Shown: piece after piece, positions 1 to 64,000 of the stretch
How the letters are laid out: each line of letters opens with the position of its first letter
Numbering within the stretch: position 1 is the first letter of the stretch
Source: Mobula birostris
Taxonomy: Eukaryota
Assembly (NCBI RefSeq): GCF_030028105.1
Contig: NC_092384.1
Span: forward strand, 4,011,665 to 4,075,664
DNA length: 64,000 nucleotides
Direction of reading: 5' to 3'
Translations under genes and position numbers: made by a program
Notes under the pieces: generated by a model
Seen by the model: the letters and a program-made list of their open reading frames with translations, nothing else
The model's database searches: none
What the model was told of the DNA's origin: nothing

Positions 1-320
1 GAGTAGAGGTGCAAGGATGTTTCCCATGGTGGTGGAGTCTCGAAGAAGAGCGACAGAACCAGGATAGAGAGTGTCCATTTAAGATAGAGATGCGGAGAAA
101 TTTCTGTCGCTAGAGGGTGGAGAATTTGCGGGATTTGCTACGATAGGCAGCTGAGAGGCCAGGTCGTTGGTATACATAAGGCAGAGCTTGATAGGTTCTT
201 GACTGCACATGACATCCAAGGTTACGGGAAGAAGTCCGGGCAGAAAAAAAAAGAATCAGCTAGGATTGAATGGCGGAGTAGAGTCGATGGCCAAATAGCC
301 TAATTCTTGCCCTGTGGTCT
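1..320 (+). mobile_element. CR1 LINE 3' end (ORF2 C-terminus and 3' tail), cut by the window edge
   Basis: Degenerate MFPMVVESR...EMRRNF-type ORF2 end, then the tail gattgaatggcggagtagagtcgatggccaaatagcctaattct shared with the CR1 3' ends near 43650, 60670 and 62600. Confidence 0.8.
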
Positions 321-560
321 TACTGCTATATCTGCACTGTACTGATGCTGTAAAACAAATTTCACATTATGTAACTGATTGATAATAAAAATGGTTCTAT
401 ATCTGATTCTGAACTGATTCATTGTATTCATTCGGGTAGAATTCGATAAGCAACTTCTTTGGATATGTGCGTCATGTGAATGTCATGAGCGTTTTACTGG
501 GAATATATTTCAGTTTATATTTGGTCGTGGATCATAGCGTAAAAATGTAATGGTCTACTT

Positions 561-2621
561 TCAATTTCGAGATTTGGAGTACTTGGGGTCCTCAGAAAGT
601 CCAAATTCAGAGGATCGAAAACGAATCCTGAAGCCAGCTGGAGTCATTTGGCAGCGGAGACACGTTCCTAGGAAGGATATATGGCTGTTATAGCGGGTCT
701 GGGTGAGCGTATGTTAGAAAAGTTAACGAGCCGAAGAAATTATAGATGGGGAGCAGTCGGAGAGGGTTTCACTCAACTCCCGTCGAAGAGAATATTTAAA
801 ATTCTTCAGTGTAAGCATCACTGGAAGAGGCTCCGCAGTAATGAATTTTAAACCGTAAAGACGAGAAAATCTGCAGATGCTCGAAGTTCAAGCGACATGC
901 GCAAAATGTAGGTGGAATGCAAGAGGCCAGACAGCAGCAATAGGAAGAAATACAGACGACGTTTCCGGTCGAGATGTTTGCCGGGGACTAAAGGAAAAAA
1001 GAGATAGTAAGAGATTTGGAAGTGGGAGGGGGAGGCGGAGACCCGAAATGATAGGAGAAGACAGAAAGGGGGAGGAGAGCATCAGAGGAAGATGGAGAAC
1101 AGGCAAGGAGTTATTGTGAGACGGATAGAGAGAAGAAGAAAAAAAATGCATAAATCAGAGGAACGGGGTAAGAAGGGGCCATTAACGGAAGTTAGAGAGA
1201 TCAATATTCATTGCATCATCGGAGAGGCCGGTCAGAGGCTCGAAGTTTTCGGACGGATGGACTCAGTGTCTGCTGTGGTCGGCTGCTTCCAGGGCATCGG
1301 CAAGTTGACGGTGCCTGGAGGTTTATGGCCGGGAGTTTCTCCCTTTTGCCGCCGCTATCGGGGACTCGGGAGTCGATCGACTCGGGGACATTTGAGCCTT
1401 TATTTACCGTGCCCATGGCTTGTTCTTCATCAAATTATGGTATTGCTTTGCACTGCTGTAACTATATGTTATAATTATGTGGTTCTGTCAGTGTTAGTCT
1501 TTGGGTTGTCCTGTTTTCTCTGATATCACTCTGGAAAAACATTGTATCATTGCTTAACGCATGTAAGCATTTCTAAATGACAATAAAAGAGGACTGAGTG
1601 TTCTCATAATCTAAATCAGGTTGGATGCTACCGAGACGGAATATAAGGTGTTGTTCCTCCAACCTGAGTGTGGGTTCATTTTGACGGTAGAGGAGGCCAT
1701 GGATAGACATATCAGAATGGGAATGGGACGTGGAATTAAAATGTGTGCCCACTGGGAAATCTTGCTTCCTTTGGCGGACAGCGCGTAGGTGTTCAGCGAA
1801 TCGGTCTCCCAGCCTGCGTCGGGTCTCGCCAATATATAGAAGGCCACATCGAGAGCACTGGACACATTATATCACCCCAGCCGACTCACAGGTGAAGTGT
1901 CGCCTCACATGGAAGGACTGTCTGGGGCCTAGAATGGTGGTGAAGAAGGAAGTGTAAGGGCAGGTGTAGCACTTGTTCCGCTTACAAGGATAAGTGCCGG
2001 GAGGGAGATAGGTGGGAAGGGATTGGGGGGACGAATGGACAAGGGAGTCGCGTAGGGAGCGATCCCTGCATTAGCAGAACGTGGGGGGCAGGGAAAGATG
2101 TGCTTGGTGATGGGATCCCGTTGGAGGTGGCGGAAGTTACGGAGAATTATATCTTGGACACGGAGGCTGGTGGGGTGGTAGGCGAGGACAAGAGGAATCC
2201 TATCCCTAGTGCCATGGCGGGAGGATGGGGTGAGAGCAGATGTGCGCGAAATGGGAGAGATGCGTTTGGGAACGGAGTTGATGGTGGAGGAATAGAAGCC
2301 CCTTTCTTTATAAAAGGAAGACATCTCCCTCGTCCTCGAATGAAAAGCCTCATCCTGAGAGCAGATGCGGCGGAGACGGAGGAATTGAGAGAAGGGGATG
2401 GCGTTTTTACAGGTAACACGGTGGGAAGAGGAACAGTACAGGTCTCTGTGGGAGTCCGTGGGCTTATAGTAAACATCAGCAGACAAGCTGTCTCCAGAGA
2501 TAGAGACAGAGAGATCAAAGAAGGGGAGCATAGCTGAGACCCATAATGGTGCCCATGGCTACACCTTTAATTTGAAGGAAGTGGGAGAAGCCATCAGAGA
2601 AATTATGAAGAGGAAGTTGTG
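561..2621 (-). mobile_element. Penelope-like element: 3' half of copy B plus the ORF start of a following copy (pLTR-like unit); interrupted at 1219-1614
   Basis: ORF 1929-2531 has DVYYKPTDSH...AIPFSQFLRLRRICS (PLE RT thumb). 561-1214 repeats 9990-10760. Confidence 0.85.
1219..1614 (+). mobile_element. Unclassified non-LTR retroposon 3' fragment (AATAAA signal, AATCT-type tail) inserted in the Penelope copy
   Basis: Same 3' end (aataaaa/cgaggactgagtgt.ctcataatctaa) at 38930-39242 and 56698-56762. Possible ATCA duplication at 1215-1218 and 1615-1618. Penelope sequence resumes on both sides. Confidence 0.65.
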
Positions 2622-3405
2622 TGTCACGTCCCCCGTGACGGGTTTTTTAACCAGCCATAATGGAAATATTTTGGAGTCTGGTTTTGGTGTTAACAAATAA
2701 TATTTATTAACAACTACGCAATACAGTAATATAAATTCAGATATATCAAACAGGTTAGCAATGATTATATATATCAGTGTGGAAATATACAAAACCAAAC
2801 TTTTTCAAGCCTGGGGTAAACGGATACAGTCTTACGATGATGGGTAAAGTTTGGTTCAGTTCGTGGTATTGAGTTGAGTAGTGATGGGGAGAGAGAGGCT
2901 TTATGGTTGTCCGAGTAAGCTGATGCCGTCAATTCTTCCCGTTGTCCTCCGATATCCTTTAGAAGATACCGAATGTGTCCACAACAAGGGTACCATTTGC
3001 AGTGGTGGAGTTATCGAACCTGGCGAGGGTTGAACACACTAATAACTTCCCACTGGGCACACCTTTTCCATACTGCGAGAGCCACTGATCGATTCTCTTG
3101 ATCGACCCTCCAAAAACCCGCCTTTCTGTGGGCACAACAAAGCTCATCCAGTGTCCAAAACCATGTGTGTCTAACAACCAGCTGACCTTGTATTTATCTC
3201 AGCAAGCTGAACACCAGCTGTCCATCAAGTAGCTCCTGCCTTCTCTCCCTGTAGGAACTCAGAAGCTGGCAGTGTCCTTACAGAAAATCCGAACAAACTG
3301 CGAGCAGTCTTCGCCTCTCTCTTAATAACAAGGTGTTTGTGCTGTACAGCTCTCTCTCTCTCTTTAAAAGCACGGTTCATAGCGATAATTCAGGATCCCA
3401 TCACA
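2622..3405 (-). repeat. 3' LTR of Gypsy element 1
   Basis: Direct repeat of 7781-8420; immediately preceded on the minus strand by the PPT. Confidence 0.9.
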
Positions 3406-3418
3406 TCTTCCTCCTTTT
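3406..3418 (-). other. Polypurine tract AAAAGGAGGAAGA
   Basis: Purine run abutting the TG start of the 3' LTR on the minus strand. Confidence 0.8.
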
Positions 3419-3559
3419 GGGAAGAAATTGATGTGATGAAGCAGCAAAATTTTTAGTTTAATTGTAGATCACAAAGTTTGAAACAATACATGTATAATTT
3501 TCAGATAACAGAACAAAACGTGTACAACTTCTAACTTAACATCTGGATCAACAATCAGC

Positions 3560-6500
3560 TATAATGTTGTCAGTACCTTTTACATGTTTTATTTCAGGTC
3601 ATATTCTTGCAAGATAAGACTCCAGTTTGATAAGCTTCTATTCCTATCCTTCATCTTAGTTAGAAACAACAATGGATTGTCGTCCTTGTAAACCACAAGT
3701 GGTTTCTGGGCAGGACAAACATAGACCTCAAAATGTTGTAAAGCCAGAATAAGTGATACCAACTCCTTTCAACAGTAGAGTAATTTTTCTGGTGCATATT
3801 AAATTTCTTTGAGAAATAAGCTACTGGATGTTCAATGTCATTATCATCCTTTTCCAACAATACTGCACCAGCAGATTCGTCACTAGTGCCTATCGCTATA
3901 GAGAATGGTTTATTAAAATCGGGTGCTTTGAGGACAGGATGATAACACAAAATAGTTTTCAAATGCCTCCTGTCAAAGGTCACTCCCTGCAAAGCTTTCA
4001 TTCTGCCCTCGGAGTTTCGTTAAGCGGACAGAGATGCCTGCGAAGCTCTGACAAAACATACGCTAATGCCCAACCATTCCTAAAACATTCTAAAAGCGTT
4101 CTTGCCCGTCGGAACGGGAACCTCAGCAATAGTATGAACCTTGGCCTGCACAGGAGGCAGTTGGCCCTTGCCTACTACGTAGCTAAGATAAGTAATAGTG
4201 GTGTGCCCAAACTTACTTTTAGCAAGGTTTACGGTAAGATTTGCATTGGACAGCCTTTCAAATAGTTGTTCTACAGCCGCAATGTGCTCTTCTCACGTGT
4301 CATTCCATGCAACCAGATCATCAATATAAACCCCTGTATTTTTTGAACCCTGAATTACTGAATTCATCATCTTTTGGAATGTCCCTGGAGCATTTTTTAT
4401 CCCAAAGGGTAAAACATTGTACTCATACAGTCCAGATGGTGTCACAAATCGGATATTTCTTTAGCCCTTTCTGTCAAAGGAACACTGCAGTATCCTTTTA
4501 ACAGGTCAATCTTTGTAAGGTATTTAGCCTTTCCCACTGTATCAATACAGTCATCCACTCTGTTTCCTAATTCTTTCTTGATTCTAATTTCTTGTTCAAC
4601 CATTCTACTTTTTCCAAAGTTCATTCTGTAGTGATGCTGTTTGATCGGCTCGGCTGAGCCTACAATGACGTCATGCACTGCAGCCGTGCACTGTCTTGGA
4701 ATGTCATGGAATAAATCTTTATACTTGCTAATTAACCCTTCGAATTAAGCCTTCGAATTGTTTTTGCTGTGCAAGCTCCAAATGATGGACTTTGTTATTA
4801 ATATCTTTCAAAACAATAGTGTTTTTGAGCTTTGTGGAGACTGCACTGAGTACATTAAAATTATCTGGTATCTCGGTACCAGGCCCCACAGCTTCATTTG
4901 TTTTCATAACAGTACTCACAGGTGATATTTCCGTGTCATGATGAGGCTTGAGCATGTTTACGTCAGCGACTTGAGTAGCCTTCCTTCGGTCATAAGTTCT
5001 AGTAACATAATTTAAAGAATCAATGTTCTTAATTATCTGGTATGGCCCATGAAATTGCGCTTGTAGGGGGTTGGTCAAAAGGGGGAACAAGACCAAGACC
5101 CTACCTCCAACCTGAAACACCTTTTCTCTCGCTTTCCTATCAAACCCGTATTTCATTTTAATTTGGGAGTTTTGCAAATCTGCTTTGCAAGGTCACAAGC
5201 ATTGTTAAGCTTTTATCTGAGTTCCAAAACATAATCCAGCACACTGACACTTACTTTCAGATCAGACCACTTTTCTCTGGGCAAGGTCAAATGTCCTCAG
5301 AGCCTGTGACCGAAAATAAGCTCAAAAGGACTACACCCCAATGATTTTTAATCGAGTCTCTAACAGCAAATAAGAGTAGGGGAACCCCCACATCCCAGTT
5401 TTTTTTTTCGATTTTCCACACAATATGTTTTAGTTATGGTCTTAAGAGTGGAGTAGAACCGCTTTAGGGCTCCCTTGGACGCTGGGTGATATTCAGATGA
5501 CACAATGTGCTTAGCTCCCAGTTCTCTAACTATCCCCTGGAATGCTCCCGAAGTAAAGTTACTACTCTGGTCAGATTGAATTTCTTTGGGCAGACCTACC
5601 AGTGTGAAAAACTTGATGAATGCTTTTACCACAGTCTTGGCCTGGATGTTTCTGAGAAGCACGGCTTCAGGGAACCTAGACGCAGCACACATAATTGTTA
5701 ACAAGTAGTGATAACTAGCTGCAGTCTTCGGCAATGGGCCAACACAACGCACTATGACCCCAGAAAAAGGTTCACCAAAAGTAGGTAACGGTTTACGTGG
5801 TACTACTTGAATAACCTGATTAGGTTTCACCACAACCTGGCAAGTATGGCAAGTCCTGCAAAAATTCACAACATCCTTTCTTAAATTAGGCTAGTAGAAT
5901 TCCTTCATAATCCTATTTGCTGTCTTTATCATTCCAAAATATCCATCTAAATGCATACTACGAGCCATGTTTAAAATCTCAGCTCTGTAAACTTTCGAGA
6001 CCACAACCTGATGTTCGATAGTCCAATCCTCACTTGAAGCACAGTGGGTGGTCTCCACTTCCTCATTAACAAACTATCTTTAAGGTAGTATTCTACTGAC
6101 TCTGACTGAACCTTCTCTTCTGTAAAGGCTGTCTCCTTTAAAGCGTCAATTTCAGAATCTGAATTCTGTTCCTCTATACATTCCTTCCTAGATAAGGACA
6201 AACCTTTCTCATCAACCTTACTCTCATCGGCTTTACTACCTTCTAGGTCCTGCTAGAATAGGGACTGTAAGAAAGTCGCTGATAAATCATTATGAGCATC
6301 AGCAGACTTTCCAGACATGTTTCGAGTGACTACGCCGGCAGGGTAAACATCAGTCTGCATGTGTGGGTCATTAGCAGCAGCAAGATTGCTAGTTACCTTA
6401 ACTGCTGGATAAACATCATCTTGAATAGGTGTCAATCTCCCCCCAATGTTTTCTAAATTCAGCGCTATCACCAGACTTACGGAAACCATGTGTATACTGT

Positions 6501-7760
6501 GAAAAATCCCAAACAGTCCATTTATTTTATTTCTACAACCTTCAACTCGATCTATCTCCATAGTAACCTCTTCAAATAACTTCTCAAAACCAAAACAATC
6601 TTTTTCTCTACATCACAATCGTGAAAAGCAACCACATAACTTTGAAGTTGTTTACATTCAAGTGTTAAAAGAAAATTCAACAGAGTGGCACCTATGTCTT
6701 TAGCAGGCCGTTGTCCTAAAGGCAGGGCCAAAGGGCGCGAAACCAATCCAAGCTTCACAAGTACATCATTCAAACGTCCAGAAACAACACCATTCTCAAT
6801 ATAGTCAGTAACATTTACCTCAACAATTTTCATCTCATCTCTAACTTTTAGAACACTGTCTAATTCAAGTGACTGAGAATCCTCAACTTCAACTGGTACT
6901 AAGGATAACCCCTTATTCACTGAACCAAGACCATTTGACACAAAAGGACTGCATTCCCTTCAACCGAGTCAGACACCTCAGACCTGAACTGAGCTTCTTC
7001 ACAAGGCTCAGTACCCTGTGAACTCACAGGTACTTCAACAACCTGGGCCATCATCACCTGTCCCAGTTTCAAATTCAAGGTTACCCTGATCTTCCCAGCT
7101 ACTCTCTGGGAAACTCTCATCCGGAGTAAACTGAACCTCGTGGTTTAAAACAAACTCGTTTGCTGTCTTAGCAGACCCCGCAGGATGGCGGCATGCTCTT
7201 CATCTAGTAAGCCCTTACATAATCGGGAACACAACTTTTAAATTCTTAAATCAACACAAACTCTTTCGAGCTGTAAAAATCAGCAGAGTGCAACACTGAG
7301 CCTCCCAGCAGCCACATCTCCCTCTTAAACTCTCTCTCTGACTTTCTGCCTCTTCCCTCTGCTTTTCTGCCTCAGCGGCCTCGAGCTGCTTCAGTTGCAA
7401 CTCATGCTCTCTTTTCCTATCCTCAGCCTCCAGCGTGAATGGCTCTACCTGAAGCTGAATCTCAGCCTCAGTAAGTTTACCTCCATCGCATAACTATAAC
7501 ACCTCCTCTTCAAACTATCCGTTAGCTATATAATACCATCTGCGTCTGAGCTTTCCTCATTTTAGTGGTCCCTCTTAGTCTTAATTTTTGAGCGATTGCC
7601 AACAGCACATTCCTCGTACTGTTCTCCAACGCTTCAGGGGTTGGTTCCAATAGAACCTTCTCAACACTAACCTCCACTCCTGCTTTTTTTTCCACACAAA
7701 CAAATCCAGAAGGATTTTCCCCAATCAATTCAAACAAGTCCTCACACAATTTGTTCAAAA
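3560..7760 (-). pseudogene. Disrupted gag-pol: gag (7522-7758), integrase (5971-6201, 5360-5869, 4728-5177), RT (4442-4678), RNase H (3660-4001)
   Basis: FCRTCHTCQ...GPLPKT...SRFPEA...SDQSSNF (IN core); FHGPY (IN C-terminus); AKYLTKIDLLKGY (RT); HPVAYFSKK...NYSTVE (RNase H); many stops and frameshifts. Confidence 0.9.
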
Positions 7761-7776
7761 CCAGGACGAGCCCCCA
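7761..7776 (-). other. Primer-binding site, tRNA-Pro type
   Basis: Minus strand reads TGGGGGCTCGTCCTGG, 4 nt after the 5' LTR; matches the tRNA-Pro complement TGGGGGCTCGTCCGGG at 15 of 16 positions. Confidence 0.85.
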
Positions 7777-7780
7777 ATTT

Positions 7781-8320
7781 TGTCACGTACCCCGTGACGG
7801 GTTAAGGAAGCAGCGAAAATGAAAAACACCATGGAGTCTGATTTTGCTGTTAACTATCGCTATTTATTAGTAACTACGCAATGATTATATATATACAAGT
7901 CTGGAAATATATAAAACCAATCTTCCTCAAGCCTGGGGGTAAATGGATACAGTCTTACGAATGTGATCACAACAAGGGGATCGTTTGCAGTGGTGGAGTT
8001 ATCAACCCAGGCGAGGGTTGGGTACACTAAAACATCCCATTGGTCACACCTCTTCCATACTGCGAGAGCCACTGATCGATTCTTCTGATCGATCCTCTAA
8101 AAACTCACCTTTCTGTGGGCACAACAAAGCTCATCCAGTTTCCAAAACCATGTGTGCCTAACAACCAGCTGACCTTGTATTTATCTCAGCAAGCTGAACA
8201 CCAGCTGTCCATCAAGTAGCTCCTGCCTTCTCTCCCTGTAGGAACTCAGAAGCTGGCAGTGTCATTGCAGAAACTCCAAACAAAGTCTTCTCTCTTAATA
8301 TCAAGGTGTTTGTGCTGTAC

Positions 8321-8378
<58 letters not shown>

Positions 8379-8420
8379 TTAAAAGCACAGTTCACAGGGA
8401 TGATTCAGGACCCATTCACA
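7781..8420 (-). repeat. 5' LTR of Gypsy element 1 (internally shorter, expanded CT repeat)
   Basis: tgtcacgtaccccgtgacgg...cccattcaca matches the ends of 2622-3405. Confidence 0.9.
8323..8378. repeat. (CT)n microsatellite
   Basis: About 28 CT units with one interruption. Confidence 0.95.
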
Positions 8421-10285
8421 GGTGGTAGCGGGGAATTGGTTGGGTCTGAAATCCAAAAAGAAGCGTAGAGCTTTGAGACCTTCCTGGTGGAGGATGGAGG
8501 TATATAGGGACTGGACATCTATAGTGAAAATAAGACGATGGGGGCCAGGGAACTTGAAATCATTAAAAAAAAATCCAGACCATGAGACCTGTCACGAACA
8601 TAGGCGGGTAGACGTTAAACAAAGGGGTATAAAATAGAGTGGAGCTATGCAGAAATGAGTTCGGTGGGGCAAGAGCAAGCTGAAACAATGGGTCTACCTG
8701 GACAGGCAAGTTTGTGTATCTTGGGTAGGAGGTAGAACCGGGAAGTTCGGGGTGCGGGGACTATGAGGTTAGTGACAGTGGATGGGAGATCCGCAGAGCT
8801 GATAGGGTTGGTGTTAGTGTGGGAGACAATGGCCTGGTGCTTCTTAGTGGGGTCAGGTTCGAGGGGTAAATAATAAGAGGGATCAGTGAGTTGTCGCTGT
8901 GCCTCGGCAAGGAAAATGTCAGGACGCCAGGCTACTACAGCGCCCCCCTTATCAGCGGGTTTTATGGTAAGGCTGGGATTGGTGCGAAAGGAGTGGATAG
9001 TAGAGCGTTCGGAAGGAGTGAGGTTGGGATTGGAACAAGATGTGGTGAAGTCGAGACGGTTGATGTCCCGTCGGCAGTTAGCAATAAAGAGATCCAGAGC
9101 AGGCAGAAGTTCAGAGCGGTGTGTCCATGAAGAAGTAAAGGGTTGAGGACGGGATTAGGTGTCATCAGTGGGGGTAGCAGAATCCTTGCCTAAGAAGTAG
9201 GCTCGGAGAGGGATCCTGCGGAAGAAGAGTTCCGCGTCATGGCGTACGCAGAACTCGCTGAGGTGTGGGCGCAGGGGAACAAAGGTGAGGCCCTTACTGA
9301 GGAAAGAGCACTCTGCCTCAGAGATTGGAAGGTCGGAGGAAATAGTGAAGACCCGGCACGGATGAGACTTTGGGAGCTGGGATCAGAGGAGGCGGGATGT
9401 TGGTAGTGTCAGTGGAGAGGGGAGGGTTGCAGTGAGAGGAAGGTGAAGCCTCTGAAGGCCCAGGAGCTGACGATCGGATCTGAGCGAGACGGGATTGCAG
9501 AGCGGTGGGGGGGAGGGGGGGGAGGGGAGACGTCAGTCACAATAGCAGCACGTGACGACCCGGCCTGGAGTTCGAGGGTGGAGTTGCAGCTGGAGGCTGC
9601 GCGATCGCTTTGAAGATGTCCATAGTCGTTGGAACCCGCATGGTTGGTGGTGGAGTGCGGGCCTGCACATGCTCTGGGTCGGTAGAGCCTCCGAGATTGA
9701 CGGCGGGGGCCACGGTCCGAAGTTCACGCCTGCTAGCGTTGCAGACGGCGGGCTCTGTGATCTGCAGACGGACGATTTTACGATCATTGCAGGACCTGAC
9801 AAAGTCGAAGAAATTGCCAATGCAAGCATGGATCCGACGGCGAATAAAATAACGTACAGGTCCAATACAAACGACGAAACGGGACTTCCGGAGATGTGAA
9901 AGGGACTGGGATAGGGACGCCAGGCACCTCCTCATGGCGGAGAGTGTGGCCCTCAGAGTTCGACGTGAGAAGAACCGGGAGGCAGAGTCAATTAAATGTG
10001 AGTACCTGGGGTCCTCAGAAGATCCAAGTTGAGAGGCTGGAAAACGAATCCTGAATCCAACTGGAGTCGGTTGGCGGCGGTGACACGTTCCTAGGAAGGA
10101 TATATGGCTATAATAGCGGCTGTGGGTGAGCGTATGGTCGTAAAGTTGAAGGGCCGAAGAAATTATAGATGGGGAACAGTGAGAGAGGGTTTCACTAAAC
10201 TACCGTCGAAGAGAAGATTTAAGCTTCTTCAGTGTAGGTAGCGCTGGAAGAGTCTTCGCAGCGGTGAATTTAAAAACGTAGACAC
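8421..10285 (-). mobile_element. Penelope-like element copy B, 5' half including the ORF N-terminus
   Basis: Minus-strand translation gives YSHISFLGTC...PVGFRIRF...ATLSAMRRCLAS; aligns with 11990-13467. Confidence 0.85.
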
Positions 10286-13200
10286 GAGAAAATCTATAGA
10301 CGCTGGAATTTCAAGCAACACACACACACAAAATGCTGGTGGAACGCAGCAGGCCAGGCAGCATCAATAGGAAGAAGTACAGTCGACATCTGGGGTCGAG
10401 ACTCTTAGTCAGGACTAACGGAAAAAAGAGATAGTAAGAGTTTTGAAAGTGGGAGGGGGAGGTGGAGATCCGAAATGATAGGAGAAGACAGGAGGGGGAC
10501 AGATGAGGCTAAGAGCTGGGAAGTTGATTGGTAAATGGGATACAAGAGGGGAGAATGGGGAGTATCACAGGATGGAAGGTCTTGGAAGAAAGTAAGGGGG
10601 AGGGGAGCAACAAAGGAAGATGGAGAAGAGGCAAGGAGTTATTGTGAGAAGGAAAGAGAGGAGAATGAAGGAATGAATGAATGAATGAATAAATAAATAA
10701 ATAAATAAATAGAAGGTCTGGGGTAAGACGGGGAGGAGGGGCATTAAGGGAAGTTAGAGAAACCAATGTTCATGCCATCAGGTTGGAGGCTATCCAGACG
10801 GAATATAAGGTGTTGTTCCTTCAACCTGAGTATGGCTTCATCTCGACAGTAGAGGAGGACATGGATTGACATATCGGAATGGGAATGGGACGTGGAATTA
10901 AAATGAGTGGCCACTAATAGATCTTGCTTTCTCTGGCGAACACAGCGTAGGTATTCAGCGAAACGGTCTCCCAGTCTGCATCGGGTCTCACCAATATATA
11001 TAGAAGGCCACACAGCGAGCATCGGACACAATATATCACACCAGCCGACTCACAGGTGAAGTGTCGCCTCACCTGGAAGGACTGTCTGGGGCCCTGAATG
11101 GTGGTAAGGGAGGAAGTGTAAGGGCAGGTGTTGCACTTGTTCCGCTTACAAGGATAAGTGCCAGGAGGGAGTTCGGTGGGAAAGGATGGGGGGGACAAAT
11201 GGACAAGGGAGTCAGTAGGGAGCGATCCCTGCGGAAAGCAGAGAGAGGGGGAGGGAAAGATGTGCTTGGTGGTGGGATCCTGTTGGAGATGGTGGAAGTT
11301 ATGGAGAATTATATGTTGGACACGGAGGCTGGTCGGGTGGTAGAAAAGGACAAAAGGAACGCTATCCCTAGTGGGGTGGCTGGAGGATGGGGTGAGAGAA
11401 GATGTGCGTGAAATGGGAGAAATGCGTTTGAGGACAGAGTTGATGGTGGAGGAAGGGAAGCCCCTTTCTTTATAAAAAGAAGACATCTCCTTCGACCTGG
11501 AATGAAAAGCCTCATCGTGAGAGCAGATGAGGTGGAGACGGAGAAATTGAGAGAAGGGAATGGCGTTTCTACGGGTAACACGGTGGGAAGATGAATAGTC
11601 CACGTAGCTGTGAAAGTCCGTGGGATTTTAGTAGACATCAGCAGGCAAGTTGTCTCCAGAGACAGAGGCAGAGATATCAAGGAAGAGGAGGGAGGTGTCG
11701 GAAATGGACCAGATTAATTTGAGGGTAGGGTGGAATTTGGAGGCAAAGTTAATGAAGTCAACGAGCTCAGCATGCGTACAGGAAGCAGCGTCAATGCAGT
11801 CGTCCATGTAGCGAAGGAAATGTGGGGGACAGATACCAATATAGGCTTGAAACATCGATTGTTCCACAAAGCCAACAAAAAGGCAAGCATACGGGTGCCC
11901 ATGGCTACAACTTTACTTTGGAGGAAGTGGGAAGAGCCAAAGGAGAAAATATTAAGGGGAAAAACCAATTCTGCTAGACGGAGGAGAGTGGTGGTACAGG
12001 GGAACTGGTTGCGTCTGGAATCCAAAAAGAAACGGAGAATTTTGAGACCTTCCCAGTGGGGGATGGAGGTATATAGGGACTGGACATCCATGGTGAATAT
12101 AAGGAACATGGCCAGGGAACATGAAATCATTGAAATTTTCCAGAGCATGAGAAGTGTCACGAACATAGGTGGGAAGGGATTGAAAAAGGGGGGTAAAGCA
12201 GTGTCCAGGTATGCAGAAATGAATTCGGTGGGGCAGGAGCAAGCTGAGACAATGGGTCTACCTGGACAGACAGGTTTGTGGATCTTGCGTAGGAAGTAGA
12301 AATGGAAAGTGCGGGATGTGGGAATTATGAGGTTGGTGGCAGTGGATGGGAGATCCACAGAGCTGATAAGGTTGGTGATGCTGTGGAAGACAATGCCCTG
12401 GTGCTTCTTAGTGGGGTCAGGTTCGAGGGATAAATAAGAGGAGGCATCAGCGAGTTGTTGCTGTGCCTTGGCAAGGTAGAAGTCAGTACGCCAGACTACA
12501 ACAGCACACCCCTTATCGGCGGGTTTTATAGTAAGATTAGGATTGGTCCGGAGGGATTGGAGAGCAGAGAGTTCGAAAGGAGTAAGGTTGGAATTGGAAC
12601 AAGGTGTGGTGAAGTCGAGACCGTCGATGTCCCGTCGGCAGTTAGCAATAAAAAGCTCCAGAGCCGGTTAAAGACGAGGAGGGTTGAGGAAGGGAGAAGA
12701 GGTCATCCTTGCCGAAGAAGCTCGGAGACGGAGCCGGCAGAAGAAAAGTTTAGCGTCATGGCTCACTCCGTACTCGCTGAGGTGTGCGCGCCGGGGGACA
12801 AAGCTGAGGCTCTTACTGAGGACAGAGTGTTCTGACTCAGAGGGTGGATGGTCGGAGGGGATGGTGAAGACCTGGCACGGATGAGAGCTGGGATCAGAGT
12901 GGGGAGGGAGGTTGGTAGTGTCAGTGGAGAGGGGAGGGTTGCGGTGAGAGGAAGGTGAAGCCTCTGAGGGCCCAGGAGCTGACGATGGGATCTGAGCGAG
13001 ATGGGATTGAAGAGCCGCGGTGGGAGGAGGGGACACGGGAGTTGCAATAGCAGCACGTGACGACCCGGCCTGATGTTCAAGGCTGGTGTCGTAGTTGGAA
13101 GCTGTGCATTCGCTTTGAAGGTGTCCATAGTCGCTGGAACCGGCATGGATGATGTTGGAGTGCGGGTCCTGAACATGCTCTGAGTCGGTAGAACAGCAGA

Positions 13201-13467
13201 GATCGACGTCGGGGACCGCGGTCCGCAGTTCACGCCTGCTAGCGTTGGAGACGGCAAGCTCTGGGCTCCGCAGACGGACGATCTTACGAGCCTTGCAGGG
13301 CGTGACAAAGTCGAAGAAACGGCGATTACATGCAGGGATCCGACGGAGGATAAAATAATAGACAGGTCCATTACAAACGGCGAAGAGGGAGTCCCGGACA
13401 TATGGAACTAACTGGGATAGTGACGCCAGGTACCTCCTCATAGTGGAGAGTGTGGCCCACAGAGCTG
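10286..13467 (-). mobile_element. Penelope-like element copy A (RT + GIY-YIG endonuclease), 5'-truncated and degenerate
   Basis: PGRPIVSACSCPT, TMDVQSLYTSIPH, VAMGTRM, RYMDDC (RT motifs); GVIYCVRCSLCG..IYIGETRCRLGDRFAEY (GIY-YIG). Confidence 0.9.
10671..10710. repeat. Compound (GAAT)5(AAAT)5 microsatellite in the Penelope 3' region
   Basis: Directly visible; absent from the paralogous position near 1140. Confidence 0.9.
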
Positions 13468-13769
13468 TACCAGAGGTGGTCTTGCAGGAAGCTCCCAATG
13501 TGCATTTCTTATTATTATACTCCGCTGTTTTCGCATTAAGGGCCAACGTTCTCCTGCATTCCCATTGCAAAGGCGTTTGTTTCGCGATTTCATCTGCCTG
13601 CAGTATTGTGCTATTTAAACACCAATCTGATATGTATCACTGAGGTGGGTAAACTCATTTAACTCCATATTGTGCTGCACGCGTCCATTGCCTTTAGAAT
13701 GTCTGGACAAACCTGGAGCACATTGCATTCCAACAAAAGCGCTAACATGCACAGACAATTGGCTGGCTG

Positions 13770-14455
13770 TCGGAAGGTGATGAGCTAAAATAAAGAGGCC
13801 ATTTTCTGGTTGGCTGCCAGTGACTAGCGGTGTTCTGCAGTAGTTGAGGTTCGTTCTGATATTTTTGCATGTTATACTAATGGTCTACATGGCGAAGCTG
13901 AATACAGTCTGTCCATATTTGCGGACGGTACAAAGATATGTAGAGGGTCTAATCTTTTTAAAGGAAGATTGTATCTGCAGAGTACCTGGATAGTTTGGAG
14001 GAATGGGGAAAGAAATGCCAAATAGAACAGGTGATAGGAACGTGTGTGTTCATGGTAGAAGAAATAAAGGTGTATGCTCTTTACTAGTGCAAAAATAATT
14101 CAGGAATTAGAGGTGTAAAGAGACTTCGGCGTCCTAATGAAATAATTCCTACATGATATTTTGCAGGTTGAGTCGATATCCAAGAAGGCGAATACAACGT
14201 TAGGGTTTATTTCGAGACGGTTAGATTTCACAAGCAAGGATGTAATGCAAAGGCTTCATGACGCGTTAGTAAGATCATATTTGGAACTTTCTGAGCAATT
14301 TTCGACTTGATACCAAAGGAAGGATGTGTTGCTCTTGGAGAATGACCAGAGGAAGTTTAAAACAATGATTCCGGGAACGAATGGGTTAACGTACAAGTGC
14401 TTGATGGCTCTGTGGCTCTACACGCTGGAATTCATAAGGGTGGAGGAAGGGGATA
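13770..14455 (+). mobile_element. Old CR1 ORF2 RT fragment
   Basis: Degenerate LPVTSGV..., FADGTKI and KDVLLLE..QRKF..MIPG motifs. Confidence 0.7.
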
Positions 14456-14554
14456 TCACAGAAACATAGAACCATAGAAAACATACAGCACAATACAGGC
14501 CCTTCGGCCCAAAATACTCTGGCGGACATCCCCCTAATTAGAACTACATAGGCT

Positions 14555-15634
14555 TTACCCATAGCTCTTTATTTTCCTAAGCTCCATGTAGCCATCCAGG
14601 AGTCTCTTAAAAGATCCTATCGTTTCAGCCGCCGGCAGCACATTCCACGCAATCACCACTCTCTGCGAGAAAAACTTACCCCTGACGTCTCCTCTGTATC
14701 TACTTCCAAGCACCTTAAAACTATGCCCTCTCGTGCTAGCCATTTCAGCCCTGGGGAAAAGCCTTTGAGTATCCACACACTCAATGCCTCTCATTATCTT
14801 ATACACTTCGATCATGTCACCTCTCATCCTCCTTTGTTCCAAGGAGAAAAGGCTGAGTTCACTCAACCTACTCTCATAAGACATGCTCCCCAATCCAGGC
14901 AACATCCTCCTAATGCTCCTTTTCACCCTTTCTATGGCTTCCACGTCCTTCCTGTAGTGAGGCGACCAGAAATGAGCACAGTACTCCAAGTGGTCTCTGA
15001 CTTGGGTCCTATATAGCTGCAAAATTACCTCTTGACTCTTAAACTCAATCACAAGATTGATGAAGGCCAATGCACCGTATGCCTTCTTAACTACAGAGTC
15101 AACCTGCGCAGCAGTTTTGAGTGTCCTATGGTCTCGGACCCCAAGATCCCGCTGATCCTGCACACTGCCAAGAGTCTTTACATTAATGCTGTATTCTGCC
15201 ATCGTATTTGACCTACCAAAATGAACCACTGCACGCTTATCTGGGTTGAACTCCATCTGCCACTTCTCAGCCCAGTTTTGCATCTTATCAATGCCCCGCT
15301 GTAACGTCTGACAGCCCTCCACACTATTCACAACACCTCCAACCTTTGTGTCATCAGCAAACTTACTAACCCATCTCTCCCCTTCCTCATCCCCTTCCTC
15401 ATCCAGGTCATTTATAAAAATTACGAAGAGTAGGGTTCCCAGAACAGATCCCTGAGGCACTCCACTGGTGACTGACCTCCATGCAGAATATGATTCGTCT
15501 ACAACCACTCTTTGCCTTCTGTGGATAAGCCAGTTCTGGGTCCACAAAGCAATGTCCACTTGGATCCTATGCCTCCTTACTTTCTCAATAAGCCTTGCAT
15601 GGGTTAGCTTATCAAATGCCTTGCTAAAATCCAT
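14555..15634 (-). pseudogene. CR1 ORF2 RT domain and C-terminus (359-codon open remnant)
   Basis: [25 protein letters not shown] and ERVK...MLPG motifs; upstream ORF2 is broken. Confidence 0.9.
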
Positions 15635-17681
15635 ATATACTACATCTATGACTCAATTTTCATTAATGTGCACAGTCACACCCTCAAAAAATTCAATCAG
15701 GCTCGTAAGGCACAACCTGCCTTTGACAAAGCCATGTTGACTATTCCGAATCATAGTATGCCTCTCCAAATCTTCATAAATCCGGCCTCTCAGGAACTTC
15801 TCCATCAACTTAAGAACCACTGAAGTAAGACTCACTGGCCTATAATTCCCTGGGCTATACCTACTGCCGTTCATGCATAAGGGAACAGCCTCCGCAACAC
15901 TACAATCCGCCGGAACCTCTCACGTCCTCATTGATGAAGCAAAGATCATTGCCAGGGGCTCAGCAATCTCCTCCCTTGCTTATCAAAGTAGCCTGGGGTA
16001 CATCCCTTCTGGTCCCGGTGACTTATCCAACTTGATGCTTTCCAAAATCTCCAGCACGTCCTCTTTCTTAATATCTACATTCTCAAGCTTTCCAGTCCAA
16101 CGCAAGTCATCCCTACAATCGCTAACATCCTTTTCCGTCGTGAATACTGAAGCAAAGTATTCATTCAGTACGTATGCTAACTCCTCCAGTTCCATACAGA
16201 CTTTTCCACTGCCACATTTTATTGGTTCTATTCACTTACATCTTATCCTCTTGCTCTTCACATACTTGTAGAATGCCTTGGGGGTTTCCTTAATCCTGCC
16301 CACCACGGCTTTCTCATGGCCCCTTCTGGCTCTCCTAATTTTATTCTTAAGATCCTTCCTGCTAGCCTTATAATCTTCAAGATTCATATCATTACCTATC
16401 TTTTTGTACCTTTCGTAACCTCATCTTTTCTTTTTGACTAGATATGCAACAGCCTTTGTACACCACGGATCTTGTATCCTACCATCCTTTCCATATCTCA
16501 TTGGAACATACCTGCTCAGAACCCCACGCAGATATCTCCTGAACATTTGCCACATTTCTTCTGTACGTTTCCCTTAGAACATCTTTTTCCAGTATATGCT
16601 TCCAAGTTCCTTCCTGATAGCTTCATATTTCACCTTACTCCTATTAAACGTTTCCCTAACTTGTCTGTTCCTATCTCTCTCTCTAATGCTATGGTAAAGG
16701 AGATAGAATTGTGATCACTATCTCCAAAATGCCCTCCCACTGGGAGATCTGGCACCTGACCAGGTTCATTTCCCAATACCAAATCAAGTACAGCCTCTCC
16801 TCTTGTAAGCTTATCTACATATTGTGTCAAGAAACCTTCCTAAACACACGTAACAAACTCCACTCCATCTAAACCCCTCATTCTAGGGAGATGTTAATCA
16901 ATATTTCGAAAACTAAAATCTCCCAACACAACGACCATGTTATTATTACTGCTTTCCAGAATCTGTCTCTCTATCTGCTCCTCGATGTCCCTATTACTAT
17001 TGGGCGGTCTATAAAAAACACCCAGTAGAATTCTTGACCCCTTCCTTTTCCTAACTTCCACCTACAGAGACTCCGTAGCCAACCCCACCATAACTTCCTC
17101 CTTTTCTGTAGCAGTGACACTATCTCTGATCAACAGTGCCACGCCCCCCCAACTCTTTTGCCCCCATCCCAATCCTTTCTGAAATATCGAAAGCCTTGCA
17201 CTCGAAGTAGCCATTCCTGCCCCTGCACCATCCAAGTCTCTGTAATGGCCACAATATCATAGCTCCAAGTGCTGATCTACACTCTAAGCTTATTCACTTT
17301 ATTCACGATAATCTTCCAATTAAAATAGACGCATCTCAAACCATCGGTCTGAGTGCGTCCCTTCTCTATTACCTGCCTATCCTCCCTTTCGCACTGCCTC
17401 CAAGCTTTATCTATTTGTGAGCCAACCTGCCTTTCCTCCTTTTTTTCAGTTCGGTTCCCACCCCCCAGCCATTCTATTTTAAACTCTCCCCAATAGCCTT
17501 AACAAACCTTGCTGCCAGGATATTGTTTCACCTCGGATTCAAGTGCGAACTGTCCTTTTTGTACAGGTCACACCTGCCCCAGAAGATGTCCCAATAATCC
17601 AGTAATCTGAATCACTGCCCCCTGCTCCAAACCCTCAGCCACGCATTTATCCTCCATCTCATTCTATTCCTATACTCACTG

Positions 17682-18215
17682 TCACGTGACACCGGCAGTC
17701 ATCCGGAGATTACTACCTTCGAGGTCCTGCTTCTCAACTTCCTTCCTAACTCCCTGTAGACTGTTTTTCAGGACCTCATCCCTTTTGCTACCTATGTCGT
17801 TGGTACCAATATGTACCACGGCCTCTGGCTGTTCTCCTTCCCACTTCAAGATATCGTGGACGCAATCAGAAACATCCCGGACCCTGGCACCTGGGAGGCA
17901 ATCTACCAGCCACGTTTCTTTCCTGCGACCAGAGAATTGCCTATCGGACCCCCTAAATAGAGAATCAACTATTACTGCTGCCATCCTCTTCTTTTCCTTA
18001 CTGTTCTGAGCCATAGAGCCAGACTCTCTGCCAGAGGCGCGACCACTGTTGCTTCCCCAGGTAGGTCGTTCCCCCCCCCCCACCCCCGCAAGAGTACTCA
18101 AATATAAATACTTATTATTAAGGGGGACAGCCACTGTGGTACTCTCTGCTTCTTGCCCTTCCCTCTCCTGACTGTTACCCACTTCTCTGTTTCCTGTGGC
18201 CCCGGGGTGGACCAC
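17682..18215 (-). pseudogene. CR1 ORF1 SGNH/GDSL esterase domain remnant
   Basis: VIVDSLFRG, CLPGARV and VVHIGTNDIG blocks. Confidence 0.8.
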
Positions 18216-18556
18216 AGAGCCTATGGCTCTTCTCTATCACCTCCTGACTCTCCCTGACCAGACGAAGGTCATCGAATTGCATCTCCAGTTCCCTAACTCA
18301 GTCTCTATGGAGCTGGAGCTCGACGTACCTGTTGCAGATGTGGTCGTCTGGGAAGCCGGGAGCCTCCAGGACCTCCTTCACCTGACACCGAGTACAGAAA
18401 ACCGGCCTAACACACATACTTTCTGACTTTATTTTAAACAGATAACCTAAAAGGCCTGGACCCCTTATCGCCTCAGCCTCGTTGAGCCAAAGCCTTCCTA
18501 CTCTGTCTCCTACTGCTCCGTCACCCGCTCCTCCAACGGCCGCTCTGTAAATCTAC

Positions 18557-19695
18557 ATAGAAGCATAGAAAACATACAGCACAATACAGGACCTTCGGCC
18601 CACAAAGCTGTGCCGAACACGTCCCTACATTAGAACAACCTAGGTTTTACACAAAGCCCTCTATTTTTAAGCTCCATATAGTCATCCAGGAGTCTCTTAA
18701 AAGACCCTATCGTTTCCGCCTCCACCACTGGCACCAGCAGCCCATACCATGCACTCACCACTCTCTGCATAAACAACTTACCCCTGACAACTTCTCTAAT
18801 TTAAAGCACGTTAAAACTATGCCCTCTAGTGCTAGCCATGCAGAAAAGCCTCTGACTATCCACACGATCAATGACTCTCATTGTCTTGTGCATCTCTATC
18901 AAGTCACCTCTCATCCTCAGCTCCAAGGAAAAAAGACAGAGTTCACTCAACCTATTTTCATAAAGAATGCTCCCAAATCCAGGCAACATCCTTGAAAATC
19001 TCATCTGCACCCTTTCTATGGTTTCGACATCATTCCTGTAGTGAGGCGACCTGAATTGAGCACAGTACTCCAAGCGGGGTCTGACCAAGGTCCTATACAG
19101 CTGCAACTTTACCTCTCGGCTCTTAAACTTAATCCCACGATTGATGAAGGCCAATGCACCGTATGCCTTTTTAACCACACAGTCAACCTGCATAGCAGCT
19201 TTGAGTGTCCTATGGACATGGACCCCAAGATCTCTCTGATCCTCCACACTACCAAGAATCTTACCATTAGTATTATATTCTGTCTTCAAATTTGACCTAC
19301 CAAAATGAACCACTTCACACTTACCTGGGCTGAACTCGATCTGCCACTTCTTAGCATCCTATCAATGTCCTGCTGTAACCTCTGACAACCCTCCTAACTA
19401 TCCACAACATCCCCAAATTGTGTGTCATCTGCAAACTTCCTAACCTACTCTTCTACTTCCTCATCCAGGTCATTTATAACAATCACAAAGAGGAGGGGTC
19501 CCAGAACAGATCCTTGTGGAACACCACTGGCCACCAACCTCCATGTAGAATATGACCCATCTACAACCTCCCTTTGCCTTCTGTGTGTAAGCCAATTCTG
19601 GATTGACAAAACAAGGTCTCCTTCGATCCCATGGCTCCTTACTTTCTGAATGATCCTTGCATGTGGAACATTGTCAAATGCCTTACTAAAATTCA
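18557..19695 (-). mobile_element. CR1 family A, 3' part of an element split by a family-B insertion
   Basis: Tail acatagaagcatagaaaacatacagc; RT ORFs 18801-19313 and 19445-19756; continues at 23213. Confidence 0.85.
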
Positions 19696-22600
19696 ATAGA
19701 CAATAGGCAATAGGTGCAGGAGTAGGCCATTTGGCCCTTTGAGCCAGCACCGCCATTCATTGTGATCATGGCTGATCATCAACAATCAGTATCTAGTTCC
19801 TGCCTTATCCCCATAACCTTTGATTCTGCTATCTTTAAGAGCTCTATCCATCTCTTTCTTGAAAGCATCCAGAGACTTGGCCTCCACAGCCTTCGGGGGC
19901 AGAGCATTCCATATATCCACCACTCTCTGGGTGAAAAAGTTTTTCCTCAACTCCGTTCTACATGGCCTACCCCTTATTCGTAAACTGTGGCCTCTGGTTC
20001 TGGACTCACCCATCAGCGGGAACATGCTTCCTGCCTCCAGCGAGTCCAATCCCTTAATAATCTTATATGTTTCAATAAGATCCCCTCTCAGCCTTCAAAA
20101 TTCCAGAGTATACAAGCCCAGTCACTCCAATCTTTCGACATATGACAGTCCTGCCATCCCAGGAATTGACCTTGTGAACCTACGCTGCACTCCCTCAATA
20201 GCAAGAATGTCTTTCCTCAAATTTGGAGACCAAAACTGCACACAGTACTCCAGGTGTGGTCTCACCAGGGCATTGTACAGCTGCAGAAGGACCTCTTTGC
20301 TCTTATACTCAATTGCCCTTGTTACGAAGGCCAGCATGCCATTAGCTTTCTTCACTGCCTGCTGTACTTGCATGCTTGCTTTCAGTGACTGATGTACAAA
20401 GACACCTAGATCTCGTTGTGCTTCCCCTTTTCCTAACTTGACTCCACTTAAGTAATAATCTGCCTTCCCTCTCTTACCACCAAAGTGGATAACCTCACAT
20501 TTATCCACATTAAACTGCATCTGCCATGCATCTGCCCACTCACCCAGCCTGTCCAAGTCACCCTGCATTCTCGTTACAACCTCCTCACATTTCACACTGC
20601 CACCCAGCTTTGTGTCATCGGCAAATTTGCTAATGTTACTTTTAATTCCCTCATCTAAATCATTAATATACATTGTAAACAGCTGCGGTCCCAGCACTGA
20701 ACCCTGCGTTACCCCACTGGTCACCGCCTGCCATTCCGAAAGGGACCCATTAATCGCTACACTTTGTTTTCTGTCAGCCAGCCAATTTTCAATCTATGTC
20801 ATTACTCTGCCCCCAATACCATGTGCCCTAATTTTGCCCACTAATCTCCTATGTGTGACTTTATCAAAGGCTTTCTGAAAGTCCAGGTACACTACATCCA
20901 CTGGCTCTCCTTTGTCCATTTTCATAGTTACATCCTCAAAAAATTCCAGAAGATTAGTCAAGCACGATTTCCCCTTCATAAATCCATCTGACTCAGACCA
21001 ATCCTGTTACTGCCATCCAGATGTGTCATAATTTCATCTTTTATAGTTGACTCCAGCATCTTTCCCACCACTGACGTCAGGCTAACCGGTCTATAATTCC
21101 CTGTTTTCTCTCTTCCTCCCTTCTTGAAGAGAGGGACAATATTAGCCATCCTCCAATCCACAGGAGCTGATCCTGAATCCATAGAACATTGGAAAATGAT
21201 TACCAATGTGTCCATGATTTCTAAAGCTACCTCCTTAAGTACCCTGGTATGCAGACCATCAGGTCCCGGGGACTTAACAGCCTTCAGACCCAACAGCCTA
21301 TCCAACACCATTTCCTGCCTAATATAAATTTCCTTCAGTTCATCCATTCCCTTAGGTCCCTTGGCCCCTATTACATCTGGGAGATTGTTTGTGTCTTCCC
21401 TAGTGAAGACAGATCCAAAGTATCTGTTCAACTCATCTGCTATTTCCTTATTCCCCATAATAAATTCATCTGCTTCTGTCTTCAAGGGCCCAATTTTGGA
21501 CTTAACTATTTTTTCCCTTTTCACATACCTAAAGAGGCTTTTACTATCCTCCTTTATATTCTTGGCTAGTTTACCTTTGTACCTCATTTTTTTTTCTCCA
21601 CATATCGCCTTTTTAGTTAACTTCTGTTGCTCTTTAAAAGTTTCCCAATCCTCCTGCTTCCCACTCGTCTTTGCCATGTTATACTTCTTCTCTTTTATTG
21701 TGATACTGTCCATTACCTACCTTGCCAGCCACAGCCTCCCCTTACTCCCCTTAGGAACTTTCTTCCTCTTTGGAATGAACTGATCCTGCACCCTCCGCAT
21801 TATTTCCAGAAACACTTGCCATTGCTGTTCTACCATCATCCCTGCTAGGGTATTGTTCCATTGTACTTTGGCCAGCTCCTCCCTCATAGCACCATAGTTC
21901 CCTTTGTTCAACGGTAATACTGACACTTCCGAGTTTCCCTTCTCCCTCTCAACTTGTAGATTAAAACTTATCATATTATGGTCACTACCTCCTAATGGCT
22001 CCTTTAACTCGAGGTCCCTGATCAAATCCGGTTCATTGCACAACACTAAATCTAGAATTATGTTCTCTCTGGTAGGCTCCAGTACAAGCTGTTCTAAGAA
22101 TCCATCTCGGAGGGACTCCACAAGCTCCCTTTCTTGGGGTCCAGTACCAACCTGATTCTTCCAGTCTACCTGCATGTTGAAATCCCCCATAACAACTGCA
22201 ACATTACCTTTGCGACATGCCAATTTTAACTCTTGATTCAACTTGCACCCTACATCCAGACTACTGTTTGGGGCCTGCAGTTAACTCCCATTAGGGTCTT
22301 TCTACCCTTAGAATTTCTCAGTTCTATCCATACCGACTCCTGATTCCAAGTCCCCCCTCGCAAGGGACTGAATATCATTCCTCACCAACAGAGCCACCCC
22401 ACCCCCTCTGCCCATCAGTCTGTCCTTTTGATAGGACGTATACCCTTGAATATTTATTTCCCAGGCCCTGTCCACTTGAACCCATGTCTCTGTTATTCCC
22501 ACATCATACTTACCAACTGTGCTTCAAGCTCATCCACTTTATTTCTTATGCTCCGTGCATTCACGTACAATACTTTTAATTCATTACTCCCCTCACCTCC

Positions 22601-23212
22601 CATATCAATTCCTATTTCACTTGGCCATACTGTACGATCCCTACTTGAGCTTTCTGCTCTGTTGATTCTGCTGTCGTTTTTAACTTTTCTTATTCTCACT
22701 TTCCCTTTATCTCCATCCTTATGTTTCCAGATCGTCCCCTCCCTCCCACTACTTAGTTTAAATACACCCGTGTTGCAGAGGCAAACCTGCCTGCCAGAAT
22801 GCTGGTGCCCCGCTTATTAAGGTGCAACCCGTCCCTTTTGTACAATTTATCCTTACCCCGAAACGTACCCCAATGGTCCAAGAATGTAAATCCTTGCTTC
22901 TTGCACCAGTTCCTCAGCCACATATTCAGATCCATAATCTCCCTGTTCTTGACCACTCCAGCATGGGGAACTGGAAGCAAACCGGAGATAACCACCCTGG
23001 AAGTCCTGCTTTTCAGCCTTCTTCCGAGTTCTCTGAAGTCACGCTGTAGAATGTCTTTCCTCTTCTTCCCCACGTCATTTGTGCCGACATGCACCACCAC
23101 TTCCGGATGTTCACCTTCATTCTTGACGATTCCCTGCAATTGGTCCGTGACATCCTGGATCCAGGCACCAGGGAGGCAACACACCATCCTTAAATCTCGC
23201 CTGTTGCCACAG
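19696..23212 (-). mobile_element. CR1 family B, 5'-truncated within ORF1, with a 7-bp TSD AAATTCA
   Basis: Tail aatagacaataggcaatagg; ORFs 19786-23298 cover esterase, APE and RT (KFADDTK); AAATTCA at 19689-19695 and 23213-23219. Confidence 0.9.
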
Positions 23213-26190
23213 AAATTCACATTCACTACATCCACATTCACATCCACTCCTCTGCCTTCATCAATCTTAAAGAATTCAATCTGGTCCGTAAAGCACAACC
23301 TGCCTTGACAAAGCCATGCTGAATATCCCTAATCAGATCATATCTCTCCAAATGTTAATAAGTCTTGCCTCTTGGGACCTTCTCCAAGAACTTGCCAACC
23401 ACTCAATTAAGACTCACTGGTCTATAATTTCCTGGGTTATGTCTACCCCCTTTCTTGAACAAGGGAACAACATTTGCAATCCTCTAATACTCTGGTATTT
23501 CTCCCATCCCTATTGATGATGCAAAGACCATCGCCAGAGACTCAGGAATCTCCTCCCTCAATTCCTACAGTAGCCTGGGGTACATCTCATCCAGACCCGC
23601 GACTTATCTCACTCAATACTTTTCAAAAGCTCCAGCGCATCCTCTTTCTTAATGTCTATTTGCTCAAGCATTTCAGTCCGCTGTAAGTCATCCCCACAAT
23701 TGCCAAAGTCCTTTTTCTTGGTGAATACTGAAGCAAAGTATTAATTAAGTACCTCAGCTACTTCTTCTGACTCCATGCAAACGTTTCCACTATCGCACAT
23801 GATTGGTCCTATCCTCTCACGTCTTATCCTCTTGCTCTTCACATACTTTAGAATGCCTTGGGGTTTTCCTTAATCCTGCTCACCAGAACTTTCTGTTGGC
23901 CCCTTCTAGCTCTCCTCATTTCATTATTGAGCTCTTTTCTGGCAATCTTGTAATTTTCTAGAACTCTGACAGTATCTTGTTTCTTAAACCTTTCATGACC
24001 TTTTCTTTTCTTCCTACCTTGATTTTCTATATCTTTTGTACACCATGGATCTTGTACCCCACCATCCTTTCCCTACCTTAATGAAACATACCTATACAGA
24101 ATGTCATGCAAACATTTGAACATTTGCCACATTTCTGCCATGCATTTCCCTGAGAACATCTGCTCCCAAGTTTCTGCTGAATAGCATCATATTCCCCCCT
24201 ACCCCAATGAAATGTTATCCCAAATTGTCTGCTCCTATCCCTCTCCAGCTCAACAGTAAAGGAGATAGAGTTGTGATCACTACCTCCAAAATGCTCTCCC
24301 ACTGAGAGATCTGACACCTGACCAGGTTCATTTCCCAATATTAGATCAAGTACAGCCTCTCCTCTAGTTGGGTTATTTACATATTATGTCAGGAAACCTT
24401 CCTGAACACACCTAACAAACTCCACCCCATCCAAACCCCTTGCTCTAAGGAGATGCCAGTCAATATTAGGAAAGTTAAAATCACCCATCACAGCAACCCC
24501 ATTATTATTGCTCCATTCCAGAATCTGCCTCCCTGTTTGCTCCTCGATGTCTCTACACTATTTAGGGGGGAGTTCTATAACAACACCCAGTAGAGTTATT
24601 GCCCCTTTCCTGTTTCTGACTTCCACCCACACTGACTCAGTAGACAATCCCTCCATGACTTCCTCCTTTTCTGCAGCCGTGATAATACTAGTGATTAGCA
24701 ATGCCACTTCACCAGCTCTCTTGCCTCCCTCCCTGTCCTTTTTGAAACATCTAAAGCCTGGCACACTCAGCAGCCATTCCTGTCCCTGAGACATCCGTCT
24801 CTATAATGGCTGCAATGTTATAGTTCTACATATTGATCCATGCTCTAAGTTCATCCGGCTTGTTTATGATACTCCTTGCATTAAAATAGACACATCTCAA
24901 ACCATCAGGCTGAGTGCATCTGTGCTCTAACATCTGCCTATCCTTCCTCACAAACACCCGTCTCTACTTCTCCACTTGTGCGCCAACTGCCCCATCCTTT
25001 CTTTGCCTCTTCACTTCTGTTCCCACTCTAGTTCAAAATCTTGTTTAAACGCTCCTGAATAGCATTAGCAAATTTCCCCCCCCCCCCCACCCCCCATCCC
25101 CCAGAATATTGCTTCCCCTCCAGTTCAGGTGCAATCCATCTCACTTGTACCGGTCACCCTTCCCCAGAAAAGGTTCCAATGATCCAAGAACCCTTCCCCC
25201 TGCACCATCTCCTCAGCCACTCATTTGTCTGTGCTGTCCTCCTGTTCTGACCTACCCTAACTCTAGCTCGTGGCACTGGGAGTAATCTGGAAATTACCAC
25301 CTTGGAGGTCCTGATCTTCACCCTGCTTCATAACTCCCTAATGTTACTGCACAGGACCTCTACCTCTCTCCTGCCTATGTCATTGGTACCAACGGGTACC
25401 ACGACCGCCGACTGTTTCACCTCCCCTTCAAGAATATTCTGCAACTGCTCAGAGACACCCTGGACCCTAGCACCCTGGAGGCAACACACTGTCCTGGCAT
25501 CTCTTTTGCTACTGCAGAATGTCCTATCTGTCCCCCTAACTATCGAGTCTCCAATTGCTGTACTTGACTTCACCCCACCTTTCTGAGGCTCAGTGCCGAC
25601 CACAGTGCTATTGGTCTGGCTACTGCTGCCTTGCCCAGATACGTCATCCCCCACAGCAATATCCAAAGGGGTAGACCTGTTTCTGAGGAGGATGGCCACA
25701 GCGGGACCCTGCACTGAATTCTTTCTCCCGTTACCCCTCTCGGTGTTCATCCATCTACTCCCTGAATTCTGCACTCTGGGTGTCAAAAGTCTTATCTATT
25801 AATTGCTCTGCCTCCCAGATAATTCCAAGTTCATCCAAATCCAGCTTTAGCTCCTTTAACGCAGTCTTTCAGGAGCGGAGTTGGCTGCACTTCCAGCAGG
25901 TGTAGTCATCAGAGAGACCATCAGGTTCCATGAATTCCCACATCCTACAGGAGGAGCATTCCACTGCCATATCTGCAATCCTGCCTGCACTGTACAATGG
26001 GCAGGACCAGGACCAAATCAGCAATAATGAAAGGTAAAAACACCCTCTCATCCCTGTTTCTTAGGCCTCAGCCTCTTTTCATCAAAGCTTTGAGCCAAAA
26101 CCTCTCATCTTTCACTCTTACTCTAGCCCCCAGTCCAATGATGGCTGCTCTGACGATGGCCGCTTCACTGGTCTCTATCTCTCTTTTATA
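23213..26190 (-). mobile_element. CR1 family A, 5' part (RT N-terminus, APE, ORF1, 5' UTR)
   Basis: MAVECSSCRMW...YTCWKC zinc finger (25869-26051); IGDSIVRG esterase (25328-25786); SVWVEVRNRKG APE. Confidence 0.85.
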
Positions 26191-26309
26191 GTTTAAAAAG
26201 TAAACCCCCATGCAAGGAGAAGAAACTCACCGCATTCAGTGGTGCTCCACCTGCCTTCCGCAGTCGCTGATGCCTCTGATGCTCCCCGCGCCTGCGTGCT
26301 GGCTATTGA

Positions 26310-26490
26310 TTTGGAAGTTACCTTGTATCCATCTCCTGACTTGTGCTTTTTAATGACCTTTTCGTGGTCTTGCTTGGAGTGTTCTTTTGTCTTCACAGCG
26401 TAGTTTTTATCAGGATACTGACTCACCAGCAGTTGGACTTTCCAGATACGTGTGTATTTTTACTACAATCAATTGAAACACCTTGACTGC
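26310..26490 (-). mobile_element. Tc1/mariner remnant, transposase N-terminus (split by Gypsy element 2)
   Basis: KTKEHSKQDHEKVIKKHKSGDGYK resembles a Tc1 paired-like HTH start; continues at 31381. Confidence 0.75.
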
Positions 26491-27408
26491 TGTGACGAAA
26501 GAGGGTTACAAAGAGTACACATAGATTAAGATGTTAACTGTCCTGTGCTGGCACCAGTGGGATCAGCAGTTGATCTGCAATCTGTCTTCAAGAGAAAGAG
26601 AGATAAGGAAGACAATGGAGCAGCATTTGGAAATGTTAATGAAGAGACAGGAGAGTTTAACGGAAGGAGACACGGTCTGAGAGCTGTCAAGATCGGCTCC
26701 TTTTTGAACCCTGAACCGTTTGAAGTGTGATGGACAGGTGATATCCCAGCAGGGGGATAAAAAGGGACAGGTTCGCTAAGGCGACACACACGACACCACG
26801 AGGTAACGAGACCTTGGAAGCGGTGCGCCTGCCACAAGTCGGTGGGAGTTTTGGAGGGGTGATCACGGGACCAAGCCATAGATGCACAGTGTGGAAAGGT
26901 ACGATCAGTGGGAACCTGGTGTGTGTCCACCCTTGCCTGGGTGCCAGGTTCACTGCAGAGGAACGATCGTATCTGAAACGGAGGGGTCACAGTCAGTGAC
27001 CTCAGAAGACATTACAAAGGGCTCGCCCGAAAGCTGACTGCGAGGAATATCGAAGGTCTGTGTGGAAGCCGTTTTGAATATTCATTTTCGATCTCTCTCT
27101 CCTGCCCCCCGCCCACCGGCACGGCAGGGATTACTGTGAACTGAACTGAACTCAATTGAACTGAACTTTGCGTCACTTTCAAACTGGTCATTTACCCCTA
27201 GACGACGATAGAGCTTGATTGATCCTGTTATCCTAATTCTGTGGACATGTGTGTTTATCATTCCTGAACTGTTGCATTTATTATTCTTTCGATCAGAGTA
27301 CTGTGTTGCTTATTTCTTTAATAAAACTTTCTTAGTTCCAGTAATCCAGACTCCAACTGAGTGATCCATTTCTGCTGGTTTGGCAACCCAGTTACGGGGT
27401 ACATAACA
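26491..27408 (+). repeat. 5' LTR of Gypsy element 2 (918 bp)
   Basis: TGTGACG...ACATAACA; colinear direct repeat of 30446-31380. Confidence 0.95.
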
Positions 27409-27412
27409 TAAG

Positions 27413-27431
27413 TGGAGTTCTCGTCCGCGAT
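27413..27431 (+). other. Degenerate tRNA-Pro-like PBS
   Basis: TGGAGTTCTCGTCCGCGAT, 4 nt after the LTR, compared with consensus TGGGGGCTCGTCCGGGAT. Confidence 0.6.
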
Positions 27432-27507
27432 TTTGAACGCTAAATTTGGGACGGAGTAAATTGATTGGGTTAAAATTCCCGAAAGAAAGAAAAGGCAAAC
27501 AGCAGAA

Positions 27508-28807
27508 ATGGAGATTGAGGAATTTCTAAAGGCGCCGACCTTGGAGGCATTAGAGGATGCCAGGAAAGCGGAATTGGCAGCTGTGGCCAAATGGTTGAAT
27601 CTTGTTAAGGGAAAGTCGACAATGAGGAGAGAGGAGATGCACAGAGCTATCGTAGAGCACTATGTATCGAAAGGTGTGTTTCCCCAAGGGGAGCTGGAGG
27701 TGATATCTATTGGAAAACCTAGTGGAGATGCAGTACAGGTGCAGCTTGAAAAACTGAGACTCGAGCACGAGTTCCGGGTACAGCAGCTAGAACATGAAGA
27801 GAAACAGAGGGAAAGGGAGTTCGAGCTGGAAAGGTTAAGGATGATGGCAGCGCAGGGGCCCATGCCGAACCAAGGTGGAGGGTTCAGGGCGACCCAGGAG
27901 GTTAGGCTGGGTCCCCCATTTGACGATACCGATGTGGATCGGTACTTTCTCCATTTCGAAAAAGTTGCTGCAAGTCAGGACTGGCCGAGGGATAAGTGGG
28001 CTGTTTTGCTTCAGAGTGTACTTAAAGGAAAAGCCCAACAAGCTTACTCAGCTTTGTCCGCGGAAGATGCCCAGAGGTATGAGGTGGTGAAAGAGGCCAT
28101 CCTCAGGATTTATGAGTTGGTCCCGGAGGCATACCGGCAGAGGTTCCGGAATGCGAGGAAGCACGTATTTAGAGTTTTCCCGTGAGATGCAGACATATTG
28201 TGAGCGTTGGTGTGCCACGAAGGGGGTGGATGGGGATTATGACAGACTGCTACAGCTGATCCTGATTGAGCAGTTTAAAGGTTGTGTCCCTGAAGGTATG
28301 AGACCCTACCTAGATGAGAAAGAGGCAGCCACATTAGCCGCAACTGCTAAGTTAGCGTATGAGTACGCGTTGACGCATAAAATGAAGTTTGCCCCGAGTA
28401 AAGGCTACCAGAAGGGTAGTCAGGACGGTGGGGAGAGTCCGCCGGAAAAGTCAGAAAGTAAGCCAGGGACTAGTGAGGGGGATAAGGTAGACCGGGAGCA
28501 GTCTGGTAGGAAGTCTCCTGGGGTCTTCTATTATAATTGTGGGAAAGTCAGACACTTTGCGTCCAGGTGCTTTGCCCCAAAGAAGGAGACGGGAAAAGAA
28601 AAAACGGCGATTTTGACTGGTGGTATTGAGCTGGTAAACGAACCGCTAGGAGGGGAAAAGTCTGCCAAAGTTCAGGAAGGGCGCAAGAGGTTTTATCTTG
28701 GCCGGATTGGTGTCAGTGAAGGAGGGGTTAAACCCAGTTCCAGTGCGAATCTGGAGAGACACGGGTGCGTGTCAGTCATTGATATTGAAGAGTGTATTAG
28801 AGTTTAG
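27508..28807 (+). pseudogene. Gag with SCAN-related capsid region and degenerate zinc knuckle (one frameshift near 28165)
   Basis: WAVLLQSVLKGKAQQAY...YELVPEAYRQRFR; LILIEQFKGCVP; YNCGKVRHFASRC. Confidence 0.85.
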
Positions 28808-30180
28808 CTCAGAGACCCAGACTGGGGAGGTCAGGGTCAAAGGTATTGGGGAAGGGACAGAGGCAGTCCTTTTGCACCATATACCCCTACAAAGCAACTT
28901 GGTCTCTGGACTAGTCACGATCGGGTTGAGGCCCGAATTACCGATGAAAGGCGTGGAAGTCGTTCTCGGTAATGACCTCGCCGGGGGAACTGTGTTCTCG
29001 ACAGTGAGCTTGACAGGTCAGCCTGCCAGCATTGAGGCCCCGCCCATGGACTCACAGGTTCATCCCGGGACTGCTGAAGTAAATTTAGCTGAGACGTTTC
29101 TGCCAGCCTTGTACAAGGAGGGGGTAGAAAGTGAAAAGAAGGAACGTAATGAAACAGGAGGAAGTGGGGAAATTAAGGTAGATTTATCAGTAGAAAAGAA
29201 GGACTTTATACAGGTACAGGAGCAAGATGAGGAAACTGCTCTCTCTGAAGCAGGATTAAAAAGAGAGCCAGTAGGCTGTTGTGTGGAGGAGGGTGCGCTA
29301 AGGAAGGAAGGGAGACCAAGTACCGCAGATAAAGAATGGGGGATGGTGCCAAAAATCTCTGGGGATGAGATTTTTAACCTGGCCCACAAGGTACCCCTCG
29401 GAGGACATCTTGAGGTGCTGAAGGAAACAGTCGGCGGAATCATGAAAGAGGTTTACTGGCTGCACAGGAGGAAGGATGTTATTGACTATGGCAGACGCGA
29501 ACTGAGACAGTCACAGGCTTTTGATATGCTAATGAACCTAGTCGGTGTTAGCACGGAAATCAATGAAACTAGAGTCCCCCTGATAAGAAAAAAAAGAACA
29601 TTTTGAAAAGATGAGTATGGTATCAACCAGATGGGAGAAGGCTATTGATTTGGCCCTCTCTGCTGATAAGGTCTCTCCCTTAATCCCCGAACAAAGCGAC
29701 TCTTTAGGAGAATTAATTAAACGGCTCGCACACGTGTGTTTGATTGTCCCGAGGCGATGCAAAGAACTGGGACGTTGGGTGGTGTTTGTCACACTAGGTC
29801 AGCCTAGTGAGCAACACTCCTATAGAACGAGTAATCCAGTGACGAAAGGGCTAACGAACATTGGCGATGTAATACGGCTGTCTGAAGCCAGCTTGATAGT
29901 GAACCTTGAAAAAAATGAGTTCGGCCACACGAAGGTCACTTATCTGGGAATTGTGGTAACACAGGGGCAGCTGGCAGCAATGCAAGCTAAGGTGCGGGCT
30001 ATCTCTGACATCCCAACCCCGACAGACAAGAGGGCCCTCAGAAGGCTCTTGGAGATGGTGGGGTACTGTAGGAAGTTTTGCAATAACTCTGTGGTTACTA
30101 CCCCTCCCCCTCCTACTAAGCCCTTGCGAGAGAAACCTAAGTCGGGATGGGACGACCCTTGTTATCGTGGTCCAGGATGA
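28698..30180 (+). pseudogene. Deleted pol: aspartic protease, integrase N-terminal fragment, RT C-terminal fragment
   Basis: IWRDTGACQSLI; LAHKVPLGGHL; KVTYLGIVV...RRLLEMVGYCRKF; no IN core, RT core or RNase H seen. Confidence 0.8.
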
Positions 30181-30433
30181 AACCCAATGAGAGGTTACAC
30201 TGATCGCAATTCATCAGTGTTTTCGGCCACTATGAAGTTTGCTAAATTGGAGCCTGGTTTAGGGGATTATTAATAACACATATAAAAGGAACAGAAAATG
30301 TGATTGCTGACTGTCGGTCAGGTGTTGACAACTTAAAATTCTCTGTATTAGCCAAATAGCCGATGAAGATGTATATTTGTGTGTATCTAATAATGTATTC
30401 ATGCTTATAATTTTTACCCCGGTAAAAATCCTT

Positions 30434-30445
30434 AAAGGTGAGGGG
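30434..30445 (+). other. Polypurine tract AAAGGTGAGGGG
   Basis: Abuts the TG start of the 3' LTR. Confidence 0.75.
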
Positions 30446-31380
30446 TGTAACGAAAGAGGGTTACAAAGAGTACACATAGATTAAGATGTTAACTGTCCTG
30501 TGCTGGCACCAGTAGGATCAGCAGTTGATCTGCCACCTGTCTTCAGGAGAAAGAGAGATAAGGAAGACAATGGAGCAGCATTTGGAAATGTTAATGAAGA
30601 GACGGGAGAGTTTAACGGAAGGAGACACAGTCTGAGAGCTGTCAAGATCGGCTCCTTTTTGAACCCTGAACTGTTTGAAGTGTGATGGACAGGTGATACC
30701 CCAGCAGGGGGATAAAAAGGGACAGGTTCGCTAAGGCGACACACACAACACCACGAGGTAACGAGACCCTGGAAGCGGTGCGTCTCCCACAAGTCGGTGG
30801 GAAGTTTTAGAAGGCTGGTCGCGGGACCAAGCCATAGACGCACAGGGTGGAAAGGTACGATCAGCGTGAACCTGGTGTGTGTCCGCCCTTGCCTGGGTGC
30901 CAGGTTCACTGCAGAGGAACAATCGTATCTGAAACGGAGGGGTCACAGTCGGTGACCTCAGAAGACATTACAAAGGGCTCGCCCGAAAGCTGACTGCGAG
31001 GAATATCGAAGGTCTGTGTGGAAGCCGTTCTGAATATTCATTTTTGCTCTCTCTCTCTCCTTCCCACCACCCCCCCCCCCCCGTCCACCGGCACGGCAGG
31101 GATTACTGTGAACTGTACTGAACTCAATTGAACTGAACTTTGCGTCACTTTCAAACTGGTCATTTACCCCTAGACGACGATAGAGCTTGATTGATCCTAT
31201 TATCCTAGTTCTGTGGACACGTGTGTTTATCATTACTGAACTGTTGCATTTATTATTCTTTCGATCAGAGTACTGTGTTGCTTATTTCTTTAATAAAACT
31301 TTCTTAGTTCCAGTAATCCAGACTCCAACTGAGTGATCCATTTCTGCTGGTTTGGCAACCCAGTTACGGGGTGCGTAACA
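30446..31380 (+). repeat. 3' LTR of Gypsy element 2 (935 bp)
   Basis: TGTAACG...GCGTAACA. Confidence 0.95.
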
Positions 31381-31676
31381 CTGCAAACACATGATCTCCA
31401 TTTAACTAATTTTGTGACTTGTAAAACCAATTGGCGTGTCATATTAAAGTGGGGTGAATACTTATGTAATCAATTATTTTGTGTTTTATATCTGCAATTA
31501 ATTTAGATCACTTTGTAGAGATTGGTTTTCACTTTGACGCAAAAAAGTCTTTTTCTGTTGATCAGTGTTAAAAAACCAAATTAAATCAACTATGATTCAA
31601 TGTTGTAAAACAATAAAATATGAAAAGAACATAAGAACATAACTTCCAAGGGGGTGAATGCTTTTTATAGGCACTA
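31381..31676 (-). mobile_element. Tc1 5' end with terminal inverted repeat
   Basis: Minus strand begins tagtgcctataaaaagcattcacccccttggaagtt, a typical Tc1 CAGTGCC...AAAAGTATTCA terminus; colinear with 26310-26490. Confidence 0.75.
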
Positions 31677-31714
31677 TTCTTTTTTAGGTAGATCTGTATT
31701 CCTGCTTGTTAATG

Positions 31715-32222
31715 GAAATATCTAATCAGCCAATCATGTGGAAACACTTCGATGCCTAGAAGCATGCAGACAAGGTTCAGTTGTTCTTCAGACCAAACAT
31801 CAGAATGGTAAAGAAATGTGATCTAAGTGACTCTGGCATTGGAATGATTGCTGGTGCCTGATGGGATGGTTTAAATATTCCATAAACTGCTGATCTCCTG
31901 GGATTTTCACGGACAACCATCTCTCGAGTTAACAGAGAATGGTGTGAAAGCATCTAGTGAGTGGCAGTTCTGTGGGAGAAAGTGTCTTGTTAATGACAGA
32001 GGTCAGAGGAGAATGGCCAGACTGGTTCAATCTGACCGGAAGGTGACAGTAACTCAAATAACTACGTTTTGCAACAGCGGTGTGCAGAAGAACATCTCTG
32101 AATGTGCAACATGTCGAACCTTGAAGTGAATGGGATGCAACCCCAGGAGAGCATGAACATACGCTCTCTGGTACTTTATTACGTAGGTAGAGGAAGTACC
32201 TAATAGAGTGGCCATGGAATGT
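31715..32222 (+). mobile_element. Internally deleted Tc1-like transposon
   Basis: MVKKCDLSD...LLGFSRTTISRV; CGRKCLVNDRGQRRMARLVQSDRK; ends gtacctaatagagtggcca..gaatgta (TIR with TA). Confidence 0.8.
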
Positions 32223-32594
32223 AAACAAAGTCAATGCAAGCAGGCTTTTTCACTGAAGTCGGGTGAGACTAGAATTCACAGGTTAAGGGTGAAAGGTGAA
32301 GTATGTAATGGGAACATGAGGGGGATCTTCTTCACATGGAGGGCAGTGAGAGCTTAGAACGAGCTGCGTCCAAGGCAGGTCATCTGATATGGTAATACCC
32401 ATGAATTTACAGTTGCTGACCCTCTCCACTGCAATCCTCCATTGTAGACCGGTGTATGCTCACCATCCTTCCCCTTCCTCAAGTCAGCAATCAGCTATCT
32501 GGTTTTGCTGACACTGGGTGGGAGGCTGTTGTTGAAGCACTATTCGAGCAGGCCCTGTCTTTCTCCAGTAAGCTGACTCCCGAGAGAACAATGT

Positions 32595-35555
32595 ACAAAG
32601 TTCAAAGGAAAATTTATTATCAGAGTACATACACGTCACCGCATAAAACACTGAGATTCTTTTTCTGTGGGCATACTTAGCAAATCTATAGTACAGTAAC
32701 TGTAAACATCAGGAACTGTAATCTTTAAACAAACTGTGCAAATGCAGATGTAAATAGATAGCAAATAATAATGAGCATGAAAGAACAATATAACAGTCCT
32801 TAAATGAGCCTAGCTATCGCCTTTTATTCAAGAGCATGATGGCTGAGGGGTAGTAACTATTTTTAAACCTGGTAGTGTGAATCCTGAGGCACTTGCACCT
32901 TCTACCTAATGGCAGCAGTGAGAAAAGAGCATGGCCTGGGTGGTGAGATCTTTGATGATGGATGCTGCTTTTCTACGCAACATTTCATGTAGATGTGCTC
33001 AATAGTTGGAAGGGTTTTACCTGTGATGTACTGGGCCGAATTCACGACCTTTCGGAGGATTTTCCACTCAAAGGCATTGGTGTTCCATACCAAGCCATAA
33101 TGTCTGCACACTTTCCACCACACATCTATAGAAGTTTGTCAAGGTTTTCAATGACACGCTGAACCTTTGCAGACTCCTGAGGACCTAAAGGTATTGTTAT
33201 GCTTTCTTCACAATAATATTTATAGTATATGATGGGCCCAGATCGGGTTCTCTGCGATGGTGACACCCAGGAACTGGAAGTTACTGACCCTCTTCACCTC
33301 TGCTCCTCTGATGATCACTGGCTCATGGACCTCCTGGTTTCCTTCTCCTAAAGTCTACAATTGTTTCCTTGGTCTTGCTGACATTGAGTGAGAGGTTGTA
33401 ATTATGACACCCCTCAGCCTAATTTTCAATCTCCTGTCAGCAAACTTGGATATGGTGTTGGAGCTGAACTTAGCCACACAGTCGTAGGTGTAAACTGAGC
33501 AGAGCAGGGGGCTACGTACACATCCCTGTGGTGCTCCTGTGCTGATGGAGATTGTGGAGGAGATGTTTTTGCCAATCCGAACTGAATGGGGTCAGCAAGT
33601 GAGGAAATCCAGGATCCAATTGTGCAAGGGGATTTTGACACACAGTTCTTGGAGGTACTGGTCAGTTTTGAGGGGAAGATGGTATTAAATGCTGAGCTGT
33701 AATTGATAGAGAGCATCCTGATGTATGCATCTTTGCTGTCCAGATGATCCAAGGTTATGTGAAGAGACAATGAACTAGCATCTGCTGTAGACCTGTTACT
33801 TCGGTAGGCAAATTGGACTGGATCCAAGTCACCATTTAGACAAGAGCTGATATGCTTCAACACCAGCCTTTCAAAACACTTCACTGTGGATGTAAGTGCC
33901 ACTTGGCAAGAGGTTATCACACTCTTCATGGGCATCGGTATGATTGAAGCAGGTGGGTACCACACACTGCTGATGAAAAGGTTGAAGATATCTGTGAATA
34001 CACCAGCCAGTTTGTCAGCACAGGTCTTCAGTGCTCAGCCAGGGACTTTGTCTGGACCAGATGGTTTCCTTGAATTCACTCTCTTGAAGGTAGCCCACAC
34101 ATCATCTTCAGATACCGACACCAAAGGATTATCAGGAGACGTAGGGATGCGCAATGGTTCTACTCCGTTCTGGTGGTCAAAGTGAGCATAGAAGGCATTG
34201 AGCTCATCTGGAAGTGAAGCTCTGCTGTCCCCTATGTTGTAACATTTAGCTTTGCAAGTGGTTATGGCATTCCAACATGGCCACAGCTGTTGAACATCCC
34301 TCATTGATTCCTGTCTAGTCCAGAATCTCCACTTTACCCTTCAGATGGCTTTCTGGAGATCATACCTGTACAACTTGTAGCATTCTTGATCTCCAGACTG
34401 AAATACCTGTGATCTGGCTCTCAGTAGATTCCAGATTTCATTGTTCATCCAAGGCTTCAGATTGAGGAAAACCCTGAATGATTTCATGGGGACACTCTCA
34501 TCCACAGCTGTTTTAATAAAGTCTGTGAGAACCCTGGTGCAGTCCTTCAAATACTCAGATGAGTTCTCGAACACAACCCAATCCACCAATTCGAGGGAAT
34601 CCTGTAACTGGTCCTCAGCCTCCTGCGACCATCTCTTGGTTGACTTGCTCTCTGGAGGCTTTCTCTTTAGGGTTTGTCTGTATGCAGGGAGCAGGAGTAC
34701 AGCCAAATGATCTGACTTGCCAAAATATGGTCACAGGAAGGTACAACAGCCATTCCTTATCATAGTGTAGCAGTGGTGTAGTCTGTTGGGACCTCTGATG
34801 CAACACGTTATGTGCTGGTGATAATTGAACAGGGTTTTTTTCAAACAAGCCTGGCTAAAGTTGCTGACTATAATTTAAAATGCATCGGGATGGGCCATTT
34901 CTTGTTTAAGACAGCATTGTGCAGTTTTGCAAGTGCTTGCTTATAATCAGCCGCTGGTGGTATGTTACCTGCGGTCAGGGTCACAAATCAGAACCCCTGA
35001 GGCAAGTAGAATGGTCTACATTTAATTGTGAGTCATTCTAAGTCAGGAGAACAAGAACTCAACATAACCCCACATCTGTGCAACAAAAGCAATTGATGAA
35101 AAAGCATACGAACCAGAATTTGAGGTTCGATCCATTCTGAAAGTAGTAAAACCTTCTGGTCGGACAGCTATGTACGACGCGTTCACTGTTAACCAAGTCT
35201 CAATGCAACAGACAATTGAGATCTGCCTCATCTGTCTCTGATACAGCAGCCTTGCCCTGAGATCGTCGATCTTATTTTCAAGTGACTGTACATTCACTGA
35301 CAGAATGATGGTTAGAGGAAACCTCATCCCCCGCACTTCAGCCTGGTTGAATTCCGCTTCTCCTGGCACGTTTTCGGTCACGGCCGTGGTGTTGACATTT
35401 AAAGGTGCTGTGCTTAGCTGCTCTGCATTTAATGGCCGAGCGTGAGATCTGAAGATCACTGATGTAATTTCGTAGTCCATAGTGAAGCATAGATTTACGT
35501 GCTGCAGATTGCAGCAAAAATAGTTCAAAAAGAGTAATTTAAGAGGAAAACTGGA
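32595..35555 (-). mobile_element. Rex1/Babar-type LINE, near full length and degenerate (APE + RT)
   Basis: VNVQSLENKIDDLR...CCIETWL (APE); AVLLLPAYRQ; KCFERLVL...DPVQFAYRSNRST...INYSSAFNTI (RT). Confidence 0.85.
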
Positions 35556-36249
35556 ACAAATTCCTGCAGCCCTCTTTCATCTTTCCATCTGTAAAAGTTT
35601 TTTACTGAGGATTTTTGATCAGTGAATCATTGTGGATATTCAGATGTGTCCCACATTCCGTATCAAACACAGGATAGACTCTTTCATATCCCTTACCATG
35701 GTTTGCAAACGTTGATAGCCTGTCCAATCTGTCATGTACCTAACTCATCCTTTGTTGAGCCAGTATGATCTACAGCGAGCTGGGACCTTGTCATATTGGG
35801 AGAACCCATTTGTGCAGCGTATGCTTCTCCTGAAAATCTGTGTTCTACAACAGCCTCCACGTTATGAGCTGTTTCATGCCTATGAGGACCTGACTTTTTT
35901 ATTGCTCTTTTTTCTCCTTTGATTCTCCTTAACAGTTGGAATGGTGAGGAAGATTTTGCTTCTGGAAGCCTGCTGCAACAAAGCCAGAAACTTACATGTG
36001 CAGTTAGAGTCCAGAGAGAAAAGAAACAATTGGTAGTCACAGTCACTTATCATCCTCCTCCAACAAATGTAATGAGATCCCTTGTGGGGAGAAAGACTGA
36101 TGTGGTTCACCTTATCTTCCTCCCTCTTCTGCTCTGGACTAATATCCATCCAACCTTCCCCCCCCCCCCAAACCCCAGCCACTAAATTTCAGTTCAACTG
36201 AAATTGTTCACCTCAGTAAGGGATAGGTTTGCCTTAACATCAAAAAAAC

Positions 36250-36345
36250 TGCAGATGCTGGAAATGGACATTTAAAATAGCAACAGAATGCTGGAAACAC
36301 TCAATATATCAGACAGCCTCTACGGGAAGAGAAACAGAGTTAGCC
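36250..36345 (-). mobile_element. Penelope terminal-repeat fragment
   Basis: actgcagatgctgg...aatgctggaaacactca resembles 870-945 and 10290-10370. Confidence 0.55.
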
Positions 36346-36364
36346 TAAAAACATACTTTCTGCT

Positions 36365-38530
36365 TGATAGGCACTCCATTCACTCACTCCACCACTGTCC
36401 ATCTACAGATGCACTGCAGCAACTCCCCCAGACTCCTTATACAGCACCTTCCAAACCCACCACCTCTACCAGCTGGAAGGACAAGGGCAGCAAAGCACAG
36501 GGAACACCTCCGGCTGGAAGTTGTTCTCCAAGTCACACACCATCCTGGCATGGAAATATATAACCGTTCTTTCATAGGAACGTAGAAACATAGGAAACCT
36601 ATAGCCCAATACAGGCCCTTTGGCCTCCAATGCTGTGACAAACATATACTTACTTTAGAAATTACCTTGAGTTACCCAGAGCCCTCTATTTTTCTAAGAT
36701 CCATGTACCTATCCAGGAGTCTCTTAAAAGATCCTTTTGTATCCACCTCCACAACCATCGCCAGTAGCTCATTCTATGCACTCACCACTCTCTGCGTTAA
36801 AAAAAACTTACCTCTAACAGGCAATATGTTAGGCTTATCTACAAATTGTGTCAGGAAACCTTCCTGAACACACCAAACAAACTTCACCCCATCTAAACCC
36901 CTCACTCTAGGGAGATGCCAATCAATATTGGGGAAATTAAAATCCCCCATTATGACAACCCTGTTATTACTGCACCATTCCAGATACTGCTTCCCTATCT
37001 GCTCCTTGATGACCCTGTTGCTATTGGGTGGTCTATAAAAAACACCCAGTAGAGTTATTGAACCCTTCCTGTTTCTAACTTCCACCCACAGAGACTCAGT
37101 AAACAATCCCTCCGTGACTTACTCCTTTTCTGCAGCCGTGACACTATCTCTGATCAACAGTGCCATGCCCCACCTCTTTTGCTTTCCCCCATGTCCTTTC
37201 TGAAACATCTAAAGCCTGGCACTCTAAGGAAACATTCCTGCCCTTGTACCATCCAAGTCCCTGGAATGGCCACAACATCATAACTCCAAGTACTGATCCA
37301 CGCTCTAAGCTCATCCGCTTTGTTCATGATACTCCTTGCGTTAAAATAGACACATCTTAAAACATCAGTCTGACAGCATCCCTTCTCTATCACCTGCCTA
37401 TCCTCCCTCTCGCACTGCCTACAAGCTTTCTCTATTTGTGAGCCAACAGCTCCTTCCCCCGTCTCTTCAGTTCAGTTCCCACCCCCTAGCAATTCTAGTT
37501 TAAACTCTCCCCAGTACCCTTAGCAAATCTCCACACCAGGATATTGATCTCCATCGGATTCAAGTGCAATCCCTCCTTTTTGTACAGGTCACGCCTACCC
37601 CAAAAGAGGTCCCTATGATCCAGAAATCTGAATCCATGCCCCCGTTGTAATCTCTCAGCCACGCATTTATCCTCCATATCACTCTATTCCGATACTCACT
37701 GTCACGTGGCACAGGCAGTAATCCCGAGATTGCTACCTTTAAGGTTCTGCTTCGCAACTTCCTTCCTAACTCCCTGTATTCTGTTTTGAGGACCTCCTCC
37801 TTTTTCCTACCTATGTCGCTGGTGCCAATATGTTCCACGACCCCTGGCTGTTCACATTCCCACTGCAGGATATCATGGGCGTGATCAGAAACATCCCGGA
37901 CCCTGGCTCCTGGAGGCAAACTACCATCCGAGTTTCTTTCCTGCATCCACAGAATTGCCTGTCTGATCCCCTAACTAAAGAGTTCCCTCTCACTGCTGCC
38001 TTCTTCCTTTCCCTACCCTACTGAGCCACAGGACCAGACTCTGTGCCAGAGGCACAGCCACTGTTGCTTCCCCCAGGTAGATTGTTTCCCCCAACAGTAC
38101 TCAAACAGGAGTACTTATTGTTAAGGGGGACAGCTACAAAGGTACTCTCTAGTATCTGACTCTTGCCCTTCCTGAACACACCAAACAAACGTCACCCCAT
38201 CTAAACCCCTCACTCTAGGGAGATGCCAATCAATATTGGGGAAATTAAAATCCCCCATCACGACAACCCTGTTATTACTGCACCATTCCAGATACTGCTT
38301 CCCTATCTGCTCCTTGATGACGCTGTTGCTATTGGGTGGTCCATAAAAAACACCCAGTAGAGTCTCCCAAGACCCTGGTGTTCATCTCTCATCTCTGCTG
38401 GGTCAACACCCTGGACCTCTCTCCCTAACAGCACTGTGGGTCTACCAACACCTGTAGGGCTGCAGTGGTTCAAGAAGGTGGCTCACCACTGCCTTCTCAA
38501 GGGCAGCTTGCACTGGGCAATTGAATACTG
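36365..38530 (+). mobile_element. 3' end of another LINE (36365-36574 and 38390-38530), split by a CR1-A insertion
   Basis: MHCSNSPRLL.QHLPNP...YNRSF continues as ..GST.WTSLPNSTVG..LQWFKKVAHH.LLKG. Confidence 0.65.
36575..38362 (-). mobile_element. Rearranged CR1 family A (RT deleted, 196-bp APE segment duplicated at the 5' end)
   Basis: Tail at 36575-36810 joins directly to APE sequence; 36859-37054 is repeated at 38167-38362; esterase ORF remnants at 37560-37993. Confidence 0.85.
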
Positions 38531-38929
38531 CCTCAGTTTGAAGATAAAGATTAGATTAGCTATATTTGTCAATGTACATCAAAGTACTGAAACATGCAAT
38601 GAAAAGTATTATTTGCATCAAAGATCAACGCAGTCCAAGATGTTCTGTGGACGTCCCATGAGTCTCCATGCTTCCGGTGCCAACAATGTACTAACCTTCA
38701 TTCATATGTCTTTGGAATAAAGGAGCACCCAGAGGAAATGGGGAGCCTGTTGAAAACTCTAGACAGACAGCAGTGCGATCTTACAACTGCTGCTAACTAT
38801 TACACCAACCTCTATGATGCCACGGCCCAAATCCCTTGATGGAATATGAAAAAAAATCAAAGGGGCTTAGTGAGAACTGTGTGTCTTAAGTGAGTTCAGC
38901 TACTAAAACTCTACCTCATAGACATACTA

Positions 38930-39242
38930 TGGTGGTGCTTGAAGGTTTATGGCGGGGAGAGTTTCTCCCTTCTGCCGCCTGCGTGAGATGATGATGAGTC
39001 TATCAGGACTTTGAGACTCTTTTCACCGTGCCCGTGATCTGCTCTTTATCAAATCACAGTATTGCTTTGCACTGTTGTAACTATATGTTATAATTATGTG
39101 GTTTTGTCAGTTTTAGTCAGAGTTTGTCCTGTGTTTGTTTGTGATATCATTCTGGAGGAACGTTGTATCATTTTTAATGCATGCATTTCTAAATGACAAT
39201 AAACGAGGACTGAGTGTCCTCATAATTTAATAATCTAATCTA
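38930..39242 (+). mobile_element. Second copy of the unclassified AATCT-tailed retroposon
   Basis: Aligns with 1310-1614; tail cataatttaataatctaatcta. Confidence 0.7.
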
Positions 39243-39737
39243 ATGTATCAGTATCACAATGGAATACAGGGAATTACAGGAGCATGAGAGAGGAGCTTGC
39301 CCAGGTCAACTGGAGGAAGACACTGTCAGGGATGACGGCAGAGCAGGGATGGCTGAAGTTTCTAGGAGTAGCTCACAAGGTGCAGGATAAGTATTTCCCC
39401 CAGTCGAAGAAGTCCTCAAATGGCAGAGATAGGAAACTGTACCTGACAAGAGAAAGTAAGAACTGCATAAATGCCAAGAAAAGTACTTATTATTTAGCAA
39501 GAGTGAGTGAGAATTTGGATAATTGATAAGCTTTTAAAGTCCTACAAAAGACAGCTAAAACAGGCTATCGGAGGGGAAAGGATGAAATGGGAGGGGAGAC
39601 TGGACAATAATATAAAGCAGGATACCAACGGATTTCGGTTATATAAAGTGTAAAAGGGAAGTGATAGTTGATGTTGGACCACTGGAAAATGATGCTGGTG
39701 AGGTGGTAATAGGGGAAAAAGGAATGGCAGATGAACT

Positions 39738-40995
39738 TCAGAATCAGAATTAGACTCAGGTTGGTAATTACCGGCAAGTGTTGTGAAATGTGTAAATTCA
39801 GTAGCAGCAGTTCAATGCAATACGTATTATAGAAGAAATAAATAAATTACAGTATATATATTGGAGATTAAAAATAGTGCAAAAACATAAATAATATATT
39901 TTGAAAAAGTGAGGTAATGTTCACTTGTTCAATATCCATTTAGGAATTAGATGACAGAGGGGAAGAAGCTGTTCCTGAATCGCTGAATGTGTGCCTTTAG
40001 CCTCTGTACCTCCTACCTGATAGTAACAATGAGAAAAGGCGTACCCCGGGTGCTGGGGGTCCTTAATAATGTATGCTGCCTTTCTGAGGCACCGCTCTTT
40101 AAAGATGTATTGGGTACTTTGTAGGCTAGGACCCAAGTTGGATACAACTACTTTTACGACCATCTGCAGTTTCTTTCCATCTTGTGTAGTAGCTCTATCG
40201 CCCATCGCCCCATACGAGATAGTGATGCAGACTGTCAGAATATTCTCCACGGTACATCTATAATTTTTTGGAATGTTTTTATTGACATTCCAAATCTCTT
40301 CAATCTTCTAATAAAATATAGTCACTGGTTTGCCTTCTTTATAGTTGCATCGATACGTTGGGATCAGGTTAGGTCCTCGGAGATCTTGACACCCAGGAAC
40401 TTGACTCTGCGTGTTCTCTCTACTTCTGATCCCTCTATGAGGATTGATATTTGTTCCTTCATTTTACCCTTCCTGACGTCCGCAATCAGGTATTTCGCCT
40501 TAGTGACTCTGACTGCAAGGTTGTTGCTGCAACACCACTCCTCTAGTTGGTATATCTCGCTCCTGCACACCCTCTTATTTCCATCCAAGACTGTACCAGT
40601 AATGTTGTATCATCAGCAAATTCATAGATGGTATTTGAGCTATGCCTAGTAACACAGTCATGGATATAGAGAGAGTAGAGCAGTAAGCTAAGCCCACACC
40701 CCGAAGTGTCCCACTGTTGTTCGTAACTTATTAATCAGGATTGTGGTAACGATAGCATTAAATGCAGAGCTATAGTCGATCAATAGCATCCTGACATAGG
40801 TATTTGGATTGTTCAGGTGGGCTAAGGCCGTGTGAAGAGCCATTAAGATTCTGTCTGCGTTGACCTATTATGGCGATATGCAAATTGCAGTGTTCCAGGT
40901 CTTTGCTGAGACAGGAGTTCAGTCTAGTCATGACCAACCTCTCAAAGCATTTCATAACTGTAAATATGAGTACTACTGACGATAGTCATTATGGC
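39738..40995 (-). mobile_element. 5'-truncated Rex1/Babar-type LINE inserted in CR1
   Basis: (TCAGAA)n tail; MKCFERLVM and WCCSNNL...VKFLGVKISEDLT motifs; AACT at 39734-39737 and 40996-40999 is a possible TSD. Confidence 0.8.
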
Positions 40996-41267
40996 AACTC
41001 ATAATATTCTTTGTATCTGTCTTCACTGTTGAAGACACTAGCAGTGCGCCAGAGGTCCATGCGTGCCAGGGAACAGGAGTGTGTTCCTTTGCTATGACAA
41101 AGGAAAAGGTGCTAGGCAAACTCAAAGGTCTTAAGGTGGATAAGTCACCTGGACCAGATAGACTATATCTCAGAGACCTAACAGAGGTTACTGAAGAGAT
41201 ATTAGATGTATTGGACATGATCTTTCAAGAAGCACTTGATTCTGGCATGGTCTCGGAGGACTGGAAG

Positions 41268-42863
41268 TGTCATAAGGTGGCGATGGAAACGGACTCAGAT
41301 GCAAGGCACAGTACACTGAAGTACTATGAACTAGACTATTTTAATTAAAAAATGCCGGAGAAACCAAGGAGCGAGGACAAAAATGATAACACGATGGTAG
41401 ACGAAGAGTGACAAACGGAAAAACCTGGCTTTGACTTGGGACTTCAACTTGACAGGGAACTCAGGTCATGACTCGGGACTCGGGTCTTGGCAGGGACTCG
41501 GTACCTGGGTCTAGATTTGGCTCTTGACTTGAACTAGGACTTCGCTTAGAATGAACTCGGATTTGGCTTGGACTGGACTCGGAGTTGGCTTGGACATAAC
41601 TCGGACTGGGACTTAGAACTTGACTCTCGACTTGGACTTGCTACTTGACTCTTCACTTGGACTTCGAACTTGTCTCTTGGCTTGGACTAGGCTCAGACTT
41701 GACTTAGACACAGGACACGGAACACTGAGCCGGGGCTCCTCCTTGGACACAGACATACAACCGGAACCCTTCATTAGACACAGGGCGCAAAACATGGAGA
41801 CCGTTCCCCCCTCAGGGTAGCGACAATCGGTCGGACCTACCCAGCGGAGGAGAGAACACGGAGAGACAAAATGACACAATGATAGACTGTTCTTTATCTT
41901 GACACAAAAAGTCTCGAAGTAGCTGCAAGCCCTGGACGCGGCCCAGGAGCTACAAACGGCGGCTCTAGTCTCAGACCAGCGGGTTAACTTGATGGGGATT
42001 CTGACGACATTACTGACGAGGACGGTCAAGCAAGGTATCACTGGACCCCAGAGCTATTTATGTTGCCAGAGCGAAACGAGAATCAGGTGCTTCAATTAAG
42101 GCGCCCAACGGTAGAAGGGGAAAAGGGTATAGCAGGAATATGGAATCTACGGACAAGACCGTGAACTAGAATGCGGACTTCACGTACCGGACCGTGACAA
42201 TATCCCTCACCTCCCACCCCATGGGAGCCTCCTGATGATCTAACAGGCTTGCCCAGATTATCGACGACCCGGGCGGGTGTCGGGTTTTTAATAAGAGGGA
42301 ACCCTGGATGGCGAGAGTTTAACGACAGTGTCTGTGTCGCTGGGTCCATGTTTGACTGGGCTGTTCGGTCATAAGGGAGCAATGGAAGCGGACCCAAATT
42401 CGAGACACAGACTCTGAAGTACTAGGAACTGGACTACGTTTATTAAAAATGCTGGGGAAGCCATGGAGCGAGGAAAAACTGATAACACGAAGGTAGACGA
42501 AGAGTGACAAATCGGAAAACCTGGACTTGGAGTTGCGACTTGAACTTGACAGCGAACTCAGGTCATGACTTGGGACTCGGGACTTGGCAGGGATTCGCTA
42601 CTCGACTAGAACTAGGACTTGGCTTGGCTTGGACTGGTTTCGGAATTGGCTTGGACTTGACCCGGCCTTGGCTTGGACTGGATTCGGAATTGGCTTGGAC
42701 TTGACCCGGCCTTGGCTTGGACTTAACTCGGACTTGGACTTGGAACTTGGCTCTCGACTTGGACTTGGGACTTGACTCTTGACTTGAATTTGGAACTTAA
42801 CTCTTGACTTAGACTAGGCTCAGACTTGACTTAGAAACAGGACACAGAATACTGAGCCGGGGC
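41268..42863 (-). mobile_element. Miniature Ty3/Gypsy derivative: complete 3' LTR 41268-42199, 167-bp internal region, partial 5' LTR 42367-42863
   Basis: Direct repeats 41268-41745 and 42367-42863; minus-strand PPT GGGGTGGGAGGTGAGGG before TGTCAC; MDPA gag-like start just after the 5' LTR end. Confidence 0.75.
42624..42711. repeat. 44-bp tandem duplication within the LTR
   Basis: ttggcttggactgg(t/a)ttcggaattggcttggacttgacccggcc twice, one mismatch. Confidence 0.9.
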
Positions 42864-43714
42864 AAAAAAAATTGGCAGATTGAACACAATGTTGGGAAAT
42901 GTGTAATGATGCATTTTATTAAAAGAAATATTGTGGACTATTATCGAAATGGGGAGAAGGTTCAAACATCAAAAGTGTAGAGGGACCTAGTAGGCCTCGT
43001 CCAAAACTCCCAGAAGATTAATTTACAGGTTAAGTCTGTGGCAAAGGAGGTAAATGCACAGTTAGCATTTACTTCGAGGACAATGGAATATAAAAGAAAA
43101 GAGATAGTGCTAAGATTTTGTAAGACTTTAGTCAGGCCACACTTGGACTATTGTCAACAGCTTTGGCCCCATATCTCTGAAACAATGTGTTGTCATTGTG
43201 GAGAGTCCAGAAGAGGTTCACAAAGATGATACCGGAACAAAGCGGTTAACATATAAGGAGATTTTTGCAGCTTTGGGCCTGTACTCGCAGGAATTTAGAA
43301 GAATGCAAGGGAGGAGGCGTGATGTCATTAAAACCTACCAGATGTTGGAAGGATCAAATAAAGTGGATGTCAAGAGGATGTTTCCTATGGTGGAAGGATC
43401 CAGAACTACAGGGCACTGCCTCAAAATTGAGGACCGATCTTTTAGAACAGAGGTAAAAAGGGATTGCTTTAGCCAGAGTGTAATGAATCTCTGGAATACT
43501 CTGCCATAGACTGTGGTGGAGGCTAAGTCTGTGGGTATATTTAAGGTGGAAGTTGATCATTTCCTGATCAGTCAGGGCATCAAAGGAAATGACAAGAAGG
43601 CAGGTGTATGGAGCTAAGTGGGATCCGGGATCAACCATGACAAATCGGACCAGACTCGATGGGCTGCATAGCCTAATTCTGTTCCTATGTCATACGGTCT
43701 GAAGGTCAAATTCA

Positions 43715-45600
43715 GGAAGCGTTGGATAGATACATCACAAGAAACAAACTGTCTTCCAAGAGGAGGATGAGGCAACCATGGCAGATAAGGGAAGTCAAGA
43801 CAGCATAAAAGTTAAAAGGATGGCATGTAATATAGGAAAAACTAGTGGGAATTAGAGAATAGGGAAACTTTTAAAAACCAAGAGAGGGTAAGTAAAAATC
43901 AATAATGAAAGAAAAACGAAATATGAAGGAAAGGAAATCAATTACACAAAAGAGAATATCAAAAGACTTTGTTCAGCTACATAAAGAGTAAAAGGGAGGC
44001 GAGAGTGGATGTCGGATTGCTAGAAAATAACACTCGAGATATAACAGCGAGAAGAGTTTAAAAGGAGACAGCTTTATAGAGTGGGCGTCTCAGGAGAGGG
44101 TGTGGGAGTAGAGGGAGAGAGAGTAGGAAGGCTTTGGCTAAATGGGGCTTCGGCAATAACAGGTCGATGCGAGGTAGGTTATCAGTGAAGAATACAGACA
44201 GGAAGTATGTGTGTGAGGCCGGTGTTATGTGATCGGTGCCAGATGTGGGAGACCGGGATACTCCTAGCCTTTCTGACGGCCACATCTACGCCAGCTGCGT
44301 CGAACTCAGCTCTTTAGGGATGGCGTAGGGGACTGGAGATGCTGCTCGATGACCTTCGTCTGGTCAGGGAAAGTGAGGAGGTGATGGAGAGGAGCTATAG
44401 GCCGGAAGACAGATAAGTAGGTAACAGTCAAGAGAGGGAAGAGCAAGGGTCAGATGCTAGAGAGTATTCCTGTGGCTGTACCCCTTAACAATAAGTACTC
44501 CTGTTTGAGTACTGTTGGGGGGACGGTCTACCTGGACGAAGCAACACTGGCCACGCCTCTGGCACAGAGACCGGCCCTGTGGTTCAAAAGGGCAGGGGAA
44601 GGAAGAGGATAGCAGCAGTGATAGGGGACTCTATAGTTAAGGGGTCAGACAAGCGATTCTATGGACGCAGGAAAGAAACACGGATGGTAGTTTTTCTCCC
44701 AGGTGCCAGGCTGCGGGCTGTTTCCGATCGCATCCACGATATCCTCAAGTGGGAAGGAGAACAGCCAGAGCTCGTGGTAAACATTGGTACCAACAACATA
44801 GATAGGAAAAGGGAAGAGGTCCTGAAAACAGACTACAAGGAGTTAGGAAGGAAGTTGAGAAACAGAACCTCAAAGGTAGTAATCTCGGGATTACTGACCA
44901 TGTTGCAACGAATGAGACGACCCCAAGCGCAGGACATAGGCACGGAGGATGCGTTAGGATGCAAACGCGGGCGTGAGCGTTGAACGGCAAACAGGAGAGA
45001 GTGCAGGAAGGCAGGAGATAGGCAGAACCTATCTAGACACGGAGCGACTGAGTTTCACGGGTACTGAAGCAAAACTTAGGCGAAACACTGTGAGCACACT
45101 TGGGCTCTTTGTGGAAGAACCCTGGCTTCTGCATCCTCGCTGGTATTGGAAAGAGTCATAGGAGGTTCACGAAGATGTTACCGGATTGAAAGGGTTAACG
45201 CACGAAGTGTATTTGATGGTTGTAGACCTTACTTACTGGAATTTACAATATTGGTGGGGGGGGGGGGAGGAACCACGTGGAAACCTGTTGAATGTCGAAA
45301 GGCCCAGGTAGAGTGGACGTGGAGAGTGTACTTGCAATAGTCAGGGAGTCAGGGACCAGATGGCACAGTCTCAGAATACAAGGATGTTCCTTTAGAACAA
45401 AGATGAGGAGGAATGTATTACGCTAGAAAGTGGGGAATCTGTCGAATCCATTGCCATAGTCGGCTTATTTGGTATATTTAAAGTAGATGTTGATGGGTTC
45501 TTGATTATTGAAGGCATCACAGGTTACGGAGAGAACGTGATTGGCGAAGAGAGGGAAATAAATCAGCCATGGTGGAAAGGCAGAGCAGACACGATGAGTG
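43715..45600 (+). mobile_element. Cluster of CR1 fragments: ORF2 piece 43715-44050, family-A 5' end/ORF1 44055-44900, old RT C-terminus 45040-45600
   Basis: VIGDSIVKG...VVNIGTNNI esterase (44579-44983); LERV..RFTKMLPG-like remnant. Confidence 0.7.
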
Positions 45601-45639
45601 TACTGATGGTGATGCTGAATTGAACGTAATCTCTTTTGT

Positions 45640-47220
45640 CTGCAAGTGATCTATATTCCTCCATTCCTTCATTATTCTTGTTTCTATCTAACAAGCTCTT
45701 AATTATCACGGTAAATGATTCCATCACTGCAACAGGGAGCCCGTTCTAAGCATCTCCCGTGTAAAAGAAAATTTGCCCTGCACATATCCTTCCCCGAATT
45801 TAACAATTTTTTACATTAAACGTGTGTCCTCTTGTATTAGGGATTCCGTATTTTGGGTGGGGGTGGGGGTGATTCTTACTGCCTACTCTATCTATCCTCT
45901 AGAGAAAGCAATGAATGCCTGCTTATGATTTTCTTGGACTTCGTACTTTCTAATCCAGGCACTAGTTTGCTCATACTCATTTTACCCTCTCCAATGCCCT
46001 CATATTCTTTTGCAAAGTGGCCACCAAAATTAACGGTACTTTAACGTAATTAATTAATTAAATCCCGTCCAGTAATGGTAAACTTGACTAATACTTTCTT
46101 TACCGACCTGTCTACCTAATTTCAGTGAACTATGGACTTGGATCCCAAAACTGTTAACTGTCCTGTCAATAGTTGTATACTTTTCCTTTACATTTAACCT
46201 CGTAAAGCGTAACGCCTTACACCTGTTCAGATTAATGTTCATCTGTCATTTCTTTGATCGTACTTGTAAATTAGTTATATTCTACTATGTCGTGTAATGG
46301 CCCTACAAATTATATCAACTTTTGCGTTGTCTGCAGATATACTAACCTATGCACCTACCTTTTCACCCAAACCATGTACGTATCTCAAAAATAGTAGTGA
46401 CTCCACAACTGTGCAACACCAGTAGTCAAGGACATCCAGGCGGAATAACTCGCTGCCAACTACAACCCTCTGCTCGTAGTAGGCGAGTTAAACCTGAATC
46501 TAAAAATTAGCCTGCCCCAATTTCACACTTTAAACCCAAGGCCAGCCATATTCTTATTCATAGCTGTAGGTTAGCCTTCAGGGTTGTGATCACTGTTCCA
46601 AAAATGTTCTCAAATTGAATCTCCAAGAACAAGACCCATTTAATGTCTAGTTTGGCCCCTTCCGTTGAGTCATCTGCATGATGCGTCAAGAAACGTGGCT
46701 GAATACACCTCACAAATTCTGCTTTCTGCATTCAGAAACGCCCATGTCAAGACACCTTCCTGAGATCTCCTTGCAGCCAAAGAAATAGTCATTTATGTCC
46801 CTAACGAGAGAATCTCATATGAATTGGACACCTAGACCTCAATCTGCCCTGCTGTAGAACTCGCTTGCTCATGGTATCACTGGTCTGGCTGCAGTGATCT
46901 TTTCGCCTGAGAAGCTCGAGCTGCAAATGTATCCAAAACAGTATACCTATTTGAGGTGGACCAGCTACAGAAGATTCAGACACTAACAGCGTGCCCCTCC
47001 GGGCGAGCATTTATTGCTCTGACTTGACCTTTGGTGTAAGCATGTCGTTGAAACTGCTATCTATAATACTATCTGTTTTCTGTCTGGTCCTTAGTGACGC
47101 CATCTACCGCTACAATGGATCTAAAGGGTCTGAGGGCAGCAGCAGCATGACTCACTTCCGACACATATAGTTATCATGGACAGCTGGACACTTCCTCATC
47201 TCCCACATCTCGCAGGAGCA
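45640..47220 (-). mobile_element. Very old CR1 remnants
   Basis: MNINLNRCKALRF (cf. WQMxFNxxKC) and degenerate tail and ORF1 similarity. Confidence 0.5.
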
Positions 47221-47269
47221 GTAAACCACTCTACTGACAACCGTCATTAACCCTTTTAACTACAAGTAG

Positions 47270-47850
47270 CATTACAATCAGGTTTATTATAACTGACTTC
47301 TATGATGTGAAATTGGTTATTCTGTGCCAGCAGTACAGTGCAAAGACAGAAAGTTACTATTGTAAATAAATGGCCCAAATTGAACAATAGATTAGTATTT
47401 ATGGGTTCGTAATCCATTCAAAATCTGACTAGGTGGGAAAAAGCTGTTCCTATTTCGTTGAATCTGGCTCTTCATTTCCTGAGGAGGCATTATGTCCTGG
47501 ATGGTGGGGGGTCTTAAGTAATAAATGTCACTCTCTTGAGGCACTACCTCTTAAAGATAGTACCCTCAGAGATGCGGCAGGTTGTGTCTGTGATGGTGCT
47601 GGCTACGCCTACAGTCCTCTGCAGCCTCCTGTAATCTAGTGCTTTGGAATATCCATGCCGGTGTGTAATGCACCCTGTCAGAATGTTTTCCACAGCGCAT
47701 TTGTACAAATCTGCAAAGTCTCTAATGATATACCAAATCTGCTCCAACTTCAATCAAAGCAGAGCCGCTGACATCCCATATTGGTGATTGTGTTAATTTG
47801 CTGGGCCTAGGATGCTTCTCCCGAAATGTTGACTCCCAAGAACTTGACAC
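47270..47850 (-). mobile_element. Rex1/Babar-type LINE 3' fragment
   Basis: LYKCAVENILTGCIT...RRLQRTV..ASTIT; 3' UTR resembles 39760-39830. Confidence 0.7.
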
Positions 47851-48066
47851 GAGAGAAAGAAAAGGGAAAACGTATCCTTCCCCTGCCTTACTTGATCTTG
47901 CTAGGCATCCTCATCAAAGCCGTCCTTCACCAAATGCCGCACTTTAACTTCGATCTCAAAGCTGTCTTCTCAAACTGCCTTTTTTTAAAAAAAGACGTGT
48001 CGTTTCCAGGCAATGGGGCGTAGCCAACAAATATATAAGAAGTGGAGAACAGCAAACAAACGAGAT

Positions 48067-48082
48067 TTCCAGGAAAATGAAA
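48067..48082 (+). promoter_or_regulatory. Overlapping GAS (TTCCAGGAA, 48067-48075) and ISRE core (GAAAATGAAA, 48073-48082)
   Basis: Exact matches to TTCN3GAA and GAAANNGAAA about 350 bp upstream of the ATG, in non-repeat DNA. Confidence 0.5.
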
Positions 48083-48164
48083 ATAAGTGTAGAGGCCAAT
48101 GATCTTGTGAAATCTCAAGGTGCCTGTTAACCGAAACCTTCACCACTTGTTCTGTTCTTACTTG

Positions 48165-48254
48165 TTATTTCCTGTCCCGCCGACAAAAATTGAGAAGCTG
48201 TGGATTTTTGACCTTATTATTTCTTGACATAATACAGCCCTTTATTTCCTGTCC
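48165..48254 (-). promoter_or_regulatory. Duplicated 13-mer containing an ETS-type site (GGACAGGAAATAA on the minus strand) at 48165-48177 and 48242-48254
   Basis: Exact repeat of TTATTTCCTGTCC, 77 bp apart. Confidence 0.45.
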
Positions 48255-48286
48255 TTGCTTCCGACCAAAGCTAATCAGTCAAACCC

Positions 48287-48295
48287 TATATTAAA
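48287..48295 (+). promoter_or_regulatory. TATA-like box TATATTAAA
   Basis: About 130 bp upstream of the leader ATG. Confidence 0.4.
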
Positions 48296-48425
48296 GGGCA
48301 TGCATTTCTCAGCAATGTCCTGCGGGCAATTGACCTGATTAAGTATTAGTGTAATAAGATATCGAAATGTATTGACGCCTACCCACCAGATACTCACTTT
48401 CTTCTGCTCTGTTGTCGACGCTGAT

Positions 48426-48480
48426 ATGTTTCTGAAGCGGTCATTTTGGACCATCTATTTACTTGCCATTGTGAATGCGG
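48426..48480 (+). CDS. IgSF gene exon 1: signal peptide MFLKRSFWTIYLLAIVNA
   Basis: Basic, hydrophobic, then V-N-A cleavage-like end; phase-1 GT donor at 48481 is in frame with the next exon. Confidence 0.8.
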
Positions 48481-48708
48481 GTATACAGTAATTTCTATTA
48501 TTCCTTAGTTAAGGTTCTTTACAAAACCCCACACGTGATATAGTGTTGATGAGATAGTTATTTTTTCTGTGATTTACCGGACCTCAGTGAGGATGGTGAA
48601 ACGGCCACAGAATAATATTTGTGCTATTCGAATTTTGAGTATCGCGGTCAGTTGTTAAAAAAAAATCCTACCAATGACTAAATCCGAGTGTGTATCGTTT
48701 ATTGACAG

Positions 48709-49020
48709 ATGCTGTGGATGTGCCGGGCAAGGCAGCTCCGGATACTTTTCCGAATATAGTCCTCAGCGGTACAAACTTTACTTGCCGATGCTCCTTCCGC
48801 TTCGATCTTAATCAGTCAAATCTCAGAGTTTACTGGTGGAGAGGTGAAAATAAGACTTTTATAAAGGAAGATAGCAGAAAATTGATCAGCATAAAGACAG
48901 GAGGCGCCTACCTTCACCTCCTGAATGTCACCGTCTCGGACGCCGGAACATATTATTGTGCCGTTAAACAAGCGGAACAAACGATCGGAAGGGGACCAGG
49001 ACAGCAGGTTGTCGTACATG
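48709..49020 (+). CDS. IgSF gene exon 2: VJ-type V-set Ig domain (104 aa)
   Basis: Acceptor tttattgacAG and donor GTGAGC, phase 1/1; CSF (strand B), VYWWR (C), DAGTYYC (F), J-like GRGPGQQVVV (G); no stops. Confidence 0.92.
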
Positions 49021-49400
49021 GTGAGCGGAGTTACAATTATAAACGAGGTCTTTAGTTATGATCCAGACTCGAATTTTGATTCACAAAGAATGCAGAGTAG
49101 AGTTGTGTAAAACATTGTAATTTGATTTGAAGAGCATTTGCTCGTAAATGCAGGAGACTAACAAATGCTGACAGAAGGTAATATCATCTACGATATTTGA
49201 TGTGATCTATGTCACGGATAGTGAACGTATGGCTGCCAATTAAATCGCGCCTTCAATTTGAAAACTGAACAACGAGGCTAGGACACGGGTCGCTAAGCTC
49301 TGTAATTTAAATAATTAAACCTAATCCACATCAGATTAATTCTCTAAACCGAATTAAAACTCTATAATTTGCGGAAAAGACAAAACCACCACCGTTGTTA

Positions 49401-49576
49401 GACACAAACAAGAGAAAATCTGCAGATGCTAGAAACGAAAGCAGCACAAAAAATGGTGAAGGAACTCAATAGGCCAGGCAGCATCTATGGAAAAGATATG
49501 AACGGTCTCGGCATGAAACTTCGACTGTACTCTTTTCCATGGTCTGCTGAGTTCCTCCAGCAATGTGTCTGTGTTG
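49401..49576. mobile_element. Palindromic Penelope-terminus-derived element in intron 2
   Basis: First half matches the Penelope terminus seen at 870-950 and the second half is its reverse complement; exact inverted arms ATGGAAAAGA/TCTTTTCCAT and GGAACTCA/TGAGTTCC. Confidence 0.7.
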
Positions 49577-49908
49577 TTCGTTGTCAAGTCAATGTCTGGA
49601 AATCGATGATGTTGGGACGAGAGTTGTTCTTGACGTAACACCAGCTCTCTGCTCAAAAATTGCTGGAAACTGTATCATTCGGACGCTTTAACACCAGCAG
49701 AAACAATCCGCAAACGGAATCCAGGTTATTAAATATATATAGGGAAATATGAGGGAAGGTTACATAATTATAGTGCAAAACAGCTTTAAATTGGTTCACA
49801 ATTTACAGTTTATTATAGACCTGTTATGCATCCAACCATGTGCTAATTGATTAGAAAATTTCAAAACGAAAAGGGTTTTGTTTTATTTTAATTTTCCCCT
49901 TCTTTCAG

Positions 49909-50214
49909 CTGTTCCCTCTCCTCTGAAGATCGTATCTATGCGATCGGCAAAATCTTCATCTGCTTTCCTGATACTCCAATGCAGAACAGCTGCTTTTTAT
50001 CCAAAAGAATTTAACCTCACCTGGCATAAAAATGGTACAGAGGTCCAGCATGGAATCAAACATGAACAATATCCAACTGTAGGGGGATTATATGAAGTTA
50101 TCAGCTCTTTGGAAGAGTCACAGCCAGTCAAGAAAGGCACGGTTTATGCATGTCAAGTTCACCATATTTCGACATCAGTTCCAGCAACTGCCAACTTCAC
50201 GGTTTCTAAAGAAG
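49909..50214 (+). CDS. IgSF gene exon 3: C1-set Ig domain (102 aa)
   Basis: Long pyrimidine tract plus ttcAG and donor GTAATG, phase 1/1; LQC..AFYP, LTWHKNG and YACQVHH C1 signatures. Confidence 0.92.
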
Positions 50215-50329
50215 GTAATGCCTTACAGTGGACATTTTAATTGATGGAAATACGTTGAAATGTTTCAGGCAAATGTAAGCCGTTTTTCAAGCAGCCGGTT
50301 GCATATGTTAGTCCCGCTCCCAGAGGCCA

Positions 50330-53300
50330 GGAGGCATCTTTCCACCAGTCATGCGCACAAACGCTGACTGCTGAAGGAACTCAGCGTTGAAGATCGTGTG
50401 CAGCATTTCCCAGAGCAAAAAAAAAAGTATACCTCTTTGGATACTGCTGGGTTGGGGAGAGGGGGTGACCCATGAGATCACGGCAACAGCTGCCAGGCTG
50501 GTGGCACTGTGGGCGGATCTGAAGCTCAACAGGGAAGGGCAAAGTAAAACAGTGTGGTAGTTATAGGGGATTCGATAGTTATGGGGACAGAAAGGAGATT
50601 CTTTGGCAGTAAAAAGAGCAGGATGCTGTGCTGTCTCCTGGGTGCTATGCTCCATGATGTATTGGAGTGGGTGCAAGAACAGCCAGATGGCATAGGCAGA
50701 AAAGGGAAAGAGGTCCTAGGCAGTAAGTATATAGAGTTAGGAAGTAGGCTGAAGAAAAAGACATTCGAAGTTGCAATCTACGGATTGGAACCTTTTTTGG
50801 GGAAGGGGTGATGTGCAAAATGGACGGGTTTCCCCTGAACTGGAAGGGAACCAACATCCTAGCCGGGTGGTTCACTCTTGCTACTCAGATGAGTTTAGCT
50901 AGTTTTGTAGAGGGCAGTGAACCAGAGCTCCTGGTCAGTAAGGGAAGGATCGGACCAGAAGAAAGTTGTCAGGGAAAGTACTGAGAGGGGAAAAATGGAA
51001 ATAACAGGTATGAATGATGGGAAGTATTTTAACGCTATGACTATTATGGGTAAGAGTGATGAGTGTGGATCATTGAAACAGTTGAGAGAGGGGCAGGGAT
51101 GGATGACTAATGTATCAAGTTTTCGAAGTATTAGAAAAGACATCAGAGGAGGTAAAAGGGGGGGACTGAGTTGCACTACTGATCAGGGACAATATCACAA
51201 CTGCAATCACGTGAAGGCGTAATGGATGAGTGAGACACTGAGTCCATTTGCGTGGAACTCACAAACTGGAAGGGTGCAATTGCACAGGCCGGATTGTACT
51301 TCAGACCCCATAATTGCCACCGGGAAAATTATGTAATCAGATAAGGAAATGTGCAAAAATAATAGGATTCTTGTCATGGGGGATTTCAACTTCCGTAATA
51401 TAAGCTGGAAACTTCTGAGGGCAAGGGGTTTAGATAAGGCTGAATTTGTTAAGTGTATCCAGGAAGATTTATTGAATCAGTATGTGGATGGTCCAACGAG
51501 AGAAGGGGAACGACTGGACCTGGTGTTGGCTAATGACCCTGGTCAGGTGACTGACCTTTCAGTAGGTGAACAGTCAGGAAACAGTGACGTCAACTCCTTA
51601 ACTTTCAGGATAGCTACAGATAAGGATAGGTATGGTCCTTGTGGTAGAATTATAAATTGGAGTAGGGAAAATTATGAGGACATTAGGCAGGAACTAAAAA
51701 GCATTAATTGGGACCACCTATTCTCTGATGTGCGTGTCACATCAGACACAGATGGAGTTTAAAGGTCAATTGCACAGAGTACAAGAAAGGGATGTTTCTG
51801 TTAGAAGGAATGACGGGGATGGAAAGATAAGAGAACCTTGGATGTTCAAAGAGGTGGTGATTTTAGTCACGAGGAAAATGGAAAAATATGTAAATCTTCA
51901 GAAGTTAGAATTAAACAAAGAACACGAATTATCTAAGGAAACTAGAAAAGAACTGAAGAACGGAATTAGGAAAGCCAGAATAAGCCATGAAAAGGTTGTG
52001 GGAAGTAGGATTAAGATGAATCCCAAGTCATTGTATGCATACATCAAGACAAAGAGGATAATTATAGAGAGGGTTGGACCACTCTACGATAAAACGGGGA
52101 ACACTTTCTTGGATGCAGGGAGTGCTAGTGAGGTACTTAATGAGTACTTTGTTTCAGAATTTACCAAGGAAAAGGGTATAGAGGACCAGGAGATTAGTTA
52201 GCTGACTGTTAAGTTAGGGGTTTTGGTGGTCGAGGAAGAGGGAGTGTTGGGCCTCCTTATGAGCATTAAAGTTTCCTGAGCATACTGGGATTTGTCCCAA
52301 GGTTATTGAAGGGGGCAAGAGATAAGATTACTGGGCCTTTGCCCAGTATCGTTGTGTCCTCTCTAGCCACAAGAGGGGCTCCAGATGACTGGCGAATGGC
52401 TAAAGTTGTACCTCTATTGAAGAAGGGAACAGGGGAAAATCCTGGAAGCTATATACTGGTGAGTCTCACATCAGATGTAGGGAAATTGCTGGAGAAAATT
52501 CTTACAGTTAGGATATGAGCATTTGGAAACCCGTGGCCTAATTAGGGAGAGGCAGCATTGCTATTTGCGTGTCAAGTCATAATTACCAACTTGACTGCGT
52601 TTCGTGCCAAGGTGATGAGAGAGATTAGTGAGGATAGGACAGTTGATGTTGTCTACATGGATTTTGGTGAGATATTTGACAGTCCCAGATGGGAGGCTAA
52701 TCCCGAAGATTATGAAGCAACATAGGGTCCATGGCAACATGGTTGTTTGGATTCTGAACTGGCTTGTGCATAGAAGGGACATATTCAATCTGAAGGTCTG
52801 CAATTAGAGAAATTCCGCAGGAAACTGTACTGGGACATCTGCTGTTTGTGATGTAAATAAATAACCTAGATATGGATGAAAGTGTACATGGGTGGGTTAA
52901 TAAATTTGCTGATGATACCAAGGTTGCTGGAGTTGTAGATAGTGTAGAAAACTGGCAATGAATTCAGCCCAATTTTTATCAGTGGCAGATATGGGCAGAT
53001 AAATGGCAAATGGAGTTTAACCCAGATAAATGTGAGGTGCTGCACTTCAGAGGAGCAAATGCAAGCAAACAGCACACTGTTAAGAGCAAGATCCTTAAGA
53101 GTGCTGCTGAACTGAGAGATCTTAGGATCCAAGTTCATAGCTCCTTTAAATAAGCTACACAGGTCGATACGGTAGTTAGGAAGGCTTATGGGATGCTTGC
53201 CCTTATTAGTTGAAACAGTGAGTTCAAAAATCAGGAGGTTATGTTGCAACTTTATAAAACAATGGTTAGGCCTGCATTTCATACAGTCCCACTATCGGAA

Positions 53301-53820
53301 GGATGTCGAGACTTTGGAGACGGGGTATTAAAGGTTTAGCAGAATTCAGCCTCGTTTAGAGGGCAAGTGCTATCACGGGAGGCTGGTAAACTTGTTTCTT
53401 CTTCTCTAGAGCATCAGAGGCTGAGGGGAAATCTGCCAGAGATTTACAAGGTTATGAGAAGCATAGATAGAGTGGGCAGAGTATATCTGCTTTCAAGTGA
53501 TCAAATGTCTAATACCAGTGGGCATGCATTGAACGTGAGAGCGGGTAGTTTCAAGGGATCTGAGGGTCATTTATTTTTACTCTGAGAGTGGTAGGATTCC
53601 TGGAATGCACTGCTTGGTATGCTGGTAGAGGCAAATACATTAGAGGCGTTTAAGAAGTGTTTGGATAGGCACGTGGTTATAAGGAAGATGAAAGGATAAG
53701 GTCATAATGTAGGTAGGAGGGATAAGTGATAGGTTGTTTTGGATTAGCTCTTTTATCTGATTCGGTACAACACTGCGGGCCGAATGGCCTGTCCTGTGCT
53801 GTGCTGTTCTATGTTCTATG
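50330..53820 (+). mobile_element. Degenerate near full-length CR1 (ORF1 esterase, APE, RT, TTCTATG tail)
   Basis: VVIGDSIVMG; MGDFNF; LDLVLANDP; KFADDTKV; tail ctgtgctgtgctgttctatgttctatg. Confidence 0.85.
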
Positions 53821-53849
53821 TGGAGGGTTATAAACAGACGACATTTTGA

Positions 53850-54535
53850 ATAAATAGAGACCTTTTATTGGGAGTGGTCAGGAAGAGGGCATAAGCCAGC
53901 ATAGGAAAATTGACGGGCGGGTGGTGGGGGCCTGTTGTAAGCTGGCAGATAGTTGAGACTAGGTGAGAGCGAAGATGGGTGGGTAAGAACCTGAGATGTG
54001 AAAGGTGGAAGAAGCAAAGGGTTGAAGAAGATGGAATCTAACAGGAGTGGACAGTGAACCTTGGAAGAAGGGAAGAGGTGCTATAGGGAGACAGTGGGCA
54101 GGTAAGGCGAAGGGATGAGAGGGAAAACAGAATGGGGAATAGACAAGAAAGAATGAAAGAAGGGGGAGAAATTAGCAGGTTAGAAAAATTGATGTTTATG
54201 TCATCAAGTTGGAGGCTATCTACATGAAATGTGAGGTGTTGCTCCTCCAACCTGACATGACCTCATCATTGCAGTACAAGGAGGTTCAGAGATATCAGAA
54301 TATAAACTGGAAGTCCAATTGAAATAAGAAGCCAGCAGGAGATCCTACTTCTTGCATTGGACGTATCGAAGGTGCTCAACGATTGGTCCCCCAATCTGTG
54401 GCGGGTCTCACCACAGATTAAGCGTCGTTTCACCTGGAAGGTCTGACTTGGGCGTGTAGTGGCAGGCATGACACTTGTAATGCTTGCAGGAATGGATGTC
54501 ATGAGAGAAATGAATGGGGAAGGATAAATGGACAA
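53850..54535 (-). mobile_element. Penelope-like 3' remnant (GIY-YIG)
   Basis: QTFQVKRRL..CGETRHRLGD; EQHLTFHVDSLQLD.ININFSN. Confidence 0.7.
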
Positions 54536-54599
54536 GCAATATCTGCTCCCTTAACCGTACATCGACTCAGATCCAATTGTCCTGTCTATAATCTAGGGT

Positions 54600-56270
54600 T
54601 ATTCTCATTGCCCGTATCTACTGCCCCACAACACTCAGTATCCAGCACAGCATCCTCAATATCTTCTGTCTTGTTAACCACAGAGTCAACCTGCCCAGTT
54701 ACTTTGAGCGTACTATGGACTCGGACCCCAAGATCCCACTGGTCATCCACACCACCAAGAGTTTTACCATTAATACTATATTCTGCCATCATATTTGACC
54801 TCCCAAAATGAACAATTTCACACTTATCTGGGTTGAACTCCATCTGCCACTTCTCAGCTCAGTTTTGCATCCTATCACTGTCCTGCTGTAACCACTGACA
54901 GCCCTCCACACTATCCGCAACACCCCCCAACTTCTGTGTCATCAACAAACTTACTAAGCCATCCCTCATCATCATCATCCAGGTCATTTATAAAAACCAT
55001 GAAGAGTAAGGGTCCCAGAACAGATCCCTGAGGCACACCACTGGTCACCGACCTCCATACAGAATATGACTGGTCCACAACCACTCTTTGCCTTCTCTGG
55101 GCAAGTCAGTTGTGGAGCCATAAAGCAATGTCCCCTTGGATCCCATGCCTCCTTACTTTCTCAATAATCCTTGCATGGGGTACCTTATCAAATGCCTTGC
55201 TGAAATCCATATATACTACATCTACTGCTCTACTTTCATCAATGTGTTTAGTCACATCCTCAAAAAATTCAATCAGGCTCGTAAGACACAACCTGCCCTT
55301 GACAAAGCTATGCTGACTATTCCTAATCATATATACCTCTCCAAATGTTCATAAATCCTGCTTCTTAGTATCTTCTCCATCAATTTACCAAACACTGAAG
55401 TAAGACTCACTGGTCTATAATGTCCTGGGCTATCCCAACTCCCTTTCTTGAATAAGGGAACAACATTGGCAACCCTCCAATCCTCCGGAACCTCTCCCGT
55501 CCCCATTGATGATGCAAAGATGATCGCTGGAGTCCCAGCAATCTTCTCCGCACCTCCCACAGTAACCTGGCGTACATCTCATCCGGTCCCGTTGACTTAT
55601 TCGACTTAATGCTTTCCAAAAGCTCCAGCACATCCTTTTTCTTAATATCTACATGCTCAGGCATTTCAGTCCGCTGCAAGTCATGCCTACAATCACCAAG
55701 AACCCTTTCCATAGTGAATACTGTAGTAAAGTATTCATTAAGTACCTCTGCTATTTCCTCTGGTTCCATATGCACTTTCTCACTGTCACATTTGATAATT
55801 TGTATTCTTTCATGTCTTATCCTGTTGCTCTTCACATACTTGTAGAATGCCTTGGAGTTTTCTTTACTCCTGCCCGCCAAGGCCTTTTCATCGCCATTTC
55901 TGGCTCTGCTAATTTTCTTCTTAAGCTCCTTCATGTTAGCATTAGAATGTTCTAGATCTCTAACATTACCTAGCTCTCTTAACCTTTCGTAAGCTTTTCT
56001 TTTCTTTTTGACGAGGTTTACTTCAGCCTTTGTACACCACATTTCCTATACCCTACCATAACCTCCCTATCTTGTTGGAACGTGCCTATGCAGAACTCCA
56101 CACAAATATCCCCTGAAAATTCGGCACATTTCTTCCGTACCCTTCCCTGAGAATATCTGTTCCCAGTTTAGGATTGCAAGTCCCTGCCTAATAGACCCAT
56201 AATTCCCTTCACCCTTCACTTCACCTAAATGCTTTTCTAACTTGTCTGTTCCTATCTCACTCCAATGCTA
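54600..56270 (-). mobile_element. CR1 family A internal fragment
   Basis: MEFNPDKC, VYMDFSKAFDKV and DWRVANVVPLFKKG motifs. Confidence 0.85.
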
Positions 56271-56309
56271 TTGAAATTCTAGTTTCATGTAACTTGGATC
56301 AGAAGGTGT

Positions 56310-59300
56310 AGAATCAGAAGGGTCGAGCTAAGAAACTACAAAAATAAAACCACTCTGATGGGAATTACATACATATACCCAATCAGTAGCAAGAATTTGA
56401 TCTACAAATTACAAAGGGAGAGAGAAAATACATTTTATAAAAAAAACAATATTGCAATAGTCATGGGGTATTTCAATATGCAGGTCGATTGGAAAGATCT
56501 ACCTGCATATTGAAATTGGTAGTGGATCACAGGAAGGGAAGGGGTGTTGTAGAATGCCTATGCGATGGCTTTTTAGAGCTGCTCTTGTTTGAGCCCACCC
56601 GGCATCAGCTATTCTAGATTTAGTGTTGTACGACAAATTGATCAGAGTGGTTAAGGTAAAGGAACTGTGAGAAGGAGAAACTGAAGCCAGATATATCATT
56701 TCTTAGTGCATGCATGCATTTCTAAATAACAATAAACGAGGACTGAGTGTCCTCATATTCTAATATATTCCTATTACAGTGGAGTAAAAAGAATTACAGA
56801 AACATGAGAGAGGAGCTAACCAAAACTGCTTGGAAGGGAACAGAAGCAGAGGTGACAGCAGAGTACCAATGGCTAGAGTACCTAGGAGCAAATCATAAGG
56901 GGCAGGATAGCTACATCCCATCAAAGAAGTATTCTAAAGGCAGGATGACACAAATGAGGCTGACAAGAGAAGTCAAAGCCAACATATATGCCAAAAAGAG
57001 GGCGTATAATACAGCAACATTTAGTGGAACGTTAGAGGATTGGAAATCTTTTAAATACCAACAGAATGCAACCAAAGAAGTAATAAAGAAAGAAAGGATG
57101 GTATATGAGTGTAAGCTAGCCAACCATATGAAAGCAGATACAAAAGTTTCCTTAGACATAAGTATATAAAAGAGATGTGAGGGTAGATATTGGACCACTG
57201 GAAAAAAAAACCCCTGAAGAGGTAGTAATGGGGTCGAGGAAATAGTGGACGAACTAGACACATATTTTGTATCATTATTCTCTGGGGAAGACACCAGCAG
57301 TGTGCTGGAAGTTTCTTAGGGGAAGACGTGAGTGAAGTTGCCAATACAGGGGAGAAGGTGTTTGTGTAACTGAAAGGTCAGAAGTTAGATAGGTTACCTG
57401 GACCAGCTGATGTACACCCCTGCTCTCAGAAGGAGATGCCCAAAAAGATCGTAGAGGTTTTTCTAATGATATTTCGAGAATCAATGGATTCTGGAATAAT
57501 TCCAAAGGACTGAAAAATTGCAAATGCCACTCCACACTTCAATAAGGAAAAGAAGCAGAAGAAAGGAAACTACACACCAGTTAGTCTGACCTCGGTGGCT
57601 GAATGGATGCTGGAGTCGATTTTTTGAGGGTGTGCTTCCAGGGTACATGGAGGCACATGATAACATTAGCCATAGTCAGCATGGTTTCCTCAAGGGAAAA
57701 TCTTGCATGACACATCTATCGGCATTCCTTGAAGAAATAACAAGCAGGATAGACAAAGGAGAATCTTTGCATGCTGTATACTTAGCTTTTCAGAAGGCCT
57801 TTGTCAAGGTGCTACACATGAGGGTGATTAACAAAAATTAGGAACCCATAGAATTACAGAAAAGATACTAGCATGGATAAAGCATTGGCTGATTGGCAGG
57901 AAGCAAAGAGTGGGAAAAAAGTGGACGAGTCTGTGGCGTATTTGAGATTGGTCTGAATGACGTTGTGGACATTACTGAGCCGAGGATGAAGGAAGGCCAC
58001 GGTTGGGAGCTTAGCAACGAAAGATATGTTTTGTATCAAAAGGACAGGCGGGAAGGCATAGACGGTGATGTAGCTCTGTTGGTAAGATATGAAATTATAT
58101 CTTTATAAAGGGGTGACATAGGGTCAGAGAATATTGGATCTTTGTGGGTGTAGTTACAAAATTGCAAGGGTAAAAATCACTAGGGGAATCATATATAGCC
58201 TCGGAATAGTAGTAAAGATGTGGGGCTGAGATTGTAAAGGGAGTTGAAAAGGCATGAAACAAGGGTAATAGCACAATAATAATGGGGGACTTCAATATGC
58301 AAGGGGATTGGGAATATCAGGTAGGTCTTGGATCGCAAGAAAGGAAAATTCTTGAATCCATACCAGATGGATTTTTAGAGCAGCTTCTCTTTGAGCCTAC
58401 TTGGGGAAAGACTATCTCAGACTGAGTGTTGTGGAATAACCTAGATCTTATTAGGGAGCTTAACGTGAACGAACCCTTAGGAAGCAGTGATTATAATATG
58501 TTTGATTTCGTACTGCAATTGGAGAGGGAGAAATATAACTCCTAAGTATCTGTATCGCAATGGAATAAAGGGAATTACAGAGGCATGGGAGAGGAGCTTT
58601 CACAAGTGGATTGGAAGAGACCGCTGGTGGGAATGATGGCAGAGCAGCGATGGCTGTAGTTCCTGGGGGGTTTTCACAAGGCCCAGGATAGATATGTTGC
58701 ACAAAGGAAAAAGTTCTCAAATAACAGGGGCAGGAAATCGTGGCTGACAAAGGAAATTAAGTACTGCATAAAAGCCAAGAAAAGGCCACATAATGTAGTA
58801 CAAATGAGTGGATGATTGGTATCCTTTTAACATCCAACAAAAGTCAAGGATAAAAGCTATAAGAATAGGAATATGAAATATGAAGGCAGACTAGCCAGTA
58901 ATATTAGGAAGGATACCAAAAGTGTTTTTTTTTTCAGTTATATAAAGAGCAAAAGGAAGGTGGGAGTTGATGTTGGAAGACTGAGGGATGATGCTGGTGA
59001 GGTAGTAATGGGGGACAAAGAAATGACAGGTGAACTGAATGGGTACATTGTATCTGTCTTCACTGTGAAAACACTAGCAGTGTGCCAGGAGGTTCATGAG
59101 TGCCTCTGTTATTACAGAGGAACAAATGCTAGGCAAACTCAAAGGTCTTAAGGTTGATAAGTCACCTGGGCCAGATAGACTACATCCCAGAGTCCTGAGA
59201 GAGGTTGCTACAGAGATAACGGATATATTGGTCATGATTTTTCAAGAATCATTTGATTCTGGGATGGTCCCGGAGGACTTAGTTGCAAATGTTACTCCAC

Positions 59301-60720
59301 TCTTTAAAAAGAGAGGCCGGTTAGCCTAACCTCGGTGGTTGGGAAGGTATTGGTGTCAGTTGTTAAGGATGAGGTTTCAAGGTACTTAGAGACTGATGAC
59401 AAAATAAGTCAAAATCAGCATGGCTTCTGTCAAAGGACATCTTGCCTGCCAAATCTGTTAGAGTTCTTCAAGGAAGTAACAAGCAGGGTGGACGGAGGGG
59501 AGGCGATGGATGTCATTCACTTCGATCTTCAGAAGGCATTTGATAAGGTGTCACATGTGAGGCTGCTTAACAAGATACAATCCTATGGTGTTACAAGAAA
59601 GATACTGGCATGGATAGAGGAATGGCTGATAGGCAGGAGGCAGCATGTGGGAATAAAAGGGGCCTTTTCTAGTTTGCTGTCGGTGACTAGTGGTGTTCCT
59701 TAGGGGTCAGTATTGGAACCACTACTTTTCACATTGTTTGTTGGTGATTTGTATAATGGAATTGATGGCTTTTTGGCAAATTTGCTGATGATATGAAGAT
59801 ATGTGGAGGTGTTGGTAGTGCTGCGGAAGAAATGCAATTGCAACAGGACTTAGACAAGTTGAAAGAACGGGTAAAAAAGTGGTAGATGGAATACAGTGTT
59901 GGAAAATGTATTATAATACATTTAGGTTAAAGGAACAATAGTGCAGACTGTTATCTAATTGGGGAGAAGATTCAAACATCAGAAGTGCAGAGGGACTTAG
60001 GAGTCCTCATGCAAGACTCCCAGCAGGTTAAATTTACAGGCTGAGTCTGTGGTGAAGGCAAGTGCAATGTTAGCAGTTAATTCAAGGGGATAGAATATAA
60101 AAACAAGGAGAAAATGCTGTGCCGTTATAAGACACTGGTCAGGCCACACATAGAATACTGTCAATAGTGTTGGGCCGCATAAATCAGAAAGGATGTGCTA
60201 TCATTGGGGAGAGTCCAGAGGAGATCCACGAAGAAGATACCAGAAATGAGGAGGTTAACAAATGAAAAGAGTTTGGCAGCTTTGGGCCTGTACTCATTGG
60301 AACTTAGAAGGATGTTGGCAGGGTGGGGGGGCGGGGGGTGGGAGGCACGGAATCTCATTGAAACCTACCGAATATTGAAGGGACAAGATAGGGTGGATGT
60401 TGAGAGGATGTTTCCTGTGGTGGGGGTAGCCAGAACTAGAGGGCAAAACTTCAAAATTTAGTGGCAACTCTTTAGAACAGAGGTAAGATGTTTTTGCCAG
60501 ACAGTAGTAAATTTCTGGAATTCTATGCCACAGACTGCGGTGGAGGCCAAGTCCGTGCATATATTTAAGGCAGATGTTAACCGTTTCCTGATCGAGCGGG
60601 AAATAAGGATATGATGAGAAAGCAGGTGTATGGGTTGAGTGGGATCCAGGATCAGCCATGATGGAATGGCAGAGCAGACCTGATGGGCTAAGTGGCCTAA
60701 TTCTGCTACTATGTCTTCTG
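56310..60720 (+). mobile_element. Two tandem degenerate CR1 family B-like copies (about 56310-57900 and 57920-60720)
   Basis: APE restarts at about 57940 after RT motifs; DKSPGPD, DLQKAFDKV and SGVP motifs; CR1 tail near 60660-60720. Confidence 0.75.
56698..56762 (+). mobile_element. Third, tail-only copy of the AATCT-tailed retroposon
   Basis: gcatttctaaataacaataaacgaggactgagtgtcctcata; flanked by ATATATC / ATATATT. Confidence 0.7.
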
Positions 60721-60949
60721 ATCTTATGGTCTTATGGAGGGAGCATTTTTGGTCAGCTGCCGTGACTAAGGTGTTCCATAGGAGTGAGAGTTGGGACCTC
60801 TTCTTTTTACATTACATGTCAATAAGTTTGATGTAGGAATTGATGGCTTTATTGTCAAGTTTCCGGACAATTCAGGACTGAAAAGCTAATCATATAAGCA
60901 GACGTTTGATGGATCTGGGACTTTACTCACTAAAATCCGGAAGTATGAA

Positions 60950-63840
60950 ACACAGAAAAGTAGAATTCCTACAGCACAATACTGGCCCTTTGGCCACAAA
61001 GCTGTGCCGAACATGTGCTTACCTAAGAACTACGTAGGCTTACCCTTAGCCCTCTATTTTTCTAAGCTCCATGTATCCATCCAGGAGTCTCTTAAAAGAC
61101 CCTATCGTTTCCGCCTCCACCACCACTGCCGGCAGCCCATTCCACGCACTCACCACTCTCTGTGTAAAAAAACTTACTCCTGATATCTCCTCTCTCCCTA
61201 CTTCCAAGCACCTTAAATCTATGCCCTTTAGTACTAGCCATTTCAGCCCTGGGAAAATGACTCCGACTATCCACACGATCAATGGCTCTCATCATCTTGA
61301 ACACCTCCATCAGGTCGCTTCTCATACCCCGCCACTCCAAGGAGAAAGGGCCAAGTTCACTCAACCTATTCTCATAAAGCATGCTTCCCAATCCGGACAA
61401 CATCATTGTAAATCTCCTCTGCACACTTTCAATGGTTGCCACGTCCTTCCTGTAGTGAAGCGACCAGAACTGAGTACATTACTCCAAGGGGGATCTGACC
61501 AGGGTCCTATGTATGTAACTGCAACATTACGTCTCGACTCTTAAACTCAATCCCCTGACTGATGAAGGCTAATGCACCGTATGTCTTCTTAACCACAGAG
61601 ACAACCTGCGTAGCAGCTTTGAGTGCCTGATGGACTCGGACCCCAAGATCCCTCTGATCCTCCACACTGCCAAGTGTCTTGCCATTAATCTTATATTCTG
61701 CCATCATATTTAACCTACCAAAATGAACCACCTAACAATTAAATGGGTTGAACTCCATTGGCGACTTCTCAGTCCAGTTTTGTATCCTATCAACATACGC
61801 TGTAACCTCTGACAGCCCTCCACACTATCCAGAACATCTCCAACCTTTGTGTCATCAGCAAATTTACTAACCCATCCTTTCACTTTCTCATCCAGGTCAT
61901 TTTTAAAAATCACAAAGTGTAGGGAACCCAGAACAGATCCCTGAGGCACATCACTGGTCACCGGCCCCCATGCAGAATATGACCGGTCTGCAAACACTCT
62001 TTGCTGTCTGTGGGCAAGCCAGTTCCGGATCCACAAAGCAAGGTCCCCTTAGATCCCATGCCTTCTTACTTTCTCAATAAGCCTTGCATGGGGCGGCTTA
62101 TGAAATGCCTTGCTAAAATGCATACACACTACATCTGCTGCTCTACCTTCATCAATATGTTTAGTCACATCCTCAAAAAATTCAATCAAGCTTGTAAGGC
62201 ACGACTTGTCTTTGACAAAGCCATGCTGACTAATCGGAACCATATTATGCTTCTCCAAATGTTCATAATTCTTATCTCTCAGGATCTTCTCCATCAACTG
62301 AACAACCACTGAAGTAAGACTCGCTGATCTATAATTTCCTGGGCTATCCCTACTCCCATTCTCGTCCAGAACGAGGGGTCACAGTTTGAGGATAAAGGGG
62401 AATCCTTTTAGGACTGAGATTAGGAAAAACTTCTTCACACAGAGAGTGGTGAATCTGTGGAATTCTCTGCCACAGGAAACAGTTGAGGCCAGTTCATTGG
62501 CTATATTTAAGAGAGAGTTAGATATGGCCCTTGTGGCTAAAGAGATCAGGGGGTAGGGAGGGAAGGCTGGTGCAGGGTTCTGAGTTGGATGATCAGCCAT
62601 GATCATACTGAATGGCGGTGCAGTCTCGATGGGCCGAATGGCCTGCTCCTGCACCTATTTTCTATGTTTCTATGTTACTATGTTTCCCACAGTAGCCTGG
62701 GGTACATTCCATCCGGATCCGGTGACTTACACAACATGACCCTTTCCAAAATCTCCAGCACATCTTATTCCTTAATATCAACATACTCAATCTTTAAGTC
62801 TGCTGCAAGTCATCCCTACAGTCGCCAAGATCCTTTTCCGTAGAGAATACTGAAGCAAAGTCTTTATTAAGTACCTCCGCTATCTCCTCCGGGTCCATGC
62901 ACACTTTTCCACTGTCACACTTGATTGGTCCTATTCTCTCACATCTCTTCCTCTTGCGTTTCACATACTTGTAGAATGCCTTGGGGTTTTCCTCAATCCT
63001 ACCTGCCAAGGCCTTCTCATGACCCCTTCTGGCTCTCCTAATTTCTTTCTTAAGCACCTTCCTGCTCGTCGTATAGTCCTCTAGATCTCTATCGTTTCCT
63101 AGTATTTTGAACCTTTTGTAAGCTCTTCTTTTCTTCTTGACTAGATTTACGACAGCCTTTGTACACCACAGTTGCTGTCCTCTACCATCCTTTCCCTGTA
63201 CCATTGGAACGAATCTGCGCAGAACCTCACGCAAATATCCCCCGAACATTTTCCACATTTCTTCCGTAGGTTTCCCTGAGAACATCTGTGTCAAACTTAT
63301 GCTTGCAAGTTCCTGCCTGATAGCCTCATATTTCCACTTACTCCAATTAAACGGTTCCCTAACTTGTCTGTTCCTATCCCTCTCCAATGCTATGGTAAGG
63401 GAGATAGAATTATGATCACTATCTCCAAAATGCTCTCCCACTGAGGGACCTGACACCTGACCAGGTTCATTTCCCAATACCAGATCAAAAACAGCCTCTC
63501 CTCTTATAGGCTTATCTACATATTGTGCCAAGAAACCTTCCTGAACACACCTAACAAACTCCACCCCATCTAAACTCCTCACTCTAGGGAGAAGCCAATC
63601 AATACTTGGGAAATTCAGATCTCGCAGCGCCACAACCCTGTTATTATTACTGCTTTCCAGAATCTGTCTCCCTCTTTGCTCCTCGCTGTCCCTGTTACTA
63701 TTGGGTGGTCTACAAAAAACACCCAGTAGAGTTTATGAACCCTTCCTATTCCTAACTTCCACTCACAGAGACTCTCTAGACAGCAACCCCTCCAGGTCTT
63801 CCTCCTTTTCTAAAGCCATGACACTATCTCTGATCAACAG
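60950..63840 (-). mobile_element. CR1 family A (RT to APE), interrupted at 62365-62678
   Basis: ORFs 61092-62309 (RT) and 62794-63633 (GDLNF..DLVLGNEP..SDHN). Confidence 0.85.
62365..62678 (+). mobile_element. CR1 family B 3' end inserted in the opposite orientation
   Basis: Reverse complement of 19700-20000-type sequence; tail cctgcacctattttctatgtttctatg. Confidence 0.8.
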
Positions 63841-64000
63841 AGATAGTATGAGGGGGGATCTCATTGAAGCATACTGAAAATTGAAAGGCCTTGACAGAAT
63901 GGACGTGGAGATGATCTTTTCTATGTTGGTGGATACTAACACAATAGGACAATACCTTTGAATAGAGGCGCACCTATCTAGAAGGAAGATGTGAAAGAAT

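Follow-up and report, generated by a model that had tools for sequence, protein, structure and literature searches.

A germline-joined V(J)-C1 gene of Mobula birostris from a SIRP-like multigene family of cartilaginous fishes

C1-set domains are, to our knowledge, restricted to antigen receptors, MHC molecules and a small number of relatives. NKp30 has a single-exon VJ domain with a G-x-G-x-G motif and an arginine in its transmembrane (TM) segment; this single VJ-type domain is followed by a stalk and the TM segment, with no C1 domain. The SIRP receptors are linked to the antigen receptors by their C1-set domain and have been argued to stand close to the antigen-receptor precursor (PMC2785349). 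Within this group, SIRP-alpha and SIRP-beta provide the paired-receptor model that we use for comparison (PMC12975943). UrIg and UrIg2 of the cartilaginous fishes are situated at loci other than the one described here (PMC12227049). Here we compare with these systems a locus from the ray Mobula birostris, lying within a 64-kb stretch of genomic DNA; the whole of this stretch is referred to as the window.

Exon structure and domains of the locus

The window contains three exons that encode a leader, a V domain and a C1 domain, one exon each. Every junction has canonical GT/AG borders in phase 1, and the spliced leader-V-C1 frame is 224 amino acids long and free of stop codons. The gene and its surroundings are laid out as follows, with the splice point in each donor or acceptor given as a slash:

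48426..48480, + strand: exon 1, start codon and split-leader signal peptide; 55 nt; ATG at 48426; donor G/gtatac; ends in phase 1
48481..48708, + strand: intron 1; 228 nt; GT...AG borders
48709..49020, + strand: exon 2, compact V domain whose J-like G strand is germline-joined; 312 nt; acceptor ttattgacag/; donor G/gtgagc
49021..49908, + strand: intron 2; 888 nt; GT...AG borders
49909..50214, + strand: exon 3, constant domain of the C1 set; 306 nt; acceptor ccttctttcag/; donor G/gtaatg; ends in phase 1
50215..64000, + strand: start of intron 3, with LINE/RT fragments and repeats; GT donor; continues past the end of the window

Exon 1 carries the hydrophobic core FWTIYLLAIV. Exon 2 scores as a V-set domain with 31.2 bits (Pfam; cut-off 26) and exon 3 as a C1-set domain with 44.6 bits (Pfam; cut-off 21). 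Both exons are far beyond chance, since both match annotated cartilaginous-fish proteins at 50-99% identity. A preliminary description of this DNA had reported stop-free exons of 55, 312 and 306 nt with phase-1 splice sites and a 224-residue frame, and its coordinates and lengths are exact. It had also called the gene an island among transposable elements, and this picture holds as well: the locus stands alone among transposons, and no further V or C1 exon is found elsewhere in the 64-kb window. The flanks consist of transposon debris (reverse transcriptase, a SCAN/gag-like open reading frame and repeated elements), and the visible part of intron 3 contains RT/endonuclease-like frames as well as repeats, 54.67-55.96 kb being repeated at 61.58-63.09 kb. 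A weak C1-like match at 4371-4496 contains stop codons, is without Ig hallmarks and was taken as a chance match.

At its end the V exon reads YYCAV...GRGPGQQVVVH, so that a G-x-G-x-G motif and, after it, a G strand with alternating hydrophobic residues belong to one exon, and no RSS-like heptamer/nonamer pair was found within 47000-51500. The layout of a rearranging Ig or TCR gene, in which V ends in an RSS and J is separate, is therefore not the layout of this locus, where the J-like strand is part of the V exon itself. These observations agree with the earlier view of a germline-joined, non-rearranging VJ gene, and the accompanying statement that it is not IgL, TCR or IgNAR was borne out.

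The V domain carries the canonical Cys, Trp and DxGxYYC residues together with four N-glycosylation sequons. It is compact, with a Cys-Cys span of 56 residues, and the AF2 model (pLDDT 86.6) has no C'' strand. A fold search with the V domain model matched I-set, TCR V-alpha and IgNAR V domains side by side, an uninformative result. The C1 exon reads FYPKEFNLTWHKNG ... YACQVHH and contains three sequons, and in the PDB it matches MHC-I-like alpha3 domains and the C1 domains of UrIg2, Ig and B7-H6. Over the whole mature part of the protein there are seven N-glycosylation sequons, together with five cysteines. One of these cysteines is additional to the canonical pattern, lying two residues ahead of the B-strand Cys of the V domain; it is common to all batoid orthologues, while shark relatives have a buried hydrophobic residue at the same position, and because it takes the place of such a residue we do not interpret it as bridging two chains. 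All columns that are invariant in the family alignments are kept here, both in V (the Cys, the Trp of VYWWR, D.G.YYC and the G-x-G ... V G strand) and in C1 (P.PLKI, C.T..FYP, NLTW.KNG and Y.C.V.H).

The cartilaginous-fish family and its relation to SIRP

An exhaustive search of a protein library with the C1 exon (HMMER) gave 504 matches at E<=0.001, among them a set of proteins of 250-450 amino acids that have a single C1 match at residues ~123-221, with 40-61% identity, and the architecture L-V-C1-TM. All 30 of the family clusters whose names were looked up belong to cartilaginous fishes (sharks, rays and the chimaera Callorhinchus), and the family is a multigene one, with dozens of predicted paralogues from chimaera to sharks. 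Its automatic names are inconsistent, ranging over 'uncharacterized', 'SIRP-alpha-like', 'SIRP-beta-1-like' and 'tapasin-related-like' to 'NCR3LG1-like', 'lambda light chain-like' and 'class II beta-like'. Judged by these matches, the gene is a further member of a multigene family already predicted in databases, and not a new gene type. The preliminary description had suspected a possibly uncharacterised family; its gene models turn out to be public already, though a literature search with SIRP and cartilaginous-fish terms found no paper that describes these V(J)-C1 proteins as a SIRP-like family.

A near-identical orthologue of the window gene is present in Mobula hypostoma as XP_062922643.1 (P0171, 254 amino acids). 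RefSeq names this protein 'natural cytotoxicity triggering receptor 3 ligand 1-like' (NCR3LG1-like), a name that is misleading.

Outside the cartilaginous fishes, the closest match to a family profile built from 24 members is rodent SIRP-alpha (134 bits), after which the only other matches are a frog Ig-like protein and a carp NITR. Aligned by hhalign, the family and SIRP-alpha match with 99.2% probability; the alignment is collinear and takes in V, the J-like GxGT..V motif, the linker and the beginning of the first C1 domain. P0171 shares 30% identity with SIRP-alpha over 147 amino acids (BLASTP, E 1e-12), and the ectodomain profile matches the SIRP-alpha structure 2wng_A in the PDB with 109 bits across profile positions 6-196. 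The similarity extends to the cytoplasmic side of the family's inhibitory members, whose long tails contain four tyrosines in the same order as SIRP-alpha (xTYAxLxL, xxYAx, LTYAxLDx and xEYAxx). When tails were aligned to that of SIRP-alpha, seven of the eight gave z values of 5-12.5, with 0/500 shuffles reaching the observed score; the tail of P0015 gave no significant match to the SIRP-alpha tail (z 2.6, 12/500 shuffles). In a language-model protein atlas, a SIRPB1-like (SIRBL) cluster took rank 2. We read the sequence and tail evidence as kinship, with mammalian SIRP as the probable nearest relative outside the family. The 'SIRP-like' label given to the gene at the outset is thus supported by the profile, hhalign, BLASTP and inhibitory-tail alignments.

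A simple assignment to SIRP is opposed by the single C1 domain of the family, by the compact V domain, which has no C'' strand and looks I-set/IgNAR-like, and by structural comparison, which ranks the candidates in a different order. Foldseek searches with the orthologue model placed B7-H6 at the top of both PDB and Swiss-Prot (6yjp_E, TM by target 0.67, 22-24% identity; also 3pv6_A and Q68D85), followed by CD276, PD-L1, butyrophilins and TAPBPL, and SIRP did not come first. The C1 exon alone reaches 36-37 bits against B7-H6 chains, with SIRP below the matches listed, and the V-C1-TM layout is common to B7-H6 and the ray family. Taken at face value, these matches would make the gene a homologue of B7-H6 (NCR3LG1), that is, a ligand shown to NKp30-type receptors and not itself a receptor. 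We consider this unlikely. The identity to B7-H6 is just 22-24%, and the global structural score is driven by the inter-domain angle of the AF2 model. The ray V domain has a J-like GxG...V strand and is collinear with SIRP-alpha d1-d2, the long tails of the family show the SIRP-alpha-type four-tyrosine pattern, which speaks against a B7-H6 homologue, and the TM arginine and missing tail of the batoid orthologues (see below) represent a receptor/adaptor design, in contrast to the long-tailed B7-H6. Among the best 60 PDB matches of the ectodomain profile SIRP-alpha is listed and B7-H6 is not; the PDB matches of the V, C1 and ectodomain profiles are dominated by multi-domain chains (titin, Ig heavy chains) and do not rank SIRP against B7-H6 for single domains. 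The structural match to B7-H6 would instead reflect the common V-C1 layout and the extended inter-domain angle in the model.

Batoid orthologues and the membrane anchor

Compared with XP_062922643.1, the window gene is 94% identical in V and 99% identical in C1, where 1 of 101 residues differs. Exon 1 is identical to the start of the M. hypostoma protein at 18 of 18 residues in tblastn, and the first 20 spliced residues are identical at 20/20 in the alignment. The V domains are separated by six substitutions, half of which fall in the FG/J region, and by a 12-nt in-frame indel at the V start: the window has VDVP, XP_062922643.1 is without it, and other batoids have the VDVP residues. A paralogue has diverged between M. 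hypostoma and M. birostris to about the same degree as the window gene and P0171.

Three other one-to-one batoid orthologues were found, in Hypanus (XP_059849414.1), Hemitrygon (XP_072926654.1) and Pristis (XP_051884512.1). Identity to the V domain of the window gene is 76-77% in Hypanus and Hemitrygon, 67% in Pristis and 62% in Heterodontus P0015. In every species pair V is the faster-evolving domain (V versus C1 identity 94 vs 99, 76 vs 89, 77 vs 85 and 67 vs 73%). The changes in V concentrate in the N-terminal strand, around BC and C-C' and in the FG loop, and the E-F framework is invariant, a pattern that fits a putative ligand-binding tip. In a maximum-likelihood tree of 66 ectodomains (quick search, rooted on SIRP-alpha), the window gene is sister to M. 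hypostoma P0171 (SH-aLRT 99) and groups next with Hypanus and Hemitrygon, then with Pristis (SH-aLRT 97-99 for these groupings), and this batoid orthogroup (SH-aLRT 99) is nested in an elasmobranch clade with a support of 100. By its alignments, its matching exon content and its place in this tree, the window gene is the orthologue of XP_062922643.1 within a one-to-one batoid orthogroup that follows the species tree. The novelty suggested in the preliminary description shrinks with the M. hypostoma RefSeq model and the three more batoid orthologues. These orthologues are computed gene models with inconsistent names, known from models rather than as studied proteins. No protein from the window's own genome surfaced in the protein database searches, and the protein set of that genome may lack the gene or contain a different model of it.

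The batoid orthologues also show how the protein continues beyond exon 3. In these proteins the sequence ...FTVSKE runs straight into a hydrophobic segment, ..AVDWIVRGSLAALVF.VWA.IIYFAYK, for which the orthologues have the pattern ..A(V/L)(D/G)WIVRG..YF(A/V)(Y/C)K. The TM arginine is present in 4/4 batoid species and an aspartate, four residues before it, in 3/4; there is almost no tail and no ITIM. An aspartate near the arginine of a TM segment is unusual for adaptor-coupled receptors. In the AF2 model the TM segment of the orthologue forms one long helix. Neither tblastn with the tails of P0171, P0170 and P0169 nor a motif search found a match to the orthologues' TM exon in the window. With a gene length of 25.4 kb in M. 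hypostoma and no more than 15.6 kb between the ATG and the end of the window, the last exon is expected beyond that end.

The 13.8 kb downstream of exon 3 in which the TM exon was not found, an intron 3 full of LINE/RT copies, and protein searches that matched no product of the own genome would also be in line with a truncated or decaying copy in M. birostris, in which three exons lacking a working TM exon are stranded among transposons. Such decay is improbable: each of the three exons keeps an open frame and canonical splice sites, all framework residues are retained, C1 and leader are changed at only 1/101 and 0/20 residues relative to M. hypostoma, and an orthologous gene 25.4 kb long places the expected last exon past the window. 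That the gene is intact in the M. birostris genome is plausible, the window holding its first three exons only. When the gene was first described as intact, the claim held for three open exons with canonical splice sites; it did not extend to the TM exon, which is absent from the window.

A proposed activating-type receptor and its relation to known systems

The three exons probably form the 5′ portion of a genuine gene for a type I membrane receptor that does not rearrange, the orthologue of XP_062922643.1, belonging to a SIRP-homologous V(J)-C1 family of cartilaginous fishes (homologous in V, the first C1 domain and the inhibitory ITIM tail) and being itself of the activating, adaptor-coupled type. 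We propose the activating type because the last exon of the batoid orthologues, which lies outside the window, has a TM arginine and a near-absent tail. Starting from what was directly observed, namely the exon structure, the orthology, the family membership and the similarity to SIRP, we infer for M. birostris an expressed protein with a membrane anchor, adaptor coupling and a ligand-binding face.

By analogy with SIRP-alpha and SIRP-beta, the family would consist of paired receptors, in which long-tailed members would recruit SHP phosphatases through their ITIMs and short-tailed members with a basic TM residue would be linked to an adaptor that carries an ITAM. The batoid gene would then be of the activating, adaptor-coupled type and would relate to the long-tailed members as SIRP-beta does to SIRP-alpha. 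Its glycosylated V domain may bind ligand by the fast-evolving BC, C-C' and FG (CDR3-like) loops, with the C1 domain possibly serving as a spacer or pairing module, and the conserved TM arginine would bring in an adaptor with an ITAM, for example DAP12, FcR-gamma or CD3-zeta.

It is very improbable that the gene is instead a relic from near the pre-RAG antigen-receptor ancestor, closer to VJ genes of the NKp30, UrIg or PRARP type than to SIRP: it would resemble NKp30 in its single-exon VJ with G-x-G-x-G and in the arginine of the orthologues' TM helix, its C1 domain directly follows V, and UrIg2 is among the better PDB matches of the C1 exon, but neither the NKp30 nor the UrIg2 V domain is among the best PDB matches of the V exon and V profile, the UrIg2 chain 9dmx is matched by C domains only (best stretch 21.8 bits), and NKp30 is without a C1 domain where the ray gene has a C1 exon. 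The links to NKp30 and UrIg drawn in the preliminary description accordingly found no sequence support when the V exon and V profile were compared with the PDB. UrIg and UrIg2, moreover, have several C domains and a conserved V of their own and are linked to the MHC or to antigen-receptor complexes in elasmobranchs (PMC12227049).

For the proposed SIRP-related receptor a wider reading is possible, and we offer it tentatively. The family may be the cartilaginous-fish branch of the SIRP lineage, in which case a V(J)-single-C1 receptor with a four-tyrosine tail and its short-tailed activating partners would predate the split between cartilaginous and bony vertebrates, SIRP-type paired receptors would be a living model for the non-rearranging VJ-C1 layout proposed as the origin of antigen receptors, and the batoid gene would be an independently evolved activating partner with an Asp/Arg anchor. 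A large SIRP-like V(J)-C1 family with inhibitory and activating-type members would date this design to the base of the jawed vertebrates, and the family is natural material for testing ligand binding by ready-joined VJ domains. What the locus itself contributes is modest: a correct gene model where the own protein set seems to miss the gene, and grounds for a better name than "NCR3LG1-like". Beyond the gene models that are already public, the main additions are the correct model and the orthogroup, together with the conserved Arg/Asp anchor in the membrane segment and the similarity of the family tails to that of SIRP-alpha.

Among the known systems, UrIg and UrIg2 resemble the ray gene in their single-exon VJ, split leader, C1 domains and restriction to cartilaginous fishes, and differ in having multiple C domains, nine in the UrIg2 of nurse shark, as opposed to the one C1 domain of the ray gene (PMC12227049). 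Their V domains also show no match to the V exon at E<=0.01. B7-H6 gives the best structural match to the two-domain ectodomain and likewise has a C1-type membrane-proximal domain, a likeness of fold only; the ray gene differs from it by its J-like strand, and the orthologues differ by their receptor-type membrane anchor. SIRP shares with the ray gene a V domain that carries a J-like strand and, after it, a collinear C1 domain, and seven of the eight tails compared from inhibitory members of the family align with the SIRP-alpha four-tyrosine tail. The short-tailed members have a basic TM residue, as SIRP-beta does (PMC12975943). The ray family differs from SIRP in its single C1 domain, which in the orthologue leads directly into the TM segment, whereas SIRP has V-C1-C1; its V domain is compact and without C''; and the arginine (plus aspartate) of the ray orthologues stands in contrast to the DAP12-binding basic TM residue of SIRP-beta.

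Retroelement-like sequence around the receptor gene

Both upstream of the SIRP-like receptor gene and within its third intron, the window carries the following features:

14555-15634, minus strand: reverse-transcriptase ORF of 359 aa (Pfam RVT_1, 64 bits)
28112-28804, plus strand: SCAN-domain ORF (Pfam SCAN, 28.5 bits)
51.3-53.6 kb and 56.3-60.6 kb: LINE endonuclease/RT-like frames
54667-55963 and 61582-63092, plus strand: two copies of a repeated element in intron 3 (~1.3-1.5 kb each, 79-84% identity between copies)

The reverse-transcriptase region, which precedes the receptor gene, appears to be transposon debris; the further large ORFs near it gave no Pfam matches. The SCAN ORF belongs to a series of ORFs on one strand, with neighbours spanning 27508-30180, and probably represents the gag-like portion of a retroelement, not a zinc-finger gene of the host. 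The two intron 3 copies are spaced ~6.9-7.1 kb apart, with the LINE-like frames lying before and between them.

Start of the V exon

Twelve in-frame bases at the start of the V exon (48715-48726), encoding VDVP, are absent from the M. hypostoma orthologue (P0171, XP_062922643.1) and are common to the window and the other batoids. Either M. hypostoma genuinely differs from these species here, or its RefSeq model is wrong at this point.

Domain and motif number among relatives

The skate family member P0005 (Amblyraja radiata, XP_032892405.1) carries a tandem pair of nearly identical C1 domains, apparently the product of a recent exon duplication, so family members are not limited to a single C1 domain. 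In the Heterodontus francisci member P0162 (XP_067906072.1), a duplicated block in the cytoplasmic tail yields four LTYAAL motifs, and thus the number of ITIMs is expanding within the family.
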